Below, piece after piece: positions 1 through 64,000 of a DNA stretch of 64,000 bases. The notes below the pieces were generated by a model. That model was not told where the DNA came from. It worked only from the letters and a program-made list of their open reading frames with translations, and made no database searches. Numbering within the stretch: position 1 is the stretch's first letter; each line of letters opens with the position of its first letter. Both the position numbers and the translations under genes were made by a program. Origin of the DNA: Spirochaetota bacterium (lineage in GTDB: Bacteria > Spirochaetota > UBA4802 > UBA5550); the NCBI GenBank assembly GCA_963663865.1, contig OY760686.1, positions 2,208,001 through 2,272,000 on the forward strand. The letters run 5' to 3'.

Positions 1-1173
1 AGCAATATCCCCGGAATCCACGTCGTTAAATCAAGATGGGGAAAAACCATGCTCAGCTATGTACGTGATGTGTATACCGGCTTTCTCACTCTTTACAACA
101 AACTCGACGCGAGCGGATTCTCCAGACAGTATGCTGTCAATCTCCGATCCCTTCATATCGAAGACAACATGAAAGCCAACAACTGGCAGCGTGGCGCGGT
201 CGCCGATGACAGGTTCTCATACTTCGCCGAATTCCCCGTTTCGATTATATATGAATCAGGTTTCATTTCACATCCTGGTGAAGAAGAAAAACTCAGAGAC
301 AGCATCCACCAGGACACTATTGTGCAAAACCAGTATCTGGCGCTTCTGAAAACAGTTAAAGAGGTCTTCGGCATTGACATAAGCGGTGCTGAAGCGCTGC
401 TGGTGAATAATAGCGGACCTTCTTCCACAGAGCTGCTTAAACTGTCACGCATTGCCCTTTACTACATCAAGAATGGCGAAAGCGAAAGGGCGTTCTCTGT
501 CATCAACAAGATGAGCCATATTTACGGGAAAAGCCGGTTCAGCAAAGACATTTCATATTACAAGCAGATTAAAACCACCATCCAGAGAGCAGACAGAGAG
601 TACTCAACAGCGCTGAAATACACAAAGAAAAAGTGGCACAAAACCGCTGCCAGGCATTACAGAAAGGCTTTGAATATTGTCGGGAATGCGCCTGTTTATT
701 CGTTTTACAGAGACAAATTCAAATCAAGTCTCAGCCCGGTTCGCAAAACAGCCGCCCGGCAAAGAGAAACCGTAACAGAAAAGCAAAGCCGCTCGACTCC
801 CCTTATTGCGCAAAAGGCGTCCCTTAACCGCAAAATTATTCTTGCCGTCGGAACCGGAATGTCACTTGAGAAAGCACTAACAAACGCACTCGCTCCAGAC
901 GCTGAAACACTGAAAAAGCTCCTGAAATCATTTCAAAATGCAAAAAAAGTGTCCTGGGTCAAAAAGAAGGCAAAAAAGAAAACCAGTTGGGTAAAGGTCG
1001 TTCGGAATATAAACTTCAAGGAAGGAATATACATCGTTAGTCTTGACAAAAAGCTCAACATTGTCAAGGCTGACCGTGTTAACAGCGTCAGTCTTGATGC
1101 AGACAAATACCAGAATCAACAATATCTAAAGAATTCATATTTTGCGCGAAGAGAAAAACAAAGAGCACTTTAA
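1..1173 (+). CDS. 5'-truncated protein, probable N-acetylmuramoyl-L-alanine amidase (Amidase_3) C-terminal part followed by a helical/TPR-like region and a Lys-rich tail
   Basis: Frame is open from base 1, so the gene starts before the window. PVSIIYESGFISHPGEEEKL resembles the Amidase_3 motif P(A/S)xLxExGFISNxxEExxL. Confidence 0.5.
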   Translation, partial: SNIPGIHVVKSRWGKTMLSYVRDVYTGFLTLYNKLDASGFSRQYAVNLRSLHIEDNMKANNWQRGAVADDRFSYFAEFPVSIIYESGFISHPGEEEKLRDSIHQDTIVQNQYLALLKTVKEVFGIDISGAEALLVNNSGPSSTELLKLSRIALYYIKNGESERAFSVINKMSHIYGKSRFSKDISYYKQIKTTIQRADREYSTALKYTKKKWHKTAARHYRKALNIVGNAPVYSFYRDKFKSSLSPVRKTAARQRETVTEKQSRSTPLIAQKASLNRKIILAVGTGMSLEKALTNALAPDAETLKKLLKSFQNAKKVSWVKKKAKKKTSWVKVVRNINFKEGIYIVSLDKKLNIVKADRVNSVSLDADKYQNQQYLKNSYFARREKQRAL

Positions 1174-2110
1174 GCCGTCCTCATGGAAAGGGCTTCCATA
1201 CAATCACTTCGGCGATTATCTGAAGGATAAGTACCATACGCGGATTTTGAAAGTGCCGATAAACGCGGGGCTTATCTGCCCCAACAGAGACGGCACAATC
1301 TCGGACAGGGGATGCATATTCTGCAGCGAAGACGGTTCGGCATCGTCAACCGCGGACAATTCGTTATCCATTGAAGAGCAGATGGACAGAGCGGTCTCAG
1401 GGTTCTCCCGAAAAGACGACGAAACGAGATACATCGCGTATTTCCAGGCCTTTACCAACACATACGCTCCTGTAAATTCCCTCAGAAAACTTTACGACAG
1501 AGCTTTATCCACGGAAAAAATAATCGGCCTGATGATCGGAACACGCCCTGACTGCCTTCCCGACGATGTGATTGAACTGATTTCTTCTTACAGCAAGCCG
1601 GGTTTTGAGCTCTGGGTTGAACTCGGCATGCAGAGCTCCTGCGACAAAAGCTTGAGGTATCTGAACAGGGGCCACAGCCACCCGGACACGGCTGACTCGG
1701 TCGTCAGGCTCGCAGCAAAAGGGATTCCTGTGTGCGCCCACATAATACTCGGAATTCCAGGAGAATCCTGGAACGATATGATGGAAACAGCTGAAGAGGT
1801 ATCAAGGCTTCCCATCAGCGGCGTAAAAATTCACCAGCTCCACATAATCAGCGGTACGCCTCTTGCTGAAATGAACGCCATTGATCCGGTTAAGCTGATG
1901 TCAATGCGTGAGTATGTTTCCACAATATGCGATTTTATTGAAAGGCTGAGGCCCGACATCCTTATTCACCGGCTCACTGGCGACAGAGATGCAGCCTCCC
2001 TGATCGGCCCTGATTGGGGCCTGAACAAAGGTACCATACAGCAGGCAATACTCGAAGAATTCAGCAAGCGACAGACATTTCAGGGTTTTCTCAGACAGGA
2101 TAAATATTAA
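1142..2110 (+). CDS. TIGR01212 family radical SAM protein (YhcC/YtqA-MnmL-like)
   Basis: CPNRDG...GCIFC cluster motif, YIAYFQAFTNTYAP, IGTRPDC, VELGMQS, GVKIHQLH, IHRLTGD. Confidence 0.92.
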   Translation: MREEKNKEHFKPSSWKGLPYNHFGDYLKDKYHTRILKVPINAGLICPNRDGTISDRGCIFCSEDGSASSTADNSLSIEEQMDRAVSGFSRKDDETRYIAYFQAFTNTYAPVNSLRKLYDRALSTEKIIGLMIGTRPDCLPDDVIELISSYSKPGFELWVELGMQSSCDKSLRYLNRGHSHPDTADSVVRLAAKGIPVCAHIILGIPGESWNDMMETAEEVSRLPISGVKIHQLHIISGTPLAEMNAIDPVKLMSMREYVSTICDFIERLRPDILIHRLTGDRDAASLIGPDWGLNKGTIQQAILEEFSKRQTFQGFLRQDKY

Positions 2111-2120
2111 GAAGGTCAAT

Positions 2121-3197
2121 ATGAAAATAGCAGTTGCAATGAGCGGAGGGATTGACTCCTCCATCGCCGCCATAATGCTCAAAGAACAGGGCCATGAGGT
2201 AATCGGCATTACTGGAAATTTCAACACAGGCTTTCCAGAAGGCAAAATTTCCGGTTTGAATTCGGCAGAGGCGTCGCGAAAGTCGGCTCTGATTGCGGAT
2301 ATGTTTTCTTTCAAGCATTACACCTTTGATATTGAAGATGACTTCTTTAAGACCATTGTCTCCCCTTTTTGTACAGATTACCTGAACGGACGGACTCCTA
2401 ACCCCTGCATATTCTGCAACCCGCTGATCAAGTTCAAATCCCTTCTCGCTGCCGCAAACAGCTATGGCTGCGAAAAGCTGGCAACAGGACACTACTCGTT
2501 TATCAGGCTTGATGAAACCTCAGGAAGGTATTACATCTCAAGAGGCGTCGACCCTGCCAAGGACCAGTCTTACTTCCTTTACAGGCTTGAACAGGACACG
2601 TTACGGAATATTACCTTCCCGCTGGGAGGTTACCTAAAATCAGAGGTTAAGGCAAAAGCGATGAAACTCATGCTCCCTTCAGCTGAAGACGAAGAGAGCC
2701 AGGAAATTTGCTTTGTACCAGAAGACGCATATCCTGCCTTTATTGAGAACATGAGCGGGAATACCCCTGAACCGGGCAATATCGTTGACACATCAGGCAA
2801 GGTGCTGGGGACACACAGAGGCATACACCATTACACCATCGGACAGCGCAGGGGCCTTGGAATAGCCGCCCCCCGCCCCCTTTACGTCAAATCAATAAAT
2901 GTTGCAGACAATACAATTACCGCAGGATACATTGAGGAGATTATGCGCCAGAGGCTGACGGCTTCTGACATAGTACACATGAAAACTGAGAACCTCACTC
3001 ATTCAGGCGTTTATGTCAAAACAAGATCTGTGCAGAAACCCGTTGCTGCCGACACAATTGAAGCAGACGGAGTTCTGAAAGTAACGTTGAAAGAAGGCAT
3101 GGCAGGCATAACACCCGGACAGTCATGCGTCATCTACGACGCAGAAGGCTGTGTTCTTGGCGGAGGCATCATCTCTGATCAGGAACACTTTGAATAG
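2121..3197 (+). CDS. mnmA: tRNA 2-thiouridine(34) synthase
   Basis: AMSGGIDSS PP-loop, TPNPCIFCN, ATGHY, KDQSYFL, ESQEICF, YTIGQRRGLG, TPGQ. Confidence 0.97.
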   Translation: MKIAVAMSGGIDSSIAAIMLKEQGHEVIGITGNFNTGFPEGKISGLNSAEASRKSALIADMFSFKHYTFDIEDDFFKTIVSPFCTDYLNGRTPNPCIFCNPLIKFKSLLAAANSYGCEKLATGHYSFIRLDETSGRYYISRGVDPAKDQSYFLYRLEQDTLRNITFPLGGYLKSEVKAKAMKLMLPSAEDEESQEICFVPEDAYPAFIENMSGNTPEPGNIVDTSGKVLGTHRGIHHYTIGQRRGLGIAAPRPLYVKSINVADNTITAGYIEEIMRQRLTASDIVHMKTENLTHSGVYVKTRSVQKPVAADTIEADGVLKVTLKEGMAGITPGQSCVIYDAEGCVLGGGIISDQEHFE

Positions 3198-5089
3198 ACA
3201 ACAACCCTGTTTCTTCCGGAACCCTTGGCCTCATAGAGCGCCCTGTCGGCACAGCCGAGAGCACTTTCTACTGAGGAACCGGCTTCCTCATTAAGGTAAA
3301 CCTCCGCTGCTCCGATACTCACCGTAACAGAGAAAGCCTCACCGCGGTCATTTTTGAAAGTCAAGTGTTCAACTGCAGACCTTATTCTCTCTGCGGCAGG
3401 TTCAAGCTCACTCGATGAAATGTTGATCATAGTAACCGCAAACTCTTCTCCGCCAAGTCTACCGAAGAAATCATTGCTCCTGAGCAGAGAACCAATACCC
3501 GCAGCAAGCTCCTTAATGACCATGTCTCCCGTATGATGGCCGTAATTGTCATTTATGCCTTTGAAGCGGTCAATATCAATCATCATCACCGAAACGGAAC
3601 CCCCATATCTCTTAGCCCTTTCAACCTCAACTTCTGACATCTGAAGATAGGCCCTTCTGTTAAGGATACCTGTCAGAGGATCGGTTCTTGCCAACTGCTC
3701 AAGTTCTTTCTCGATCATCTTCTTTCGGCTAATATCATTCAACGAAATCAGGAGGCAGTCATCCTGCCTGTACTCCATGTATATTACAGAAATCAATGCC
3801 CAGAAAGAAGTACCATCCTGCTTTTTTAACTTTATTTCCTGATTGTCGACTTTTCCCTTTGATCTGATCTGGTCAATAATCAACGCTGTTTCATTCGCAT
3901 CCTGAACATAGTCATCCACATTGATGCTGCCAGGAGCAGCATCTTCCCTCAGGCCGAAAAGTTTGACAGAACTCGCATTAAGATAGACAATCTTTCTGGT
4001 TTTTCTGGCAAGAATCACAAGAGGGAACATCGACGAATCCAGAATTGATTTAAGCTGGTCCTCGCTTTCCCTGAGAGCCAGATCATTTGCCACTACAGCG
4101 GTTTCATCTCTCATGATGGCTTCAACCGAGAAGTTTCCATCAGCATCGTAGACAATTCTTCCATTCAGAGAAACGTAGATTATAAAGCTGTCCCCGTGCC
4201 TGAGCTTAACAATGCTCTTCTCGGCGAATCCGTACTTTCTCAGTACATCCACAAACGACTCAACCTCGGCCCTTTCCGGAAACAGCTTAAACACCGAACC
4301 GCCCGCAAGCTGATCTCTGGAATAGCCGGCGACTCTTTCAATGGAGGGTGTCAGGTATTGAATGACATAATCGCTGTCAAATTTTATGAAAACATCGTAG
4401 AGGTTTTCAAGAATAGTCCGCTTTTCCTCCTCTCTGTCCGCGAGGAGCTTCATAGCCTCAGTCAACGCCTTTTCCGCTGAAGACCTCCCCTCAACAGCAA
4501 AGTCAAGTTCTGAGGAAAGAGCGGATATTCTCCTTGTCTGTTCAAGAGTCCTGTAGTTAAGGATACTCCTGGCCTCGCTGAGAAGCCTGTTTACGGTTTT
4601 CTGTATTGAGATATCGCGAACCATGATAACCGTAAACCTTTCCCTTGCTATCTCAATAACATTTAATGATATTTCGCAGTCAAACTCACCGCCGTCAAAC
4701 TGCAATCCCCTGAGTTCAAAAACAGCCCTGGTGTGCATTCCACTGTTTCCGCTGAAAATCTCCGCAAGAGAAAATAGCCCGCTTTCAGAATCATTATAAA
4801 CTGAAAAAAGCGATTCAATGCTGATTCCTTCTAAATGCCTGTGCTTGCACATAAACAGCTCTGAAAACTTCAGATTGAAGTCATATATCCTGCCTTCTTT
4901 AACAATCACGATCGCGTAGCTGGCAAGCTCAAAGAGAGTATTATACCAAATCCCGCCATCGGTAATGTATGAGCTTTCTTGGTACACTTTCCTGCGGTTT
5001 TTCCCTCCAGCCCTCTTCCCGACAAAGTAGGCTGCCGGCACAGTAACGCTTACCAAGATCAAAAAGACAATCACACAGTATAGAATCAT
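3179..5089 (-). CDS. Membrane-anchored multi-PAS diguanylate cyclase
   Basis: N-terminal TM helix, three PAS-like segments, DPLTGILNRR, DIDRFKGINDNYGH, RSND I-site, RLGGEEF. Confidence 0.93.
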   Translation of the reverse strand: MILYCVIVFLILVSVTVPAAYFVGKRAGGKNRRKVYQESSYITDGGIWYNTLFELASYAIVIVKEGRIYDFNLKFSELFMCKHRHLEGISIESLFSVYNDSESGLFSLAEIFSGNSGMHTRAVFELRGLQFDGGEFDCEISLNVIEIARERFTVIMVRDISIQKTVNRLLSEARSILNYRTLEQTRRISALSSELDFAVEGRSSAEKALTEAMKLLADREEEKRTILENLYDVFIKFDSDYVIQYLTPSIERVAGYSRDQLAGGSVFKLFPERAEVESFVDVLRKYGFAEKSIVKLRHGDSFIIYVSLNGRIVYDADGNFSVEAIMRDETAVVANDLALRESEDQLKSILDSSMFPLVILARKTRKIVYLNASSVKLFGLREDAAPGSINVDDYVQDANETALIIDQIRSKGKVDNQEIKLKKQDGTSFWALISVIYMEYRQDDCLLISLNDISRKKMIEKELEQLARTDPLTGILNRRAYLQMSEVEVERAKRYGGSVSVMMIDIDRFKGINDNYGHHTGDMVIKELAAGIGSLLRSNDFFGRLGGEEFAVTMINISSSELEPAAERIRSAVEHLTFKNDRGEAFSVTVSIGAAEVYLNEEAGSSVESALGCADRALYEAKGSGRNRVVVYSKCS

Positions 5090-5163
5090 ATTAATCCCGC
5101 CTGTTAGTTGGTATAATGTAAGTCAGACTGCCCCGTGAAACAGATCTGGAGTCAGCCGCGGAT

Positions 5164-6117
5164 CTATTCATCTGCTGATTTGCGGGCACGTGCATGAGGA
5201 TGAGCACGCTCGTAGACCTCTTTCAGCCTCTCCCTCGTTGTATGAGTGTACTTCTGCGTTGATGACAAACTCCTGTGACCCAGCATCTCCTGTACGGCCC
5301 TCAGATCGGCTCCCCGGTTTAACAGCTCAGTCGCGAAACTGTGTCTGAATGTGTGTGGAGAGACCCGGCCCCCGAGTCCCGCTTTTGCCGATCTGATTTT
5401 AACTACCTTAAATGCGCCGCGCTCTGAGAGCCTGCTCCCGGCACAGTTCACAAAAAGCGGATCAGTCAGAACCCCGAACTTTTTCAAACGCTCATTAAAA
5501 TATTGACTGAGGGCAGTCATTGCATCATCCGTAATGAAGACATACCTTTCAGCCCTTCCCTTACCGTAAACCTTCATCCTTCGGGATTCCCGGTTCACAG
5601 ACGAGATGTCAGCCCCCAGAACCTCGCTTATCCTGCACCCGGTCGAATACAGCAGGCTCATTAGCGCTCTGTCTCTGAAATCAGAAAAGCTAACCGGGGT
5701 AAAATCGAGAATCTTATCAATCTCACTGTCAAAAAGAAACACTGGAAGTCTGCGGTTTTTTCTCGGATAAATCAGATTGGCTGCGGGGTTGGCGGGGATA
5801 TAATCCCGATTGTAGAGAAATTTAAAGAAAGTCTTGATAGAAGCCGTTTTGCGTTCAATCGTTGATTTGCTGAAACCTGAATCATAGCAGAACTCAATAT
5901 AGCTGACAATGTCCTCTTTGTTTATTGCAGAGATATCGACTCCATCAGGGGTCACAGCGCTGCTGACCTCATAGGCAGCCCCCTCTCCCTGCCTTGCTGT
6001 CTCAGTCAGAAAACCGTACAGCAATGACAGATCCGAATAGTATGACTCAGCTGTGTTTTCGGCAAGGTTCTTCTCGTATCGGAGATAGGACATATAGCAG
6101 TCTATGGCGTCAAGCAA
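5164..6117 (-). CDS. xerC: XerC-type tyrosine recombinase
   Basis: LLYSTGCRISE, GKG, SPHTFRHSFATELL, LGHRSLSSTQKYTH; dprA-topA-xerC context. Start moved to TTG 6117 (GGAG RBS) to avoid a long overlap with topA. Confidence 0.88.
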   Translation of the reverse strand: MLDAIDCYMSYLRYEKNLAENTAESYYSDLSLLYGFLTETARQGEGAAYEVSSAVTPDGVDISAINKEDIVSYIEFCYDSGFSKSTIERKTASIKTFFKFLYNRDYIPANPAANLIYPRKNRRLPVFLFDSEIDKILDFTPVSFSDFRDRALMSLLYSTGCRISEVLGADISSVNRESRRMKVYGKGRAERYVFITDDAMTALSQYFNERLKKFGVLTDPLFVNCAGSRLSERGAFKVVKIRSAKAGLGGRVSPHTFRHSFATELLNRGADLRAVQEMLGHRSLSSTQKYTHTTRERLKEVYERAHPHARARKSADE

Positions 6118-6130
6118 GTCCGCACTCCCC

Positions 6131-8227
6131 TCAGGATTTCCCCGGATCATCATCAAGGAGTTCAACCCTGTAGTCACACTGGCTGTTATAGCACACAAGC
6201 TCGTACCCCTTGCCCTTAATTTTCCTCGAGAACAGTATTTTGCCGCATTTCGGGCAGCTGTGTTCAACCGGTGCGTCTCTGGTAAGGAATTCGCATTCCG
6301 GATAATTGGTGCAGGAATAAAAAGTGCCCCGGCCTTTCTTTGATGAGCGCTTGACGATATCGCCCTCGCATTGCGGGCATTTACCCAGAGGATAGGGCTT
6401 GGCGTTTCTGCACTCGGGAAATCCTGAGCAGGCGAGAAAATAGCCGTATTTACCCAGCTTTTTTTTCATCATACTCCCGCATTTTTCGCAGACGAGATCA
6501 GTATCCTCATCGAGAATTCCTTTCATCTCCTCTATGTTGTTTTCGGCCTCCTGGACGGTTTTAATAAAGGGGGGATAGAACTTTTCGAGCATCTCAACCC
6601 AGTCCGATTCCGACTCTTCAATAAGGTCAAGCTGCTCCTCCATCTCCGCCGTAAAATCAACCGTAATGAAGGATGAGAAGTGTTCCATCATAATCCGGTT
6701 TACAAGCTTTCCGAGAACTGTCGGGACAAGCTGCCTGCCCGTCCTCGTAACATAGTATCTTGAAATAATTGTGTTGATCGTAGGGGCGTAAGTTGAAGGC
6801 CTTCCCACACCTGATTCTTCCAGGAACTTAATAAGAGAGGCATCGTTAAATCTGGGAGGAGGTGAAGTAAAATGCTGTTCTGGTGTAAATTTCTCAATCA
6901 GAACATTGTCTCCCTCGCTGAGTACGGGAAGTTTGCTTTTTTCCTGCTTTGCAGGCTTCTCAACAGCTCCGAAGCCCGGGAATACGACCCTGCTTCCCGA
7001 AGCCCTGAACTGGCAATTCCCCGCGTCAACAGAAACCGTCGTGACCTCCGAGACTTCAGGTGTCATCTGAGAGCTGACAAAACGGTTCCAGATCATCTCA
7101 TACAGCCTGAACTGGTCCCGTGAAAGGTCTTTCTTTACTGCAACCGGGGTCCTGTGCACGTCTGACGGCCTTATTGCCTCGTGGGCATCCTGCGAGCCCT
7201 TCTTGTTTCGATAGGTGTTCGGCTTATCAGGAAGATATTCCCCGTCAAAGTTGGAGGAAATATACTCACGCAAAGACTTCATTGCCACGTCGGAAACCCT
7301 TGTTGAATCGGTCCTCATATAGGTTATGAGACCCACAAGCCCTTCCCCGGCAATATCAACACCCTGATAAAGCTGCTGGGCAACCATCATGGTCTTCTGT
7401 GAGGTAAAACCGAGCCTGTTGGCTCCGTCCTGCTGAAGCTTGCTTGTAATGTATGGAGGCTGCGGATTTCTTTTTCTGTCCTTGACCCTGACTTCAGAAA
7501 CAACTGCCTTTTCGCCCCTGATTGACTCAACCAGAGCTTCAGTCTCTTCACCGTTTTTCAGTTCGGCTTTTTTTCCGTCAATCGAATACAGAGAGGCAGT
7601 GAACTTTTTGCCTTCTGAGCTGCATTCCGCGTCAAGAGTCCAGTACTCCTCCGGCATAAAGCCTTCAATCTGCTCCTCGCGGTCGCAGATGACCTTAAGC
7701 GCTACGGACTGAACCCTTCCTGCAGATAGACCGCGTTTTACCTTTTTCCAGAGTACAGGGCTTATTTTGTAACCGACAATTCTGTCGAGAATTCTTCTCG
7801 CCTGCTGAGCGTTGACCATGGCTGTGTTGATATCACGCGGGTGTGCGACAGCTTCCTTGACCGCGTTTTCAGTGATCTCATTAAATTCTATTCTCTTTAT
7901 GTTCGGATTTTTTACGGAAAGGGCATTGTAAAGGTGAAAGGATATAGCCTCTCCTTCGCGGTCAGGGTCAGTCGCCAAAAGAACCCTCTCCACTGACCCG
8001 GCAAGCTTTTTCAGCTCATTGAGAATCTTTGCCTTGCCTCTTATGGTAATATACTCAGGCTTAAATCCGTTATCCACGTCAATTGCAAGCCTGGACTTAG
8101 GAAGATCAATAATATGACCTACGGAAGAGGAGATCACATAGCTCTTGCCCAGATACTTATTAATGGTTTTTGCTTTTGACGGTGACTCTACAATAACGAG
8201 CGTTTCCGGTTTTTTCGACATTTTCAA
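6131..8227 (-). CDS. topA: DNA topoisomerase I
   Basis: LVIVESPSKAKTI TOPRIM, ATDPDREGEAI, SAGRVQS, ITYMRTDS, C-terminal Zn ribbons. Confidence 0.98.
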   Translation of the reverse strand: MKMSKKPETLVIVESPSKAKTINKYLGKSYVISSSVGHIIDLPKSRLAIDVDNGFKPEYITIRGKAKILNELKKLAGSVERVLLATDPDREGEAISFHLYNALSVKNPNIKRIEFNEITENAVKEAVAHPRDINTAMVNAQQARRILDRIVGYKISPVLWKKVKRGLSAGRVQSVALKVICDREEQIEGFMPEEYWTLDAECSSEGKKFTASLYSIDGKKAELKNGEETEALVESIRGEKAVVSEVRVKDRKRNPQPPYITSKLQQDGANRLGFTSQKTMMVAQQLYQGVDIAGEGLVGLITYMRTDSTRVSDVAMKSLREYISSNFDGEYLPDKPNTYRNKKGSQDAHEAIRPSDVHRTPVAVKKDLSRDQFRLYEMIWNRFVSSQMTPEVSEVTTVSVDAGNCQFRASGSRVVFPGFGAVEKPAKQEKSKLPVLSEGDNVLIEKFTPEQHFTSPPPRFNDASLIKFLEESGVGRPSTYAPTINTIISRYYVTRTGRQLVPTVLGKLVNRIMMEHFSSFITVDFTAEMEEQLDLIEESESDWVEMLEKFYPPFIKTVQEAENNIEEMKGILDEDTDLVCEKCGSMMKKKLGKYGYFLACSGFPECRNAKPYPLGKCPQCEGDIVKRSSKKGRGTFYSCTNYPECEFLTRDAPVEHSCPKCGKILFSRKIKGKGYELVCYNSQCDYRVELLDDDPGKS

Positions 8228-8319
8228 CCTTCATCAAGAATTTCAGACCGCTCAGGAAGGCAGCCCGGCCAACGGAATATCCATTTTGGATCCGATAACG
8301 GCAATCTGTTACTAAAAAC

Positions 8320-8925
8320 TCATTTGTCAAATATTTCTTTTACACTGTCATATGGTCTCCATCTGACAAGAATAATCAGAGCAACAATCAGTAACGCTGT
8401 TGTCAGTGTAAAAAGAAGGATTCTTTCCCTGGAATAGTAGACACCGGTATCGTAGTCCATCATTACCTCAAGAACCCCCGATGGCTTTGAAGGGCTCCCG
8501 CCATGGACGATGCCTCCGGAAGAGCTGACTGGAAGGGCCAGATTGCATACAAATAAACCATCCCTGACCCCGCAAACCGCTCCATCCCCCGGATTCAGAA
8601 TAGCCTTGAGAGCCTCTGTGCTCACGCTTCGCTGTTCGGCATCTCTCACTCTCAAAGAGGCTCCTGACGCACTGTACAGACGAGTCCTGATGCCGTATCT
8701 TTTTTCGATATCATCAATATATACATCAGCAAAGTCCGGATCTACCCCCCTGAGGAAGGTGTACGACTCGGCAATAATCCGGGCCTTTTCCTCAAGCTCG
8801 CTGAAATATCCCGAACGGTAAATCGGATATACATCCTCAGCATGAGGATAGATATTAAACACCTGAGACAAAGAAACTGCCACCAGGATGATCAGGAATA
8901 ATGCAGAAATCAATTTATAATTCAA
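8320..8925 (-). CDS. Hypothetical membrane protein (two TM helices around an extracytoplasmic domain)
   Basis: Hydrophobic N- and C-terminal helices, GGAGG RBS upstream, in line between dprA and topA. Confidence 0.75.
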   Translation of the reverse strand: MNYKLISALFLIILVAVSLSQVFNIYPHAEDVYPIYRSGYFSELEEKARIIAESYTFLRGVDPDFADVYIDDIEKRYGIRTRLYSASGASLRVRDAEQRSVSTEALKAILNPGDGAVCGVRDGLFVCNLALPVSSSGGIVHGGSPSKPSGVLEVMMDYDTGVYYSRERILLFTLTTALLIVALIILVRWRPYDSVKEIFDK

Positions 8926-8930
8926 TATCT

Positions 8931-10082
8931 TTAACCTCCAATGCCTCTTGCTGGTATGATGACATTCCCGTTTCTCAGAACGGCCCCGGAAAGCTCCAGC
9001 TCAATCAGAGCCTCTGCAACCTCTTCGGGGCTGAGCCTCGTAGCGCGGACAATGCTGTCAGGTTCAGAGGCGCCGCCGCGTATCACGGAAAGCACCCTCA
9101 TGTTCACTCCGTTCATATCCGCTTCGATGATGGAGGCTTCATGATTAGCCGCTCGACTCTGAGGCCCGCCCTTTATAGCCCCTGAAGAAGCTGTAAAGTG
9201 CCGTTTCGGGACAAACGGCATTGACGAGAGCTCACGCAGCAGATCTTCAGTACAGCTTATCAGACCAGCCCCGTCCCTTATGAGAGAATGACATCCTTCG
9301 AACCTCATGTCAAATGAATTACCGGAACAGGCAAATACTTCCCGGTTCTGCTCCATAGCGTATCCTGCGGTCATCAGGGCACCGCTGTTTCGCCCAGCCT
9401 GAACTACCACGGTTGCGTTCGACAATCCGCTGATAATTCTGTTTCTGCGGACAAATGTCCACTTTCCTGCTATTGACCCCGGCGGATACTCGGAAATCAG
9501 GGCGGAACTGCCTGATTCAAGAATCATCCTGCGGAGATCGCTGTTGGCATAGGGATACAATCTGTCTATACCGTTAGCAAGCACCCCTATTGTAGTCCCT
9601 CCTGAATTTAGCGCCCCGAGATGAGCCTCACGGTCAATTCCCACCGCCATTCCGCTTACAATTACATATCCCGCTTCAGATGTTTCAGCGGCAATCCGTC
9701 TCGCAATCGCCTGGGACTTCGGATCAGGTTTTCTTGTTCCGACAACAGCTACAGCCGGACCCTGCGGAAGCTTACCGAGGACATAGAGCACAACTGGAGG
9801 ATGATTTATCATCTTCAGGCTGTCCGGATACATATCGGACCAGTAGTGTATTATCCGGGCTCCCGCCCCGTGAGCCCTTTCAATAATACTGCCCGCAGCC
9901 ACGTAAGGATCATCCGAATACTCATCCAGGAGATATGACTGCACCTCAAGCTTGAAATGCCTCTCTAACCCGGAATAGACATCTTCCGGACCGGTCAGCT
10001 GAATTTTGTCCCATAGCCCTTTGCTCTGTGGAGCGGCGAGAACTGACAATGCACATGCAAACCGGGTTTCTCTTTCATCCAT
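8931..10082 (-). CDS. dprA: DNA-processing protein DprA
   Basis: YP..L..I.HPPVVLYVLG, VAVVGTR, IVSGMAVGIDREAH, ISEYPPG, FVRRNRIISGLS, C-terminal winged helix. Confidence 0.96.
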   Translation of the reverse strand: MDERETRFACALSVLAAPQSKGLWDKIQLTGPEDVYSGLERHFKLEVQSYLLDEYSDDPYVAAGSIIERAHGAGARIIHYWSDMYPDSLKMINHPPVVLYVLGKLPQGPAVAVVGTRKPDPKSQAIARRIAAETSEAGYVIVSGMAVGIDREAHLGALNSGGTTIGVLANGIDRLYPYANSDLRRMILESGSSALISEYPPGSIAGKWTFVRRNRIISGLSNATVVVQAGRNSGALMTAGYAMEQNREVFACSGNSFDMRFEGCHSLIRDGAGLISCTEDLLRELSSMPFVPKRHFTASSGAIKGGPQSRAANHEASIIEADMNGVNMRVLSVIRGGASEPDSIVRATRLSPEEVAEALIELELSGAVLRNGNVIIPARGIGG

Positions 10083-10322
10083 ATTACACTCCTTATGCCT
10101 ACATTAAAACGCCCGGATATCCACCCGAATAAAAATAATTTGACCAATTAATCTAAAATCACCGATATACGCATGGTATTAACGGCCGAAAGGATTGCCG
10201 CATTATCCATACAAAAACACAGCCGCCCATTGCGGAAAATATGCAGGTTTGCCTGAATTTTTCTTGCTATAACAACCCATCAGATGCCCCCTTGCAGTAG
10301 AGATAATAATACGGCAGGAAAT

Positions 10323-11531
10323 ATGACCATTACAGAAACAATAAGCACAGTGAAGACTGAACTGCATGAGGACAATGTTCACCTCTTGACCTTCGAAGAC
10401 GGAAAGCGGCTGTATCTGATAGGAACCGCTCATGTTTCAGAATCGTCGGTCAAACTGGTTGAAAAGATTATCGTCGAGGTTAAACCTGACACGATATGCG
10501 TCGAGCTCGACGAGGGGCGCCGTAAAAGTCTGCAGAAATCAGACTATTATGATGACGTTGATATCATTAAAATTATAAGAGATAAACAGCTGTTCTTCTT
10601 CATCGGACAGTTTATAATGTCGTCATATCAGAAAAAGATCTCCGATAAAACCGGAAGCCGGCCCGGAATGGAGTTCTTAAAGGCGATGGAGCTCGCGGAG
10701 CAAAGCGGCGCCCGTCTTGTGATGGCAGACAGGAATATCGGCGTAACGCTGAAACGGGCTTACAGATGCACCCCCTTAAGCCACAAGATGAAGCTTCTCG
10801 CCGGCCTTTTCACCTCTGACAACGAAGAAATTGAAAGCCTCGACATCGAAAAAATGAAACAGCACGACGCGATAGACCGTATTGTAAGCGCGTTTGCCGA
10901 TGAGCTGCCGGTCACAAAGAGGGTACTGATCGACGAGAGAGACGAATATCTGAGCACTGAGATACGCGAAAACATGGGAATGACAACCGTCGCGGTCGTA
11001 GGCGCCGGTCATGTGCCCGGTATGCTCAAAATTCTCGGTTCCTCTGAAACCGCTGACAACCGGGATGAGCTGATGAGGATACCCGGGAAATCCCTTTTCT
11101 CAAAGGTAATTCCCTGGCTGATTCCGGCACTCATTGCCGGTCTGTTTGCCTGGGGAATAGCCGGCGGAAGCCGCGAAGCCGCGCTTGACGGACTCTACTA
11201 CTGGATCCTCTCAAACGGCCTCATGGCGGCAGCAGGCTGCATTATCGCGCTCGGACATCCGCTCACAATAATTACCGGAATGGTTGCGGCTCCAATCACA
11301 AGCCTGTCGCCGGCTATAGGCGTAGGCTTTTTCACGGCCCTTGTACAGACCCTCATGCGCAAACCGAGGGTAAAAGACTTTGAAGAAATGCGGTCATCCA
11401 CAATGCGCTTCAGGGACTGGTGGAAAAACAGATTGACAAGAGTCTTTCTTGTCTTTATATTTTCATCGATAGGCTCTTCTATTGCCACATTTGTTGCAAT
11501 TCCTGTTCTAAAAAAATTGTTTACAAATTAA
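10323..11531 (+). CDS. TraB/PrgY (pheromone shutdown) family membrane protein
   Basis: LIGTAHVS, ICVELD, PGMEF, LIDERDEYL, VAVVGAGHVPG, C-terminal TM helices. Start at ATG 10323 after an AGGA RBS. Confidence 0.92.
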   Translation: MTITETISTVKTELHEDNVHLLTFEDGKRLYLIGTAHVSESSVKLVEKIIVEVKPDTICVELDEGRRKSLQKSDYYDDVDIIKIIRDKQLFFFIGQFIMSSYQKKISDKTGSRPGMEFLKAMELAEQSGARLVMADRNIGVTLKRAYRCTPLSHKMKLLAGLFTSDNEEIESLDIEKMKQHDAIDRIVSAFADELPVTKRVLIDERDEYLSTEIRENMGMTTVAVVGAGHVPGMLKILGSSETADNRDELMRIPGKSLFSKVIPWLIPALIAGLFAWGIAGGSREAALDGLYYWILSNGLMAAAGCIIALGHPLTIITGMVAAPITSLSPAIGVGFFTALVQTLMRKPRVKDFEEMRSSTMRFRDWWKNRLTRVFLVFIFSSIGSSIATFVAIPVLKKLFTN

Positions 11532-11594
11532 GGCCTTAATGTCTTTATTAAAATTATGCAATATTTTAATGCACAACATTATAAGGAGAATTAC

Positions 11595-12089
11595 ATGAAA
11601 AAACTAACAGCAGTCTTATTCGCAGCTTCAGTGGCCTTTTTCATGGCCTGTGGTGGCGGACAGCAGGTTCAGACAGCCGCTCCATCTTCAGACATCTGGG
11701 TACAGACAAGCAACGCACAGCTCGCTCAAATCCCTGTTGAAGGATTCGGATACAAGAGCTCAAACGTACCGGCCACTAACTGGGACAAATGGGCCGCTGC
11801 CAGCGCACCTGTCGTACAGAAGGTTATCGACGGACTTCCTGAGGGATACGTTCTTCAGGTAACAGGACATGCTGACGCCCGCGGACCTGAGTATCCAGAA
11901 GGCAACAAGCCTGGAAACATCAAGATCTCAGAAGAAAGAGCCAAAGCAGTTCATTCTGCCCTCAAAAAGAAAGGCATTGATTCTCCAAAATTCACCTACA
12001 AAGGTGCTGGTTCATCAGAGCCTCTTGAAGGAGTTGATCCAAGAGATCCGAAACAGAGAAGAGTAACATTTGTTGTTGTTCCTCAGTAA
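11595..12089 (+). CDS. OmpA-family peptidoglycan-binding lipoprotein, Loa22-like
   Basis: Lipobox FFMAC. GFGYK...W..W....APV...LPEGY.LQVTGHADARGPE...GNI..SEERAKAV...KGAGSSEP..G.D..D...RRVTF matches my recollection of Leptospira Loa22. AAGGAG RBS. Confidence 0.88.
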   Translation: MKKLTAVLFAASVAFFMACGGGQQVQTAAPSSDIWVQTSNAQLAQIPVEGFGYKSSNVPATNWDKWAAASAPVVQKVIDGLPEGYVLQVTGHADARGPEYPEGNKPGNIKISEERAKAVHSALKKKGIDSPKFTYKGAGSSEPLEGVDPRDPKQRRVTFVVVPQ

Positions 12090-12109
12090 TTTTCTTAAAG
12101 ACTATAACA

Positions 12110-12141
12110 GGCCGGTCTCCCGCAGGGTGGCCGGCTTTTTT
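12110..12141 (+). terminator. Intrinsic terminator after the Loa22-like gene
   Basis: GCCGGTC...GGCCGGC stem followed by a T-tract. Confidence 0.8.
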
Positions 12142-12167
12142 ATGACCGTTTTACAGGGGATACTGCC

Positions 12168-13217
12168 ATCAGACAAATAAATACACTCCTTATATTTATT
12201 CTGCTTCTGACTTCATGCTCCGGAGTAACAGTGCCAAGAACGCACACCATCCCGCGAAGTGATTACACAATCCTTCTGACGGGCGATATCCTGATGGCTG
12301 AAGGCGTTCTTGAATATATGGACGAACAGGGACGCGGCTACCCTTTTGAGAAGGTCAAAACAGAGCTTGAGCAATACGACTTTGTCTTTTCCAACCTCGA
12401 AACACCCATAACAGACGACGGCAAAATGCTCGCCGAAAAACCCTACATCTTCGCGCTTGATCCTGACTATGCTTCAGTTTTAAACACAGTTAAACTTGAT
12501 GCTGTTTCAATAGCCAACAATCACATAATGGACTACGGCCGGACCGGACTTGAAAACACATTGCAATGGCTGGATAAATACGGCATAGCCCGCGCCGGGG
12601 CGGGAAGAAACCTTGAGGAAGCGAGAAAACCCGCCATATTCAGGGCAGGAACCACAGACATCATTATACTGGCCTACAATGAAAGGCCGCCGGCAGAGTT
12701 CGACGCCGGAGCCAGGACGCCAGGGGCCGCCCCGCTCGACATGCATGTGTTGAAAGAAGATATCCGGAGGCACAGAACATCGACAAACCTCGTGCTGGTA
12801 TCGCTGCACTGGGGCATCGAACAGACGCTCTACCCCAGGTCGTATCAGGTCAGGCTTGCCAGGGCAATCATAGATGCAGGAGCCGACGCCATTATCGGCC
12901 ATCATCCTCACTGGCCGCAGGGAATTGAGATATATAGAAGTAAGCCGATATTTTACTCGCTGGGTAACTTTATCAACGGATTCTACAATCTCGTGGAAAA
13001 GAACAACTTTTTCGCTGTATTGCACTGCAAAGGAAACAATATTCACAGACTTGAGATTATCCCCATTGCCGGAAAAAACACCGCCATAGACTTTCAACCA
13101 TATATATTGACCGGAAAAGAAGCAACCGCCCAGCTGAGGTTGATAAGGTATATTTCAAGCCATTTCAAGACGGAAATGACCATCAAAAAAGACAGGGGTT
13201 ATATTCGCATTGATTAA
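12168..13217 (+). CDS. CapA (PGA_cap) family metallophosphatase-like protein, probable lipoprotein
   Basis: GDIL, NLETP, SIANNHIMDYG, SLHWG, GHHPH, FYSLGNF. An in-frame upstream extension gives a signal peptide ending LLLTSC, so the start is placed tentatively at ATC 12168 (first canonical start is GTG 12231). Confidence 0.85.
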   Translation: MRQINTLLIFILLLTSCSGVTVPRTHTIPRSDYTILLTGDILMAEGVLEYMDEQGRGYPFEKVKTELEQYDFVFSNLETPITDDGKMLAEKPYIFALDPDYASVLNTVKLDAVSIANNHIMDYGRTGLENTLQWLDKYGIARAGAGRNLEEARKPAIFRAGTTDIIILAYNERPPAEFDAGARTPGAAPLDMHVLKEDIRRHRTSTNLVLVSLHWGIEQTLYPRSYQVRLARAIIDAGADAIIGHHPHWPQGIEIYRSKPIFYSLGNFINGFYNLVEKNNFFAVLHCKGNNIHRLEIIPIAGKNTAIDFQPYILTGKEATAQLRLIRYISSHFKTEMTIKKDRGYIRID

Positions 13218-13226
13218 ACCCGCCTC

Positions 13227-13255
13227 TTGACACTCGACTCTTCACGGTATATATT
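13227..13255 (+). promoter_or_regulatory. sigma70-type promoter
   Basis: TTGACA (13227) - 17 bp - TATATT (13250). Confidence 0.7.
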
Positions 13256-13275
13256 GAAGTAAACGGGAGGCTTAT

Positions 13276-13431
13276 ATGGAAATCCAGAATATTACCGGAA
13301 CAGGCGTCATGCCTACAGCCCTCAATGAGAATTCAAGACCTGAACCGCCCGCGGAAAACACTGAACAGAACAGGCCCGCTCCAGAGGCGAGGGATGAATC
13401 GCGGGGCAATAGCATCGACACAAGGGCTTAA
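13276..13431 (+). CDS. Small 51-aa protein absent from the ORF track (MEIQNITGTG...RGNSIDTRA)
   Basis: GGGAGG RBS 5 nt before ATG, own consensus promoter, fills an intergenic gap. Confidence 0.75.
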   Translation: MEIQNITGTGVMPTALNENSRPEPPAENTEQNRPAPEARDESRGNSIDTRA

Positions 13432-13491
13432 ATCTCAGCATAAAACTTGACATTCGGAAAGCCTCATACATTACCCGAAACAGGTTAATGT

Positions 13492-14652
13492 ATGAGGCTC
13501 TCCGCTATGATAATATTTTTTGCCATCTTCATTTCGCTTTATTTTCTCGCGAACTCCTATATTTTTATCCGGGGATATCAGTCCCTGCCATCCGGATGCC
13601 TGTTGCGTCTGGCCTATACCTCAATCTTTGTTCTGCTTTCAGGATCGTTTATCGCCGGAAGATTTATCGAACGGATTTCTTCAGGCCCGGCGGTAAATGC
13701 CGTAATTTGGATAGGCTCATTCTGGATTGCCATGATGCTTTACCTGATACTGGGAGCGCTGCTTGTCGACCTGCTCAGAGCAATCAATCACTTCAAGCCG
13801 TTTTTCCCGGCTTTAATCGCCATAAATCCTCAGAACTCGGCCTTTTACGCCGCAATCGCTGTTTTACTGATGGCGCTTGTGACATCAGGAGCGGGTTTTA
13901 TTAACGCGGCAAATCCCGTTCTCAGAAAGGTTTCATTCTCAATTCCGGGAAAGTCTGCAAATATTGATTCGCTGAGAGCAGTTTTTATCAGCGACATTCA
14001 CCTGGGCAACATCATACGCAATTCAAAGCTCGAGCGTATTGTCCGGCTCTCCAACAGCGCTGATCCGGACATAGTTCTGCTCGGAGGCGATATCGTTGAT
14101 GAGGACATTGAACCGGTAATAAGATTCGATCCAGGCAAGGTTCTTTCCTCCTTCAAAACAAAATACGGTGTCTACGGAGTAACAGGGAACCATGAGTACA
14201 TTGGGGGGGCTGAACCCGCGGTAGAGTACCTTGAAACGGTTGGCATCAAGATGCTCAGGGACAGCTTCGTAACAATTGATGACTCATTCGTAATTGCAGG
14301 ACGGGAAGATGCGAGCTCAAAGCGCTTCAGCGGGCGTGAGCGTAAAAGCCTCAGGGATGTACTGGCTGGTGCTCCGAAAGACCTTCCTGTAATCCTCATG
14401 GATCACCAGCCCGGAGCCCTTGATGAGTCCGCTGAAAACGGCATTGACCTGCACCTCTCCGGCCACACACACTACGGCCAGCTCTGGCCGATGAACTACG
14501 TTCTCGACGCGATATGGCGTGTAAGCTACGGGAAGGCCCGGATTGCCGACACACATATATACGTCTCGTGCGGTGCCGGCACATGGGGCCCGCCGGTAAG
14601 GACGAGCAGCCGCCCCGAGGTCATACTTCTCGACATTGTGTTCACAAAATAA
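13492..14652 (+). CDS. Membrane-bound metallophosphoesterase (YkuE/YaeI family)
   Basis: Four N-terminal TMs, SDIH, GGDIVD, GNHE, DHQP, SGHTHYGQ, GTWGPPVR. Confidence 0.93.
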   Translation: MRLSAMIIFFAIFISLYFLANSYIFIRGYQSLPSGCLLRLAYTSIFVLLSGSFIAGRFIERISSGPAVNAVIWIGSFWIAMMLYLILGALLVDLLRAINHFKPFFPALIAINPQNSAFYAAIAVLLMALVTSGAGFINAANPVLRKVSFSIPGKSANIDSLRAVFISDIHLGNIIRNSKLERIVRLSNSADPDIVLLGGDIVDEDIEPVIRFDPGKVLSSFKTKYGVYGVTGNHEYIGGAEPAVEYLETVGIKMLRDSFVTIDDSFVIAGREDASSKRFSGRERKSLRDVLAGAPKDLPVILMDHQPGALDESAENGIDLHLSGHTHYGQLWPMNYVLDAIWRVSYGKARIADTHIYVSCGAGTWGPPVRTSSRPEVILLDIVFTK

Positions 14653-14778
14653 CATTCAGGGTGTCCGTCTGTAACAAACATGTAAACTTTTATCTGCCAG
14701 GCCATTATCCGGCATATAATAAATGACTTATTCCATTACGGTGTTCTTATGTACTTAAACATCGTAATGGAGGCCACC

Positions 14779-15459
14779 ATGCGCTACCACTGTCTAAAAC
14801 ATGTCCCCTTTGAGGGCCCGGGGGCAATAAGGCAATACGCCCTCGCACACGGAATTGTAATGAGCGGAACTGACGTTTTCAATGAAGAGCCTTTTCCCTC
14901 ACCCGATGATTTCGATGCCCTTTTTGTGATGGGCGGCCCCATGAGTGCCAACGATGAAAACATCCACAGCTGGCTCAAACCGGAAAAACGCTTCATTGAA
15001 GATTGCATAAAATCAGGTAAAAAAGTCGCAGGCATATGCCTTGGAGCTCAACTCATTGCCGATATTCTCGGAGCCCGTATCAAAAAAAACAAACACAGGG
15101 AAATCGGCTGGTTTGATGTAAAGAACCTCGGAGAGCCGTGCGCCTTCCCGGCTGGTATACCAGGCGTGTTCAGCGCGTTTCACTGGCACGGCGAAACCTT
15201 TGACATCCCGGCCGGGGCCGTCAGAGCGGCGCAAAGCGAAGCATGTACCAACCAGGCCTTCTTCTACGGGGAGAATGTGCTCGCGCTGCAGTTTCACCTT
15301 GAATGTACTGAAGAGAGCATTTCCGGACTCATCAGCAACTGCGGAAAAGAGCTCGAAGAAGTCGGACCCTATGTACAGCCGGCTGAAGCTCTCATCAAAG
15401 AGGAGATGATTGATTCCTCAAACCGCCTGATGGAACTCATTCTAAAAGATTTCGCATAA
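14779..15459 (+). CDS. Type 1 glutamine amidotransferase (GMP synthase-like)
   Basis: HVPFEGPG, MGGPMSA, GICLGAQL, HWHGETF, QFHLE. GGAGG RBS before ATG 14779. Confidence 0.92.
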   Translation: MRYHCLKHVPFEGPGAIRQYALAHGIVMSGTDVFNEEPFPSPDDFDALFVMGGPMSANDENIHSWLKPEKRFIEDCIKSGKKVAGICLGAQLIADILGARIKKNKHREIGWFDVKNLGEPCAFPAGIPGVFSAFHWHGETFDIPAGAVRAAQSEACTNQAFFYGENVLALQFHLECTEESISGLISNCGKELEEVGPYVQPAEALIKEEMIDSSNRLMELILKDFA

Positions 15460-15475
15460 TCATCTCAGGACGGCA

Positions 15476-17659
15476 TCAGACGTCTCTGAGGGATTTACGA
15501 AGCGTAAGCGAATTCAGCACCACCGAAACTGAACTGAAGGCCATGGCTGCCCCCGCTATGTAGGGATTTAAAAATCCAAGGGCGGCGAAAGGTATTGCAG
15601 CTGCGTTATAGAAGAAAGCCCAGAACAGGTTCTGTCTGATTTTATTCATTATTTTACGCGACACTATGAGCGAAGAGTAGACTCCTTTCAAGCCGCCATG
15701 CACGAGCGCTATGTCGCCTGAATCTACAGCTATATCTGAACCGCCAGCCATCGAAATCCCCGTATCAGCAGCCGCCAGAGCAGGAGCATCGTTTATTCCG
15801 TCTCCCGCCATTATCACCCTCAGTCCCCGTTGCCTCAGCTCCGATATCTTTGCTGCTTTTTGCCCGGGAAGCAGGCCGGCAAAGACATTGATGCTTTTTA
15901 TTCCAGCTTCGGAAGCGGTCTTCAGAGCAGACGCATGGTTGTCGCCGGTTAGCATGAATACCTCAAGCCCCAGGCCTTGAAGCTTATTAATTGCTTCAGC
16001 CGAGTCACTCCTAAGAGTATCACCCGCCGTAATAATTCCAGCTGCGTTTCCATCTATTGCTACGTACACAGCTGTTAGACCTGATCTGTGAACTCTATCT
16101 TCTACAGGTGAAAAAGCTTCTGTGTAAACGCCGGCCCCGTCCAGAAAGACCGGTGTCCCTGCAATAACCTGTTTGCCGTTGACCATAGCTGAAACTCCCT
16201 GCCCCGGAAAGACCCTGAAGCTTCCGGCATCTGAAATTGCTGCACCTGATTGAGCAGCATAGCCGACTATCGTCTTTGCCAGCGGATGCTCCGACATTCG
16301 CTCTACCGATGCCGCGGCTGACAGAATTTCTTCAGCGGTGTAGCCATCCAGAGGAATAACATCTTCCACCTCCGGAACACCCCCTGTTATTGTGCCGGTC
16401 TTGTCGAGCACGACGGCATTAATACGCCTTGAATTCTCAATGGGAACGCTGTTCTTGATGATGATTCCCCTGAGCGCCGCGGCCCCCGCACCTGAGACAA
16501 TGGCCGCGGGAGTCGCCAGCCCGAGCGCGCATGGACATGCTATTACCAGCACCGAAACGGCATTTAGAAGGGCGGCTTCAAGACCTATCCCGTAAGCCAT
16601 CCATCCCGCGAATACAGCCGCAGCTATCAGTATTACCGTTGGCGCGAAAACAGCTGACACCCTGTCAACCGTCTTCTGAATCCCGGTCCGTGAAGCCCCG
16701 GCGTCTCGCACTGCCCTTATTATTCCTGAGAGTACAGTAGATTCGCCGGCATTTTTAACGCGGCATACAAGATATCCTGCCGAGCATACCGTTCCCGCGC
16801 TAACTGCTTTACCGGGACCCTTTGCCTGTGGAAAAGGCTCTCCGGTCATCATACTTTCGCTTACATCGGCGTTCCCTTCAATCACAACAGCATCGGCTGG
16901 AATAGTCTCTCCGGATTTTACGGCTATAACTTGTCCCTCTTTAAGTTCCTCCGCTCTGACCTTACGTTCAGCACCGTTTTCAAGGAGTGTTGCCCAGGCC
17001 GGCCTCAGCTTTATCAGCTTCTTCAGGGCTGCAGTGGTCTTCTCTTTTGCGCGGCCCTCAAGATGCTTGCCCAGCAGGACAAGCGTTATCACCATGGCTG
17101 AAGCCTCATAGTAAAGATGGCCTTCCGCGCCTGTAAATCCGGTGTACAGGCTGTAAAAAAAAGCCGCCCCGGTTCCAAGAACTACAAGAATGTCCATGCC
17201 AGGACTTCTGTTAATCAGACTCGACAAAGCCCTTCTGTAAAAGCCCGCGCCTGCCACAAACTGAACCGGGGCGGCAAGAACAAGCTGGAATATATGGCTG
17301 TTAAAAAGATGTGAATGTACACCCGCGAACATAAGAAGCATGTTAATTACCAGCGGAAGGGTCAGAAACGCGGCTAAAATAAGCGGAAGAGACCTTTTTA
17401 ATCCGGACCGCTTATCCTCGTCATCCTCTGAGCCATCGTCCTCCGAGGGAGTAAACCCGCTGCGCTCTATTGCTTCGTTTATTGAATCAGTGCTGGCCAA
17501 CTGATCGTTAAATATAACCTTCGCTGTTCCTGCAGCGAGGTTGACAGAAGCGGAGACAACCCCCTTGCTGCCCGTCAGCACCTTTTGAAGCCTGGCTGAA
17601 CACGCAGCACAGCTCATGCCGTCGACTTTTACATTGTATTCTCTAATATTCATAAGCAT
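15476..17659 (-). CDS. copA: Copper-translocating P1B-type ATPase
   Basis: GMSCAAC HMA domain, CPCALGLA, DKTGT, SEHPLA, GDGINDAP, FFYN and AMAFSSVSV Cu(I) signatures; downstream of csoR. Confidence 0.93.
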   Translation of the reverse strand: MLMNIREYNVKVDGMSCAACSARLQKVLTGSKGVVSASVNLAAGTAKVIFNDQLASTDSINEAIERSGFTPSEDDGSEDDEDKRSGLKRSLPLILAAFLTLPLVINMLLMFAGVHSHLFNSHIFQLVLAAPVQFVAGAGFYRRALSSLINRSPGMDILVVLGTGAAFFYSLYTGFTGAEGHLYYEASAMVITLVLLGKHLEGRAKEKTTAALKKLIKLRPAWATLLENGAERKVRAEELKEGQVIAVKSGETIPADAVVIEGNADVSESMMTGEPFPQAKGPGKAVSAGTVCSAGYLVCRVKNAGESTVLSGIIRAVRDAGASRTGIQKTVDRVSAVFAPTVILIAAAVFAGWMAYGIGLEAALLNAVSVLVIACPCALGLATPAAIVSGAGAAALRGIIIKNSVPIENSRRINAVVLDKTGTITGGVPEVEDVIPLDGYTAEEILSAAASVERMSEHPLAKTIVGYAAQSGAAISDAGSFRVFPGQGVSAMVNGKQVIAGTPVFLDGAGVYTEAFSPVEDRVHRSGLTAVYVAIDGNAAGIITAGDTLRSDSAEAINKLQGLGLEVFMLTGDNHASALKTASEAGIKSINVFAGLLPGQKAAKISELRQRGLRVIMAGDGINDAPALAAADTGISMAGGSDIAVDSGDIALVHGGLKGVYSSLIVSRKIMNKIRQNLFWAFFYNAAAIPFAALGFLNPYIAGAAMAFSSVSVVLNSLTLRKSLRDV

Positions 17660-17665
17660 TCTCCT

Positions 17666-17968
17666 CTATCTCATGAGACGTCTTACCGTCTTCATCACTT
17701 CATCCACGACCTCGACCCTTCCCTCAAGAATCTGATCGACTATGCAGCTCTTCATGTGTGCGGTTAAGAGTTCCTGTTTAACTCCCTTAAGCGCCGATTC
17801 AACAGCCGCGATCTGGTTAAGCACTCCATCACAGTAAACCTCGGATTCTATCATTCTCGTTATGCCCCTGATCTGCCCTTCAACGCGCCTGAGTCTTCCC
17901 GATAGCCTTTTTTTTACATCGTCAGAATGAGCCGCTTTCCTGCCGCAGCCGCTTTCATCGCATTTCAT
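17666..17968 (-). CDS. csoR: Copper-sensing repressor CsoR
   Basis: RLRRVEGQIRGI...YCDGVLNQIAAV...AHMKSC (C-H-C ligands). Start at ATG 17968 after GGAGG. Confidence 0.93.
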   Translation of the reverse strand: MKCDESGCGRKAAHSDDVKKRLSGRLRRVEGQIRGITRMIESEVYCDGVLNQIAAVESALKGVKQELLTAHMKSCIVDQILEGRVEVVDEVMKTVRRLMR

Positions 17969-17979
17969 ACATCCTCCAC

Positions 17980-17996
17980 ATACCCCATGGGGGTAT
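17980..17996. promoter_or_regulatory. CsoR operator
   Basis: ATACCCCATGGGGGTAT, matching the TACCC-N-GGGTA CsoR box, directly upstream of the csoR RBS. Confidence 0.88.
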
Positions 17997-18010
17997 ATTA
18001 AAAATACTAA

Positions 18011-18039
18011 AAAAAAGCGTGCAGGCAAGCACGCTTTTT
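18011..18039 (-). terminator. Intrinsic (potentially bidirectional) terminator after pepN
   Basis: AAAAAGCGTGC-AGGCAA-GCACGCTTTTT. Confidence 0.75.
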
Positions 18040-18068
18040 AGAATATTCTAAATATTTGAAATATTTTC

Positions 18069-20681
18069 CTATTTATTCATCCCGAGGGTCTTTGATACTA
18101 TCTCGTAGGCGTTTTTTGAAAGCCCCGGGCCAGCAAGAACATCTTCGAGGGCTTTACGCATTTCAAGCCTTCTTGCCTCATCAAGCCTTCCATACATTTT
18201 AAATGATCCGGCAAGCATTGACGACATTGACGGGTTTATGGGGTCAATCTCTTTGATTTTTTCAGCGATATACCTGTAACCATCACCGCGTTGAGAGTTA
18301 AATCTCAGCTGATTTTTTGAAAATGTAACAAGCAGCGATCTTACGATATTTGGCACTTTAACATTGTAAGCGCTGTCCAATTCGAGCTGCTTTACTTTAT
18401 CAAGCGTTCCAGGAAGCGAAGATGCAGCCTGGACAGCAAACCACTTGTTCATGACCAGCATATTATCTTGCCACTTTTCCCTGAAGATGGAAAGGCATTC
18501 CAGAGACACCGGGCTGTCAATACCGGCAAGCACCCTGAGTGAACCTATGCTGTCCGTCATATTCCCGGCATTCAGAAAGTGATCTTTACACAACTCAATT
18601 GATTCGACGCTGTTCAACTCGGATATATATTCAAGACAGCGGAGCCTCAGCGATCTTCTGCCGATACTCTCCATATCTGGAGAATATGCTGAATCATCCT
18701 CAAGTTCACGGTACAGTTTGAGCAGGCTGTCTCTGAAATTATGCGCTACAGCTGATTTCAGTGAACGCCTTGCAGCATGTACAGCCTCGAAGTCAACAGG
18801 GTTCATTTCCTGACAGATAAGCTGCTCAGAGGGCAGAAGCAGAGCGAGGGCCTTAAATGAATTATCGATATTTTTATCTTCGATAACTGATCCGTACGCC
18901 TGCAATAGCGAGTCCGGATATACGGCCCCGCCGCCTCTGCTAAAGGCCTCTACCGCGCTCCGAAGCGATTTGAGCGCGGCACTCTGACCCGCGTCCCATC
19001 TGCAGAATGAATCGCTGTCATTAGCGAACAAAAAGCGTAGCTCATCATCGCCGTGCCCTGATTTAACCTTGACAGGCGCTGTAAAACCACGATTGACTGA
19101 CAGCGCCGGCCTCTGTTGTATATTGTTAAAAATAAATGTCTGCTCATTTTCCATGAGGTGGATAAGGCCTTCATTCGGCAGATCAGCCTCGCCGTTATCG
19201 TATAGAAGTCCAATTTTTATTGGAATATGCAGCGGTTCAGCATCCGGAGGATACCGCCTGTCAGAGTTCTGCTGCCTGAGCTTCAGCGTGTAAGCTTTTT
19301 TCTCAGTGTCATAGCTGCCGTCGACACACAGGACGGGCGTGCCTGCTCTCCCGTACCATCTCCTGAATACGCTGAGATCGATACCGGAAGCATCCTGCAT
19401 GGCATCTACAAAGTCGTCGCATGTTACAGCTCTGCCGTCATGCCTTTCAAAATAGAGCTTCATCCCCCCCATGAACCTCTCCTCACCAAGCATGGTGTGA
19501 ATCATTCTTATAACCTCAGCCCCTTTTTCGTACACTGTCCGGGTGTAGAAGTTGTTTATCTCAATATAGCTGTCGGGACGCACTGGATGTGAATTTGGTC
19601 CGGCGTCTTCCTCGAACTGGTCGGCCCTCAGCGAATCCACGTCCATTATTCTGTTCACAGTCGGCGACTGGACGTCCGCTGAGAATTCCTGATCGCGAAA
19701 CACGGTAAGCCCCTCTTTGAGCGTGAGCTGAAACCAGTCACGGCAGGTTACCCGGTTGCCTGTCCAGTTATGAAAGTATTCGTGTGCGATTACGCTCTCA
19801 ATGCCGAGGTAGTCAGAGTCGGTGGCTGTTTCGGGAGCCGCAAGAACATAGGATGAGTTAAAGATATTGAGTCCCTTGTTCTCCATCGCGCCCATATTAA
19901 ATGAATCAGCAGCCACTATAGAATAGGTATCAAGATCGTATTCAAGACCGAATCTTTCTTCATCCCACTTCATGGCCTTTTTTAGCGAAGCCATCGCGTG
20001 AAAGCATCTGTCCGCGTTGCCCCTGTCAGAGTATATGTTAAGCTCAATTCTTCTTCCGCCGCGGGTAGTAAAGCTGTCAGAGATTCGGTCCAGGTCGCCG
20101 GCGACAACCGCGAACAGATATGACGGCTTTGGAAACGGATCCACGTAGACAACAGAGTGTTTTCCGCCCGGAAGCTCTGTTTCTGAAATCCTGTTGCCGT
20201 TAGAAAGAAGTACCGGATAGTTTTTCTTGTCCGCGATAAGCTCCACCGCGAACCGCGTCATATTGTCCGGCCTGTCGATAGAGTAAGTTATACGCCTGAA
20301 GCCTTCAGGTTCATTCTGGGTGCAGAACATGCTTCCTGACATGTACAGCCCTTCGAGCGCTGTGTTCTCAGAGGGATTAATCTCTACAAACGTTGTTACT
20401 TGAAACTTATCTGCGTCTATATTGAGAACAAGCTCCCTGTCATTTACCGTGTACTCTCCATTCTTAAGCTTTTTCCCGTCAATGCTGACTTCAATAAGCT
20501 TCATGCATTCGCCGCTTAGAACCAGCGGGGAATGCTGTTTACTTTTGTTTCTTTCAAGCGACAAAACGCTTCTTATCAGCGTCGACTCTGGATTAAGCTC
20601 AAAAGACATTCTTATTTCAGGAGTATAGTAATCCGGTTCAGTGTAATCCTCTCTGTGTATTGTCCTATGGTTTGTTTTCAT
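18069..20681 (-). CDS. pepN: Aminopeptidase N (M1 family)
   Basis: CTQNEPEGFRRI, GAMENKGLNIFN, HEYFHNWTGNRVTCRDWFQLTLKEG, VYEKGAEV. Confidence 0.97.
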   Translation of the reverse strand: MKTNHRTIHREDYTEPDYYTPEIRMSFELNPESTLIRSVLSLERNKSKQHSPLVLSGECMKLIEVSIDGKKLKNGEYTVNDRELVLNIDADKFQVTTFVEINPSENTALEGLYMSGSMFCTQNEPEGFRRITYSIDRPDNMTRFAVELIADKKNYPVLLSNGNRISETELPGGKHSVVYVDPFPKPSYLFAVVAGDLDRISDSFTTRGGRRIELNIYSDRGNADRCFHAMASLKKAMKWDEERFGLEYDLDTYSIVAADSFNMGAMENKGLNIFNSSYVLAAPETATDSDYLGIESVIAHEYFHNWTGNRVTCRDWFQLTLKEGLTVFRDQEFSADVQSPTVNRIMDVDSLRADQFEEDAGPNSHPVRPDSYIEINNFYTRTVYEKGAEVIRMIHTMLGEERFMGGMKLYFERHDGRAVTCDDFVDAMQDASGIDLSVFRRWYGRAGTPVLCVDGSYDTEKKAYTLKLRQQNSDRRYPPDAEPLHIPIKIGLLYDNGEADLPNEGLIHLMENEQTFIFNNIQQRPALSVNRGFTAPVKVKSGHGDDELRFLFANDSDSFCRWDAGQSAALKSLRSAVEAFSRGGGAVYPDSLLQAYGSVIEDKNIDNSFKALALLLPSEQLICQEMNPVDFEAVHAARRSLKSAVAHNFRDSLLKLYRELEDDSAYSPDMESIGRRSLRLRCLEYISELNSVESIELCKDHFLNAGNMTDSIGSLRVLAGIDSPVSLECLSIFREKWQDNMLVMNKWFAVQAASSLPGTLDKVKQLELDSAYNVKVPNIVRSLLVTFSKNQLRFNSQRGDGYRYIAEKIKEIDPINPSMSSMLAGSFKMYGRLDEARRLEMRKALEDVLAGPGLSKNAYEIVSKTLGMNK

Positions 20682-20966
20682 TGATGTATCCCTGTAAATA
20701 GTTGCTCAAGACTTTTCCCATACTACTGACAGCTCTCCATTTTGTCAGTAAAAACAATGTTATATTTTGGCATTTTTTTTGTTTTATCCTTGCCGATTGA
20801 GTTTTTTTAATATATATTCGTGGGATTTGTTTTCAGGATCAATAATCTTTGGAAGCTGAATTTTCTCACACTTTTGTTTCCACTTCGGAATTTAATCATA
20901 CCGGCCGGGAACATGACTACAGGGATTATCGGACTTGAAAATGAAATTTTTCCAGGAGGCTGTTAA

Positions 20967-21494
20967 ATGAAATCATCAAACTTAGAGAATATTCAAAAGG
21001 ACCTCAAAAAGATCCGTTCCGCGGCCGCAATTATTCTCCGCGAACTTGAGGTTGACGATATCAGGCATAAGCTTGAGACTCTGAAAAAACTTGAAGGACT
21101 GCCTGAGCTGCCGGTTGACAGCGTAACGAGAGAGCTAAAAGAATACGCCGAAACAAGGGACGTTTACAAGCGCCTTTACACGTCTTGCGCGAGGACCATT
21201 ATGACAATCATATCTTCGAATTTTTTAACCGGGACAGGAGATCCGGCAAACTCCTTTAACTACTCTGAACCCCTCGCGCCCCTGCAGGCTGCACAGATGA
21301 TTGCGTTCCTTCCAAAGGCATATATGGGAGGCCCGATAAAGGCAGCAGCGGCAAGCCAGTTTCCGAATGTCCGCGATAAGGCCGCGGAATTCTACGACAG
21401 CCTGCCCCATGAGATGAAGTACTCCGGCTCTTTCCCTCCCGGATTCAGGAATTACATAAGAACCCTCAAGTCAACAGCAGCGGCTCACAACTGA
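20967..21494 (+). CDS. Hypothetical protein
   Basis: 175-aa ORF with AGGAGG RBS; no recognisable motif. Confidence 0.75.
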   Translation: MKSSNLENIQKDLKKIRSAAAIILRELEVDDIRHKLETLKKLEGLPELPVDSVTRELKEYAETRDVYKRLYTSCARTIMTIISSNFLTGTGDPANSFNYSEPLAPLQAAQMIAFLPKAYMGGPIKAAAASQFPNVRDKAAEFYDSLPHEMKYSGSFPPGFRNYIRTLKSTAAAHN

Positions 21495-21700
21495 GCCGCT
21501 TTTCTTTTGGCAACTTGTAAAAAAAACATTTATAAAGTAAATTTTGCTTGCCATTTTATATTTAAACTTTAATAATTTACAGTTATCTTTATCAGCAGTC
21601 CGCTGATAAACGCAGCAACTTTTCGGAGGTATATAAAGCATCAGATATTCATTTAAGGATTAGGCGTTGTTGTTATTAAAAAAAGCAAAGGAGCAAATCC

Positions 21701-21913
21701 ATGACCGAACAGCAATTACTTACCGATCTTGCAGTTGCCGAAAGAAACATGAAGCGCAAATCGAGCATTTACAGCATAGATTTTTTTAAGAATGTTACTG
21801 ATGCTTTCAAAATGACCCGGACGAACTCCTTTGCAGACCTGATAAAAACAGATCCGCAAAAGGCACTCGCCCTCAGAGATCTTGCAGTGAAGGAAAAGCT
21901 TCTAAGGCCATAG
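21701..21913 (+). CDS. Small hypothetical protein
   Basis: 70-aa ORF, AAGGAG RBS, converges on the A2M gene. Confidence 0.7.
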   Translation: MTEQQLLTDLAVAERNMKRKSSIYSIDFFKNVTDAFKMTRTNSFADLIKTDPQKALALRDLAVKEKLLRP

Positions 21914-21914
21914 G

Positions 21915-24900
21915 TCAGTCCTTTTCCCTTACTTCAATCAGGGCAGGCTTCGACCAGCCCTGAACTGACGGTTCGTACATACACTCCATCCGGGCAGGCC
22001 GCGCCATGTAGATGCCCGGCAGCTCGGCGCGTATGGTGTAGCCGATTTCATAGACCTCGCCTTTTTTAAGACTGTGTAGAAAGTATATTACCCTGTTATC
22101 CCACCGCTCAGCCCTGAATTCTCCAGCACCAAATGCGTCAGTGTCCGCAACCTCAAATCCCGACGGCAGAAAATCCTCCAGCATCAGATATTCAAAATCA
22201 TCCTGCGCGGTGAATCTAAGCTTAACCAAAATCTCTTCACCCACATCCGCAGCCCCTTCTGAAGGCGAAGGAACCAGATACTCTCGGCTTGAGATATCTT
22301 TCACTCTTGTGAGAGACTCAAAGGTTCTGACGAGACTAATTCCGTTTGAAAGCGAGTCAAGCGCGCCCTTCTCACCTCCGGAAAGCGACTGCATCAGTCC
22401 TTTTTTGAAGTAGAGGGTGCCGCTTACAACCGCTTCATAGGCTATTCCCTCAGCGCCCTTTCCTTGAGCGACAACGGTTAATTTCTGCGGATTAATCTTA
22501 TCGGTCAAATCAACCACTGCCGTCAGTGCTGAGGCAGCTGATCTAACAGCGGGATCATAGCTTATCGAAGCTGCATCCCTTCCATTTAACTTAAACTGTG
22601 CTATAAACGGCCTTCCAGCCGATACACCGGCTTTTTCCAGATACTCGCACGCTGAATATATAACCAGCGACGTCTCGCGGGTCGATGACCAGCGCCCCTC
22701 TCTGCTTTCGGCCATAAGGGTTGACATTGCCCCCGCCGGAAGCTCTCTCTCGCCGGCCGAGACGAGAGCGCGCATTGCCCTTGCCGTTATTTCAGTCTTT
22801 CCGCCTGGCCATCCGTACCTCTGGCCACCAACAGCTTCCCAGTATATTCCTGAGCCGTCCTTTTTGACAAGGGATATGAGCTCCTTCACAAGCCGCCTGT
22901 AATCGTCTTTTAGTTCAGCCGCATCCCCGTTCTTATTATTAATTCCTTTTCCTCCTACCCTGGACGACAGGGCTGAAAGAAGCATTGAAGCGCCATACGG
23001 ATTCTTAGAGACGGATTTGCTCAGCGAGGCGTAAGCCTTATCGTCCCACTTGCCGTAAAGCGAAACAGCATAAAGAAGATATGCCCTCTCATCAATCCGC
23101 TTAGGGTCAAGGTCTGAGAGCATTCTGCCGGCAGCCTGAAGGCCGTCCTTAAGTGTGACGATGTTCACCGAGTGGCCCTCCCGCGAAGCCGCGTACAGGG
23201 ATTCAAGCACAAACCCTGTTAAAAAGGCGTTTCCTCTGTCACCTGACCACCAGCCCCAGCTGCCGTCGCTGTTCTGAATTGTTGTGATTCTGCGAAGCCC
23301 TGCGGCGGTCTTTTCTTTAACCTTTGCGACGTCAGCTTCATCCGCTAAATGCAGAAGATTGGTTTTTTTCAAAAATGAATGCAGCCTCATAACGGGCATG
23401 AAGCTGTTTACTGTTTGCTCAACACAGCCATAAGGGTACCTTATGAGATAGCCGGATGACTCTACAAGTTTTATCAGAGGCGTAGGGCTTACAGATATCT
23501 TCAAGGTTTCCGGAACAAAGTCAAAACCGGAAATATCCCTGACAGACTCCAGCTTCAGCTCAGAGGCTCCGATGACTCCTGTTCCCTGTATCTTATACAG
23601 TGAACCACGGCGCTCAACTGGTATAGTGATTTTAACAGCATCTGAAACACCGCTGCCGGCATCGGCTGTGTATTGCATGTCCACTGCCTTCGGGCCTGAC
23701 GGCACTTCAAATCTGAAGAGCTCCCGCGCCGCTCCGAACGGCGGAAGGCTCATTCGAACCTCTTTTGCAGGCTTGAGTTTTGATCCGGCAAGTCTCATAT
23801 CAGTCCCGATCTGAGTCATTCCAGCAGAAGTGTTGCTGTTCACCAGGCCGAGGCATGACGCGCTGTCGCCCTCAACCATGAAGCGCGGACTTCCGATTCT
23901 GGCGATAAGGTCCTGTGTACACTTAAACTTTCTCTTCGTCTCACCCATCCTTCCCGATTTATCATGCCCTCTTGCTGTTATGCGCCAGGTAGTCAGATTG
24001 TCGGGCAGCTTAAAGCTCACGGCGGCCCGGCCGTCTTTGCCTGTACGCACGCGGGGATTCCAGTATGCTGTATCCTCAAACTTTTCGCGGACCTTGATTT
24101 TACCGTCCTTGCCCGCTCCGGCGAGCACATTTACCGGATATGAGTACGTGGTAAGTACCCAGTTTGATATTTTTGAATAGAAGAAGTCTCTCATGTGCGG
24201 AGTAAAATCACTGCGAATACTGTAAATGGCCTCATCAACAACTCCTATCGATATGTCAGAGGAAACCGGCATGCCCTCCCCGCTCAAGGTCCTGACATTA
24301 ATTTTTACTGTTTCACCGGGCAGGTAGCTCTCTCTGTCTGGTTCCGCTGTAACTTCAAGCTCTGTTCCCTCAACCGGGATGGACACCTCTGATGATGCCG
24401 TAAAGAGGGCACGCTTCTGCTGAAGTATAGCCGAAACATAGAAGTTCGGCGCCCAATCCTGCCTCGCGTGAATTACAACGGGCATTACATTGCCCTTCAT
24501 GCGAACAACTTTCGACCAGTAAATATCCTTACCCTCAGCTGTAAGAAGGACGTGGGCGTCAGGGTAGCGTGTCTTCAGAAGGCAGGTGATGTCTCCGTCG
24601 GTTTTAAGCTCATTAGTACTCAGCTCCATTTCAAGGTTTTTAAATCGGCTGTCGACCCTGCCTCCGTGAGGGTGATAAACCCACACCACCCTTGAAGCTG
24701 TAATGCGGTTTCCCCTTTTATCAAACCCGCTGACTATAATATCGTATTCACCATAACGGCTGAAGTCCTTCGTTATATTAATATCCGCCGAACCTTTTGA
24801 ATCAGTCGTGATTTTACCCGAAAATACCGGACGGCTGTCATGAACGTAGACCCTCTGATACGGCTTCCAGATATAGGGGTACATCTCAACCTTGAGATCG

Positions 24901-27248
24901 GCCCTGACCGGCTGGCCGGCCTGGTTCAGTGTTTTAAACGCAATTTTTTTGCCGGCCCCGGCCTCAAAGAAGTTTGCCTCAGGATCAACCTTTATATAGT
25001 ACTCGCCTCTTCCGACACGCACAGAGGCAGAGGATGTAATACTGACATTTGATGAATCTGTCACAGTCACTTCAACCCTCACCTCCCTGTCATAGGGATA
25101 GTTGCCTGCCTCAAGCTTCAATGAAGCCATGCCGTTTTCGTTGAGATACTTCTGGCCGTCAAGCCTCAGGCGGCTGTAGCCGGAGGAGCCGGAATCGTCC
25201 TCTTCCCACCAGTATGTGGTCTCGCTGTCCTTCAGGCGGGTTTCGTAAAACCGGTAGCGCATAACAGAGTCTTTTACAGGAGCTCCGAAGAAGTATTTGG
25301 CGTCGACCCTGAACTCGATATCATCCCCATTAATAAAGAACTCCTTAACCGGAGAGGCTTCGACCTTGAACTCGGGTTTCCGGTACTGTTCGGCATAGAA
25401 CCTTCCCGACGCGTAGAGGTTTTTTTCAGCAGGCCCCGCCTGAATAACATAGGCGCCAAGTCCCCAGTCAGCCTCAAGCCTGACCGTGGAAGACCATGCG
25501 CCCCACTCGTCAAGAGTCCCCTGCCCCTCTAAAACCGTACGGCCATTGCCGGTATTTACTATTTTGAAATAAACCGGGGCCGGTTTCATGGGCACAAAAA
25601 GACCTGCAGCCTGTTTGCCTACAACCTTGAAATGTACGGTGTCGCCGGAGCGGTAAACCGGCCTTTCAGTGTATATCATGTACTTGTTTTTTTCCTTCTC
25701 GAATGCCGAAGCCGATCCGGTATTGCATATCGCGTAGCTGCCGTCAGGCGACACTGCGAGCACCGAAAGCCTCTCAGCGCTGCCCAGCGTGAAGGCACAG
25801 GTTCCGCTGCTGTCAGTCACTGATCTTCTTAAAACCCTGTACGGCAGATCTTCAATATTCTCAGGATTGGTTGTTTTTTTTCGTTTGCTTCCCGGATCGA
25901 AAACAAGCACTGAAGCCTTTTCAAGGGGTTTGCTTTCAACAAGGTCGGTCGCGTAAACGAACACTCCGCCGGGGGTCCGCTTCGTTACGATGCCAATTGA
26001 TGTCACAGTAAAAAAGCGCCGCTGGTAGAGCCTGCCTGCGCCTCTGATATCAATACAGTATCCGCCGGTTGGCAGGGCCTCCTTGATTGAAAGAGTGCTG
26101 TACATCCAATCATAGGGTTTAAATCTTTCGATCGGCTCCTCCCATGAGGCAACCTTTTTAAAGCCGCGTGCATCATCTCCGGCACCATAGCTGAAATTGT
26201 CTCCTCCCGCAATTGACGCCGGCGGAACGCTGTAGACCGTTACGTTAACAGTCTCAAGCCTGATAGTCCTCAGGCTGAACTCAAGCTTGTTTCCCGGGGC
26301 AAAGGTGTACCTGTAAGAATGGAGGTGAGCCTCAGGATTTCGTGGCTCTGCTGTAAAATTGCTGTCTTTTATCTCAACACCTTCAGTTAAATTAATATCA
26401 ATCTTTTTATCGCATGTAAATCCCTGGTGGGTCATATACAGCTCATATCTGCCGGGCTTAAGGTCTTCAATAATGTATGTTCCGTCGTCAAATGTCTGAG
26501 CCGAATGATATTCCCGGCCTCTGGCCGTCACCCTGATTCCGGGGGCGGGAATATTAAGGCCTCCTATCATGACCTTGCCGCTGATGGCCGAAGGTCTGTA
26601 CAGCTTCATTGGCAGTTTGGTCTTTTCTCCCGCTTTCACTGAGTCAAGAGAAGCCGTCTCGGTTATATGCCCTGCCTTTGCAAACGAGAGGCTGTACGCG
26701 CCGGATGGCAGCCTTCCGAACCTGTAACTGCCGTCATCATTTGTTATGTAGAATTCAGGCTTTGATGAGCTGTAGGCCCCATAGCCCCTGTTGAGCCTGA
26801 CCTCGGCGCCCTTTACCGGTTTTCCAGAGGAATCAGTCACGGCACCTTCAATTACGGCTTCCGGTGCAAGGCTGATCTTGATATGCCCCGGTGTTATTAT
26901 GCCTTCGGAATTGTAGTCTACATAGCTTTCAGCCTGAACAGCCATGACATATTTAATGCTCTTTATAAATCCGGTTATCTCGAAGACTCCATCGCTTCCG
27001 GAAAGGGCTTTGTAGTAGCCCACGCCCATGTTGGCGTTCTTTATCTCTACGGCCGCTCCTGAGATGCCCCTGCCGGTGACTGAATCAACGACCCTGCCTG
27101 TTATAGTTTCCGAACTGGACAGCTCACTGCCGCCGCCGTAAACGCGTGTGCCGTCCTTTCTGACTTTAATATCCGTTCCGGCACAGGAAACTGCCGCAAA
27201 TAAAAGCAGCATAAATCCAGCGGTTTTCATCCTGTCGGCTGTTCTCAT
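21915..27248 (-). CDS. Alpha-2-macroglobulin family lipoprotein with N-terminal carboxypeptidase-regulatory/Cna-B-like repeats
   Basis: Lipobox FAAVSC, ITGRVVDS/IEGAVTDSSGKPV repeats, YTERPVYRSGD (MG2), YRKPEF, LPDNLTTWR, thioester motif YPYGCVEQ, QNSDGSWGWW, D.LPSGFE, MYEP. Confidence 0.95.
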   Translation of the reverse strand: MRTADRMKTAGFMLLLFAAVSCAGTDIKVRKDGTRVYGGGSELSSSETITGRVVDSVTGRGISGAAVEIKNANMGVGYYKALSGSDGVFEITGFIKSIKYVMAVQAESYVDYNSEGIITPGHIKISLAPEAVIEGAVTDSSGKPVKGAEVRLNRGYGAYSSSKPEFYITNDDGSYRFGRLPSGAYSLSFAKAGHITETASLDSVKAGEKTKLPMKLYRPSAISGKVMIGGLNIPAPGIRVTARGREYHSAQTFDDGTYIIEDLKPGRYELYMTHQGFTCDKKIDINLTEGVEIKDSNFTAEPRNPEAHLHSYRYTFAPGNKLEFSLRTIRLETVNVTVYSVPPASIAGGDNFSYGAGDDARGFKKVASWEEPIERFKPYDWMYSTLSIKEALPTGGYCIDIRGAGRLYQRRFFTVTSIGIVTKRTPGGVFVYATDLVESKPLEKASVLVFDPGSKRKKTTNPENIEDLPYRVLRRSVTDSSGTCAFTLGSAERLSVLAVSPDGSYAICNTGSASAFEKEKNKYMIYTERPVYRSGDTVHFKVVGKQAAGLFVPMKPAPVYFKIVNTGNGRTVLEGQGTLDEWGAWSSTVRLEADWGLGAYVIQAGPAEKNLYASGRFYAEQYRKPEFKVEASPVKEFFINGDDIEFRVDAKYFFGAPVKDSVMRYRFYETRLKDSETTYWWEEDDSGSSGYSRLRLDGQKYLNENGMASLKLEAGNYPYDREVRVEVTVTDSSNVSITSSASVRVGRGEYYIKVDPEANFFEAGAGKKIAFKTLNQAGQPVRADLKVEMYPYIWKPYQRVYVHDSRPVFSGKITTDSKGSADINITKDFSRYGEYDIIVSGFDKRGNRITASRVVWVYHPHGGRVDSRFKNLEMELSTNELKTDGDITCLLKTRYPDAHVLLTAEGKDIYWSKVVRMKGNVMPVVIHARQDWAPNFYVSAILQQKRALFTASSEVSIPVEGTELEVTAEPDRESYLPGETVKINVRTLSGEGMPVSSDISIGVVDEAIYSIRSDFTPHMRDFFYSKISNWVLTTYSYPVNVLAGAGKDGKIKVREKFEDTAYWNPRVRTGKDGRAAVSFKLPDNLTTWRITARGHDKSGRMGETKRKFKCTQDLIARIGSPRFMVEGDSASCLGLVNSNTSAGMTQIGTDMRLAGSKLKPAKEVRMSLPPFGAARELFRFEVPSGPKAVDMQYTADAGSGVSDAVKITIPVERRGSLYKIQGTGVIGASELKLESVRDISGFDFVPETLKISVSPTPLIKLVESSGYLIRYPYGCVEQTVNSFMPVMRLHSFLKKTNLLHLADEADVAKVKEKTAAGLRRITTIQNSDGSWGWWSGDRGNAFLTGFVLESLYAASREGHSVNIVTLKDGLQAAGRMLSDLDPKRIDERAYLLYAVSLYGKWDDKAYASLSKSVSKNPYGASMLLSALSSRVGGKGINNKNGDAAELKDDYRRLVKELISLVKKDGSGIYWEAVGGQRYGWPGGKTEITARAMRALVSAGERELPAGAMSTLMAESREGRWSSTRETSLVIYSACEYLEKAGVSAGRPFIAQFKLNGRDAASISYDPAVRSAASALTAVVDLTDKINPQKLTVVAQGKGAEGIAYEAVVSGTLYFKKGLMQSLSGGEKGALDSLSNGISLVRTFESLTRVKDISSREYLVPSPSEGAADVGEEILVKLRFTAQDDFEYLMLEDFLPSGFEVADTDAFGAGEFRAERWDNRVIYFLHSLKKGEVYEIGYTIRAELPGIYMARPARMECMYEPSVQGWSKPALIEVREKD

Positions 27249-27249
27249 T

Positions 27250-27855
27250 TCACAACTCCTCTTTTCCCTTTTTGATGATCAGAGTAAACGCTCTGAAGGC
27301 ATATATTGAACTATCCCCTGTCCGGGGTGAAATCTTCTCGAGATACTCATGCGTCTTTATCTCTGCGGGAACGTACACAGTTGAAGTTCCGGAAGTCCCT
27401 TGAAAAACAACTCCAAAAGTTTTAATATTTACCGAGGATAAATCTCTCACCGGAACCGGCCTCTCCGCGACCGTAATGATGATCTCTGAGTCCGACAGCT
27501 CTTCAAGCTTCAGGGGCTCATACCTGGGGTCACACCTCAATGCGCCGTGAAGGTATTCGCGAATGACTTCATCCGTGCTTCCCGATGGATAAAATGAGCC
27601 GTAGCATCCCCTCACCCGGCCCCGATACCTGATAGTGACGAAAAGCCCCGACTCAGCCGCCGGGAGCTCCGGTCCGGAGTACCCCGGTACATCACCACGA
27701 ATTATTCCTTCCGCGGCTTCGTAAAGCCAGCATCGAAAACCGATGAACGCGGTGCTGTCTTCGAGGGGCTTCCACTCCGAACGGACATCCTCAGCTGCCG
27801 CCGAAGTGGTAAGCATAACCGCTGCGAGGAGCATTATCCACCCCTTGATTTTCAT
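27250..27855 (-). CDS. AMMECR1-domain protein with a predicted signal peptide
   Basis: GLFVTI...VRGCYGS...ALRCDPRYEPL...EL (AMMECR1 RGC and DPR motifs); N-terminus MKIKGWIMLLAAVMLTTSAAA. Confidence 0.85.
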   Translation of the reverse strand: MKIKGWIMLLAAVMLTTSAAAEDVRSEWKPLEDSTAFIGFRCWLYEAAEGIIRGDVPGYSGPELPAAESGLFVTIRYRGRVRGCYGSFYPSGSTDEVIREYLHGALRCDPRYEPLKLEELSDSEIIITVAERPVPVRDLSSVNIKTFGVVFQGTSGTSTVYVPAEIKTHEYLEKISPRTGDSSIYAFRAFTLIIKKGKEEL

Positions 27856-28562
27856 TGATACCTCACTGGCGGGTAGAAGTCACGGTATAAAAGCGAACGG
27901 TCAATCAGCTTTTCTCCCCTGTAGCGGTTGCGGAAAACCAGAACTGTGATGCCGTTGCGAATATTCTCATCATCGCCGAAGGGTATCTGCATGTGCTCTT
28001 CTTCAGTTTCAACACGGTATGTAAACTTAAACGGGCCGGGGGACACAATCATTGCTGTAAGTGTATTGCCGGTAAGATTCATGTGAATAGTTATATCGTG
28101 ATCAGATATGTTTTTAATTTTGAGATCCTTCTTGCCGTAAAGGATCGTGGCGTCAAGGCCAAGGGGCACATAGCTGACCGGCTGATAGTGGCGGTGTCTT
28201 TCGACGATCGACAGCCCGGAGTTTATTAACGCGTTAAACAGCGTTGACGAGACCTGGCATACACCGCCTCCGGGCTCCATACGAAGCGTATCGGCGTAAA
28301 GTACAGCCCCGTCCACAAAGCCGTTTTCCGCTGAAGCCTCGCCCGCCACCGCGTTGAACGAGAATACTGAGCCGGAACGTACGACTGTTCCGTCGACCTT
28401 TGAAGCAGCCAGCTGAATGTTGCGCTTTACTCCCGGGGCCTGTCCATTAACCGACGTTGCGAAGGAGGCTATGATGACCATGCCGTCCTCTTGACCGGGA
28501 ACCGGATATGAATACAGGGCGGCCGAGGAGAACACTACGATAATAAAAATAATACGTGTCAT
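27852..28562 (-). CDS. VanW family protein (short, exported)
   Basis: NIQLAASKVDG...FSFN, GGGVCQVSSTLFNA, ERHRH, YVPLGLDAT, DLKIKN; hydrophobic N-terminus from ATG 28562. Confidence 0.92.
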   Translation of the reverse strand: MTRIIFIIVVFSSAALYSYPVPGQEDGMVIIASFATSVNGQAPGVKRNIQLAASKVDGTVVRSGSVFSFNAVAGEASAENGFVDGAVLYADTLRMEPGGGVCQVSSTLFNALINSGLSIVERHRHYQPVSYVPLGLDATILYGKKDLKIKNISDHDITIHMNLTGNTLTAMIVSPGPFKFTYRVETEEEHMQIPFGDDENIRNGITVLVFRNRYRGEKLIDRSLLYRDFYPPVRYQ

Positions 28563-28631
28563 GTGCTTGATTTTCTCACGAAGAAGCGCACTGTCAACTC
28601 TATTTTGGCTGGTTCTGATTGAGGAAGAGCC

Positions 28632-28667
28632 GCCCAAACGCCCACCGGGTAGTGAAGCGCATAAGCT
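28632..28667 (-). repeat. Degenerate attC remnant after vapC
   Basis: GCCCAAACG-N10-AGTGAAGCGCATAAGCT aligns, with the same spacing, to GCCCGAACG-N10-AGTGAAGCGCATATGCT inside the intact site (35302-35337). Confidence 0.65.
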
Positions 28668-28689
28668 ATAACAGCGGCTGTTGCGTTTT

Positions 28690-29091
28690 TTATTCTTTTA
28701 CCCAGTTCTCAAGCTTCAGACCTTCTACTCTTTCAAATTCTTTTATATTGTTCGTAACAAGAATTAATTTTTTTGACTTTGCCTGTCCCGCAATCAATAG
28801 ATCCTTTGGTCCAATTAGCTTGCCTTTTGTTTCTAAATCTGTTTTAATTATTCCGAATTCGACAGCATCAGTATCATCAAACGGCAAAATAATAAAGATT
28901 GATAAAAACTCAATCAAAGCTATTTTGTTCTTTTCTGGAAATTTACTATTCGCAACTCCATATTCCAGTTCAGCAATTGTTATTGATGAAACATAAATGT
29001 CTTTCTTTGATTTTGTTTTTAATGTCTTTAATACATCAACCGGCTTCTTCTTAATGATATTAATACAGATATTCGTATCCAGCAAATACAT
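28690..29091 (-). CDS. vapC: VapC PIN-domain toxin
   Basis: YLLDTNICI, ITIAELEYG, IGPKDLLIAGQA, LVTNNIKEFERV. Confidence 0.95.
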   Translation of the reverse strand: MYLLDTNICINIIKKKPVDVLKTLKTKSKKDIYVSSITIAELEYGVANSKFPEKNKIALIEFLSIFIILPFDDTDAVEFGIIKTDLETKGKLIGPKDLLIAGQAKSKKLILVTNNIKEFERVEGLKLENWVKE

Positions 29092-29303
29092 CAGAAATTT
29101 TCTCTTTTTTGATTTTCACCTTAATCACGGCTTTCTTTCATGAAATCATCAGTAAAATTATTCAGCCCATGAAGAAATACTTACCAGGATTTATTATGAG
29201 GAAGTAGAATCACGGCATCTCCAACTTTTTGGATAAGCACATCGTTGCCGGAAAATTGAAATTCTTTAGGTAAGCGTACTGCCTGCCCTCGGTTTTTAAT
29301 CAT
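29091..29303 (-). pseudogene. vapB: VapB/VagC (AbrB-type) antitoxin pseudogene
   Basis: MIKNRGQAVRLPKEFQFSGNDVLIQKVGDAVILLPHNKSW*VFLHGLNNFTDDFMKESRD*GENQKRENF; in-frame TAA at 29181-83 and 29121-23; TGATG overlap with vapC. Confidence 0.88.
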
Positions 29304-29636
29304 TTAATTCCTTATTAATCTTCTTAAAATTATATCTTCGAAATTTCTTCTAGAGTCAATCATTGAAAGAATATATACTTTATGTTCTTCGATTCTATAG
29401 ATTATTCGCCACGGAGTTATAATCAACTCCCGATAGTTGCTAATATTATGAAAATCAAGTTCAGGAATAATCCTTCCTCGTTCAGGATAATTTTCTAATT
29501 TAACCGTTTGCTTTTTAATTTTTTCAAATATTTTTTCAGCTATATTCAGGCTGTCGAATGAAATATATTCAATTATTTCAATAAGATCATCTTGTGCCAA
29601 CCTGGTCCAGAATACAGTATATTTTTTTGATGTCAT
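29304..29636 (-). CDS. RelE/ParE family toxin
   Basis: VFWTRLAQDDLIEIIEYI...YPERGRIIPEL...YRELI..PWRIIYRI...DSRR. Confidence 0.92.
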   Translation of the reverse strand: MTSKKYTVFWTRLAQDDLIEIIEYISFDSLNIAEKIFEKIKKQTVKLENYPERGRIIPELDFHNISNYRELIITPWRIIYRIEEHKVYILSMIDSRRNFEDIILRRLIRN

Positions 29637-29640
29637 AAAC

Positions 29641-29919
29641 TTATCTTTTTTTTAGAATTTTATCTTCAACAGAAGAAAAAAATGTGCTCTGCTCAATAAA
29701 TTTTCCATTTTTAACATCTTTTTCTCCCATCGAAATTAATTTAAAAATTCTTATCGCATTTTGCATCGAATCATAGCTCTCGGTATCCATTAATACAGCC
29801 TTTGCTTCACCATTTTGAGTAATTATTATTGGTCGATGGGTTTCGTTTACTTGATCCAGCATGTTTGCAGCATTTGCTTTTACAAAAGAAATTGGGCGTA
29901 TATCTTGTTTAGTATTCAT
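29641..29919 (-). CDS. Phd/YefM family antitoxin
   Basis: DIRPISFVKANAA...RPIIITQNGEAKAVLMD; directly upstream of the RelE/ParE toxin. Confidence 0.93.
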   Translation of the reverse strand: MNTKQDIRPISFVKANAANMLDQVNETHRPIIITQNGEAKAVLMDTESYDSMQNAIRIFKLISMGEKDVKNGKFIEQSTFFSSVEDKILKKR

Positions 29920-30072
29920 TATTTTATCCTTTAATGCATTTCATTTGATCTAAATATAGTACCAAATTAAGTTTACAGGTCAAGAATAATTTTCTAATAC
30001 GGTTGGAGCAACTTTCTTACTACATTTCGTTTAAATCATTGCGAATATCTCATATTTACCTCCTAATGGAGG

Positions 30073-30140
30073 CGACAACTTTCCTGATTATGAGGATATG
30101 CCACGTTTTCACCGTAGCGCAGCAAAGGTGAAAACATGGC
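30073..30140 (-). repeat. Partial attC-like site (long hairpin plus R'-like GTTGTCG)
   Basis: Minus strand GCCATGTTTTCACC...GGTGAAAACGTGGC hairpin, then CATAATCAGGAAA-GTTGTCG; compare CATAAGCAAAAC-GTTGTCT at the end of the intact site. Confidence 0.5.
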
Positions 30141-30144
30141 TAAG

Positions 30145-31506
30145 TCATTTCTTTCCCTCATATTTTGACCAAAAGCTGTATTTGCGGCCATGGGCCTGCA
30201 TAATTTGATCTTTAAAGGCAATATTATTACTATGATTTTCCCAATCATCAACATATATGGACATTTTGTCCAACTTCTTTAGATACCGGACTCCATGGGG
30301 ATAGGCTTTGGTATAACCACGCTCCAGAATAGATACCAGCAAACTCCGGTAAATAAGGCTGGACGCAAGATGTCGCTTTTCTGATTCCATAATTTCTGCC
30401 AATGGAATAAGGCTTCCATAAAAATTACCGTCGAATTGCTCAGCTCGCTTTATGAGATATTCTTCGGCTTCATTGATCTTTCCTGTTTCGATCAGAAACC
30501 CTGCATCCGATAAACAAAGGCTTTCGTTTTTTAAAATTTGTGCCACCTCAACAGCAATGACTTCATCCCTTTTATCATGTCCAATCACATCCAGAAGAGC
30601 CTGCAGGGTGTAGGTTGAGTGGTAAGATTTGAATTTATGAAAAAGAAGTTCTGTCAGCTTTTCTGTGTCGCCCTGTTTTTCATAAATTTCCTGAAGAAGC
30701 TTGTCCCTTTCATATGCCTGAAATGTTTCTCCCTTCGGGATTTTTTTGAGCCATAAGTATGCTGTTTCAACATCTTCGTTTTCCAGATATACCTGGGCTA
30801 TATCAATGAAAGCCGCAGTGGAAAGCTTTCCCCATGAAGCAATTCGAGTTTTTTCAAACAGTCTGGCATCACCAATCTGTCTGGCCAGAGATTCAATAAG
30901 CATCAGATGATGTCTCTTATTATAATCCGCGCTCTCTTTGTCAGCCCGTAACTGCAGTACTGTAATCATTCTCCTGACAGCATCTTCGGGCAGACATTCT
31001 CCGGCGCAGGCAATCAAAGTATCCCGGATACCGTAATCATCCTTTTGATTTACTTTAAGGATAATTTCGGCGACTTTTTCCTTATCAGCACAACGAGAAG
31101 CATAGTCAACAAACAGCTCCCTGGCATCATAGCGGAAGACATCACCAATATTTCCATTGGAATCATCGCACATTTCAAAGATAACATTGTCAGCCTCGTA
31201 AAAAGAAGCTACCATTTCCATGCCGGTTAAGGGGTCATCCATACCTGCCTTCAAATCCTTCAGAAGCATTTCCAGTTCCCGGGCAAATCCATCTGCACCA
31301 TGCCAATCGATAAAGCGTCTGGAACGCTTAAGGCCGGAGAGTTTCTTTCAGAACCGCTGAACATTTTCCTTCGGCGGTGCAATCAGTCGTTCTATCAAAT
31401 CATCAGCTTCATCAGAACTTAACGAAAGGTCCAGAAGCGCGTCCGCAAGAACTTCCGGACCTTGATCAATCAATTTCTCCCTGCGGTCATTCCCTGAGTT
31501 TTCCAT
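30145..31506 (-). pseudogene. DUF6880-like helical protein interrupted by an in-frame TGA
   Basis: Frame runs from ATG 31506 (MENSGNDRREKLIDQGPEVLADALL...) through TGA 31348-50 into the 374-aa ORF; CDDSNGNIGDVF and Y.HGVRYLKKL...HGRKYSFW motifs. Confidence 0.7.
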
Positions 31507-31514
31507 AAACAGCA

Positions 31515-32045
31515 TTATTCTTCTTTTACATAATCATAAAATTCATAAACAAGATTCCCGATTTCATCATGAAATCCCCAGCCTATTCCTTCCGTTTCAT
31601 CTATAAAACCGAAACACCGGTCTTTGTATTTCTCCAGCATATCGTTTTTACTTATATGTACAAGGAACCGTTCCAATGCTTTTTCAATATTTTCGTAAAA
31701 ACGTTCACCAATATCGCCGTATTCATTGGTGAAATCTATCCCGCATTTGACATGCGTAAATAGAAGTTCCGCCAAATAACCGGGATCGTTTGAGATTTTT
31801 ATAAACTTTGAAAGAACGTCTCTGATATTGGCATATCTTAGTTTTCCAAATCCTTTTTCAGGAAAAAACTCATCAATGATCTGCTTTCTGTATTTCCGGA
31901 AAACTTCTTCAGGATTTGAAAAACTATTTTTTTCATCAAGAATCTCTTTTGCAAGAGGCACTTTTCTGTATAAATCAATGATTATTTCCATCAATTCATT
32001 TTTTTTCATGGAGCCTAATTCTTTCTTTAATTCTCTGATTCCCAT
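31515..32045 (-). CDS. DUF6155-like hypothetical protein
   Basis: ELKKEL..M.K.EL...IIDLY, EFFP.KG.GKLR, FTNEYGDIGERFY, GIGWGFHD. Confidence 0.7.
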   Translation of the reverse strand: MGIRELKKELGSMKKNELMEIIIDLYRKVPLAKEILDEKNSFSNPEEVFRKYRKQIIDEFFPEKGFGKLRYANIRDVLSKFIKISNDPGYLAELLFTHVKCGIDFTNEYGDIGERFYENIEKALERFLVHISKNDMLEKYKDRCFGFIDETEGIGWGFHDEIGNLVYEFYDYVKEE

Positions 32046-32285
32046 TATTAGTTTCCTGTCCCGTTTTTTCCGTCTTTCTTTTCAAGCAATTTCTTTTAGA
32101 TTTCCAGTTCCTTTAAGTCCTCTTCATCGGCCTTTTTTGCTTCGTTATTTTTCCTCTTTCTATCGAATTAATCGTATCAGACTTCATCAATATCTGGGAC
32201 CACTTCCACTTGAAGTGAACCTACCCCGAAAAAGTGGACACGAAGTTAAGCGAATTTAACGATAATAAACTTAACGGAGAAACCC

Positions 32286-32588
32286 ATGACTAACAGAAGA
32301 ACGTATGATCGTCAATTCAAAATTGATGCAGTAAAATTACTGAAAGAGAGCGGCAAAACAGCTTCTGCGGTCGCCGATAATCTGGGGATTAAATCTGATC
32401 TCTTGTCACGCTGGAAAAAGGAATTTGCCAATGAAACCAAAAAAGTTTTTCCAGGGAAAGGAAATCCGCGAGATGAAGAAATAACACGTTTGAAAAAAGA
32501 GAACGCAGATCTTCGTATGGAGCGTGATATATTAAAAAAAGCAATGGCCATCTTTTCACAACCCGAAAGGAGAAATTCGAATTCATGA
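32286..32588 (+). CDS. IS3 OrfA (HTH)
   Basis: RRTYDRQFKIDAV...VADNLGI...LSRWKK...LRMERDILKKA; A7G slippery run at 32534-32541. Confidence 0.92.
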   Translation: MTNRRTYDRQFKIDAVKLLKESGKTASAVADNLGIKSDLLSRWKKEFANETKKVFPGKGNPRDEEITRLKKENADLRMERDILKKAMAIFSQPERRNSNS

Positions 32589-33412
32589 AAAACAATGAAT
32601 CGATTTATCCGGTGAAGAAGATGGCTGAAACATTTAGAATACCCAGAAGTCAATATTACAAATGGCTGAATTCAAAACCTTGCTCTCGTGAGCTTCGAGA
32701 TCAGGAATTACTTGTTATAATCAAAAAGAGTCATGAAGAAAGCAGAGAAACATACGGCAGCCCCAGGGTCTTTAAAGATATTAAGAAGAAGGGAATCAAA
32801 ACCTCAAAGAAACGAGTAGCTCGACTCATGCAAAGGAACGATCTTAAAGGTGCACAAAAACGCAAATTTAAGGTTACTACCAATTCAGATCATGAATATC
32901 CAGTGGCACCAAACCTTCTCAATAGGCAGTTTGATGTGCAGCAACCCAACACCTATTGGGTAAGCGATATCACCTATATATGGACGATGGAAGGATGGCT
33001 GTATCTATCTGTTATAATTGACCTGTTCTCTCGAATGATTGTCGGATGGGCAATGGAGTCTCATATGCGGGCAGAGTTGGTAATTGATTCATTAAATATG
33101 GCTGTCACTCATCGCAATCCTGATGATGGATTAATATTCCATTCTGATCGGGGAACTCAATATGCCTGTGATGATTTTCGAACAGCACTTAAAGGATACG
33201 AGATGATTCAAAGCATGAGCCGGAAAGGTAACTGCTGGGACAATGCATGTGCTGAAAGCTTTTTTGCAACATTAAAGACTGAAGAAGTTTATCGTAGAAA
33301 ATATAAAACCAGAGAGGAAGCAAGGTCTTACATATTTGAATATATAGCTGTTTTTTATAACAGAAAAAGACAGCATTATTTTCTTGACTGTTTAAATCCT
33401 GTGGAATATTAA
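32585..33412 (+). CDS. IS3 OrfB (DDE integrase core)
   Basis: YGSPR, WVSDITY, HSDRGTQY, SMSRKGNCWDNACAESFF; lies in the -1 frame relative to OrfA. Confidence 0.93.
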   Translation: MKNNESIYPVKKMAETFRIPRSQYYKWLNSKPCSRELRDQELLVIIKKSHEESRETYGSPRVFKDIKKKGIKTSKKRVARLMQRNDLKGAQKRKFKVTTNSDHEYPVAPNLLNRQFDVQQPNTYWVSDITYIWTMEGWLYLSVIIDLFSRMIVGWAMESHMRAELVIDSLNMAVTHRNPDDGLIFHSDRGTQYACDDFRTALKGYEMIQSMSRKGNCWDNACAESFFATLKTEEVYRRKYKTREEARSYIFEYIAVFYNRKRQHYFLDCLNPVEY

Positions 33413-33475
33413 ATAAATATGCTCAAACTTAAAAATGTTGTTTAACTATCTGTCCTATAAATCGGGGGAGCTTCA

Positions 33476-33526
33476 ATCCCAGGCCGAAAGCACAGCATAT
33501 AAATCCTGTTAGGTGTAGTGTTTGAA
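33476..33526 (-). repeat. Truncated attC (R'' ACCTAAC) cut by IS3 and separated from its gene by IS256
   Basis: Minus strand TTCAAACACTACACCTAAC fits RYYYAAC and is an inverted match (15/19) to the cassette start GTTGTCTGTAATGTTTGAA at 35255-35237. Confidence 0.65.
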
Positions 33527-33527
33527 T

Positions 33528-34851
33528 GAGAGTGTAAAAAGATTTGTGTAAATAGCTATATTATTACTCAATAGATAAGGAGAAAAAATATGGCTATGGA
33601 CAAAGATGCAATAATTAATGAATTGCTGGAAGATGTGGATTTTAAAGCACTGACACCTGAACAGATTACCGGGAAAGACGGCCTTATTCAGCAATTAACC
33701 AAGAGGATTATCGAAACAGCGATGAATGCTGAGATGACAGAACATCTTGGCTACGACAAAAATGAAAGATCAGCAGGTAAAAGCACCAACGCTCGTAATG
33801 GTCGAAGTAGCAAGAAGGTGCTAACAAACAATGGAGAAGTCCTAATTGATATTCCCCGAGATCGTAATGCTGAATTCGAACCCAGAATAGTAAAGAAGCA
33901 TCAAAAACGATTTGAGCTCTTTGACGAGAAAATCATATCGATGTACGGGTTGGGGATGACAACCAGAGATATTCAGGGCCATCTTGAAGATATCTATGGA
34001 GTAGAGGTTTCGCCTGACCTGATCAGCACCGTTACCAATGAGATAATAAAAGATGTTCTGGAATGGCAATCCCGCCCACTTGATCCTGTGTACCCTATAG
34101 TGTATTTTGACGCTATCGTGGTCAAAGGCCGAACTGACGGCAAAGTATCAAATAAATCAGTGTATACGGCTATTGGGGTCAATATGCAGGGCAAAAAAGA
34201 AGTTCTAGGCTTATGGATTGGCGATTCAGAAGGAGCTAAATTTTGGCTTCAGGTTGTAAATGAACTTAAAAATCGAGGAATCGAAGATGTCTTCATCGCT
34301 TGCATGGATGGACTGAAAGGGTTTCCAGATGCGGTTAATGCCGTATTCCCAGAGACCAGGATTCAGCTGTGCATAGTTCATATGATACGCAATTCAATAA
34401 AATATGTATCATGGAAAGAACGAAAGGCGATATGTACCGATCTGAAAAGCATATATTCTGCCCCTTCCGAAAAGGCTGGTTTGGCTTCGCTTGATGAATT
34501 TTCTAAAAAGTGGGATGGTAAATATCCGATGATTTCAAAGTCATGGCGAGCCAATTGGGAAAACCTCAACGAATTTTTCGCTTATCCGGCAGATATTCGA
34601 AAAGCAATTTATACTACCAACGCAATTGAATCCTTGAATTCAAGCCTACGGAAAGTAACCCAGAAAAGAGCGGCATTTCCTACAGATGATTCAATCTTTA
34701 AGGTGCTGTATTTGGCATTGACGAAAGCCGAGAAAAAATGGACTATGCCAATCAGAGATTGGGGTGCTGCTATCAACCAGTTCGCAGTATATTTTGGAGA
34801 CAGAGTACCATTATAATCAAAGGCTATTTACACAAAAGATCTGATACTCTC
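33528..34851 (+). mobile_element. IS256-family insertion sequence with 8-bp target duplication
   Basis: IRs GAGAGTGTAAAAAGATTTGTGTAAATAGC / revcomp GAGAGTATCAGATCTTTTGTGTAAATAGC; DR GTTTGAAT at 33520-27 and 34852-59. Confidence 0.96.
33590..34816 (+). CDS. IS256 (Mutator) transposase
   Basis: PRDR..FEP, YFDA, CMDGLKG, QLCIVHMIRN, IYTTNAIESLN. Confidence 0.97.
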   Translation: MAMDKDAIINELLEDVDFKALTPEQITGKDGLIQQLTKRIIETAMNAEMTEHLGYDKNERSAGKSTNARNGRSSKKVLTNNGEVLIDIPRDRNAEFEPRIVKKHQKRFELFDEKIISMYGLGMTTRDIQGHLEDIYGVEVSPDLISTVTNEIIKDVLEWQSRPLDPVYPIVYFDAIVVKGRTDGKVSNKSVYTAIGVNMQGKKEVLGLWIGDSEGAKFWLQVVNELKNRGIEDVFIACMDGLKGFPDAVNAVFPETRIQLCIVHMIRNSIKYVSWKERKAICTDLKSIYSAPSEKAGLASLDEFSKKWDGKYPMISKSWRANWENLNEFFAYPADIRKAIYTTNAIESLNSSLRKVTQKRAAFPTDDSIFKVLYLALTKAEKKWTMPIRDWGAAINQFAVYFGDRVPL

Positions 34852-34873
34852 GTTTGAATAGCTGATGGCCATG

Positions 34874-35215
34874 TTAAACATCTTCATCTACTATTTCTGT
34901 TCCAACCAAATCTTCAATTACAGTATGACATTCAACATCAAACCATTCCATAAAAAGCTTATAGGTTCTGGGCTTAGGCCATGCGCTTTCGTCTTGGTAC
35001 CAATCGTTTAATTCATTTTCAAAAAAAATATCATAATTTTTCTTTAGCATTTGATCCAGATTTTCGGCAGAATTCTCATCAATCAAATATACCGTTCTTT
35101 CTTCGTTTGTCATTTCTTCTAAAGTAACAATACTATTATCAGATGAGTCGGTACTATTAATCCAATCGATCATTGGTTGTTTATATTTTAATAATAAAGC
35201 TGCACGATTAATCAT
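34874..35215 (-). CDS. Acidic hypothetical cassette protein
   Basis: GGGAGG RBS; INR.A...KQP..DW...VYL...FENEL.DW.QDE..WP..R....F.EWF pattern; bounded by attC-like sites. Confidence 0.8.
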   Translation of the reverse strand: MINRAALLLKYKQPMIDWINSTDSSDNSIVTLEEMTNEERTVYLIDENSAENLDQMLKKNYDIFFENELNDWYQDESAWPKPRTYKLFMEWFDVECHTVIEDLVGTEIVDEDV

Positions 35216-35248
35216 AAACCCTCCCTAAAATAATGCTTCAAACATTAC

Positions 35249-35346
35249 AGACAACGTTTTGCTTATGTGACGTCGCGCGGCCTTTTGCGCGATGTGGCGT
35301 AGCCCGAACGAACGACAGCGAGTGAAGCGCATATGCTTTGTTGTCT
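35249..35346 (-). repeat. attC-like recombination site (98 bp)
   Basis: Minus strand R'' AGACAAC ... R' GTTGTCT exactly complementary; inner GCATATG/CATAAGC boxes; internal hairpin ACATCGCGC-AAAAGGCC-GCGCGACGT; lies between two co-oriented genes. R boxes deviate from GTTRRRY. Confidence 0.75.
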
Positions 35347-35363
35347 GCCGTCAAAACCGCATC

Positions 35364-35639
35364 TTACAGAATTTTTATTGATAAATTTTTTCCTAATGCT
35401 TTTGTTACTTTTAATAATGTCGAAAGCTTGATGTCTTCTGAATGATTTTCAATTCTCGAAATTGCACTCTTTGTTGTTTTAATTTTTTTTGCTAATTCTT
35501 CTTGAGTTAAACCGCTTTTTTCTCTTTCTTGTCTTAGGATTAAACCTATCTTGAATTCTTCGAAACCTTCATCGTATCTTTGTGCGAACTCAGGGTCTTT
35601 CGCTTTTCTTTTGGTTATGTATTTTTTCAGATCACTCAT
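35364..35639 (-). CDS. XRE-HTH antitoxin (HigA-like)
   Basis: IGLILRQEREKSGLTQEELAKKIKTTKSAISRIEN; ATGA overlap with the upstream toxin. Confidence 0.92.
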   Translation of the reverse strand: MSDLKKYITKRKAKDPEFAQRYDEGFEEFKIGLILRQEREKSGLTQEELAKKIKTTKSAISRIENHSEDIKLSTLLKVTKALGKNLSIKIL

Positions 35640-35986
35640 GATTTCCTCCAGTTTAAATAATCATTTCTATAATCTTCTGCTCGTTTAATTTCTGCAGTAG
35701 ATATCTTTTGTGTTTTTTTAATAAGTCCATGTTTAAGAATTATTATAAAACCTTTTTCGAAGAAACAAAATATTCGGTAAATGTTTGAACCTTGTTGAAT
35801 TCGACATTCACAAATGTCCGTATTCACGAGCTTCTTAAAATAAGTTGATTGAAGCATCCCTTAATTTTCTAATAATTCAAGCATCCATGTAATTTTTTGA
35901 ACAACCTTTCCGGGAAGCGAATCAAGAAATTCTTCTACTGGACAGCTTCCATCTTTTGTTTTATAGAATATGATATTTCTTTTCAT
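35636..35986 (-). pseudogene. RelE/HigB (Gp49-like) toxin with an in-frame TAA
   Basis: MKRNIIFYKTKDGSCPVEEFLDSL...ELLEN*GMLQSTYFKKL...ECRI...YRIFCF...HG.IKKTQK; stop at 35861-63. Confidence 0.85.
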
Positions 35987-35992
35987 ACATTC

Positions 35993-36021
35993 ATGTTAGC
36001 ATGCAGGTGAACATTTGTCAA
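35993..36021 (-). promoter_or_regulatory. TA promoter giving a leaderless transcript
   Basis: TTGACA - 17 bp - TAACAT, 6 nt before ATG 35986; ATGTT..AACAT inverted repeat overlaps the spacer and -10. Confidence 0.65.
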
Positions 36022-36055
36022 TCATTTTCTATGAAAAAATAATGCGGTTCTTATG

Positions 36056-36180
36056 GCAGACGACTAAAATTATCTGCATTGCGTAATTTTATGCATAATC
36101 ACATATTAAAGTGAAGCAGATTTTCCCAAGTAACTAAAAAATTTTGGCATTATGCGCATCTTCTCCGTTTTAACTAAAAC
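36056..36180 (-). other. attI-like site
   Basis: Minus strand GCAGATAA-TTTTAG-TCGTCTGC simple site at the first cassette boundary, plus two upstream direct repeats TTTTAGTTA (36131, 36171). Confidence 0.45.
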
Positions 36181-36549
36181 AAACTGTTTTCAATTGTTTT
36201 TATAATAGAGGTCACTGACATGAAAAACACTGGCCTTAAAAAGATGCTGTTAAGATACGCCGCCGGCAAAAATCCTAAATTCATTTCAAATAATCAATCA
36301 GAGTTTCCTCACTCATTTTCTTATATAAAGGAAAGTGGTTAAAAGAAATCTACCGCCAATGTTCCGGCCTTCGGCTTCCCGACTCATCTTGTCTTCCGCG
36401 GGGCGCTCGTAACTCGCCTGCCTTACGGCAGACTCAAACAGACGCAGCGCCTTCTCCCGCGGCCGACTGCGAGGAGTCCGACAAACAGGATGTTTTAGTG
36501 CCGATGGCCGCCAGGACGGCGAAAATGCCATCGGCTGCCTGGAACATAA

Positions 36550-36846
36550 TGGCGGAATTAAGAAACTGCAGGCACACTACTTCAACAACTCATCCAGCGC
36601 GATTTGCATGAATGCAAATCGCTCGGGCGCCGTTTCATCAGGATGATGATAACGGCGCTGCAACAGTCGAGTAACTGCAAAAGCCAAGCCCTTCCGGCGC
36701 CAAAAAAATATTGGTCGAAAAGCAGGATGCTTAAGTGTCGACGGCCGACAGGAGGTCGAAAAAGCCGACCACTTTCGCCCGGACGAAAGTGACGAAGAAA
36801 AAGGTCTCACGCTCCCAGTGTGAAATAGACGGCAGGCTCCTGTCAA
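36550..36846 (+). repeat. Structured non-coding repeat, copy 1
   Basis: Collinear with 38239-38488; 64-bp identical core 36638-36701; several hairpins. Confidence 0.9.
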
Positions 36847-37059
36847 CACCGATTAGATTTTGCCTCTGTCACTGTCACAAGCCTTGAAAGTCTTCCTCGT
36901 ATATCATATGTGTATTCGGTCTCTGTATTGTGAGCATGACTATACCAGTTTTCTTATGGCACCGGCTGCTCACAACTTACAATCAACACGCATCATGTGG
37001 AGCCTTAGCAGAATAATACCGGCTTATAGGGAAGGGCTCGGAGATAAAGCTCTGAAGTG

Positions 37060-37350
37060 CTAACTCATCTTCTTAATGTTTATTTGGTATCCAAGGACTG
37101 CTGCAATACCACTTAATGTTTTCAGCGTGACATTCGAGCTTTTACCTGTACGGATATTCTGTATCACGGCAGGTGACACCCCGGCTTTTTCTGCAAGCTT
37201 TCTCACTGAAATATGGTTCTCTTCCATCGCCTCAAGAAGAAATTCATTAAGAAGAAATTCATTGTATCCTTTATAAAACCGCTCTTTCCTTTTCAGGTCT
37301 TTCAATATCCGGTCAAAAGTAGTTTGTTGTTTTTTTGCTTTTTCATTCAT
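37060..37350 (-). CDS. XRE-HTH antitoxin
   Basis: AMEENHISVRKLAEKAGVSPAVIQNIRTG...TLKTL..IA..LGY; start overlaps the toxin stop. Confidence 0.88.
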   Translation of the reverse strand: MNEKAKKQQTTFDRILKDLKRKERFYKGYNEFLLNEFLLEAMEENHISVRKLAEKAGVSPAVIQNIRTGKSSNVTLKTLSGIAAVLGYQINIKKMS

Positions 37351-37723
37351 AATAGGTACCATCCTTCAATCGTCTTTCGTAGTCATCACGGCAGGAGAGT
37401 GCTTTTTCTTTTTCATTCCTGGGCAGTTTATCGGTCTTCTTTCTGAATGCGTTGGTTACGATAATCTTTCTTTCCTTCACAAAGAAACACAGAAAACGGT
37501 CAGTTTGAGGCTTAAAGGCGAAGATATCGTCCCCCTCGTATCTGAATTGTGTCTTGTTATTGATTTTACCAAAATCTCCCATACGCTTAAAAAGATAAAA
37601 AAGCCTATCCTGCTGGGTTTCACTTAATTCTTCAAAATATTCTAAGGCCTGGCAATATCCACAGCCTGAACAATACCATTCAATAATAAACTGTTCCCCG
37701 CAATAAGCTATGTATTCTTTCAC
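37343..37723 (-). CDS. RelE/HigB (Gp49-like) toxin
   Basis: F.YEGDDIFAFKP...RFLCFF...IIVTNAFRKKTDKLP.NEK; GTG start. Confidence 0.88.
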   Translation of the reverse strand: MKEYIAYCGEQFIIEWYCSGCGYCQALEYFEELSETQQDRLFYLFKRMGDFGKINNKTQFRYEGDDIFAFKPQTDRFLCFFVKERKIIVTNAFRKKTDKLPRNEKEKALSCRDDYERRLKDGTYYE

Positions 37724-37733
37724 CTATCCACCA

Positions 37734-37762
37734 AGTGTACCATTATTTTAGCACATCGTCAA
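37734..37762 (-). promoter_or_regulatory. TA promoter (near-leaderless)
   Basis: TTGACG - 17 bp - TACACT, 10 nt before the GTG. Confidence 0.6.
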
Positions 37763-38191
37763 ATCTTTTTTCTTTTACTATTTTATAAAACTTCTTCCCA
37801 AAACACCTCCGAACTTCAGCAATAAAATGTATAATACCGCATTCGCTCTTCTCATGCGACCCTCGCTCGCTTCGCACCCTCGGCGAAGATAATTTATCAT
37901 ATCCTAAGCGCCTACATGGCCAGGATTCTACTGTGTCAACGAGCAGGGCCTCGTTAATGTGGAATTTTTTTCAGCGCTCGTTCGAAACCGTGGGAATAAT
38001 ACGTTTTTCTTTTCAACTACACTAAAATGACAGAGCATGAACGATAAAAAAACAAGACTGAAATATGATAGAAGCAAAGAGATTGCAAACTAACAGTTTT
38101 ATGCAGAAGTAAATTGGCAGCATGCCTGGAGGTAGAGACGCTAATAAGGGAGACGCTGCATCATCTTGTCAGATGTGGAGGCTTGTTTTCT

Positions 38192-38219
38192 CTCGCAAAG
38201 TCCGCAAAGTACGCAAAGT
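38192..38219 (+). repeat. 9-nt tandem repeat (TCGCAAAGT CCGCAAAGT ACGCAAAGT)
   Basis: Three copies of CGCAAAGT with period 9, seen directly. Confidence 0.8.
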
Positions 38220-38238
38220 CCCTGATCTGTAACTTCAT

Positions 38239-38488
38239 TGGCGGAATTAAGAGACTGCAGGCACCCTGTTTCAACAACTAAACCAGTGCGATTTTCACGG
38301 ATGAAAATCGCCCAGCGCCGACGTTCAGGATGATGATAACGGCGCTGCAACAGTCGAGTAACTGCAAAAGCCAAGCCCTTCCGGCGCCTGAAGAACGGCT
38401 TTTTCCCGCCGCTTTTTGGCCGGTCAAAAAGCGGCAAAAGAGGTACCACGCTTTCAGCGTGAAAAATGACAGACAGGATCCCTGCCAA
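38239..38488 (+). repeat. Structured non-coding repeat, copy 2
   Basis: Direct repeat of 36550-36846 with compensatory stem changes; identical core 38325-38388. Confidence 0.9.
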
Positions 38489-38640
38489 AAATGCGTTTCG
38501 CACAACACAGCAGAATAAATGAGAGCGGCATCACAAATATATCTTAACATTTTTCTGCTCCTGAACCCTAATCTTACTGGTTAAAAAAACTTCTGTGCTT
38601 ATTATTTGCTTTACAAACCAAACAGATAATGGAGGGCAAT

Positions 38641-39702
38641 ATGAAAGCCCACGAAAAAGCGATATACGATAAATCAGACAGTGTTAACTGTCATCACGAA
38701 ACCGGTCTTAAGGAGATCTACCTTGCGGGAGGCTGCTTCTGGGGCATTCAGGAATACTTCTCAAGAATGCCCGGAGTCGTTTACACCCAGGTGGGATATG
38801 CCAACGGGAAAACGTCAAATCCATCCTACTACGATGTATGCAGCGGAGACACAGAACACGCCGAAGCTGTTCATCTGCGCTACAATCCGGAGATTATCAC
38901 ACTCCGCGAGATTCTCATTGAGTTTTTCTCTGTTGTTGACCCCACATCTCTGAACCGTCAGGGCAACGACTCGGGAACACAGTACAGAAGCGGAATATAC
39001 TTCAGCGATCCTGAGGATGAGCCGACAATTTCATCGGTTATCTCAGAGATAAGCAAAATGCACACAAAACCGGTAATTACGGAATCAGAAAAGCTCAAAT
39101 GCTTCTTTGTCGCTGAGGACTACCACCAGGACTATCTCAAAAAAAATCCCGGGGGATACTGCCATGTCCCGCTGAAGCGCTCCGACCGGATAAGCGGCAA
39201 AAAAGATACTGCTCCTGTCATAGATCCGGGGCTCTATCCGGTGCCTGATTCAGTAGAGCTCTCTTCAAGGCTCAACGACATTCAGTTGGCAGTCACACAG
39301 CACTCAGCGACAGAAACACCGTTCACAGGCAAATACAATGAGCACTTTGCACCCGGCATCTACGTTGACATTGTCACCGGAGAACCGCTTTTCAGCTCCA
39401 CTGACAAATTTGAATCCGCCTGCGGATGGCCTGCCTTCAGCAGGCCAATTTCCCCTGAGGTCATCAGTGAAAAGATTGACACATCACACGGCATGAGAAG
39501 AACTGAAATCCGAAGCCGCTCCGGAGGGTCACACCTTGGGCACGTCTTTGAAGACGGGCCGCCCGACAGGGGCGGGCTCAGATACTGCGTCAACTCGGCA
39601 GCATTGGATTTTATCCCCCTGAATGAGATGGAGTCAAGAGGATACGGCAGTCTGAAAGAGCATGTCTTGACGGCCTTCAGTAAGAACGGCCGTATGAAAT
39701 AA
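38641..39702 (+). CDS. msrAB: Bifunctional peptide-methionine sulfoxide reductase MsrA/MsrB
   Basis: [20 protein letters not shown] (MsrA); ATE.PF, GWPAF, HLGHVF.DGP, RYCVNS (MsrB). Confidence 0.96.
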
Positions 39703-39726
39703 CCAGTTGCACAGGATCGAATCAAA

Positions 39727-39984
39727 GTGGACAAGAACCCATTTCAGTGCTCGATGTGCGGCGCCTGCTGCATTGAGCTGTCGATAAGCAGCCCGATTCC
39801 GGGGCTTCCGGACGGGAAACCGGCCGGGGTGTGCTGTATTCACCTTACTGCAGACAACCGTTGCGCCGTGTACAGCGCGAGGCCTGAGGTATGCAGAAAT
39901 TGGAGGCCCGACGCTGAACTCTGCGGCAGCGGATTCGAGGAAGCCTCCCGCTCGCTTGCTCTATTGGAAGAGGCAACACGATGA
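39727..39984 (+). CDS. YkgJ family cysteine-cluster protein
   Basis: CSMCGACC..SISSPIPG.P.GKPAGV.C.HL....C.VY..RPEVC. Confidence 0.88.
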   Translation: MDKNPFQCSMCGACCIELSISSPIPGLPDGKPAGVCCIHLTADNRCAVYSARPEVCRNWRPDAELCGSGFEEASRSLALLEEATR

Positions 39985-40481
39985 AAAACATCATACTCAT
40001 AGGAATGCCCGGCGCGGGCAAAAGCACCGTGGGAGTCCTGCTTGCCAAGGCGTTAGGAACCGACTTCATCGACACTGACATTCTTCTGCAGAAAAAAAGC
40101 GGAATGCTTCTGCCTGACATTATCAGGCTTGAGGGACTTTCGTCCTTCACTAAAAGGGAAAATGATGTCCTCAGAACTATTAAGCCCACCGGCAGCATCA
40201 TATCAACCGGTGGAAGCGCTGTTCTGTGTGCCGAGGGCATGAATCACCTGAAGAGAACCGGCTCCGCATTCTACCTTAAAATAGCACTCAACACTATTGT
40301 GTCTCGAATAAGCAACATAAGCACGCGCGGCATAGTCATGGAAGGCTCGCAGACACTGGCTGACATTTACGCAGTCAGAACCCCGCTCTACGAAAATTAC
40401 GCGGACAGCACAATTGACTGCGAAGGACTCAGCCCCGAAGAAACGGTCTGCCGAATAATGGGACTTCTCGAAAATGGCTGA
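39981..40481 (+). CDS. aroK: Shikimate kinase
   Basis: NIILIGMPGAGKSTVG, FIDTD, ISTGGS, R.PLY..YAD. Confidence 0.9.
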   Translation: MKNIILIGMPGAGKSTVGVLLAKALGTDFIDTDILLQKKSGMLLPDIIRLEGLSSFTKRENDVLRTIKPTGSIISTGGSAVLCAEGMNHLKRTGSAFYLKIALNTIVSRISNISTRGIVMEGSQTLADIYAVRTPLYENYADSTIDCEGLSPEETVCRIMGLLENG

Positions 40482-40523
40482 TAGTGGCCGATCCCCTTTT
40501 GTGTAGCAGCCTGAATGCAGCGG

Positions 40524-41342
40524 CTACTCCTCCTTCGGCGCAAAATGCACTGTCCTCTGTGGAAAAGGTATAACAATTCCGGCCTCTCTGAAACGGTCGA
40601 AAATTCTTATTCTTAGTTCACTTTTAATAAATTCAATATCAAAAACCTGGTCCGAATAAAATAGCAGTGAAAAGTCGACCGACGAGCTCCCGAAGTCAGT
40701 AAGCCTGACAATGCTCTCGGGTTCCTTGAGGACGAGAGGGTTGCCTTCAGCTACTTCCTTTATAATGCGGATTACCTGGTGAATGTCTGAGCCGTAATCT
40801 ACTCCCACCTTAACTTCAAATCGCGAAGTAATTTCATTATGGGTCCAGTTGGTAAACTCATTGTTCGTCAGATAAGAATTCGGAAAAATTATAGTTACAT
40901 CGTCTCTGGTCTGTACTGTCGTTGTGCGGATATTAATTGAGGTCACCCTTGCGATTGTGTCGTTGACTTCGATAATATCACCCACTTTGACTGAGCCGTC
41001 AAACAGAATAATAATTCCGGATATAAAATCAGTAAAAAGGCTCTGAAGTCCGAGACCGATACCAACCAGCAGGGCGGCTGAACCCGCGATCAGAACAGTG
41101 ACATCCATTCCGATTATCTCTAGAATTACGCTTACAACAATAATAAGGATAAAATATCTTATAATCTGAAATACCGCGTAGGCAGTGCCCGCGTCAAAGC
41201 GTTTGGAGGTATTCAGGGCCTTACGTATCAGCTTCAACACAAGCCAGCTCCCGGCAATCAGCAGGGTAATCATTATGAGATGATAAATAGTTAAATCAAA
41301 CTTGCCAGTATCGATAAGCTTGTAATTTATAAAGTTCTTCAT
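40524..41342 (-). CDS. mscS: Small-conductance mechanosensitive channel
   Basis: VGIGLGLQ...FISGIIIL, KVGD.IE, IRTT, PNS, VGVDYGSD, IPFPQR. Confidence 0.92.
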   Translation of the reverse strand: MKNFINYKLIDTGKFDLTIYHLIMITLLIAGSWLVLKLIRKALNTSKRFDAGTAYAVFQIIRYFILIIVVSVILEIIGMDVTVLIAGSAALLVGIGLGLQSLFTDFISGIIILFDGSVKVGDIIEVNDTIARVTSINIRTTTVQTRDDVTIIFPNSYLTNNEFTNWTHNEITSRFEVKVGVDYGSDIHQVIRIIKEVAEGNPLVLKEPESIVRLTDFGSSSVDFSLLFYSDQVFDIEFIKSELRIRIFDRFREAGIVIPFPQRTVHFAPKEE

Positions 41343-41586
41343 TTTTCAATCCATCATTTTGTCAGGGTGTTCGTTCCACTCTTTTTTGAGAAATCATATT
41401 TCCCGCTCCACAAGATGGCAACAATTTTTTATCTGGCAGATGCTTCCTCCATTTCCCGCTAAAATCGTTTGACTGAAATATCCTTTTTGTATTTATTATA
41501 CTCTGACGGCATGCTGATTTTCCGCATCCGCCCTGCCGGCCGCTTTCGGCAGGAATCATATGTTGAATATCATAAGGAGTAACATA

Positions 41587-42468
41587 ATGTTTAAAAGGGT
41601 AGGACTCTTCCTTCTCACAAACCTGCTTATTGTGGTGACAGTAGGCGTAATCATGAACGTTGTTCTTCCGCTCTTCGGAATTCAGGTCAAGGGTTGGATG
41701 GGGCTCGCGGTGTTTTGCGGGGTCTTCGGCATGGGCGGTGCCTTCATTTCCCTGTCAATAAGCAGATGGATGGCAAAGAGGGCTTACGGAATCAGGCTGA
41801 TTTCTCCGAACGAGCAGAGCTATGAGCTCAGGGAAATTTACCAGATGACGGCCAGGCTTTCGAAACAGGCCGGCCTTCCGGCGGTTCCGGAAGTTGGCGT
41901 ATACGAGTCATCCGAGCCTAACGCCTTCGCTACCGGCCCATCAAAGGGCAAAGCTCTTGTCGCCTTCTCTACGGGACTTTTGAACTCAATGCAGAAACAT
42001 GAGGTCGAAGCGGTTGCCGCACACGAGATATCCCACATTGCTAACGGCGATATGGTGACAATGACGCTCCTTACCGGAATCGCCAACGCCCTCGTCATGT
42101 TCCTGTCAAGGGCGATCGCTCACATCATTGATAATTTCCTGAGAAGCGATGACGGAGAGGGAGGCCTTGGATTTATTGCGTACATTGTTGTAGTAATGGT
42201 CCTCGACACTGTGTTTATGATGCTGGCTTCAATTCCAATCGCTGCCTTCTCACGGTTCAGAGAGTACAGGGCCGATGCCGGTTCCGCTAAGCTGACATCC
42301 TCATCTGCGATGGCTGACGCTCTGACAGCTCTTTCAAAGGCAACAGGCGTTGAGACCAAAAAGGACTCGTACGCTATCGCCAAGATCAGCTCAAACCGAA
42401 GGACTTCAATCTGGTCAACACATCCGTCGCTGGAATCGAGAATAGAACGATTAAGAAAAATGGCATAA
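41587..42468 (+). CDS. htpX: Zn metalloprotease HtpX
   Basis: PNAFATG, HEISHIANGDMVTMTL, FSRFREYRAD, STHP; AAGGAG RBS. Confidence 0.96.
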   Translation: MFKRVGLFLLTNLLIVVTVGVIMNVVLPLFGIQVKGWMGLAVFCGVFGMGGAFISLSISRWMAKRAYGIRLISPNEQSYELREIYQMTARLSKQAGLPAVPEVGVYESSEPNAFATGPSKGKALVAFSTGLLNSMQKHEVEAVAAHEISHIANGDMVTMTLLTGIANALVMFLSRAIAHIIDNFLRSDDGEGGLGFIAYIVVVMVLDTVFMMLASIPIAAFSRFREYRADAGSAKLTSSSAMADALTALSKATGVETKKDSYAIAKISSNRRTSIWSTHPSLESRIERLRKMA

Positions 42469-42475
42469 AGATCAT

Positions 42476-42500
42476 AGCCCCCGATTAAAAGGGGGCTTTC
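42476..42500 (+). terminator. Terminator between convergent genes
   Basis: AGCCCCC-GATTAAAA-GGGGGCT-TT. Confidence 0.65.
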
Positions 42501-42518
42501 ACAAAAATTCGGCAAAGA

Positions 42519-43277
42519 TTACCTCTGCCAGCCCTCAATAATAAAGTTCTTCTCAATCAGCTTACGCTCCGAACCAGAGTGAGGTTTATACCAGATCTCA
42601 AAACGGGCCGCATAGGGCTTGCCCCAGTCTCCCTCATAAATCGTAAAATCACCATTGGATTGAAAGCGTCTAATCTCTTCAGTGTTATTCTCAACTTTCA
42701 TGCTGCTACGGGAGGACAGCCTTCCTGCAGAGAGCCTGAGGTTTTTGGTAATCTCATATGCCTTCAGATAAACAGTTCCGGGTTCGACTTTCCCCAGCCA
42801 GACATCATATTCATAAAGACCGGGCTGCAAGGAGTTGTAAAGCTGAAAATCAGGCCCTTTTCTCTTTTTGTTGACAATAGCTCCAGGTCTTATGGTACCG
42901 TAACCGTCACCAGCAGGCTTTGCAAGCTCTACATTCTCAGGAATTTTCAGGTTATCAGCAAACCGGTCTTCGGTTGTCATGGAAATGAAAACCTGGCCTA
43001 AAATGTAAAAGAAAACAGCCAATACAACAATACCCAGTACACCGCCGGAAATAAACGCCGAAAGCGACTTTCTATTAATGAGCTGATATAAAATAGCGAC
43101 AAAGAGCAACAGGGTTGCCGGGAAGAGTATATAATAAACACTAACAAGAATTTGCGGTTTATTAAAAACTGCAGCAATAATGAAAATAAGGACTATCATC
43201 ATAAAAGGTATTAATGGTCTGTACCATTTATCAAAATACCACCTGGCAAGCTTTCTAATATTAAACTTCAATTTCAC
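42519..43277 (-). CDS. Hypothetical membrane protein (3 N-terminal TMs plus a beta-rich domain)
   Basis: 252-aa ORF overlapping the phzF stop; YEGDWGKPYAARFEIW C-terminus. Confidence 0.78.
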   Translation of the reverse strand: MKLKFNIRKLARWYFDKWYRPLIPFMMIVLIFIIAAVFNKPQILVSVYYILFPATLLLFVAILYQLINRKSLSAFISGGVLGIVVLAVFFYILGQVFISMTTEDRFADNLKIPENVELAKPAGDGYGTIRPGAIVNKKRKGPDFQLYNSLQPGLYEYDVWLGKVEPGTVYLKAYEITKNLRLSAGRLSSRSSMKVENNTEEIRRFQSNGDFTIYEGDWGKPYAARFEIWYKPHSGSERKLIEKNFIIEGWQR

Positions 43278-44046
43278 CTCTCATAAATACAACAGCATTG
43301 CCTGATATTTCAACACGATCACCTGCCAGACTGCATTTCAACAGGCCTCTTCGCTTTGACAGCTGTATGGCGTTAAACTTCGACTTGCCCGCAACTTCCG
43401 CCCAGTAAGGGACAAGGGTTGTACAGGCCGAGCCGGTAACCGGGTCTTCATCTACACCGACTCCAGGCGCAAAGAACCTGTAAACAAAATCACTATGACG
43501 ACCTCGTGATGTTGTAATAAACCCGCGTATCGCAAGATTTATTAAAGCATTGCGGTTAAATTCAAGTGAGCTTATCTCTTCTTCATTTTCAAACACGAGC
43601 ATATAGTCGGTTTTACCTTTGTATGCCTCAGCAGGAAAATGATTAAAGCAGCTTTTAAAGACATCAAGCTTATCAATACGACTGATATCATCCACGGGAA
43701 AATCAAGCCTTATGCTTTCACCGTCCTTCTCTGCCCTCAGGACTCCGCTGCGTGAATCAAACTCAACTATGCTTCCTGAGTATCCTTCTATATTAAAAAG
43801 TACATACGCGGATGCCAGAGTCGCGTGACCGCAGAGGTCGACTTCTACTGCCGGAGTAAACCACCTTATATGGTAGCGGTTATTCTTAATGATATAAAAG
43901 GCCGTTTCAGACAGATTGTTTTCTGCTGCAATTTTCTGCATCAGTGAATCATCTATCCACTCACTGCCCAGAGAACAGACACCTGCCGGATTTCCCGCAA
44001 AAAGGCTGTCGGTAAAGGTATCAAGATGATAGAAGGTTATTTTCAT
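43261..44046 (-). CDS. PhzF family epimerase/isomerase
   Basis: D.FT...FAGNPAGV, NNLSETAF, RWFTP..EVDLCGHATLA, EDPVTGSA. Confidence 0.94.
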   Translation of the reverse strand: MKITFYHLDTFTDSLFAGNPAGVCSLGSEWIDDSLMQKIAAENNLSETAFYIIKNNRYHIRWFTPAVEVDLCGHATLASAYVLFNIEGYSGSIVEFDSRSGVLRAEKDGESIRLDFPVDDISRIDKLDVFKSCFNHFPAEAYKGKTDYMLVFENEEEISSLEFNRNALINLAIRGFITTSRGRHSDFVYRFFAPGVGVDEDPVTGSACTTLVPYWAEVAGKSKFNAIQLSKRRGLLKCSLAGDRVEISGNAVVFMRGEIEV

Positions 44047-44359
44047 AATATCTGCTCCTTGAATCAAAATAATTGTAATGCTATTCCATATAATTCAATA
44101 TCTGAATCAATTATAAAACGCATCTTATGTAAACCTTACCGGAACCTGCCCATAATAATCCATCCAAAATATTAAAAGGAATCGAAAAAGGATTGTTATT
44201 TTTTAACTCTGGTATACTATCGAACAGGATTATCAGGAAGCATTCTAAATATTTTTCATTTTTGAACGCTGCCCCTTACCTGTTGTAATAATTTATTGAC
44301 AGTATGCAGGCAGATAAAATTATTACAGCAATAATAAGTAAATCCGTAACGAGGTAATA

Positions 44360-46066
44360 ATGAGCTTAAAACAAACCCTGATTAAAATGGAAAACAACAA
44401 TTCCATATTTGAAAACGCGATCCGTTCGCTTGATATTCCGACATGTTCAGTATTCGGTAAAGGTGACAATCTCAGCCCGGTCGGTTTTTCCGAAGCCGCG
44501 GACACCATTTCCACCAAAGACAGCGGAAAGGTGTCTGAATCGTTTCCTCAGACAAGCGCCGCTTCAAAAAACAAGGTGCTTAGCGCTTCGGGCGCAAACC
44601 CTTCTCCGCTGAGCGGAAAAAGAGTCGCTGTACTATTCTCCGGCGGCCCCGCCGCGGGCGGTCACAATGTTGTTTACGGACTCAAGAAGATTCTCGGGAA
44701 GAGCAACACCCTTCTCGGCGTCAAAGCCGGCCCAAAAGGTCTTCTTGAAGGAAAACTCTTTGAAATCACAGATGAAGCTGTCGCCAAGATTAAAAACACC
44801 GGTGGATTTGACTTCCTCGGAAGCGACAGGACCAAGATCAAGACTGACGAGCAGTTTGCCCGAGTCAAAAAGACATGTGTCGACAACAACCTTGACGCTA
44901 TCGTTATAATCGGCGGCGACGACTCCAACACGAACGCGGCTGTTCTCGCCGAAATCCTGTTCAGCGGAATCAAGCCTGACGGAAGCGGCGTGCAGGTTAT
45001 CGGCTGCCCTAAGACAATAGATGGGGACCTCCAGATTGGCGACATCCTCCCAATTTCCTTCGGATTTGACACCGCCACCAAGATATATGCCGAGCTTGCC
45101 GGCAACATTCTTCAGGACACACCCTCTTCAAGAAAGTACTGGCACTTTATCAAGCTTATGGGCCGTTCAGCCTCCCACGTGGCTCTTGAGGTCGCGATGC
45201 AGGTTAACCCGCCGGTGGCACTTGTCTCAGAAGAGGTTGCCGAGAAAAAGATGTCCCTTGCTAAAATTGTAGACGATATCGCGAAGGTTGTCATCTTGAG
45301 ATCAAAGAAGGGCATGAACTACGGCGCTGTTCTGATTCCGGAGGGTATTATCGAGTTCATTCCCGAGATGAATACCCTTATCGCGGAACTCAATGACAAG
45401 TTAGCCGGTGTTGACTCTGAAACCTCTGACATGACACAGGACCAGAAACGCGTCTATATAATAGGCAAACTTTCTGAAAACCACCAGGACCTTATGAACT
45501 CCCTTCCTGTTTATATTGTGGATATGCTTCTTGCTGACAGGGATTCTCACGGGAATCTTCAGGTTTCCCTTATCCCTACAGAAAAGCTCTTCATCGACAT
45601 GGTAGCCATCCGCGTTAAGGAACTCGACCCGTCTGTACCTTTCAGCACCCTCAACCACTTCTTCGGCTATGAGGGCCGCTGCGGGGCGCCGACCCTTTTC
45701 GACGCGGCTTACTGCTACAACCTGGGCCTGACTGCCGGCTCTCTGATTCTCGCCGGAAAAACAGGTTACATAGCGAGCGTCTCCGAGTTGGATAAGGGCG
45801 GCAAACCGCTTGGAATTCCGCTTACCGGACTGCTCAACATAGAAAGGCGTCACGGCAAAGATGAGTTTGTTATCGAGAAAGCCCTCGTCAAGACCGACTC
45901 TGAGGCCTTCAAATACTTTGCTGAAAGAAGAACAGAGTGGGCGGATGATGACATATTCTCCTCTTCCGGCCCTCGCCAGCTCTGGGGACCTGCCGCCAGG
46001 CAGATTCCTGTTACCGTTGCTCTCAACAGAAAGTACAGCGGACTCGGCTTCAACTTCGGCAAATAA
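44360..46066 (+). CDS. pfp: Pyrophosphate-dependent phosphofructokinase (long clade)
   Basis: SGGPAAGGHNV, GGDDSNT and PKTIDGD (PPi-specific residues), MGRSASH, FFGYEGR. Confidence 0.95.
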   Translation: MSLKQTLIKMENNNSIFENAIRSLDIPTCSVFGKGDNLSPVGFSEAADTISTKDSGKVSESFPQTSAASKNKVLSASGANPSPLSGKRVAVLFSGGPAAGGHNVVYGLKKILGKSNTLLGVKAGPKGLLEGKLFEITDEAVAKIKNTGGFDFLGSDRTKIKTDEQFARVKKTCVDNNLDAIVIIGGDDSNTNAAVLAEILFSGIKPDGSGVQVIGCPKTIDGDLQIGDILPISFGFDTATKIYAELAGNILQDTPSSRKYWHFIKLMGRSASHVALEVAMQVNPPVALVSEEVAEKKMSLAKIVDDIAKVVILRSKKGMNYGAVLIPEGIIEFIPEMNTLIAELNDKLAGVDSETSDMTQDQKRVYIIGKLSENHQDLMNSLPVYIVDMLLADRDSHGNLQVSLIPTEKLFIDMVAIRVKELDPSVPFSTLNHFFGYEGRCGAPTLFDAAYCYNLGLTAGSLILAGKTGYIASVSELDKGGKPLGIPLTGLLNIERRHGKDEFVIEKALVKTDSEAFKYFAERRTEWADDDIFSSSGPRQLWGPAARQIPVTVALNRKYSGLGFNFGK

Positions 46067-46082
46067 TCAATTTGATAATACA

Positions 46083-46108
46083 AGGCCCCGCGAAAGCGGG
46101 GCTTTTTT
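46083..46108 (+). terminator. Intrinsic terminator
   Basis: GGCCCCGC-GAAA-GCGGGGCT-TTTTT. Confidence 0.9.
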
Positions 46109-46167
46109 AGCTTAATTCATTCCCAGCTAAGTATTTCAACTTCGGGATATTTCCCGTACTTTTATAC

Positions 46168-47772
46168 TCATTCCCCAAAACAGATAAAATCGACTCTGTT
46201 ACGCCCATTTTGCTTTGCGTCATAAAGGGCCCGGTCAGCGAGTTCAACAACTCCAGCCGGGGTAAGCCCGTCCGCGTTATAAAGAGTAACCGCCCCGATG
46301 CTAACGGTTATCCTCCCGAATAAAGCCGATTTTTCATGATTAATGCACAGTTCCTCAACGTCGCTTCTTATTTTTTCCGCAATACGCCCGGCCCCTTCCC
46401 TGCCGGTTTCCGGCAGTACAAGCATGAACTCCTCGCCTCCGTAACGGGCAGCTACATCGTAGAGCCTGGTAACCGCATTTTTTAAAACACCGCTCACACT
46501 TCTTATGCACTCATCTCCCGCGGGATGTCCGTAAGAATCATTGTACTCTTTGAAATGGTCAATATCGAGAATAATAACCGAAAGGGGTTCGCCAGACCTC
46601 TTCATTCTGTTAAACTCTGTCCTGAGCGCGTCGTCAAGATGACGCCGGTTGGAAAGCCCCGTAAGCTTGTCCGTGATAGCGTTAAGCTGAGCTTCACGCT
46701 TCTCGGCTTCAAGCTGCTGCACGAGCTGCTCTATCTTCTTCTCGGCGGCTTTTCTCTCTGTAATATCAATAACAACGCTTATTATATGCTCTTCATCCTT
46801 AATGTATATGTTCCTTGAGGATATGAGTCCAATGAGGCATTCCCCTCCCTTCACGCGGAATGGGTACTCTCTGTTCTCAAGATGTCCGCTTTCCCTGAGT
46901 TCCCTGAAAAAACTCTTTCGGTCATCATCCGAAAACCACAAAAGCTCAGATGCCTTACTGCTGCCGATAATCTCTTCACGCGTATAGCCAGTCTTTCTTA
47001 TAAATCCGTCATTAACATCTATAAAAACCCCGTCTGAAAGCCTGGACAGTATCTTAACATCAGGGCTCATGCTGAAAAGAAGCTGAAGGTTTTCACGTTC
47101 CTTATCAATCTCAGAGTTAAGCCGCTGATTCATCATTATTATGTAGCCGAAAGTCCACATTACGCTTGAGACAAGAGGGAAAATGAAGACCGCCGCCCTG
47201 TACGGTAGATCGTAGAAATTCTCGTAGCTCTCGAGTTTCGGCATGATAATGTTTATTATTGAAGCAGTGAAAAGAAGGCTTCCGAAGCACGCAAATATTG
47301 CAGCAGTAAAAAGTGCAGATGAAGAAAAACCGGAATTCCTGCCCCTGATCAGATCGGAAGATGTCATTGCAGCCACGATGGAAGTAAGAAAATAGACAAT
47401 AAAAGAACGCATCGAAATGCTTTCTGAAGCGAACAGGAAGTAATAGTACAGTGATAGAAAAACAAGAAACGCTGCCGTCAGGAGCCTTTTTCTCACCGGG
47501 AAGCCGAGAAAAGTCCGAACTGAAGCGTTGAGAAACAGCATACCGGCAAATATTATCGGGTTTGCCAGGGCCGAAAGCACCCTCCAACGCGGAAAGAAAT
47601 ACGCCATCATGATTGTAAAGCCCAGCCCCTGTAATACAGCGCCGGTCAACCATAGCCCGGAACCTGCATAGGCCTTGTTTACCCTGTGCTGTACAAATAC
47701 CGCGAATATTTGCAGCACGTAAAGAACAGCGCCTACTCCGGCAATGGTAAAAACATCCAGCCTCATCCCCAA
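46168..47772 (-). CDS. Multi-TM PAS diguanylate cyclase
   Basis: About 7 TMs, PAS, DKLTGLSNRR, RLYD I-site, RYGGEEF. Confidence 0.93.
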   Translation of the reverse strand: MGMRLDVFTIAGVGAVLYVLQIFAVFVQHRVNKAYAGSGLWLTGAVLQGLGFTIMMAYFFPRWRVLSALANPIIFAGMLFLNASVRTFLGFPVRKRLLTAAFLVFLSLYYYFLFASESISMRSFIVYFLTSIVAAMTSSDLIRGRNSGFSSSALFTAAIFACFGSLLFTASIINIIMPKLESYENFYDLPYRAAVFIFPLVSSVMWTFGYIIMMNQRLNSEIDKERENLQLLFSMSPDVKILSRLSDGVFIDVNDGFIRKTGYTREEIIGSSKASELLWFSDDDRKSFFRELRESGHLENREYPFRVKGGECLIGLISSRNIYIKDEEHIISVVIDITERKAAEKKIEQLVQQLEAEKREAQLNAITDKLTGLSNRRHLDDALRTEFNRMKRSGEPLSVIILDIDHFKEYNDSYGHPAGDECIRSVSGVLKNAVTRLYDVAARYGGEEFMLVLPETGREGAGRIAEKIRSDVEELCINHEKSALFGRITVSIGAVTLYNADGLTPAGVVELADRALYDAKQNGRNRVDFICFGE

Positions 47773-47933
47773 ACCATCCTGTGACTCTTAAACGGCAACC
47801 CGCCCGGGTTTGTTGTTATAAAAATTTTAACTTACATCACTTGTCAATGATTTAAAGCGCCCGGATTGTTATCTCAACTTTTACTCTCCGTTAGATATTG
47901 GGGCATCTAAAGATTATCTGTATAAAAATCTAA

Positions 47934-47969
47934 TTGACAAGTCACTTATTGATGTTATAGCTATAACAT
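47934..47969 (+). promoter_or_regulatory. Promoter with a perfect 18-bp palindromic operator
   Basis: TTGACA at 47934; ATGTTATAGCTATAACAT (47952-47969) covers the -10 region. Confidence 0.55.
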
Positions 47970-48017
47970 AGCGTATCTTCCCAAAAAATATAAATAACAT
48001 TAACATGAAGAGAAAAA

Positions 48018-49127
48018 ATGCAGCCATTTATAAAAATGATATTTTTTTTATTAATCCTAACTGTTTTTTCTTCAATCAACAGCTCGTACGCCACTCAAAA
48101 AAAATTCAGAATCTCTGCTTTCGTTCTTAAAGCTCCCAAAGGATCAGGTATTTTCTGGGACAAATTTAATTTTTTTTTAGAAAAGGCAGTTAATGACCTG
48201 GGTATGGAAATATTAGTTTACGATTTCCCCTTACATCAGGAAAAAATGACTAAAACTGCTATAGAATTAATTGAGATACAAAAACCGGATTGTATATTAA
48301 TAATAGCAGCTGATGATTTTGGACTACAACTTCTTGAAAAATCCGAAGAATTAAAAATTCCCTGTATTGTCGTTAATACAGGTTTTCGAAAAGAGTTAAA
48401 CGTTGGGCTTCCAAGAGAAAAATATAAATACTGGATTGGTGAAATCCTTCCAAATGATGAAGAGGCAGGCTACATCCTTGCTAAAAAGTTATTTCAAGAA
48501 GCAAAATTAAAAAGAAAGGGCATGGTCAATATGGTGGCTTTTTCAACCCACCACGGTGTGATGTCATTATGGGAAAGAGAAAAAGGTCTCTACAGGGCAC
48601 TTAATGAATATCCTGAGATAAACTTCTTACAGCTTTTTAACGCACACAACCAGGTCAGCGTAGCTAAAGATAAATTCAAATTATTAAAAACAGTACGCTA
48701 TCCTGAGACTTTTGTTGTATGGTGTACAATGGACCGCCTTGCAATAGGTATAATTGATGTATGCAGAGATATGGGTATTCGCCCAGGAAAAGATATCCTG
48801 CTTGGAGGTATTAACTGGAGCACTGAAGGACTCAATGCAGTTGAAAGCGGCGAACTTGTTGCAACAGTGGGAGGACATTACCTGGATGGAGCATGGGCCG
48901 CTGTACTTGCATATGACTATCTAAATGGAAAGGATTTTGCATCAGAAAACACCCGTTTCAGAACCAGGATGTTACTTATTTCAAAAGATAATCTTTACAA
49001 ATATAAAGATAAATTATCCAGAAATATCTGGAATAAAGTAAATTTTCTTAATTTCACAAAAACGCACACGAATTCAATAAAAGAATATAACTTCTCTGTT
49101 AAAAAACTTTTAGAGCAATTACAATGA
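48018..49127 (+). CDS. Periplasmic sugar-binding protein (type I fold)
   Basis: Signal peptide, FW, PREKYKYWIGEILPNDEEAGY.LA, GGINWS, TVGGHY. Confidence 0.85.
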   Translation: MQPFIKMIFFLLILTVFSSINSSYATQKKFRISAFVLKAPKGSGIFWDKFNFFLEKAVNDLGMEILVYDFPLHQEKMTKTAIELIEIQKPDCILIIAADDFGLQLLEKSEELKIPCIVVNTGFRKELNVGLPREKYKYWIGEILPNDEEAGYILAKKLFQEAKLKRKGMVNMVAFSTHHGVMSLWEREKGLYRALNEYPEINFLQLFNAHNQVSVAKDKFKLLKTVRYPETFVVWCTMDRLAIGIIDVCRDMGIRPGKDILLGGINWSTEGLNAVESGELVATVGGHYLDGAWAAVLAYDYLNGKDFASENTRFRTRMLLISKDNLYKYKDKLSRNIWNKVNFLNFTKTHTNSIKEYNFSVKKLLEQLQ

Positions 49128-50098
49128 AGCTGCATACTATCTTATACACATTACAAACTTTAACTACAACAGTTCTTGCTGATGCAAGAAAAAATAGAAA
49201 ACGTTCAACAATCATTATTATAGCTTTTTTCAGCCTGATCCTTCTCCTAAGTATAATTCAGAATTATCATTATAATACCTTTTTTAAAAAAGAAATGCAA
49301 AAAAGTGCTAATCAGATCGTACAATCAAGCGCTCCATTACTATGGAGTTATGACCTTACACTTGTTGAAAATAAAATAGCCTCGTTCTTAAAAAACCGCA
49401 ATATCCAAAGAATAAAAATTATGGAAAAAGGCGGACATGTTCTAATTGATTTGAATAAGGAAAATAAATCAATCGATGTAACCAAAAATAACATCTTCAC
49501 AATAACGAGCAAAGATATAGAGTATATGAAAACCAATTTTATATTATCTCTCACCTATACAACTCTTTATAAAAATAAGACCCAATCAATATTTACTTTA
49601 AGCTTCATAATTATTTCTTTTCTTTTTTGTATCTTTATGCTCAAACAGATATTGACGAAAAATAATAATAATGATAAAATTGATACCGAAGAACGATCTA
49701 GTTTTATATCGATAAAAACACAAGAAAAAGACAATATATCGTATTCTCAAAATGAACCCAGAAAACTCACTGAAGAAACAAGAGAAAAAATTGAAAAAGC
49801 TATTGAGTTTATACACGAAAATTACAAATACAATATATCAAGAGAAGGACTTGCAGCAAATCTTGATATAAATCCAGACAACCTGGGAAGATTTTTTAAA
49901 AAATATACCGGGGAAAAAATTAATGACCGGATCAATCGATTGCGAATAGAGGAAGCTGTTCGTCTTATCCAGGAAAGTGATAAAAGCATTACCGAGATCT
50001 CATATTTTGTAGGATTTGATAATGCCAGCACCTTTTATCGTTCATTTATGAAACATATGAATTTATCCCCAACTGATTTTAAAGAAAATAAAAAATAA
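49124..50098 (+). CDS. Membrane-anchored AraC-family regulator
   Basis: Two TMs around a small extracytoplasmic domain; C-terminal SREGLAA...FKKYTG...RIEEA...ITEISYFVGF...FYR.F....SP. Confidence 0.88.
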   Translation: MKLHTILYTLQTLTTTVLADARKNRKRSTIIIIAFFSLILLLSIIQNYHYNTFFKKEMQKSANQIVQSSAPLLWSYDLTLVENKIASFLKNRNIQRIKIMEKGGHVLIDLNKENKSIDVTKNNIFTITSKDIEYMKTNFILSLTYTTLYKNKTQSIFTLSFIIISFLFCIFMLKQILTKNNNNDKIDTEERSSFISIKTQEKDNISYSQNEPRKLTEETREKIEKAIEFIHENYKYNISREGLAANLDINPDNLGRFFKKYTGEKINDRINRLRIEEAVRLIQESDKSITEISYFVGFDNASTFYRSFMKHMNLSPTDFKENKK

Positions 50099-50104
50099 TA
50101 CTTT

Positions 50105-51799
50105 TTATAAAGTAAATCTATCAATACTTCTACCAAGTTTTTCTGTGGTACTTTTTAAGACATCAGCAGTGGCTGATTCTTCTTCAGAGGCAGCCAGCTG
50201 TTCTTCTGTCGATGCGCTGGCGTCGCTGCTTCTATCAGATATCTGTTCTGACAAATCATAGAGTATCTGCATTCCTTCATTTAGCTCTTTAAGTTTGAAA
50301 CTTATATGATGAACACTTTGAATTATTCCATCAAACACTCCGACTATCTTTAGATTACTTTCGCTGATAATGTCAATGGAAGATACAGATTCTTCCGCAA
50401 GTTTCCAGCTTTTTTCTAGAATCATGGATGACTTAGTAATTCTTTTTTCAATTTCAGCAGTATTCGATTGCATTGCTTCAATTTTTTTTCTTATTAACGT
50501 AGTCGCTTCTCCGGACTTTGTTGCCAGATTTCCAATTTCATCTGCTACTACAGCAAAACCTGTTCCAGATTTCCCTGCCCTTGCAGCTTCAATAGCAGCA
50601 TTTAAAGCAAGAATTTGTGTCTGTTCAGAAATATCTGTTATTGTTTTTAACGTATTACTGACTTCACAAGTTTGTTTATTCATTAATTGATTTTCTTCAA
50701 TAAAATCAATTAATTCATTATTTAAAATTGAATTATGATCAATTAACTGGTGTATAACTCTTTGGCTTTCCTGCAGATCAAAAGATGTATGCTGAACAAA
50801 ACTTGAAGTTTCCTTAACCTCCTGAATGATGTTTTCATTCATCTCAACAAACGAATCAACAAGAACCCCAAGATGCTTTAAAACATCTAACTGTTTATCT
50901 GATATTTCATTTAGTCTAACAGCTGTCTCAGCTATATTTGCAGCAGCCTTCTGACTTTCAGCTGTTGTGTAGAATAAAACATCTGAAGATTTTGCAATCT
51001 CAAGTATATTATTTTTTACTGTTATTATATGTTGCGATATATTTTTTTGCATAGTCATAAATGTTAAAATCAAATCATGAATTTCCAATTCGACTTCTCC
51101 GTCAAATCTCATTGGCCGGAGATCACCGCTGGCCATTTTGTCTGCTTCTTTCTTAATTATTTCCATTCTGTTCTTTATAAGCCTTAGAATTATGAAAGCT
51201 ATAAACATACTCAAAAGAAAAAGAATGACAATTGAAGAAGTAATAACAACTATAGTAAAAAAGAACATATTCTTCAATTCAGCACTTCTAAAAAACAACG
51301 CACTTAATTCTTCCTTAATAACAATAACAGTAAATTTATTAAAATATTTTAATGAAGAAATCATTTCTTTCATTATCAGTGAAGCTGATGAATACTTATC
51401 TTCCCGAATACTGATATCAAAAGCAACTGATTCATTTACAAATTTTTTATAGATATTATTTAAACACTCCATGTATCGTTCATCAATTCGGCCTTGATTA
51501 CTTTTCTTAATAATATGAATACCTTTTTCCATTTCTTTCATATTTTCATCATTAGAAATAGATATCCAACCTTTTTCAGATTTGTTTGATAAAAGCTTTT
51601 TCTTTTCTGCGACAATCCTTGAAGCAATATTTATCAACTCAAGTTCAATCATTATGTTATTAGTAGAATTTTTAAATACTGTGAAATTTCCGGAATATCT
51701 TGATAGAGAAAATATGCTGGTAATAATCATTCCTGAAATTATAATCAAAAATCCTAATAATACTTTAAACCTTAATGTATTAATCTTTATAAGCTTCAC
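50105..51799 (-). CDS. Methyl-accepting chemotaxis protein
   Basis: Two TMs, [36 protein letters not shown]. Confidence 0.95.
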
Positions 51800-52824
51800 A
51801 TCCCCACCTTTTCCGATAAAGCTTCTGCAGTAATAATCTCGCCCCGAACATTATTGACGGAATTTGGCACTTTTTTTGAAATTATTTTATATAATACTTC
51901 ATAAGTTTTCTCTGCAAGTAGTGCCTGTGGTTGACGTACCGTTGCAATCATCTGACCATTCTTAATTGATTCCAGTGTTTTTGGTACAGCATCAAATCCC
52001 ACAACCTTAACCTGTTCACTCATCTTTTTTAACTCTAAATATTCCATAACGCCAAATGCCATAGTATCATTTCCACAAATTATCAGTCCTGTTCTGTTAA
52101 GATGTGGAAATTTTGAAATAATTTCATAAGCACTTTGAGCAGACCAGTCTCCATTTCTAATATCGATAATAAATAAATTGTTTGAATCGTTGACTGCATT
52201 TTTTGCCGCATTGAGTCTTAATATGGCTGCATCAGACATAATGTTTCCTGAAATAATTAGCACACCAGCTTGTTTTCTGATTTTTTTTGCTGCATAACAT
52301 ATTGATTCATATGTTGATTTATAATTATCGATTGTGACAAGAGGGACAGGTTTTAAACCTATTGAACTGGCTTTTTCTACATCAATTTTATTATAGAGCA
52401 ACACAATTGGAATGGAGGCCTCCTGGACTTGTTTTATACTTTCAAGAAGACCCTCTTTGGAAACCGGAACCAGTATTATTGCATCAATACCGGATTTTGT
52501 ATAAGCACGTAACATATCATTTTGTTCAGATAAAGCCTGTTTCTCATTAGAGGGAGATTCAATAAATAGCAAATCACCTTCTTTAATTGATTTTTTTTTA
52601 AAAGCATCTATTATACTTTCCATAAAAGGATCGCCGACAATTTTATTAATAAATACAAATGAACGTCCGCTGGAATCTGCTATTTGATGTTTTATGTTTA
52701 ATAATCTTTTATGAAGAAATAAATCAGCTTCTGTTTCACTAATACATGAAAGAGGAATCACCACGTTTATAAAAAGTAATAATACGAAATATAGTTTAAA
52801 AATATTTTTTACTCTCAAAATCAA
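51796..52824 (-). CDS. RbsB-like sugar-binding lipoprotein
   Basis: Lipobox [39 protein letters not shown]. Confidence 0.85.
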
Positions 52825-52854
52825 TCATTCTCCTTGAATTCTTTATGTCTTATC

Positions 52855-52899
52855 AAAAAAATTGCAGGGTAAAAATTCTGATATAATTTTAACCCTGCA
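52855..52899 (-). terminator. Intrinsic terminator inside the leader of the RbsB-like/MCP operon
   Basis: Minus strand TGCAGGGTTAAAATT...AATTTTTACCCTGCA followed by a T-tract, about 30 nt before the start codon. Confidence 0.6.
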
Positions 52900-53152
52900 T
52901 AAAAACATTATTATTAGGAGGAGGTTTTGAGAACCATGCTAAAATTCCAAAACCCAATGTTAAATATAATTTAGCACAAGAGAGATTTAGAGACATCTGA
53001 ATAACTGACATGTCTGATTAATCTATAACTCAAATTCTGACTGTCAGGATTTGAGTGACTTATTAAGAAGTTATCTTAGTAATCTTATCTATTATTATAG
53101 AATAATAAATAATTATCAATTCTCATCGTCTTTAAATAGAAATAATCACTAT

Positions 53153-53192
53153 TTAATTCCCTTCATAAAGTATTATCAATAAAGGGAATTAA
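53153..53192 (-). terminator. Hairpin after the TRAP operon
   Basis: TTAATTCCCTT...AAGGGAATTAA 11-bp stem just after the dctM stop. Confidence 0.5.
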
Positions 53193-53203
53193 GAGTTAAT
53201 ACA

Positions 53204-54502
53204 TTAAAAACCGAATAAGCGAGGTATCCATAGACTGATTCCAGGAACGTAGGTAATAATCATCAAGGCGATAATCATGGTTATAAATAACGGCATGAGA
53301 GGTTTGATAACCTTATTAATTGATGTATTTGCGATACTGCAACCTACAAATAAAACACTTCCAACAGGCGGGGTGCAGATACCAATTGATAAATTTAAAA
53401 CCATAATAATCCCAAAGTGAACAGGATCAATCCCCAATTGAACTACTACTGGTAAAAATATAGGAGTAAAAATCAAAACCGCAGGAGTCATATCCATAAA
53501 AGTACCAACGACAAGGAGAATCAGATTTATTATCAGAAGAATAAGCACCGGATTATGAAAATATGTTAATAGGCCATGTGTTATATTTTGAGGTATATTA
53601 GCATAAGCCATAATCCAGGACATCCCCATAGACGTTCCGATTAAAAACATTACAATACTTGTAGTTGAAGCACTTTCCAGCAATATTTGTGGAATCTTCT
53701 TCAAAGGTATTTCTCGATATATTATTACAGAGAGAATAAAAGCGTAAAAAACCATGATAGCAGAAGCTTCAGTAGCCGTAAACACTCCTCCAACAATACC
53801 ACCGATAACGATAACTATCAAGAAAAGACTTGGCAATGCACGAAAAAATATTGCTACAGCATCTTTAACCGAACCTCTTTTCCCAAAAGGGTACCTCTGG
53901 TAATGAGCATAAAAGGCAATAACCATCATTAATAATACACCAACGAGCATACCCGGCAGGTATCCCGCGAGGAAAAGAGATGCTATAGATACTCCTCCAC
54001 TGGCCAGGGAATAAATAATCAGAATATTACTTGGAGGAATAATTAATCCAGTTGTAGAGGAAACAATATTAACTGCAGCGCTAAAATCTTTATCAAATCC
54101 TTCTTCTTCCATTATCGGGCCTAATGTTCCGCCGATTGCAGACGCAGCGGCAACCGCTGATCCTGAAATAGCACCAAAAAACATTGAAGAAAGAACATTA
54201 ACAATAGCAAGACCTCCCGGCAAGCGTCCAACAAGCAATTTAGCTAAATCTATAAGACGTCGGGCAAGACCTCCATGGTTCATAAACTGCCCACCCAGAA
54301 TAAAAAGTGGTATAGCCAATAAAGCAAAGCTATCCAAACCTGTAGCTATTCTTTGAGTTACTGTCGACATTGCGGGGATTAAATCAATACTGAAGAGCAT
54401 TGTTAATACAGTCGAAATTCCCATACAGAAGGAAATTGGAACACCTAAAGCGAGCAAAGAAAAAAATGAAATTACTAAAATTATCAATTCAAACAAATCC
54501 AT
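53204..54502 (-). CDS. dctM: TRAP transporter large permease
   Basis: LLAIPLFIL.G..M..GG, FGAISGSA, IIPPS, FTATEAS, TPPVG. Confidence 0.95.
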   Translation of the reverse strand: MDLFELIILVISFFSLLALGVPISFCMGISTVLTMLFSIDLIPAMSTVTQRIATGLDSFALLAIPLFILGGQFMNHGGLARRLIDLAKLLVGRLPGGLAIVNVLSSMFFGAISGSAVAAASAIGGTLGPIMEEEGFDKDFSAAVNIVSSTTGLIIPPSNILIIYSLASGGVSIASLFLAGYLPGMLVGVLLMMVIAFYAHYQRYPFGKRGSVKDAVAIFFRALPSLFLIVIVIGGIVGGVFTATEASAIMVFYAFILSVIIYREIPLKKIPQILLESASTTSIVMFLIGTSMGMSWIMAYANIPQNITHGLLTYFHNPVLILLIINLILLVVGTFMDMTPAVLIFTPIFLPVVVQLGIDPVHFGIIMVLNLSIGICTPPVGSVLFVGCSIANTSINKVIKPLMPLFITMIIALMIITYVPGISLWIPRLFGF

Positions 54503-54556
54503 AACAACTCCTTAAATTGTCTGTTTATAAAGCTGACTATCCTGCACATTGAAACG

Positions 54557-55036
54557 TCATTCATTACGCCTTTGCAGAGCCTGTTCATAGGCAAGCAGCA
54601 CAACATATAAACAGATCAATAAACCGCTAATGGGTACAACGATATAAACATAACCAAGTTGAATCCCTAAAGCAGCGGATGTTTGTTTCAGAGAGAGAGT
54701 AATATAAACCAGATTCCCACCACCACCGATTAGTACAAAAGCTGAAAACAAAAAAATAAAAATATATATAGCGTTATTTATTATTTTATTCATTTTACTT
54801 CCACAATTTTGTAAAATAATATCAATGGCAAGATGTCCTTTCTGCCCAGTCACATATGATGCACCTAAAAGTCCAACCCATATCAAAACAAAACGGGCCA
54901 ATTCCTCAGTAAATGTACTTGGATCGTTAAAAAGGTAGCGAGATATAACTTGCCAGATTACATTAATTACCATTGTGATCATTAGAAATACCAATGTTAC
55001 TTTTAATATCATATCAATTTTTTCTTTAAATATCAT
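54557..55036 (-). CDS. dctQ: TRAP transporter small permease
   Basis: QVISRY, TEELAR...W..LLGA, HLAID; 4 TMs. Confidence 0.93.
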   Translation of the reverse strand: MIFKEKIDMILKVTLVFLMITMVINVIWQVISRYLFNDPSTFTEELARFVLIWVGLLGASYVTGQKGHLAIDIILQNCGSKMNKIINNAIYIFIFLFSAFVLIGGGGNLVYITLSLKQTSAALGIQLGYVYIVVPISGLLICLYVVLLAYEQALQRRNE

Positions 55037-55040
55037 TAGT

Positions 55041-56033
55041 CTATTTCACCCCTTTTATCTGAAGGAGCAATGATCCTCCTCTTTTTTTAATATAGCTTTT
55101 ATAAATTGGTTCAATTTTTTTTATAAATGCTGCTTTGTCAGGATAAATTATCTTAACACCACTATCTTGAATTTTTTTTAATGCAAACTTAGTTTCATCT
55201 TGCCATATTTCTTTCTGATACTTAACAGAGGCATCAACTGCATCCTGAATTATTTTTTTTTCAATCTTACTCAATTTCTCCCATATTAAATGGGAAATCA
55301 AAATAACATCAGGAATTGAGGTGTGTTCATCCATTGATAAATACTTACAAACTTCATAATGTCGAGATGTATACAGTGAAGGTAAATTGTTTTCTGCGCC
55401 ATCAACAACTCCCTGTTGCAGAGATGTATAGAGTTCACCCCATGAAATTGGTGTAGCTGCTCCGCCAAGAGTGTTTACCAGAGCAATTGCCATAGCGCTT
55501 TCCTGAGTCCTTAATTTCAACCCAGTCATATCTTCTGGCGTTTGAATTAATCTTGATCGTGTATAAAAACTTCTGTTACCTGCATCATAATAACCAAGAC
55601 CCATAAGTCTGTATTTAACCAATCCATGGAGTAGATCGCGCCCAATTTCCCCTTCATAAACCTTAAATCGATGATCATCATTTCTAAAAAGATAAGGAAG
55701 AGCAAATATTTCAAACTCCGGTGCAAAGGACTCAAGTACACTTGATGAAACTTTCGTCATTCCCAGACTTCCCAACTGGAGAAGTTCCAGACATTCCCTC
55801 TGGCTGCCCAGTTGTTGGCTGGAGTAAATATCAATTTTAATTCGGCCTGTTGATTGTTTTTCAATCCTTTCAGCCATAAACACCATTGCCTTGTGAACAG
55901 GATGATTAGTATCTAAACCATGACCCAATTTGATTCGTTTTATTTTATTTGTCTCGTTGCAGTTCATAGACATCAACAATATCAATATGACAAATAATAG
56001 TATTTTAGGACTTTTAAAAATTATGCCGTTCAC
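55041..56033 (-). CDS. dctP: TRAP transporter solute-binding protein
   Basis: QLGSQRE, LPYLF, G.RSFY, GLKLR, ELYTSLQQGVVDGAENN; GTG start. Confidence 0.95.
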   Translation of the reverse strand: MNGIIFKSPKILLFVILILLMSMNCNETNKIKRIKLGHGLDTNHPVHKAMVFMAERIEKQSTGRIKIDIYSSQQLGSQRECLELLQLGSLGMTKVSSSVLESFAPEFEIFALPYLFRNDDHRFKVYEGEIGRDLLHGLVKYRLMGLGYYDAGNRSFYTRSRLIQTPEDMTGLKLRTQESAMAIALVNTLGGAATPISWGELYTSLQQGVVDGAENNLPSLYTSRHYEVCKYLSMDEHTSIPDVILISHLIWEKLSKIEKKIIQDAVDASVKYQKEIWQDETKFALKKIQDSGVKIIYPDKAAFIKKIEPIYKSYIKKRGGSLLLQIKGVK

Positions 56034-56222
56034 TGTTTTACCTCAATAATTTCAGTGATTAAACTTAACAAAATAAACTTTTTAATTTTTATATTATTAA
56101 TCTATGTTCATTTGACTCATCACGCTTAACCACATTGTATTTTTTTATAATTGCGATTAAGCTAACATATAAATTGCTGCAATCCTTCCCAATCTTTGGC
56201 AGGCCAGTTAATGAAACCTTGA

Positions 56223-56243
56223 AATATCTGACTGTCAGATATT
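56223..56243. promoter_or_regulatory. Palindromic operator between the divergent dctP and uxu operons
   Basis: AATATCTGAC-T-GTCAGATATT, perfect 10-bp arms; the core recurs at 53037. Confidence 0.65.
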
Positions 56244-56544
56244 GCAGTTGATTAGTGCAACGGACGTATATATAATATTTCAAGTGCTACATCATCATTT
56301 CTGAAAATGCTCAATACTATTTCACTGTTATTGTTTTTTCAGGCGATAGAAGTATTACTTATCAGTTTCTTTCTGAATTATTTCCAACGAAGTATTATTG
56401 GATAGTTATTGATATGTTAAAACAACTTCAACTGTCAGTAAGCTCTTACAGTTTTTAGAATTTGAACTGAATAGTAATCATATCTGAATGTTGTTGTGCA
56501 TGATAACAGATGCATCAATTAATATTACTTTAACGAGGTTGCTA

Positions 56545-57366
56545 ATGCAATATGTAGAAAAAATGTTCGGGTACCAGGGCAAAACAGTAGTGATTACAGG
56601 AGGAGCCGGCCTTATCGCTCAGCATGTAGCTGAAGGATTTCTCCAGGCTGGGGCTTCAGTTAGTCTCTGGGATATTGGCGAAGATTCTTTGCAGAAAACA
56701 CGAGAAGCTATCATTAAAAGACTGAATATCGCAGATACAAAAATTACAATTGAGTCAGTGGATTGTGGCAACAAATCAAACCTTGAAAAGGCTTTTCAGA
56801 AAACCAGAGATGCTCTGGGGGTACCAGATGTGCTGATAAACGGTGTTGGAGGCAATCGCGGATCAGTACCATTTGTTGAACAAGACATTGATCTCTTTCA
56901 AAAAGTTTTATATCTGAATCTTGTAGCGGGAATGTTAATGCCCACTCAGGTATTTGCCTCTTACTGGATAAGAACAGAACACAAAGGTGCCATAATTAAT
57001 TTCACATCTATGACAGCCTATTCTGCATGGAGCGGAGTCTGGGCCTATGGAGCAGCAAAAGCAGGTGTAATGAACCTTACAAAAGGAGCTGCCCTTGAAT
57101 TTGCGCACCAGGGAATTCGTGTAAATTCAGTTTCACCAGGGGTATTTGTGGGAAAACAGAACCATGATCTTCTTATTGTAGAAGACGAACCTCTGAAGTT
57201 AACACCCCGGGGTGAAAAAATCATATCCCGAACACCGATGGGTCGCTTTGGAGATTATAAAGAGCTTCAGGGAGCAATGCTGTACTTAGGCAGTAATAAA
57301 GCAGCCAATTTTGTTACTGGCATAGATATTCCCGTCGACGGCGGATTCCTTGTAGACAATATTTAG
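56545..57366 (+). CDS. SDR oxidoreductase, probable D-mannonate oxidoreductase (SDR-type UxuB)
   Basis: VITGGAG.I, LINGVGGN, Y.AAK, TPMGRFG, PVDGGF; first gene of the uxuA operon. Confidence 0.82.
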   Translation: MQYVEKMFGYQGKTVVITGGAGLIAQHVAEGFLQAGASVSLWDIGEDSLQKTREAIIKRLNIADTKITIESVDCGNKSNLEKAFQKTRDALGVPDVLINGVGGNRGSVPFVEQDIDLFQKVLYLNLVAGMLMPTQVFASYWIRTEHKGAIINFTSMTAYSAWSGVWAYGAAKAGVMNLTKGAALEFAHQGIRVNSVSPGVFVGKQNHDLLIVEDEPLKLTPRGEKIISRTPMGRFGDYKELQGAMLYLGSNKAANFVTGIDIPVDGGFLVDNI

Positions 57367-57375
57367 GAGAAATTA

Positions 57376-58419
57376 ATGAAAACAACATTTAGATGGTTTG
57401 GCCCCGATGATCCGGTTACACTCAAAGATATCCGACAGATTCCTGGTGTAACTGGCATTATTACATCAGCTTTTGATATTCCCGCTGATGAAGTAATACC
57501 TGTAGAACGTTTTAAAGAATTACAGCAACTCTGTGCAGCTGAAGGCTTTACTCTGGATGCTATTGAAAGTATCCCGGTACATGAGGACATCAAGCTTGGA
57601 CGAGATAACCGTGATGAGCTTATAGATGTTTTTATCAAAAGCCTGAAAAATGCCGCAAGTGCAGGAATCCCTGTTATCTGTTATAACTTTATGCTGGCCT
57701 TTGACTGGCTTCGGACTGACCTGGCCATGAAGCTTCCTGACGGATCAACAGCACTTAGTTATGATGAAAATGATCTGGCAGGTTTTGATCTTACCCAGGA
57801 GCTGCCGGCCTGGAGTACGACTTACACTCCGGAAACACTTGAGGCCATGCTCAATTCCAGCAGAAGCCTTTCAGAAAACGATCTATGGGAAAATCTGCGA
57901 TATTTTCTTGAAAGAGTAATACCTGCAGCTGAAGAGTCTGGTATTTTATTGGCCATACATCCGGATGATCCACCATGGTCTATTCTCGGAATTCCAAGAA
58001 TCATAACCTCAGAAAGCAATATTAATAAATTTCTGCGTCTGGTTGATAAAAAAGCCAATGGTCTTGCACTCTGTTCCGGGTCGCTTGGAGCTAATCCGGA
58101 GAACAATATCCCTCAAATAGTCAGGCGATTCGGAAGCGAAGGCCGTATTCATTTCGCACATATCCGTAATATTAAATTTACCGGCAACAAAAAATTTCAT
58201 GAATCGGCCCACCTTTCAAGTGACGGCAGTCTCGATCTTTTTGATATTGTTAAAGCATATCATGATACAGGATTTACCGGACCAATGCGTCCTGACCATG
58301 GACGGAATATCTGGAATGATAAGGGGAAACCCGGCTACGGGCTGTATGACCGCGCCATTGGTGCAGTATACATTCAGGCCCTCTGGGAAGCTATTGAAAA
58401 AATGAAACGGGAGGCATAA
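57376..58419 (+). CDS. uxuA: Mannonate dehydratase
   Basis: FRWFGPDD, ESIPVHEDIK, CYNFM, HPDDPP, RPDHGR, PGYGLYDRA.G. Confidence 0.97.
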   Translation: MKTTFRWFGPDDPVTLKDIRQIPGVTGIITSAFDIPADEVIPVERFKELQQLCAAEGFTLDAIESIPVHEDIKLGRDNRDELIDVFIKSLKNAASAGIPVICYNFMLAFDWLRTDLAMKLPDGSTALSYDENDLAGFDLTQELPAWSTTYTPETLEAMLNSSRSLSENDLWENLRYFLERVIPAAEESGILLAIHPDDPPWSILGIPRIITSESNINKFLRLVDKKANGLALCSGSLGANPENNIPQIVRRFGSEGRIHFAHIRNIKFTGNKKFHESAHLSSDGSLDLFDIVKAYHDTGFTGPMRPDHGRNIWNDKGKPGYGLYDRAIGAVYIQALWEAIEKMKREA

Positions 58420-58422
58420 AAA

Positions 58423-59088
58423 ATGGCTCAAAATAAAAAACATGAGACACTGCAGGCAATACGCCAGCATCGTCTTGTAGGTCTTTTTCACGATTATGAC
58501 ATTGACTCAGCGTTAAACACTTTAAAATGCTGCGCTGATGGAGGACTTAGAATTGTTGAATTCGTAAACAGGGGTGTTTTTGCTTTAGATATATTCACTC
58601 AACTTTCTAAGGCAGTAAAAAAATCATACCCCGACATAGTCTTGGGGGCTGGTTCTGTTGTAGACCGCGGAACTGCTGCACAATTCATAAACAACGGAGC
58701 TGATTTTATAGTTTCTCCCTGCATCTGCGAAGATGTGGCACAAACATGTAACAGCAGAAAAATACCCTATCTACCGGGATGTGGTACAGCAACAGAAATA
58801 ATGCAGGCACACCTTCTCGGAGTGGATATCTGCAAACTGTTCCCAGGGGATGCGTCCGGCGGTCCGGGATTTATAAAAGGAGTTATGGGACCAATGCCCT
58901 TTGCGGAAATAATGCCGACAGGTGGTGTTGAACCAACAACAGAAAGTTGCAGCTCCTGGCTTAATGCTGGTGCGGTATGTGTAGGGATGGGATCAAAACT
59001 ATTAGACTCTAAACTTATAAAAGACGGCAGTTTTGATCAACTAACAGAAAAAATACACAATGCGGTTATGCTGATACAATCTATATAA
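58423..59088 (+). CDS. eda: KDPG/KHG aldolase
   Basis: E..R, GAGSV, GADFIVSP, PGC.T.TEI, KLFPG, MPTGGV, VGMGS. Confidence 0.93.
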   Translation: MAQNKKHETLQAIRQHRLVGLFHDYDIDSALNTLKCCADGGLRIVEFVNRGVFALDIFTQLSKAVKKSYPDIVLGAGSVVDRGTAAQFINNGADFIVSPCICEDVAQTCNSRKIPYLPGCGTATEIMQAHLLGVDICKLFPGDASGGPGFIKGVMGPMPFAEIMPTGGVEPTTESCSSWLNAGAVCVGMGSKLLDSKLIKDGSFDQLTEKIHNAVMLIQSI

Positions 59089-59101
59089 ACAAGGAGTGAA
59101 G

Positions 59102-60169
59102 ATGTCGATTATATTTGATAAAATGCAGCATGCATCAACTGGGATCTATGCTGCAATGGGAGAAATGATGCTTCGCCTTGCCGCTCCAGGATATGAAAGG
59201 CTATTACAGTCTCCAGAGCTGAAAGCTACTTTCGGTGGTGGGGAATCCAATGTAATGGTAAGCTGTGCCAATATGGGACTTCCTGCACGATTCATATCAG
59301 CTTTTCCAGACAATTATCTCGGGCAGCAGGCTATAAGAACATTAAAGGGATTTGATGTAGATGTATCTCCCGTTGTAATAAAAAATAATTCCCGAATGGG
59401 AATCTACTTCCTTGAAAAAGGAGCAAATCAACGTCCCTCTACGGTTATATATGACCGTGCTGATAGCGCTTTCAGCACAATGGGACCCGATGATATTAAT
59501 TGGGAATTCGCACTGAAAGACGTTTCCTGGTTTCACATAACCGGGATCACGCCTGCACTTTCGAAAAGTGCACTTGAACTCAGCATAAAAGGGATGGAAG
59601 AAGCGAAAAAACATGGAGCCGTTACCTCAATTGACCTCAATTTCAGGGCAAAACTCTGGAATTACGGTAAAAAAGCAAGCGAGGTAATGCCACATCTTGC
59701 GGCATTGACTGATGTTATAATAGCCAACGAAGAAGATGTACAAAAATCCCTGGGTATTGGTACAGATCTTGATCCAACCCACGGTGAAATTAACCGGGAC
59801 CGATACGCTCAACTGGCAGCTCAAGTTTTTAAAGACTATAAGGATCTGTCTCTTCTGGCAATCACGCTCCGGGAATCAGTATCAGCTTCGCATAACCGCT
59901 GGAGCGCCTGTCTCAGCAATGGCGATGAAACCGTTTTTTCCAGAACATACGATATTACTAATATCGTAGACCGTGTTGGCGGTGGAGACAGTTTCGCTGC
60001 TGGGCTGATCTATGGTCTATCAAGGCTTGAAACCGGAGAAGAAGCAGTAAATTTCGCAGTCGCCGCTTCCTGTCTTAATCATTCCATTGAAGGAGATATA
60101 AACCTTTCTTCACTCTCTGACATAATGAATCTCTATCAGGGAGACTCTTCTGGACGTATAAGCCGCTAA
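59102..60169 (+). CDS. kdgK: 2-dehydro-3-deoxygluconokinase (PfkB family)
   Basis: GEMMLRL, GGGESNV, IYDRA, HITGITPALS, DLNFR.KLW, DRVGGGDSF. Confidence 0.93.
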   Translation: MSIIFDKMQHASTGIYAAMGEMMLRLAAPGYERLLQSPELKATFGGGESNVMVSCANMGLPARFISAFPDNYLGQQAIRTLKGFDVDVSPVVIKNNSRMGIYFLEKGANQRPSTVIYDRADSAFSTMGPDDINWEFALKDVSWFHITGITPALSKSALELSIKGMEEAKKHGAVTSIDLNFRAKLWNYGKKASEVMPHLAALTDVIIANEEDVQKSLGIGTDLDPTHGEINRDRYAQLAAQVFKDYKDLSLLAITLRESVSASHNRWSACLSNGDETVFSRTYDITNIVDRVGGGDSFAAGLIYGLSRLETGEEAVNFAVAASCLNHSIEGDINLSSLSDIMNLYQGDSSGRISR

Positions 60170-60215
60170 AAAGAAATTGAATCATTTTATATACACAACC
60201 GTGTACTTATCAATG

Positions 60216-60260
60216 CAATATAAAGAGACTCCAGAACTATTTATGGGTCTCTTTATATTG
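60216..60260. other. Intergenic 14-bp stem-loop between kdgK and uxaC
   Basis: CAATATAAAGAGAC...GTCTCTTTATATTG. Confidence 0.6.
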
Positions 60261-60282
60261 ACACAATAAATGAGGATGAAAT

Positions 60283-61695
60283 ATGAAAAACTTTATCCAT
60301 GATAATTTTACTCTTGAGACGGATGCAGCGTCGCGACTCTATCATGATTATGCCTCCACAATGCCCATCATAGACTATCACAATCATCTTTCACCTTCAG
60401 TTCTATCCAACAATGATCATTTTAATGACATTGTTGATATCTGGCTGAAGGAAGATCATTACAAATGGCGTGCCATGCGTGCCAACGGGATTCCGGAGGA
60501 AAAAATAACCGGGAATGCACCTCCCAGAGAAAAATTCCGCTCCTGGGCTAATACCGTACAGGCTTCTATTCGGAACCCTCTGTACCACTGGGCACATATA
60601 GAAATGACACGCTATTTCGGAATAAACGATTTACTCCTTGGATCTGAAACAGCTGATGAAATCTATGACCTCTGCAATGAAGTCCTTGCTGACAAAAATT
60701 TTTCCGCTTGGGAAATAATAAAAAAAATGAATGTTGAGATACTCTGCACAACAGATGACCCTGTTGATAATCTGGAATTTCACGTAGCACTGGCAAAGAA
60801 AAAAGATGTTTCTTTCAGAATGTATCCCGCATGGAGACCTGACAGGGCTTTTAAAGCAGACGATCCTGTTGCTTTTAATAAATGGATTAGCGAACTTGAG
60901 TCTGCATCCAACCTCGAAATAAAAAATCTGGATGACCTCAAAGAAGCATTAAAAAAAAGACACGACTTTTTCCATCATTGCGGTTGCCGGATATCAGATT
61001 ACGGCATGACCACAATCCCGGCTGAAGATTATACTGATAAAGAAATTGCGAAATATTTTGACACTATACGTAGAGGAGAAAGTCTGAAAGGTTTAGAACT
61101 TGATTCATACAGGTCCGCAATGTTGCATTTCCTGATTGAACTTGATGCAAAGAAAGAATGGTCAATACAGATCCATATGGGTGTTTTACGAAACAACAAT
61201 TCCCGTATGTTTAAACAACTTGGTCCTGATGCTGGTTTTGATAGTATAGGAGATTTCAGTCATGCAGCACCCCTGATAAAGCTTTTAGATTATTTGAATA
61301 AAAATAACTCTCTTCCCAGAACAATACTCTATCCTATAAATCCTTCTGATAACGCTATGATTGCCACCATGATCGGCAATTTTCAGGACGGGACTGTTCC
61401 AGGAAAAATTCAATTTGGTCCCGCCTGGTGGTTTCTGGATCAAAAAACAGGCATGGAAGAACAGATGAGCGCCTTATCTGCAATGGGACTTTTATCCCGA
61501 TTCATAGGCATGACCACTGACTCCAGAAGCCTTCTTTCGTTTTCACGCCATGAGTATTTCAGAAGAATTCTCTGCAACCTGTTTGGTAATGATATGGAAA
61601 AAGGTCTTGTTCCAATAGATTTTAAGCTTATTGGAGGCATTATACAGGATATTGCCTGCAATAATGCAAAGCAGTATTTCAAATTTCCTGCGTGA
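60283..61695 (+). CDS. uxaC: Uronate isomerase
   Basis: PIIDYHNHL, DHYKWRAMRANG, NPLYHW.H.E, CTTDDP, WWFLD, MTTDSRS, RHEYFRRILC. Confidence 0.97.
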   Translation: MKNFIHDNFTLETDAASRLYHDYASTMPIIDYHNHLSPSVLSNNDHFNDIVDIWLKEDHYKWRAMRANGIPEEKITGNAPPREKFRSWANTVQASIRNPLYHWAHIEMTRYFGINDLLLGSETADEIYDLCNEVLADKNFSAWEIIKKMNVEILCTTDDPVDNLEFHVALAKKKDVSFRMYPAWRPDRAFKADDPVAFNKWISELESASNLEIKNLDDLKEALKKRHDFFHHCGCRISDYGMTTIPAEDYTDKEIAKYFDTIRRGESLKGLELDSYRSAMLHFLIELDAKKEWSIQIHMGVLRNNNSRMFKQLGPDAGFDSIGDFSHAAPLIKLLDYLNKNNSLPRTILYPINPSDNAMIATMIGNFQDGTVPGKIQFGPAWWFLDQKTGMEEQMSALSAMGLLSRFIGMTTDSRSLLSFSRHEYFRRILCNLFGNDMEKGLVPIDFKLIGGIIQDIACNNAKQYFKFPA

Positions 61696-61989
61696 TTGTA
61701 ATATATAATACAGACTGCTTACAGAGTTTTCGTTAGATTTAACTGTAGCAGTCTGTCCTTCCTTATTGTACTTCATCCTTTCTCAAACAATTTTGCAAAA
61801 TCTGGCAGCCAGTTTTTGACATCGCCCCATTTCTGACATGCCAGCAACTCAGAGGAAAAGACTCATCTAATACGTTAGATTTCACATCAAGCTCATACCA
61901 TTGATTCCGTTTATCAAACTGATGCAACGAAATAATTTATGTATCACATGGTTAAGGCAATTCTATTTCTACAGGAGGCAGTACTTTTA

Positions 61990-64000
61990 ATGAAATCCTC
62001 ACTTTTTAGATGTTCAATCAAACCAAAGATAACATTCAAACTGCAATTTTTTCTATTTTCAGTTCTGACTGTTATCGCATTTACATCCTGCAGTAAATCA
62101 TCAACTAACGGTGGTGACTCGATTGATGATGAAGTGGAGGCTTTTCTTGGATCAATGACAATTCAGGAAAAAATCCAACAAATGCAGGGCGGGGACTATG
62201 CATGGGGTGACCACTTCAATTTCAAAACTCCTAACAATGAGCGTTTGCAAATTCCTGGTTTTATGATGTGCAACGGAACACGGGGCATGTCCGCACGATA
62301 TGCGACAGAAAACGCCACTACCTTCCCTGTCGCCATGGCAAGGGCCGCGACGTGGGATCCGGAAATAGAATCCCAAGTTGCTCAAATTGTTGCAGTTGAA
62401 GCCAAGGCCTGGGGTTACAACATGGTCTTCGCACCAACAATTAATCAACTTACCCACCCACGATGGGGCCGTGCACAGGAAACATACGGAGAGGATGTAT
62501 GCCTTTTAAGCAAATTTGGTGTTGCCTACATCAACTCTGTTCAATCACAACCTGAGGACGGATCGAATCCTATTATATCAGTAGTTAAGCATTTCGCTGC
62601 CAATAACATTGAAAACACTCGTTTCTCAGTGAACGCCAGGCTGGACGAACGGACACTTCGCGAAGTATACCTGCCTCACTTTAAAAAAGCAGTGGATGAA
62701 GCCAATGTCGCAGTGATGATGACCGCTTATAATAAAGTTAACGGCTATTACGCGTCTCAGAATCACCACATGGTCCGTGAAATTCTCAAAGGTGAATGGG
62801 GCTTTCAGGGAATGGTCCTTTCTGATTTCGGAGCAGTTCACGCAACAGTTGATTCAGTTGAGGCCGGACTTGATCTGGAACACCCTTTCAGTTTGGGAGA
62901 AAATCCCTATAAAGAATTTGTCGAAGGATATTTTTACGGCGATGAGCTGGTCAGCTCTGTTAATGATGGTGATGTTCCAATAGATTTAATTGATGATGCT
63001 GTACGAAGAATACTGAAAACAAAGCTTCAATATAAGCTCGATTACTATGATCTGATTGGTGGTGAAAATCCTCCCAGAGACCAGTCGCTTCTTGAAACAG
63101 ATGAACATGTTGCTAAAGCACTTGAAGTGGCTGAAAAAAGCATCGTTCTTCTCGAAAATAAAAACAATACACTTCCTCTAAACAGATCTGCAGTATCAAA
63201 TATTGTTGTTGTTGGCGAATTCGCTAACAAGGTTCGCACCGGTGACCAGGGAAGCAGCGAATCTGTTTCATCTTCGGGAGTAAGCCCATATATGGGAATC
63301 TCATCAATTGCGGGTGAAGGTGTAACCGTAACGACCCAGGTAACTGTTGAAGAAAACACGGCCGCTGTTGCAGCAGCAGATTATGTAATAGTTATCGGGG
63401 CGTATAGTCATAGAGAAGAAGGGGAAGGAAAACCCTTTGCCAACGATAGAGTCAGTATGGCGCTTCCTTCTGATGAAGTTACGGCTATAAAATCCGCCTT
63501 GGCCAACAATTCCAACGTAATTGTCATTCTGGAATCCGCAGGAGCTGTCGACATGAAAGCCTGGGCTGATGATGACGCCAACTCCGAAAACCTCAAAGCA
63601 GTAATTATGGCATGGTATCCCGGGATGAGAGGTGGTACTGCCATTGGAGAAATCCTCTTTGGAGATGTAAATCCTTCCGGAAAACTTCCACAGGCCTTTC
63701 CTGTACAGGAAAGTGACTACCCGGTCTTTGACACTACATCATATGAAGTAAAATATGATTATTACCATGGATACAGATATCTGGACAAACATAACATTGC
63801 TCCCCGTTACCACTTCGGTTACGGTCTGAGCTATACAACGTACAACTACTCCGATCTTCAAGTGCAGGAGGACACAGTGACTGAAGATGACACTGTTACT
63901 GTAACTGTGGATGTTACAAATACAGGCACAATCGCTGGTGATGAGATAGTCCAGCTCTATGTAGGTTTTCTTAATAGTACTGTGGCCGATTCAATAGGCC
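61990..64000 (+). CDS. Glycoside hydrolase family 3 lipoprotein (beta-glucosidase/xylosidase-like), runs off the window; absent from the ORF track
   Basis: AGGAGG RBS, lipobox AFTSC, MTIQEK, RWGRAQETYGED, KHFAANN, LREVYLP.F, VLSDFG nucleophile, AWYPG..GG, NPSGKLP, FGYGLSYT. Confidence 0.95.
   Translation, partial: MKSSLFRCSIKPKITFKLQFFLFSVLTVIAFTSCSKSSTNGGDSIDDEVEAFLGSMTIQEKIQQMQGGDYAWGDHFNFKTPNNERLQIPGFMMCNGTRGMSARYATENATTFPVAMARAATWDPEIESQVAQIVAVEAKAWGYNMVFAPTINQLTHPRWGRAQETYGEDVCLLSKFGVAYINSVQSQPEDGSNPIISVVKHFAANNIENTRFSVNARLDERTLREVYLPHFKKAVDEANVAVMMTAYNKVNGYYASQNHHMVREILKGEWGFQGMVLSDFGAVHATVDSVEAGLDLEHPFSLGENPYKEFVEGYFYGDELVSSVNDGDVPIDLIDDAVRRILKTKLQYKLDYYDLIGGENPPRDQSLLETDEHVAKALEVAEKSIVLLENKNNTLPLNRSAVSNIVVVGEFANKVRTGDQGSSESVSSSGVSPYMGISSIAGEGVTVTTQVTVEENTAAVAAADYVIVIGAYSHREEGEGKPFANDRVSMALPSDEVTAIKSALANNSNVIVILESAGAVDMKAWADDDANSENLKAVIMAWYPGMRGGTAIGEILFGDVNPSGKLPQAFPVQESDYPVFDTTSYEVKYDYYHGYRYLDKHNIAPRYHFGYGLSYTTYNYSDLQVQEDTVTEDDTVTVTVDVTNTGTIAGDEIVQLYVGFLNSTVADSIG

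Follow-up and report, generated by a model that had tools for sequence, protein, structure and literature searches.

Bacterial alpha-2-macroglobulins (A2Ms) are normally paired with PBP1C (yfhM-pbpC) or with yfa/mag genes. The spirochaete locus analysed here encodes a thioester A2M together with a VanW protein and an exported AMMECR1-like protein, and the question it raises is what kind of A2M system these partners make. The preliminary description took it to be a distinct A2M envelope system with VanW as its cell-wall partner; this is supported by the separate grouping of the A2Ms, by synteny, and by complementarity with pbpC. Judged from its sequence, the trio probably acts in the periplasm as a "trap and repair" module of three genes; bacterial A2M systems would then come in a third genomic type, with VanW in the place of PBP1C.

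Organization of the locus

The window (the whole stretch of 64,000 nucleotides that was analysed) carries the trio on its minus strand in the order VanW, AMMECR1-like, A2M, all co-directional in the ORF list. The features are as follows:

28570..28597, minus strand: promoter-like site, TTGACA-16-GAAAAT with TG extension, upstream of the VanW ATG; weak consensus match
27852..28637, minus strand: longer ORF form of VanW, TTG start
27852..28562, minus strand: VanW gene, 236 aa from the ATG at 28562; Pfam PF04294
27250..27855, minus strand: AMMECR1-like gene, 201 aa; Pfam PF01871
21915..27248, minus strand: A2M gene, 1777 aa; Pfam A2M domains
~26349-27116, minus strand: three CarboxypepD_reg repeats of the A2M (Pfam)
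24219-24635, minus strand: bait-region domain of the A2M (Pfam A2M_BRD)
23850-24071, minus strand: A2M domain (Pfam)
23426-23415, minus strand: CVEQ of the A2M, residues 1275-1278, inside the TED_complement match
21969-22343, minus strand: bMG10 of the A2M (Pfam)

The genes had been described as tightly coupled and all equipped with export signals, and the A2M as keeping its CVEQ thioester behind extra Cna-B-like repeats. The coupling is evident in the sequence: the ATG of the AMMECR1-like gene overlaps the VanW stop TGA (ATGA at 27855-27852), and one base (27249) separates the AMMECR1-like stop from the A2M ATG. Export signals were recognized in all three proteins by visual inspection and from windowed Kyte-Doolittle scores. 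The ATG form of VanW begins MTRIIFIIVVFSSAALYS, and its export signal, MTRIIFIIVVFSSAALYSYP, is a signal peptide or membrane anchor. The AMMECR1-like N-terminus, MKIKGWIMLLAAVMLTTSAAAEDV, comprises a signal peptide at about residues 1-21, followed by the AMMECR1 fold. The A2M N-terminus, MRTADRMKTAGFMLLLFAAVSC, has a hydrophobic core and then a lipobox-like AAVSC, with the Cys after the core. The CVEQ and the extra N-terminal repeats were both confirmed; however, the repeats are not Cna-B-like but transthyretin-like CarboxypepD_reg domains, which Cna-B-type models match weakly (SdrD_B, 1.5e-7; SpaA, 1.9e-5).

The region contains 12 promoter-like sites, where shuffled sequence would give 8.8, and the site at 28570..28597 is therefore no evidence by itself; promoter and terminator counts together were near the shuffled expectation. 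The genome is complete (3.16 Mb), and it contains a single VanW gene, no A2M other than this one, and a YkuD-type enzyme. Whether it also has pbpC had been singled out for checking, and the PBP1C marker BiPBP_C has no match anywhere in the complete 3.16-Mb sequence. Mag/Yfa partner families were not seen within the 64-kb window.

Conservation of the gene order

Two sets of loci were compared. The first comprised the loci of the 19 best relatives, with 1.5 kb examined on either side; the second comprised 19 loci from a search of genome contigs with a 10-sequence alignment. The sets have seven loci in common, giving 31 distinct loci. In the first set, A2M lies directly downstream of the AMMECR1-like gene at 17 of 19 loci and VanW directly upstream at 15 of 19. 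No A2M was found within 1.5 kb of the AMMECR1-like gene in L016 and L022, two genomes of one genus. Each of the four genomes with a non-adjacent VanW has a single VanW gene elsewhere, in two cases on the same contig at distances of 24 kb and 52 kb. In the second set, all 19 loci have the A2M downstream and 12 have VanW adjacent; the three non-spirochaete loci (L039, L040, and L041) all belong to these 12. The stops and starts of the AMMECR1-like and A2M genes overlap or nearly overlap in the relatives as well.

The order VanW, AMMECR1-like, A2M also occurs in three other phylum-level lineages (as annotated), and the module was found in Syntrophales, Myxococcales, and Syntrophorhabdus MAGs. Synteny beyond the source genome was thus borne out in other genomes and other phyla; the three-gene module is conserved. 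Many relatives have a fourth gene after the A2M, a fusion of SpoIID/LytB with a class-B PBP transpeptidase-like part; of the 15 loci whose downstream sequence is long enough, 10 have it. This gene was not found in the source genome. DUF2300 gave no Pfam match at E<=1e-3 in seven fourth-gene proteins.

Distribution of the module and of PBP1C

Across 41 genomes of the family and order, the presence of the module was compared with that of PBP1C, using BiPBP_C as its marker. Twenty-five of them encode the exported AMMECR1-like protein, and VanW is present in the same 25 plus one other. BiPBP_C was detected only outside these 25, in 11 genomes, and in 10 of the 11, pbpC is located about 4 kb from an A2M match. 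L047, L048, and L050 have an A2M paired with Transgly/Transpeptidase/BiPBP_C in Pfam; L052 has A2M and Transgly/Transpeptidase, with no BiPBP_C match at the threshold used.

In a sample of 301 genomes from the phylum, the exported AMMECR1-like protein was called at >=119 bits (the next best match scored 77 bits) and was present in 29. All 29 encode VanW, compared with 36 of the 272 others, and BiPBP_C occurs in 1 of the 29 compared with 138 of the 272. VanW is not specific to the module in this phylum: in one family alone, 25 of 45 genomes have it among these 36. The exclusion of pbpC is not absolute, since G307 combines the module with a BiPBP_C match. Of the 29 module genomes, 27 belong to one order. 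Relatedness among genomes makes the counts look statistically stronger than they are; about four independent switches between module and pbpC can be recognized, in genus g8 and in families f3, f6, and f7. In g8, eight genomes have the module without pbpC, and two have pbpC without the module. The module seems, on this sequence evidence, to take the place of the A2M/PBP1C pair. The proposal that VanW replaces the cell-wall partner gains support from the complementary distribution of module and pbpC and from the VanW activity reported in PMC11348318.

The module A2Ms form a separate group

The module A2Ms form one separate group (SH-aLRT 99) in a phylogeny and share 42-51% identity with the window A2M (27% for Myxococcales); pbpC-type A2Ms of the same order are 21-22% identical. 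The copy from Syntrophales nests among the spirochaete module A2Ms, which implies transfer as a unit. Pfam matches in the window A2M are CarboxypepD_reg (three copies, E 1.4e-30), MG2, MG3, A2M_BRD, A2M, TED_complement, and bMG10, and its closest solved relatives are the E. coli YfhM structures 5a42, 4ziq, and 4rtd (E 3.6e-14). CarboxypepD_reg is present in the window A2M and in all five other module A2Ms scanned, and absent from 5/5 pbpC-type A2Ms scanned. The thioester motif GC[VILM]EQ is kept in 15/15 full-length module A2Ms. A Cys at the AAVSC position is found in 11 of 14 aligned orthologues and is absent in three.

The exported AMMECR1-like protein

AMMECR1 is universally conserved and normally cytoplasmic, and we know of no established biochemical function for the family. 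The protein encoded here matches PF01871 (E 2.6e-18; 66.5 bits, cut-off 25) and scores 46.3 bits against a cut-off of 99 for the NCBIfam model TIGR04335 (AmmeMemoRadiSam protein A). Its AF2 model (pLDDT 91.2) matches only the AMMECR1 structures 1zq7, 1vaj, and 1wsc (Foldseek probability 1.00), with the homology spanning the first helix to about residue 160. The N-terminus had been taken for a signal peptide, and it is signal-peptide-like throughout the family: 34 of 35 members have the hydrophobic segment, the exception being shortened by the ATG-start rule. No such segment is present in the genome's canonical AMMECR1 paralogue, which is encoded elsewhere, as is Memo, about 546 kb away. Fourteen positions are invariant in the 35 sequences (G70 F72 T74 R82 G83 C84 G86 A105 D109 R111 G148 P163 E165 F187); these include the R, G, C, and G of the motif VRGCYG, whose Cys84 lies at 27604-27606. 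The preliminary description had suggested that the RGC-motif protein might be an accessory or redox factor; what the sequences show is that this cysteine and the other invariant residues are kept. The exported proteins make up a small separate family (73 representatives at E<=1e-30 among 1.84 billion), and none of the AMMECR1 papers retrieved in a literature search deals with an exported form.

Of the two partner genes, this one has the tightest linkage to the A2M. One could therefore read both partners as factors for the maturation or recycling of this A2M subtype, and not as cell-wall enzymes; they might, for example, help the thioester to form, shield or regenerate it, or process the N-terminus with its CarboxypepD_reg domains. 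Adjacency at 17/19 and 19/19 loci with (nearly) overlapping stops and starts fits this explanation, as do the invariant Cys in both AMMECR1-like and VanW proteins beside a thioester protein, and the difference between the module and pbpC subtypes of A2M. However, the A2Ms of E. coli and Salmonella form their thioester when expressed alone, without partners. The complementarity with pbpC suits a cell-wall role better, the fourth gene of the relatives is again a peptidoglycan enzyme, and VanW has a demonstrated peptidoglycan substrate (PMC11348318). We consider maturation factors an improbable explanation, and continue with the trap-and-repair module.

Within that module, the AMMECR1-like protein could be a periplasmic Cys enzyme acting in a thiol/thioester relay with the A2M thioester and the VanW thioacyl intermediate, a speculative and rather unlikely role. 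In such a relay, for example, an acyl (peptidyl) group might be transferred or resolved, coupling the trap or trapped proteases to peptidoglycan repair.

VanW and the link to peptidoglycan

The VanW domain of the first gene product matches PF04294 with E 8.6e-45 (151.9 bits, cut-off 27). The 236-aa protein consists of the signal peptide or anchor, the VanW domain (28047-28424), and a short C-terminal beta region, and contains neither PG_binding_4 nor G5. Among longer VanW proteins, the best 120 are YoaR-like and have both domains. Cys102 (28257-28259) is the candidate catalytic residue; it, His125, and Asp137 are invariant in 21/21 module VanW proteins. These residues sit in the motifs GGGxCQ, RHRH, and GLDAT and are candidates for the proposed triad. 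A search for A2M-VanW fusions among the 120 best relatives of the C-terminal half of the A2M gave no protein with a VanW domain. A possible PBP1C-like part in another VanW protein (P0264) was discarded, the partial BiPBP_C-like match (25.7 bits, cut-off 26.8) being too weak.

Work published in 2024 (PMC11348318) demonstrated L,D-transpeptidase activity for VanW domains, with a Cys that is essential and a thioacyl intermediate like that of YkuD enzymes. Activity was confirmed in three of seven VanW proteins tested from outside C. difficile; these belong to other lineages, and most have extra PG-binding domains. The same paper describes VanW as scarce outside Gram-positive bacteria. The module VanW would be a putative L,D-transpeptidase, making or mending 3-3 cross-links.

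The A2M C-terminal tails bear on a further alternative. YkuD enzymes attach Lpp or outer-membrane proteins to meso-DAP, and VanW might similarly be a protein-to-peptidoglycan ligase, not a cross-linker, that covalently tethers the A2M or trapped protease-A2M complexes to the sacculus, with AMMECR1 as a helper. The tails of the module A2Ms are Lys-rich (K is last in 8/14 and within the last five residues in 14/14), and a YkuD-type enzyme is already present in the genome for ordinary 3-3 cross-links. Yet K is also last in 3/5 pbpC-type A2Ms and within the last five in 4/5, so the tail as a tethering signal does not discriminate between the two types; the window A2M itself ends in D, and no VanW enzyme is known to attach proteins. 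Even with the resemblance of the VanW thioacyl intermediate to that of YkuD enzymes (PMC11348318), a ligase seems quite improbable to us, and we retain cross-link repair as the preferred role of VanW.

Proposed role of the module

In the trap-and-repair module, the A2M would be a membrane-anchored lipoprotein with bait region and CVEQ intact and, from its family membership, would capture proteases by a covalent bond once they enter the periplasm. The minimal VanW, as a putative L,D-transpeptidase, would make or mend 3-3 peptidoglycan cross-links and hold the place of PBP1C in the classic yfhM-pbpC pair; we place it there because of the complementary distribution and the VanW-domain activity published for other bacteria (PMC11348318). 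The exported AMMECR1-like protein would be an obligate partner, translationally coupled to the A2M and with its predicted catalytic Cys kept. It may be an accessory enzyme or adaptor on or with the A2M, the least supported step. That these are only co-regulated, co-travelling envelope genes whose functions are not directly coupled, with a lineage effect behind the absence of pbpC, would agree with VanW being unlinked at 7/19 and 4/19 loci (second and first set) and with the concentration of module genomes in one order, but it is highly improbable given the same gene order in three other phylum-level lineages (as annotated), the transfer as a unit implied by the Syntrophales A2M, the translational coupling, the presence of VanW in 29/29 AMMECR1-like genomes even where unlinked, and the module/pbpC switch inside one genus.

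The "trap and repair" idea for bacterial A2Ms, in which they protect the periplasm jointly with a cell-wall enzyme, rests mainly on the yfhM-pbpC gene pair, and repair by PBP1C beside an A2M is, to our knowledge, a hypothesis of the literature and not a demonstrated mechanism. In the reading favoured here, the non-homologous VanW is repeatedly found in the place of PBP1C, even in one genus. This substitution would be independent evidence, from genome comparison, that protease trapping and peptidoglycan cross-linking are functionally linked. VanW-type L,D-transpeptidases would gain a defined role in diderms, where they are considered scarce, and AMMECR1 would be placed in a simple three-protein periplasmic setting open to in vitro reconstitution. 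If the relay were true, the AMMECR1 family would for the first time be tied to a defined substrate context.

Comparison with known systems

Among the papers listed in literature searches for VanW or AMMECR1 with macroglobulin, none describes a module of VanW, AMMECR1-like, and A2M. The thioester A2M operon represented by E. coli yfhM-pbpC (ECAM and PBP1C) is called "type I" in the abstract of PMC5764988. The module resembles it in having a lipoprotein-like A2M with bait region, CXEQ, and bMG10, and a peptidoglycan transpeptidase-family gene alongside; a classic pair of the yfhM-pbpC type is found in relatives of the same order. It differs in that the source genome has no PBP1C and the partners are VanW and an exported AMMECR1. 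Unlike in the pbpC-type A2Ms of the order, the N-terminus of the window A2M is CarboxypepD_reg and not Big_5/bMG2.

The "type II" A2M operons, P. aeruginosa magABCDEF and E. coli yfaASQP, are without the thioester according to the abstracts of PMC5764988 and PMC3735191. The module is like them an operon of several genes with a bacterial A2M and accessory periplasmic or membrane proteins, whereas its A2M keeps the CVEQ.

The module VanW shares its VanW domain with Clostridioides difficile Ldt4/Ldt5 (PMC11348318), and its invariant Cys, His, and Asp are candidates for the conserved triad; it differs in being minimal (236 aa), without PG_binding_4, G5, or a disordered tail, in its linkage to an A2M, and in its diderm spirochaete host. 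The AMMECR1-like protein has the same fold as the AMMECR1 family (PH0010, 1vaj; MM0484, 1zq7; ST0229, 1wsc) and keeps the RGC and DPR motifs. Unlike that family and TIGR04335, it is exported, has a shorter C-terminus, and scores below the cut-off; and, unlike AmmeMemoRadiSam protein A, it has VanW and A2M as neighbours in place of Memo or a radical SAM gene.

The trio in the window

The genes for VanW, the exported AMMECR1-like protein and the thioester alpha-2-macroglobulin (A2M), together the module, are co-directional.

27852-28637, minus strand: VanW ORF (ORF call), 236 aa from the ATG at 28562; Pfam PF04294, E 8.6e-45
27250-27855, minus strand: AMMECR1-like ORF, 201 aa; Pfam PF01871, E 2.6e-18
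21915-27248, minus strand: A2M ORF, 1777 aa; Pfam CarboxypepD_reg (three), MG2, bait-region domain, A2M domain, TED, bMG10

The preliminary description of three tightly coupled genes, all with export signals, was borne out. Read from the DNA, the VanW stop overlaps the AMMECR1-like start in an ATGA at 27855-27852, and a single base (27249) separates the AMMECR1-like stop from the A2M start. Each protein has a hydrophobic N-terminal segment; in VanW it opens the form starting at 28562 (the form with an upstream TTG start is unlikely), and in the A2M it is lipoprotein-like and ends in AAVSC. The A2M contains the thioester motif CVEQ (residues 1275-1278) as described; its N-terminal repeats, however, are CarboxypepD_reg (transthyretin-like) and not clearly the Cna-B-like repeats proposed. 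The AMMECR1-like protein scored 46.3 bits against AmmeMemoRadiSam protein A (NCBIfam), below the curated cut-off of 99.

The G+C content falls from 0.51 in the operon to 0.37-0.40 just upstream (higher coordinates), in a region resembling a variable or mobile island that adjoins the trio.

28600-37000: low G+C; PIN toxin, ParE/Phd pair, DUF6880, DUF6155, IS3-type and Mutator-type transposases
20967-21494, plus strand: 175-aa ORF without Pfam match, convergent on the A2M 3' end
about 21700-21910, plus strand: putative short ORF of about 68 aa, found by eye, convergent on the A2M 3' end

A gene for a PepN-like M1 aminopeptidase also lies on the downstream side. With island genes upstream and the convergent ORF and PepN-like gene downstream, the trio is delimited as a self-contained unit. 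A terminator-like hairpin is present at 21479-21500 (plus strand), and an ordinary metal-efflux pair, a copper-type P1B ATPase (HMA and E1-E2 ATPase) with a CsoR-like metal-sensing repressor, is located nearby at 15476-18028.

Conservation of gene order

The AMMECR1-like protein was used as query against 41 genomes from the window's own family and order. Strong matches (E up to 3e-20) were found in 25 of these; the next-best class, from 2e-12 on, consisted of canonical or Memo-fused AMMECR1. In the 19 best loci, each inspected with 1.5 kb of flanking DNA on either side, the AMMECR1-like gene was directly followed by the A2M N-terminus in 17 and preceded by VanW in 15. The two loci without an A2M within this distance (L016 and L022) belong to one genus, and each of the four genomes without an adjacent VanW has a single VanW gene elsewhere.

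A second scan with one genome per species also yielded 19 loci, seven of them common to the first set, giving 31 distinct loci. Here the A2M followed in 19/19, with two loci cut by contig ends; VanW adjoined in 12, and the upstream genes in the other seven were unrelated. Among the loci inspected, L024 alone has the AMMECR1-like and A2M genes split within the locus, by two inserted genes (8602-11984), one for an AraC-type regulator and the other for a CCG/4Fe-4S protein. The gene-neighbourhood search across phyla suggested in the preliminary description thus found the trio syntenic in Spirochaetota relatives and in three non-spirochaete loci, labelled Syntrophales, Myxococcales and Syntrophorhabdus, all three with the full order VanW, AMMECR1-like, A2M.

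Of the 15 loci whose downstream DNA extends far enough, 10 have, directly after the A2M and often overlapping it, a gene for an exported protein of 658-705 aa, in which a SpoIID/LytB domain is joined to a class-B PBP transpeptidase-like domain. This protein has no detectable similarity to PBP1C.

Fourth gene in relatives
L023: 14043-16118
L025: 13844-15901
L028: 13017-15002
L029: 10725-12710
L031: 14152-16197
L032: 13656-15629
L035: 13916-16018
also L036, L037 and L038

Searches of the window's genome for the fourth gene gave weak matches only, so the module in the window is of the minimal form. One such match, to the SpoIID-like part (L053; G000:C1:1781560-1782162, E 1e-9), contains three internal stops and may be a remnant of the fourth gene or an unrelated SpoIID-like pseudogene.

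Distribution relative to PBP1C

In the complete 3.16-Mb genome of the window, A2M, VanW and a YkuD enzyme are each encoded once. The genome also has a separate canonical AMMECR1 that lacks a signal peptide, and a Memo gene elsewhere. The check for pbpC that had also been suggested detected no PBP1C marker domain (BiPBP_C) in it. Among the 41 genomes, VanW accompanied the exported AMMECR1-like protein in every one of its 25 genomes and was found in one further genome; BiPBP_C occurred in 11, none of them among the 25. In 10 of the 11, BiPBP_C lay about 4 kb from an A2M match. The PBP directly followed the A2M in all four such loci annotated by Pfam (Transgly/Transpeptidase/BiPBP_C in L047, L048 and L050, Transgly/Transpeptidase in L052). 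Five genomes, 63-89% complete, had neither the exported AMMECR1-like protein nor BiPBP_C.

From the phylum, 301 genomes were sampled evenly; in these, a profile built on the exported AMMECR1-like family separated 29 genomes (at least 119 bits) cleanly from the next best (77 bits); 27 were among the 46 sampled from the window's order and two among the 255 outside it. VanW occurred in 29/29 of these genomes versus 36/272 others, and BiPBP_C in 1/29 (G307) versus 138/272. Within one genus (g8), the module without pbpC is found in eight genomes and pbpC without the module in two; families f3, f6 and f7 show similar switches. We read these as about four independent replacements, counts that are not a formal statistic because related genomes are not independent.

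In family f15, VanW genes are found in 25 of 45 sampled genomes, often in two copies and with some ORFs of 600-670 aa; the exported AMMECR1-like protein occurs in only one of the 45, and most have PBP1C. In this phylum, VanW therefore serves roles outside the module as well.

The A2M subtype

Identity to the window's A2M is 42-51% for module A2Ms (27% for the Myxococcales one) and 21-22% for pbpC-type A2Ms of the same order. Fourteen module A2Ms formed one group (SH-aLRT 99) in a quick maximum likelihood tree with flagged long branches and an arbitrary root. The Syntrophales A2M was nested among the spirochaete ones, which implies a transfer of the module between phyla. CarboxypepD_reg domains were found in the window's A2M and in 5/5 other module A2Ms scanned, versus 0/5 of the pbpC type. 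The best 120 database relatives all had the window's A2M architecture, under generic source names (carboxypeptidase regulatory-like, YfaS family, hypothetical). The module A2M is a distinct subtype.

The AMMECR1-like and VanW partners

The AMMECR1-like fold was predicted with high confidence (pLDDT 91.2); the model matched only three AMMECR1 crystal structures, the homology starting at the first helix. Across 35 sequences, 14 positions never vary, among them R82-G83-C84-x-G86 and D109-x-R111. With 73 representatives at E<=1e-30 in a set of 1.84 billion, the exported family is small. AMMECR1 was earlier predicted, as cited in PMC4075521, to transfer a group onto RNA via this conserved cysteine (C84 here); such a reaction on RNA is closed to an exported copy. 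Our preferred role for the protein is that of an accessory enzyme or adaptor linked to the A2M, since its gene is almost always joined in register to the A2M gene. That the AMMECR1-like protein and VanW are instead maturation factors of the A2M appears unlikely.

A 2024 study (PMC11348318) showed VanW domains to be L,D-transpeptidases that depend on an essential Cys, part of a proposed Cys/His/Asp triad; it describes them as scarce outside Gram-positive bacteria. C102, H125 and D137 are invariant in 21/21 module VanW proteins. The window's VanW is a minimal protein that lacks both PG_binding_4 and G5 domains. That VanW acts as a protein-to-wall ligase also appears unlikely. One database VanW protein (P0264, 527 aa) has a Big_2 domain and, just under the Pfam cut-off (25.7 versus 26.8 bits), part of a BiPBP_C-like domain; this could hint that VanW has taken over the C-terminal domain of PBP1C, although the match is too weak to rely on.

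Interpretation and comparison with known systems

Gene anatomy, conservation, the complementary distribution of module and PBP1C and the kept motifs are directly documented. The reading that they support best is a variant of A2M "trap and repair", in which the A2M would trap proteases and VanW, in place of PBP1C, would form 3-3 cross-links as an L,D-transpeptidase; the exported AMMECR1 is the constant companion of this A2M subtype, and the trio proteins may contact one another. That the three genes are merely co-regulated is quite improbable. The module is relevant to cell-envelope research and to work on AMMECR1. Among the accessible papers searched, none was found that describes an A2M paired with VanW or AMMECR1. 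As set out in PMC5764988, bacterial A2Ms comprise type I, with a thioester and pbpC, and type II, without a thioester and in the mag/yfa operon. Whereas the type I system has PBP1C as its own partner, the module described here has VanW and an exported AMMECR1.

Follow-up and report, generated by a model that had tools for sequence, protein, structure and literature searches.

What is the structured, GGA-rich element that stands twice, in the same orientation, on either side of a putative toxin-antitoxin (TA) pair in the 64,000-nucleotide stretch of spirochaete DNA analysed here (the window)? The initial annotation of this locus had offered two answers, namely a CsrA-titrating noncoding RNA family, or a non-autonomous mobile repeat that brackets the gene pair as a mobilisable unit. 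All 15 motifs quoted there are present at the given positions, and the longest sequence shared by the two copies is indeed an identical 64-bp core (36638-36701 and 38325-38388, plus strand). The RelE-HTH pair between them was correctly read as well: a Gp49/RelE-like putative toxin gene (PF05973; 37343..37723) is followed by an HTH gene for the putative antitoxin (PF13443, PF01381; 37060..37362), both on the minus strand. The two direct copies stand too, whereas their proposed boundaries do not, as both copies are longer, starting at ~36310 for copy 1 and at ~38127 for copy 2; together they make up both of the long direct-repeat families of the window.

Read along the plus strand, which is the GGA strand, copy 1 (36310..36845) consists of an A/T hairpin J, a long head hairpin, a first unit U1, core hairpins A and B, a second unit U2, and hairpins D, E and F. 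The head module (36353..36555, plus strand) is a long imperfect hairpin with the closing pair CCGCCAATGTTCC / GGAACATAATGGCGG, and hosts U1. Four of the GGA hairpins listed in the initial annotation turn out to be the halves of two copies of one twin-GGA unit: U1 (36479..36535, plus strand; 57 nt), with a 5’ CGAC, two AGGA loops and a 3’ CGGC, which scores 78.5 bits on a model that has U1 in its training set, and U2 (36716..36769, plus strand), which at 54 nt is 3 nt short of its sisters and has hairpin D as its host, being inserted at the foot of it. At 36599..36658 (plus strand) lie the core hairpins A and B, B with a CAGGATG loop and A with a TGAA loop, which is a decayed GGA loop, GGA being found at that position in 20 of 22 aligned copies. 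The 3’ hairpins D, E and F (36770..36843, plus strand) are terminator-like on the minus strand. Copy 2 (38127..38520, plus strand) carries a module K, core A, a hybrid B, and hairpins C, E and F, the last three at 38409..38486 (plus strand). Its core A (CACGGATG loop) and hybrid B span 38288..38345 (plus strand); B retains the first hairpin of a third unit type, and likely arose through a deletion between two TCAGGATGA words, as comparison with the loci at genome positions 2311591 and 1976473 suggests. Covariation is real in the core and in the 57-nt unit, but ACTTTCG..CGAAAGT versus CCGCTTTTTG..CAAAAAGCGG is no example of it, these being two alternative modules that recur throughout the family and not one stem. 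The region 36360-36860 folds better than its shuffles on both strands (z of -4.58 for plus and -3.47 for minus), and folding energy favours neither strand, whether computed as RNA or as DNA.

The two copies belong to a larger family. Searching the 3.16-Mb genome with them by BLAST yielded 44 merged matches, which after dropping matches below 60 bits and merging neighbours left 34 regions in 20 islands; as an intron divides one copy into two of these regions, the family numbers about 33 loci. At each locus, hairpin modules follow one another in a 5’-to-3’ order that varies rather little; chimeric junctions are common, and all modules share one polarity. With origin and terminus placed at the GC-skew extremes (350 kb and 1,942 kb), 32 of 34 regions (31 of ~33 loci) and 18 of 20 islands have their GGA strand running against the leading-strand sense, and none of the 20 islands is of mixed polarity. 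Over 22 copies of core A and B, 97.7% of cells are paired and 5 of 22 pairs are compensatory; loop A reads AYGGAY in 15 of the 22 and loop B reads CAGGATG. GTAG-footed hairpins are present among the mosaic modules, in two modules that lie outside the 57-nt unit. A DDE-derived, TIR-bounded MITE was considered and rejected, given the lack of target-site duplication at filled and empty sites and a TIR-like pair, TGTTGACAC, that frames only 1 of 34 loci.

Within these mosaics, the 57-nt unit stands out by its constancy. Behind its initial CGAC comes a hairpin of 4 bp whose loop is AGGA; a WAGT-like linker then leads to a longer hairpin of 13 bp, which again has an AGGA loop and carries an A-rich bulge on its 3’ side. 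Across 31 spirochaete copies, 94.2% of its cells are paired and 13 of 17 pairs are compensatory, and none of 500 shuffles matched the paired share or the covariation score. From spirochaetes to Bacillaceae it measures 57-60 nt and ends in CGAC..CGRC, and the same length, ends, linker and bulge recur in gammaproteobacteria. A covariance model of the unit finds 18 copies in this genome. Within the order, 92 of 122 genomes carry 1-43 copies each, and phylum-wide 21 of 150 genomes have a match; with no more than 37-46 candidates scored per genome, all of these numbers are minimum values. The exact pattern occurs at 126 loci or more in a species collection, mostly Bacillaceae, plus named Spirochaetia records, which agree with a spirochaete origin of this DNA. 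A viral collection gave 2 matches, and carriage by phages was rejected as an explanation. In five Bacillaceae loci (L045, L060, L057, L121, L125) further small inserts have in turn broken up the unit’s second GGA loop.

Do these loops make the mosaics a dispersed family of CsrA-titrating RNAs, with the GGA strand transcribed as a sponge and mobility being secondary? We consider this rather unlikely, even though the loops themselves would suit it. GGA is retained over the genomic copies, in 41 of 44 core loops and in 58 of 62 unit loops, the latter figure being partly circular as units were chosen via a loop pattern, and over 15.4 kb there are 162 A(N)GGA loops on the GGA strand against 63 on the opposite one. 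The loops fit the E. coli consensus RUACARGGAUGU, a GGA hexaloop is reported to be bound by Leptospira CsrA (PMC8668096), and the reverse complement of Bacillaceae-1, as well as TwoAYGGAY, were put forward as CsrA binders by Gardner and Eldai (PMC4333381); CsrA binding of the unit is predicted. The candidate partner is present, csrA adjoining fliW in this genome, beside a flagellin-like gene that we read as flgL, but a csrA next to fliW is described as the type controlled by a protein antagonist. Nor does csrA track the unit, being present in all 20 genomes without a unit match and in 20 of 21 with one. Where strand is concerned, the polarity common to all modules and the ratio of G-U to A-C of 17:3 on the GGA strand of the core (in copies that are related) would speak for transcription of that strand, whereas the same ratio in the unit is 9:8, showing no bias. 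Furthermore, in 21 of 34 regions the next long downstream ORF is convergent, so that read-through would yield the non-GGA strand; no promoter-like site was seen on the plus strand in the 250 nt upstream of either copy, and GGA lies on the template strand in most of the insertions into IS91-like genes described below. The Rfam scan of the window gave no sRNA match, with nothing at gathering score and, by E-value, chance-level matches only. We take the invariant loops to mark a protein-binding site; the protein is predicted to be CsrA if the GGA strand is transcribed, but could be the mobilising enzyme.

Evidence for the other answer, a mobile repeat, comes from the dispersed copies and from the filled and empty sites of the 57-nt unit, which bear out this part of the initial annotation. 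U1 fills a site that three other loci have in the empty state, and the site of U2 is filled six times and empty three times genome-wide. For three mosaic sites of this genome, filled and empty counts are 6/3, 3/20 and 7/3, the last empty count having been made by eye from six pattern matches. Outside the mosaics, a lone unit at genome 178834-178890 breaks an RHS core gene whose paralogue at 181755 is intact; the single contig joint at this site matches that paralogue rather than an empty allele, and four contig sets gave no exact empty allele for a unique site. In relatives, the unit mostly sits within REP-like hairpins of a CCCTC type, sometimes as head-to-tail tandems. No target duplication was seen at the filled and empty sites and no common target word or tetranucleotide was noticed by eye, nor do the sites, again judged by eye, fit the IS608 guide rule. 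In a single-contig relative (G011), the 17 listed units comprise 9 on the plus and 8 on the minus strand, with opposite neighbours, and therefore strand polarity seems to be a property of the mosaics and not of the unit. No description of the unit as an insertion element was found in the literature, in a search that covered mostly open journals. We read the unit as a precise insert that leaves no target duplication.

Could the hairpins instead have been written locally by template switching during replication, and homogenised by gene conversion, without any dedicated enzyme? The frequent chimeric junctions, the preference for insertion into hairpin-rich or rolling-circle DNA, and the lack of a unit-linked transposase in this genome would all agree with such a process. 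It would not, however, account for inserts that are unrelated to their flanks, that land precisely within coding DNA, and that keep a constant length, ends, linker and bulge in spirochaetes, Bacillaceae and gammaproteobacteria alike, and we regard it as very improbable.

Which enzyme, then, may move the unit? Neither a Y1 nor a Y2 transposase was matched in this genome. In relatives, the unit recurs within one clade of IS91-like genes (Y2_Tnp + Zn_Tnp_IS91), where one and the same motif is filled in four loci (L025, L028, L026, L207) and empty in two (L034, L029); the filled motif belongs to genomes G014 (two copies), G015 and G026, the empty alleles to G014 and G010. The unit stands at five or more further sites in IS91-like genes. 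Matches to the unit model were found in 4 of 19 Y2 loci at E ≤ 0.1 (three of them at E < 0.01) and in 8 of 56 loci of the IS91-like clade, 20 of the 56 having been chosen for being split, and two of the eight matches being already known and one lying just beyond the gene. For comparison, Y1 loci gave 2 of 40, and IS110 and IS4/5-type loci 0 of 38. Among 122 genomes, which through kinship are not independent, the unit is present in 44 of 51 with the IS91-like clade versus 48 of 71 without it, with a median of 8 versus 2 copies; nine genomes carry 15 units or more without the clade. In one unit-carrying IS91-like copy (L008), positions 1647-1937 hold a 96-aa ORF that looks GIY-YIG nuclease-like by eye.

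The unit ends show no resemblance to the ends of the IS91-like elements, and derivation of the unit from such ends was rejected for this lack of likeness. Since the ends differ, and since further REP-like hairpins are also inserted in IS91-like copies, the IS91-like gene may be a mere sink. Either insertion is carried out by an enzyme close to the gene that encodes it, or the single-stranded DNA of rolling-circle replication makes a good target, and both alternatives would point to a single-strand route. There is a precedent in REP sequences, which are reported to insert within their own tnpA_REP genes, for one RAYT subclass (10.1101/279083). Other candidates were tried and rejected. Y1/RAYT genes occur in 14 of 21 unit-positive versus 15 of 20 unit-negative genomes, and in none here. 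DUF559 genes occur in 15 of 21 unit-positive versus 5 of 20 negative genomes, and track the host REP-like hairpin and kinship; apart from two such genes, no recurrent neighbour was found among 184 flanking ORFs.

We thus arrive at a joint reading, to which we assign a probability of roughly 60%: the unit would be non-autonomous, moved as folded single-stranded DNA by an HUH enzyme acting in trans, and the mosaics would grow and trap genes by recombination. Observed are the dispersed copies and their polarity, the order of modules, covariation, a constant unit length with constant ends, alleles with and without the unit, and enrichment in IS91-like genes and inside REP-like hairpins. The passage through single strands, the HUH class of the mover and the capture of genes are what we infer from them. 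Copies 1 and 2 would then be members of a chromosome-wide mosaic hairpin family of one polarity, carrying the inserted twin-GGA unit, and the best candidate for the mover would be the IS91-like Y2 transposase of the order, for which this genome gave no match. This TA pair and other accessory genes would likely have been trapped through recombination between copies of the same orientation.

The question remains whether the TA pair is bracketed as a mobilisable unit, as had been suggested. Part of this stands. Close pairs of the same orientation number 13 (14 with the intron) against 1.6 expected, a number reached in none of 10000 random draws, and they flank low-GC cargo, GC being 0.40 or lower in 10 of 14 intervals compared with 11% of genome windows. 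Among the 39 of 46 ORFs scanned, this cargo comprises four TA-like pairs (counting DUF4160/DUF2442, which we take to be one), an HTH gene, IS elements, RHS pieces, a C10 peptidase and an ORF6N gene. The other part does not stand, as the unit lies near toxin homologues in only 2 of 24 homologous loci of relatives, none of which match the mosaics by BLAST. Where contigs over 35400-39700 join one copy to the other, the joints correspond to paralogous loci, which leaves an excised allele indistinguishable from such paralogues.

Such pairs and arrays around low-GC cargo, with a TA-like pair in 4 of 13 intervals and an HTH gene in a fifth, could also be explained if each mosaic were an attC-like site, and the intervals, this TA pair included, cassettes moved by a tyrosine recombinase. 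A non-Xer integrase gene does exist at genome 2283242, and among the homologous TA loci there is one (L476) that is flanked by units to either side. The sites proper to such a system, however, belong to a separate family (window 35247-35345 and kin), the junctions between mosaic copies fall at many places and not at one crossover, 22 of the 24 homologous TA loci are without the unit, and the TA interval assembles as one contig at flank-like depth in two sequencing runs. We therefore consider cassette movement improbable. Under the joint reading of a mobile unit within recombining mosaics, same-orientation pairs are likely recombination-prone landing places, and not a dedicated TA transposon.

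Several further features of the neighbourhood and the family deserve description in their own right. A TA-rich array occupies window 28600-35900 on the minus strand, with PIN, ParE/Phd, Gp49-HTH, DUF6155 and DUF6880 genes, broken by IS3 and IS256-type elements. The attC-like site at 35247-35345 lies in this array and has kin at genome 2286697, 1702368 and 640216. A 363-aa non-Xer tyrosine recombinase gene (G000:C1:2283242-2283730, minus strand; L003) lies 3 kb from an attC-like site, and is a candidate integrase of the array. Upstream of copy 1, window 36090-36156 forms an imperfect palindrome with GCATAAT..ATTATGC ends, degenerate attC-/dif-like by resemblance only. The homologous locus L476 (232-2043, genome G223) has three units around the TA genes, on both sides and in mixed orientation. 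Furthermore, a group II intron at G000:C1 ~1038038-1039990 (minus strand; L445) sits, in GGA sense, at the tip of a core hairpin A, and is the sole reverse-transcriptase match of this genome. Its closest relative (G181, L482; 70% identity) has CAGG before it and a GGA hairpin after it; other relatives are not in GGA loops, or are cut by contig ends.

How do these elements relate to known systems? The reverse complement of Bacillaceae-1 (RF01690) agrees with the unit in its two hairpins with GGA loops, in the linker and in the 3’ bulge, and the unit shows the two RUCCU-type loops (GGA on the other strand) and the internal bulge in the longer hairpin by which that family is recognised. Among 4 Bacillaceae loci run through Rfam, 3 pass the Bacillaceae-1 cut-off on the opposite strand and 1 falls just below; 10 other loci gave no match. 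Loci with 58.5, 56.7 and 47.6 bits on RF01690 (cut-off 35) reach 37.7, 43.8 and 30.0 bits on the spirochaete-trained model, on which the four Bacillaceae loci score 30-45 bits. That model matches 27 of 27 non-window loci, all chosen by a shared 25-letter pattern, and some (L076, L134) not of Bacillaceae type. In the other direction, RF01690 stays below its 35-bit gathering cut-off on this genome (best 16.4 bits) and below cut-off on six spirochaete loci. Since the profile match is one-way, the unit and Bacillaceae-1 share an architecture, which is not membership. Bacillaceae-1 is annotated as an sRNA gene, on the strand opposite to GGA, and the available portions of its source accounts do not describe it as an insertion element (PMC2864571, PMC4333381); judged by eye, the Bacillaceae loci of the unit also lie within other repeats. 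It is a speculative and rather unlikely extension that Bacillaceae-1 and the spirochaete units form one cross-phylum class of 57-nt mobile micro-elements and are not sRNA genes, spread on single-stranded DNA by IS91-type Y2 HUH transposases and planting paired CsrA sites in repeats and mobile genes. If true, this would link selfish hairpin DNA with CsrA titration and explain how TwoAYGGAY-like motifs multiply. The reading of the unit proposed above would also recast an Rfam sRNA family (Bacillaceae-1) as an insertion element of the opposite strand, and, as far as the searched literature shows, provide spirochaetes with a first candidate CsrA-binding repeat family.

TwoAYGGAY (RF01731) appears similar in its two AYGGAY-type loops, and shares a large copy-number variation and an association with REP arrays. 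A 2026 preprint reports these copy-number swings and the REP association, leaving open whether CsrA sponging, mobility or both are behind them, and how mobility and regulation are linked (10.64898/2026.09.22.753630), and in SBW25 the orientation of tandem REP arrays linked to TwoAYGGAY is reported to follow the chromosome arm (PMC3116915). With its defined ends, empty alleles, and a candidate enzyme that has intact copies in many relatives, the unit makes this question of sponge or mobility testable. The core A and B pair is TwoAYGGAY-like by resemblance only, without an RF01731 match; none was found in this genome at E ≤ 10, and control genomes also stayed below cut-off, so that the search had no positive control. 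TwoAYGGAY differs in that the pairs here are tandem and not mostly divergent, and the 57-nt unit is without a basal stem. From CsrB/CsrC/RsmX-Y-Z sponges, with which the mosaics share many A(N)GGA hairpin loops on one strand, they differ by the lack of an Rfam match in the window, by a CsrA of the FliW-linked type, and by consisting of dozens of dispersed, nested and partly broken copies. The RYYYAAC..GTTRRRY core that directly follows the cassette gene in integron attC sites is absent, only the head module having degenerate core-like ends. Like REP, BIME and REPIN sequences, the mosaics are intergenic hairpin mosaics, some of them GTAG-footed (PMC3733652, 10.1101/279083), and as reported for those, they are targets of other elements and insert into an HUH gene. 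In contrast to REP/REPIN with RAYT, however, there is no Y1_Tnp here and the unit flanks only 2 of 40 Y1 loci; the unit starts with CGAC and has no GTAG/GTGG foot or GTAG guide, and mosaic modules follow each other in direct order, whereas REPINs are inverted doublets. Taken together, the structure is real, covarying and multi-copy, and is a variant of twin-GGA motifs and BIME-like mosaics.
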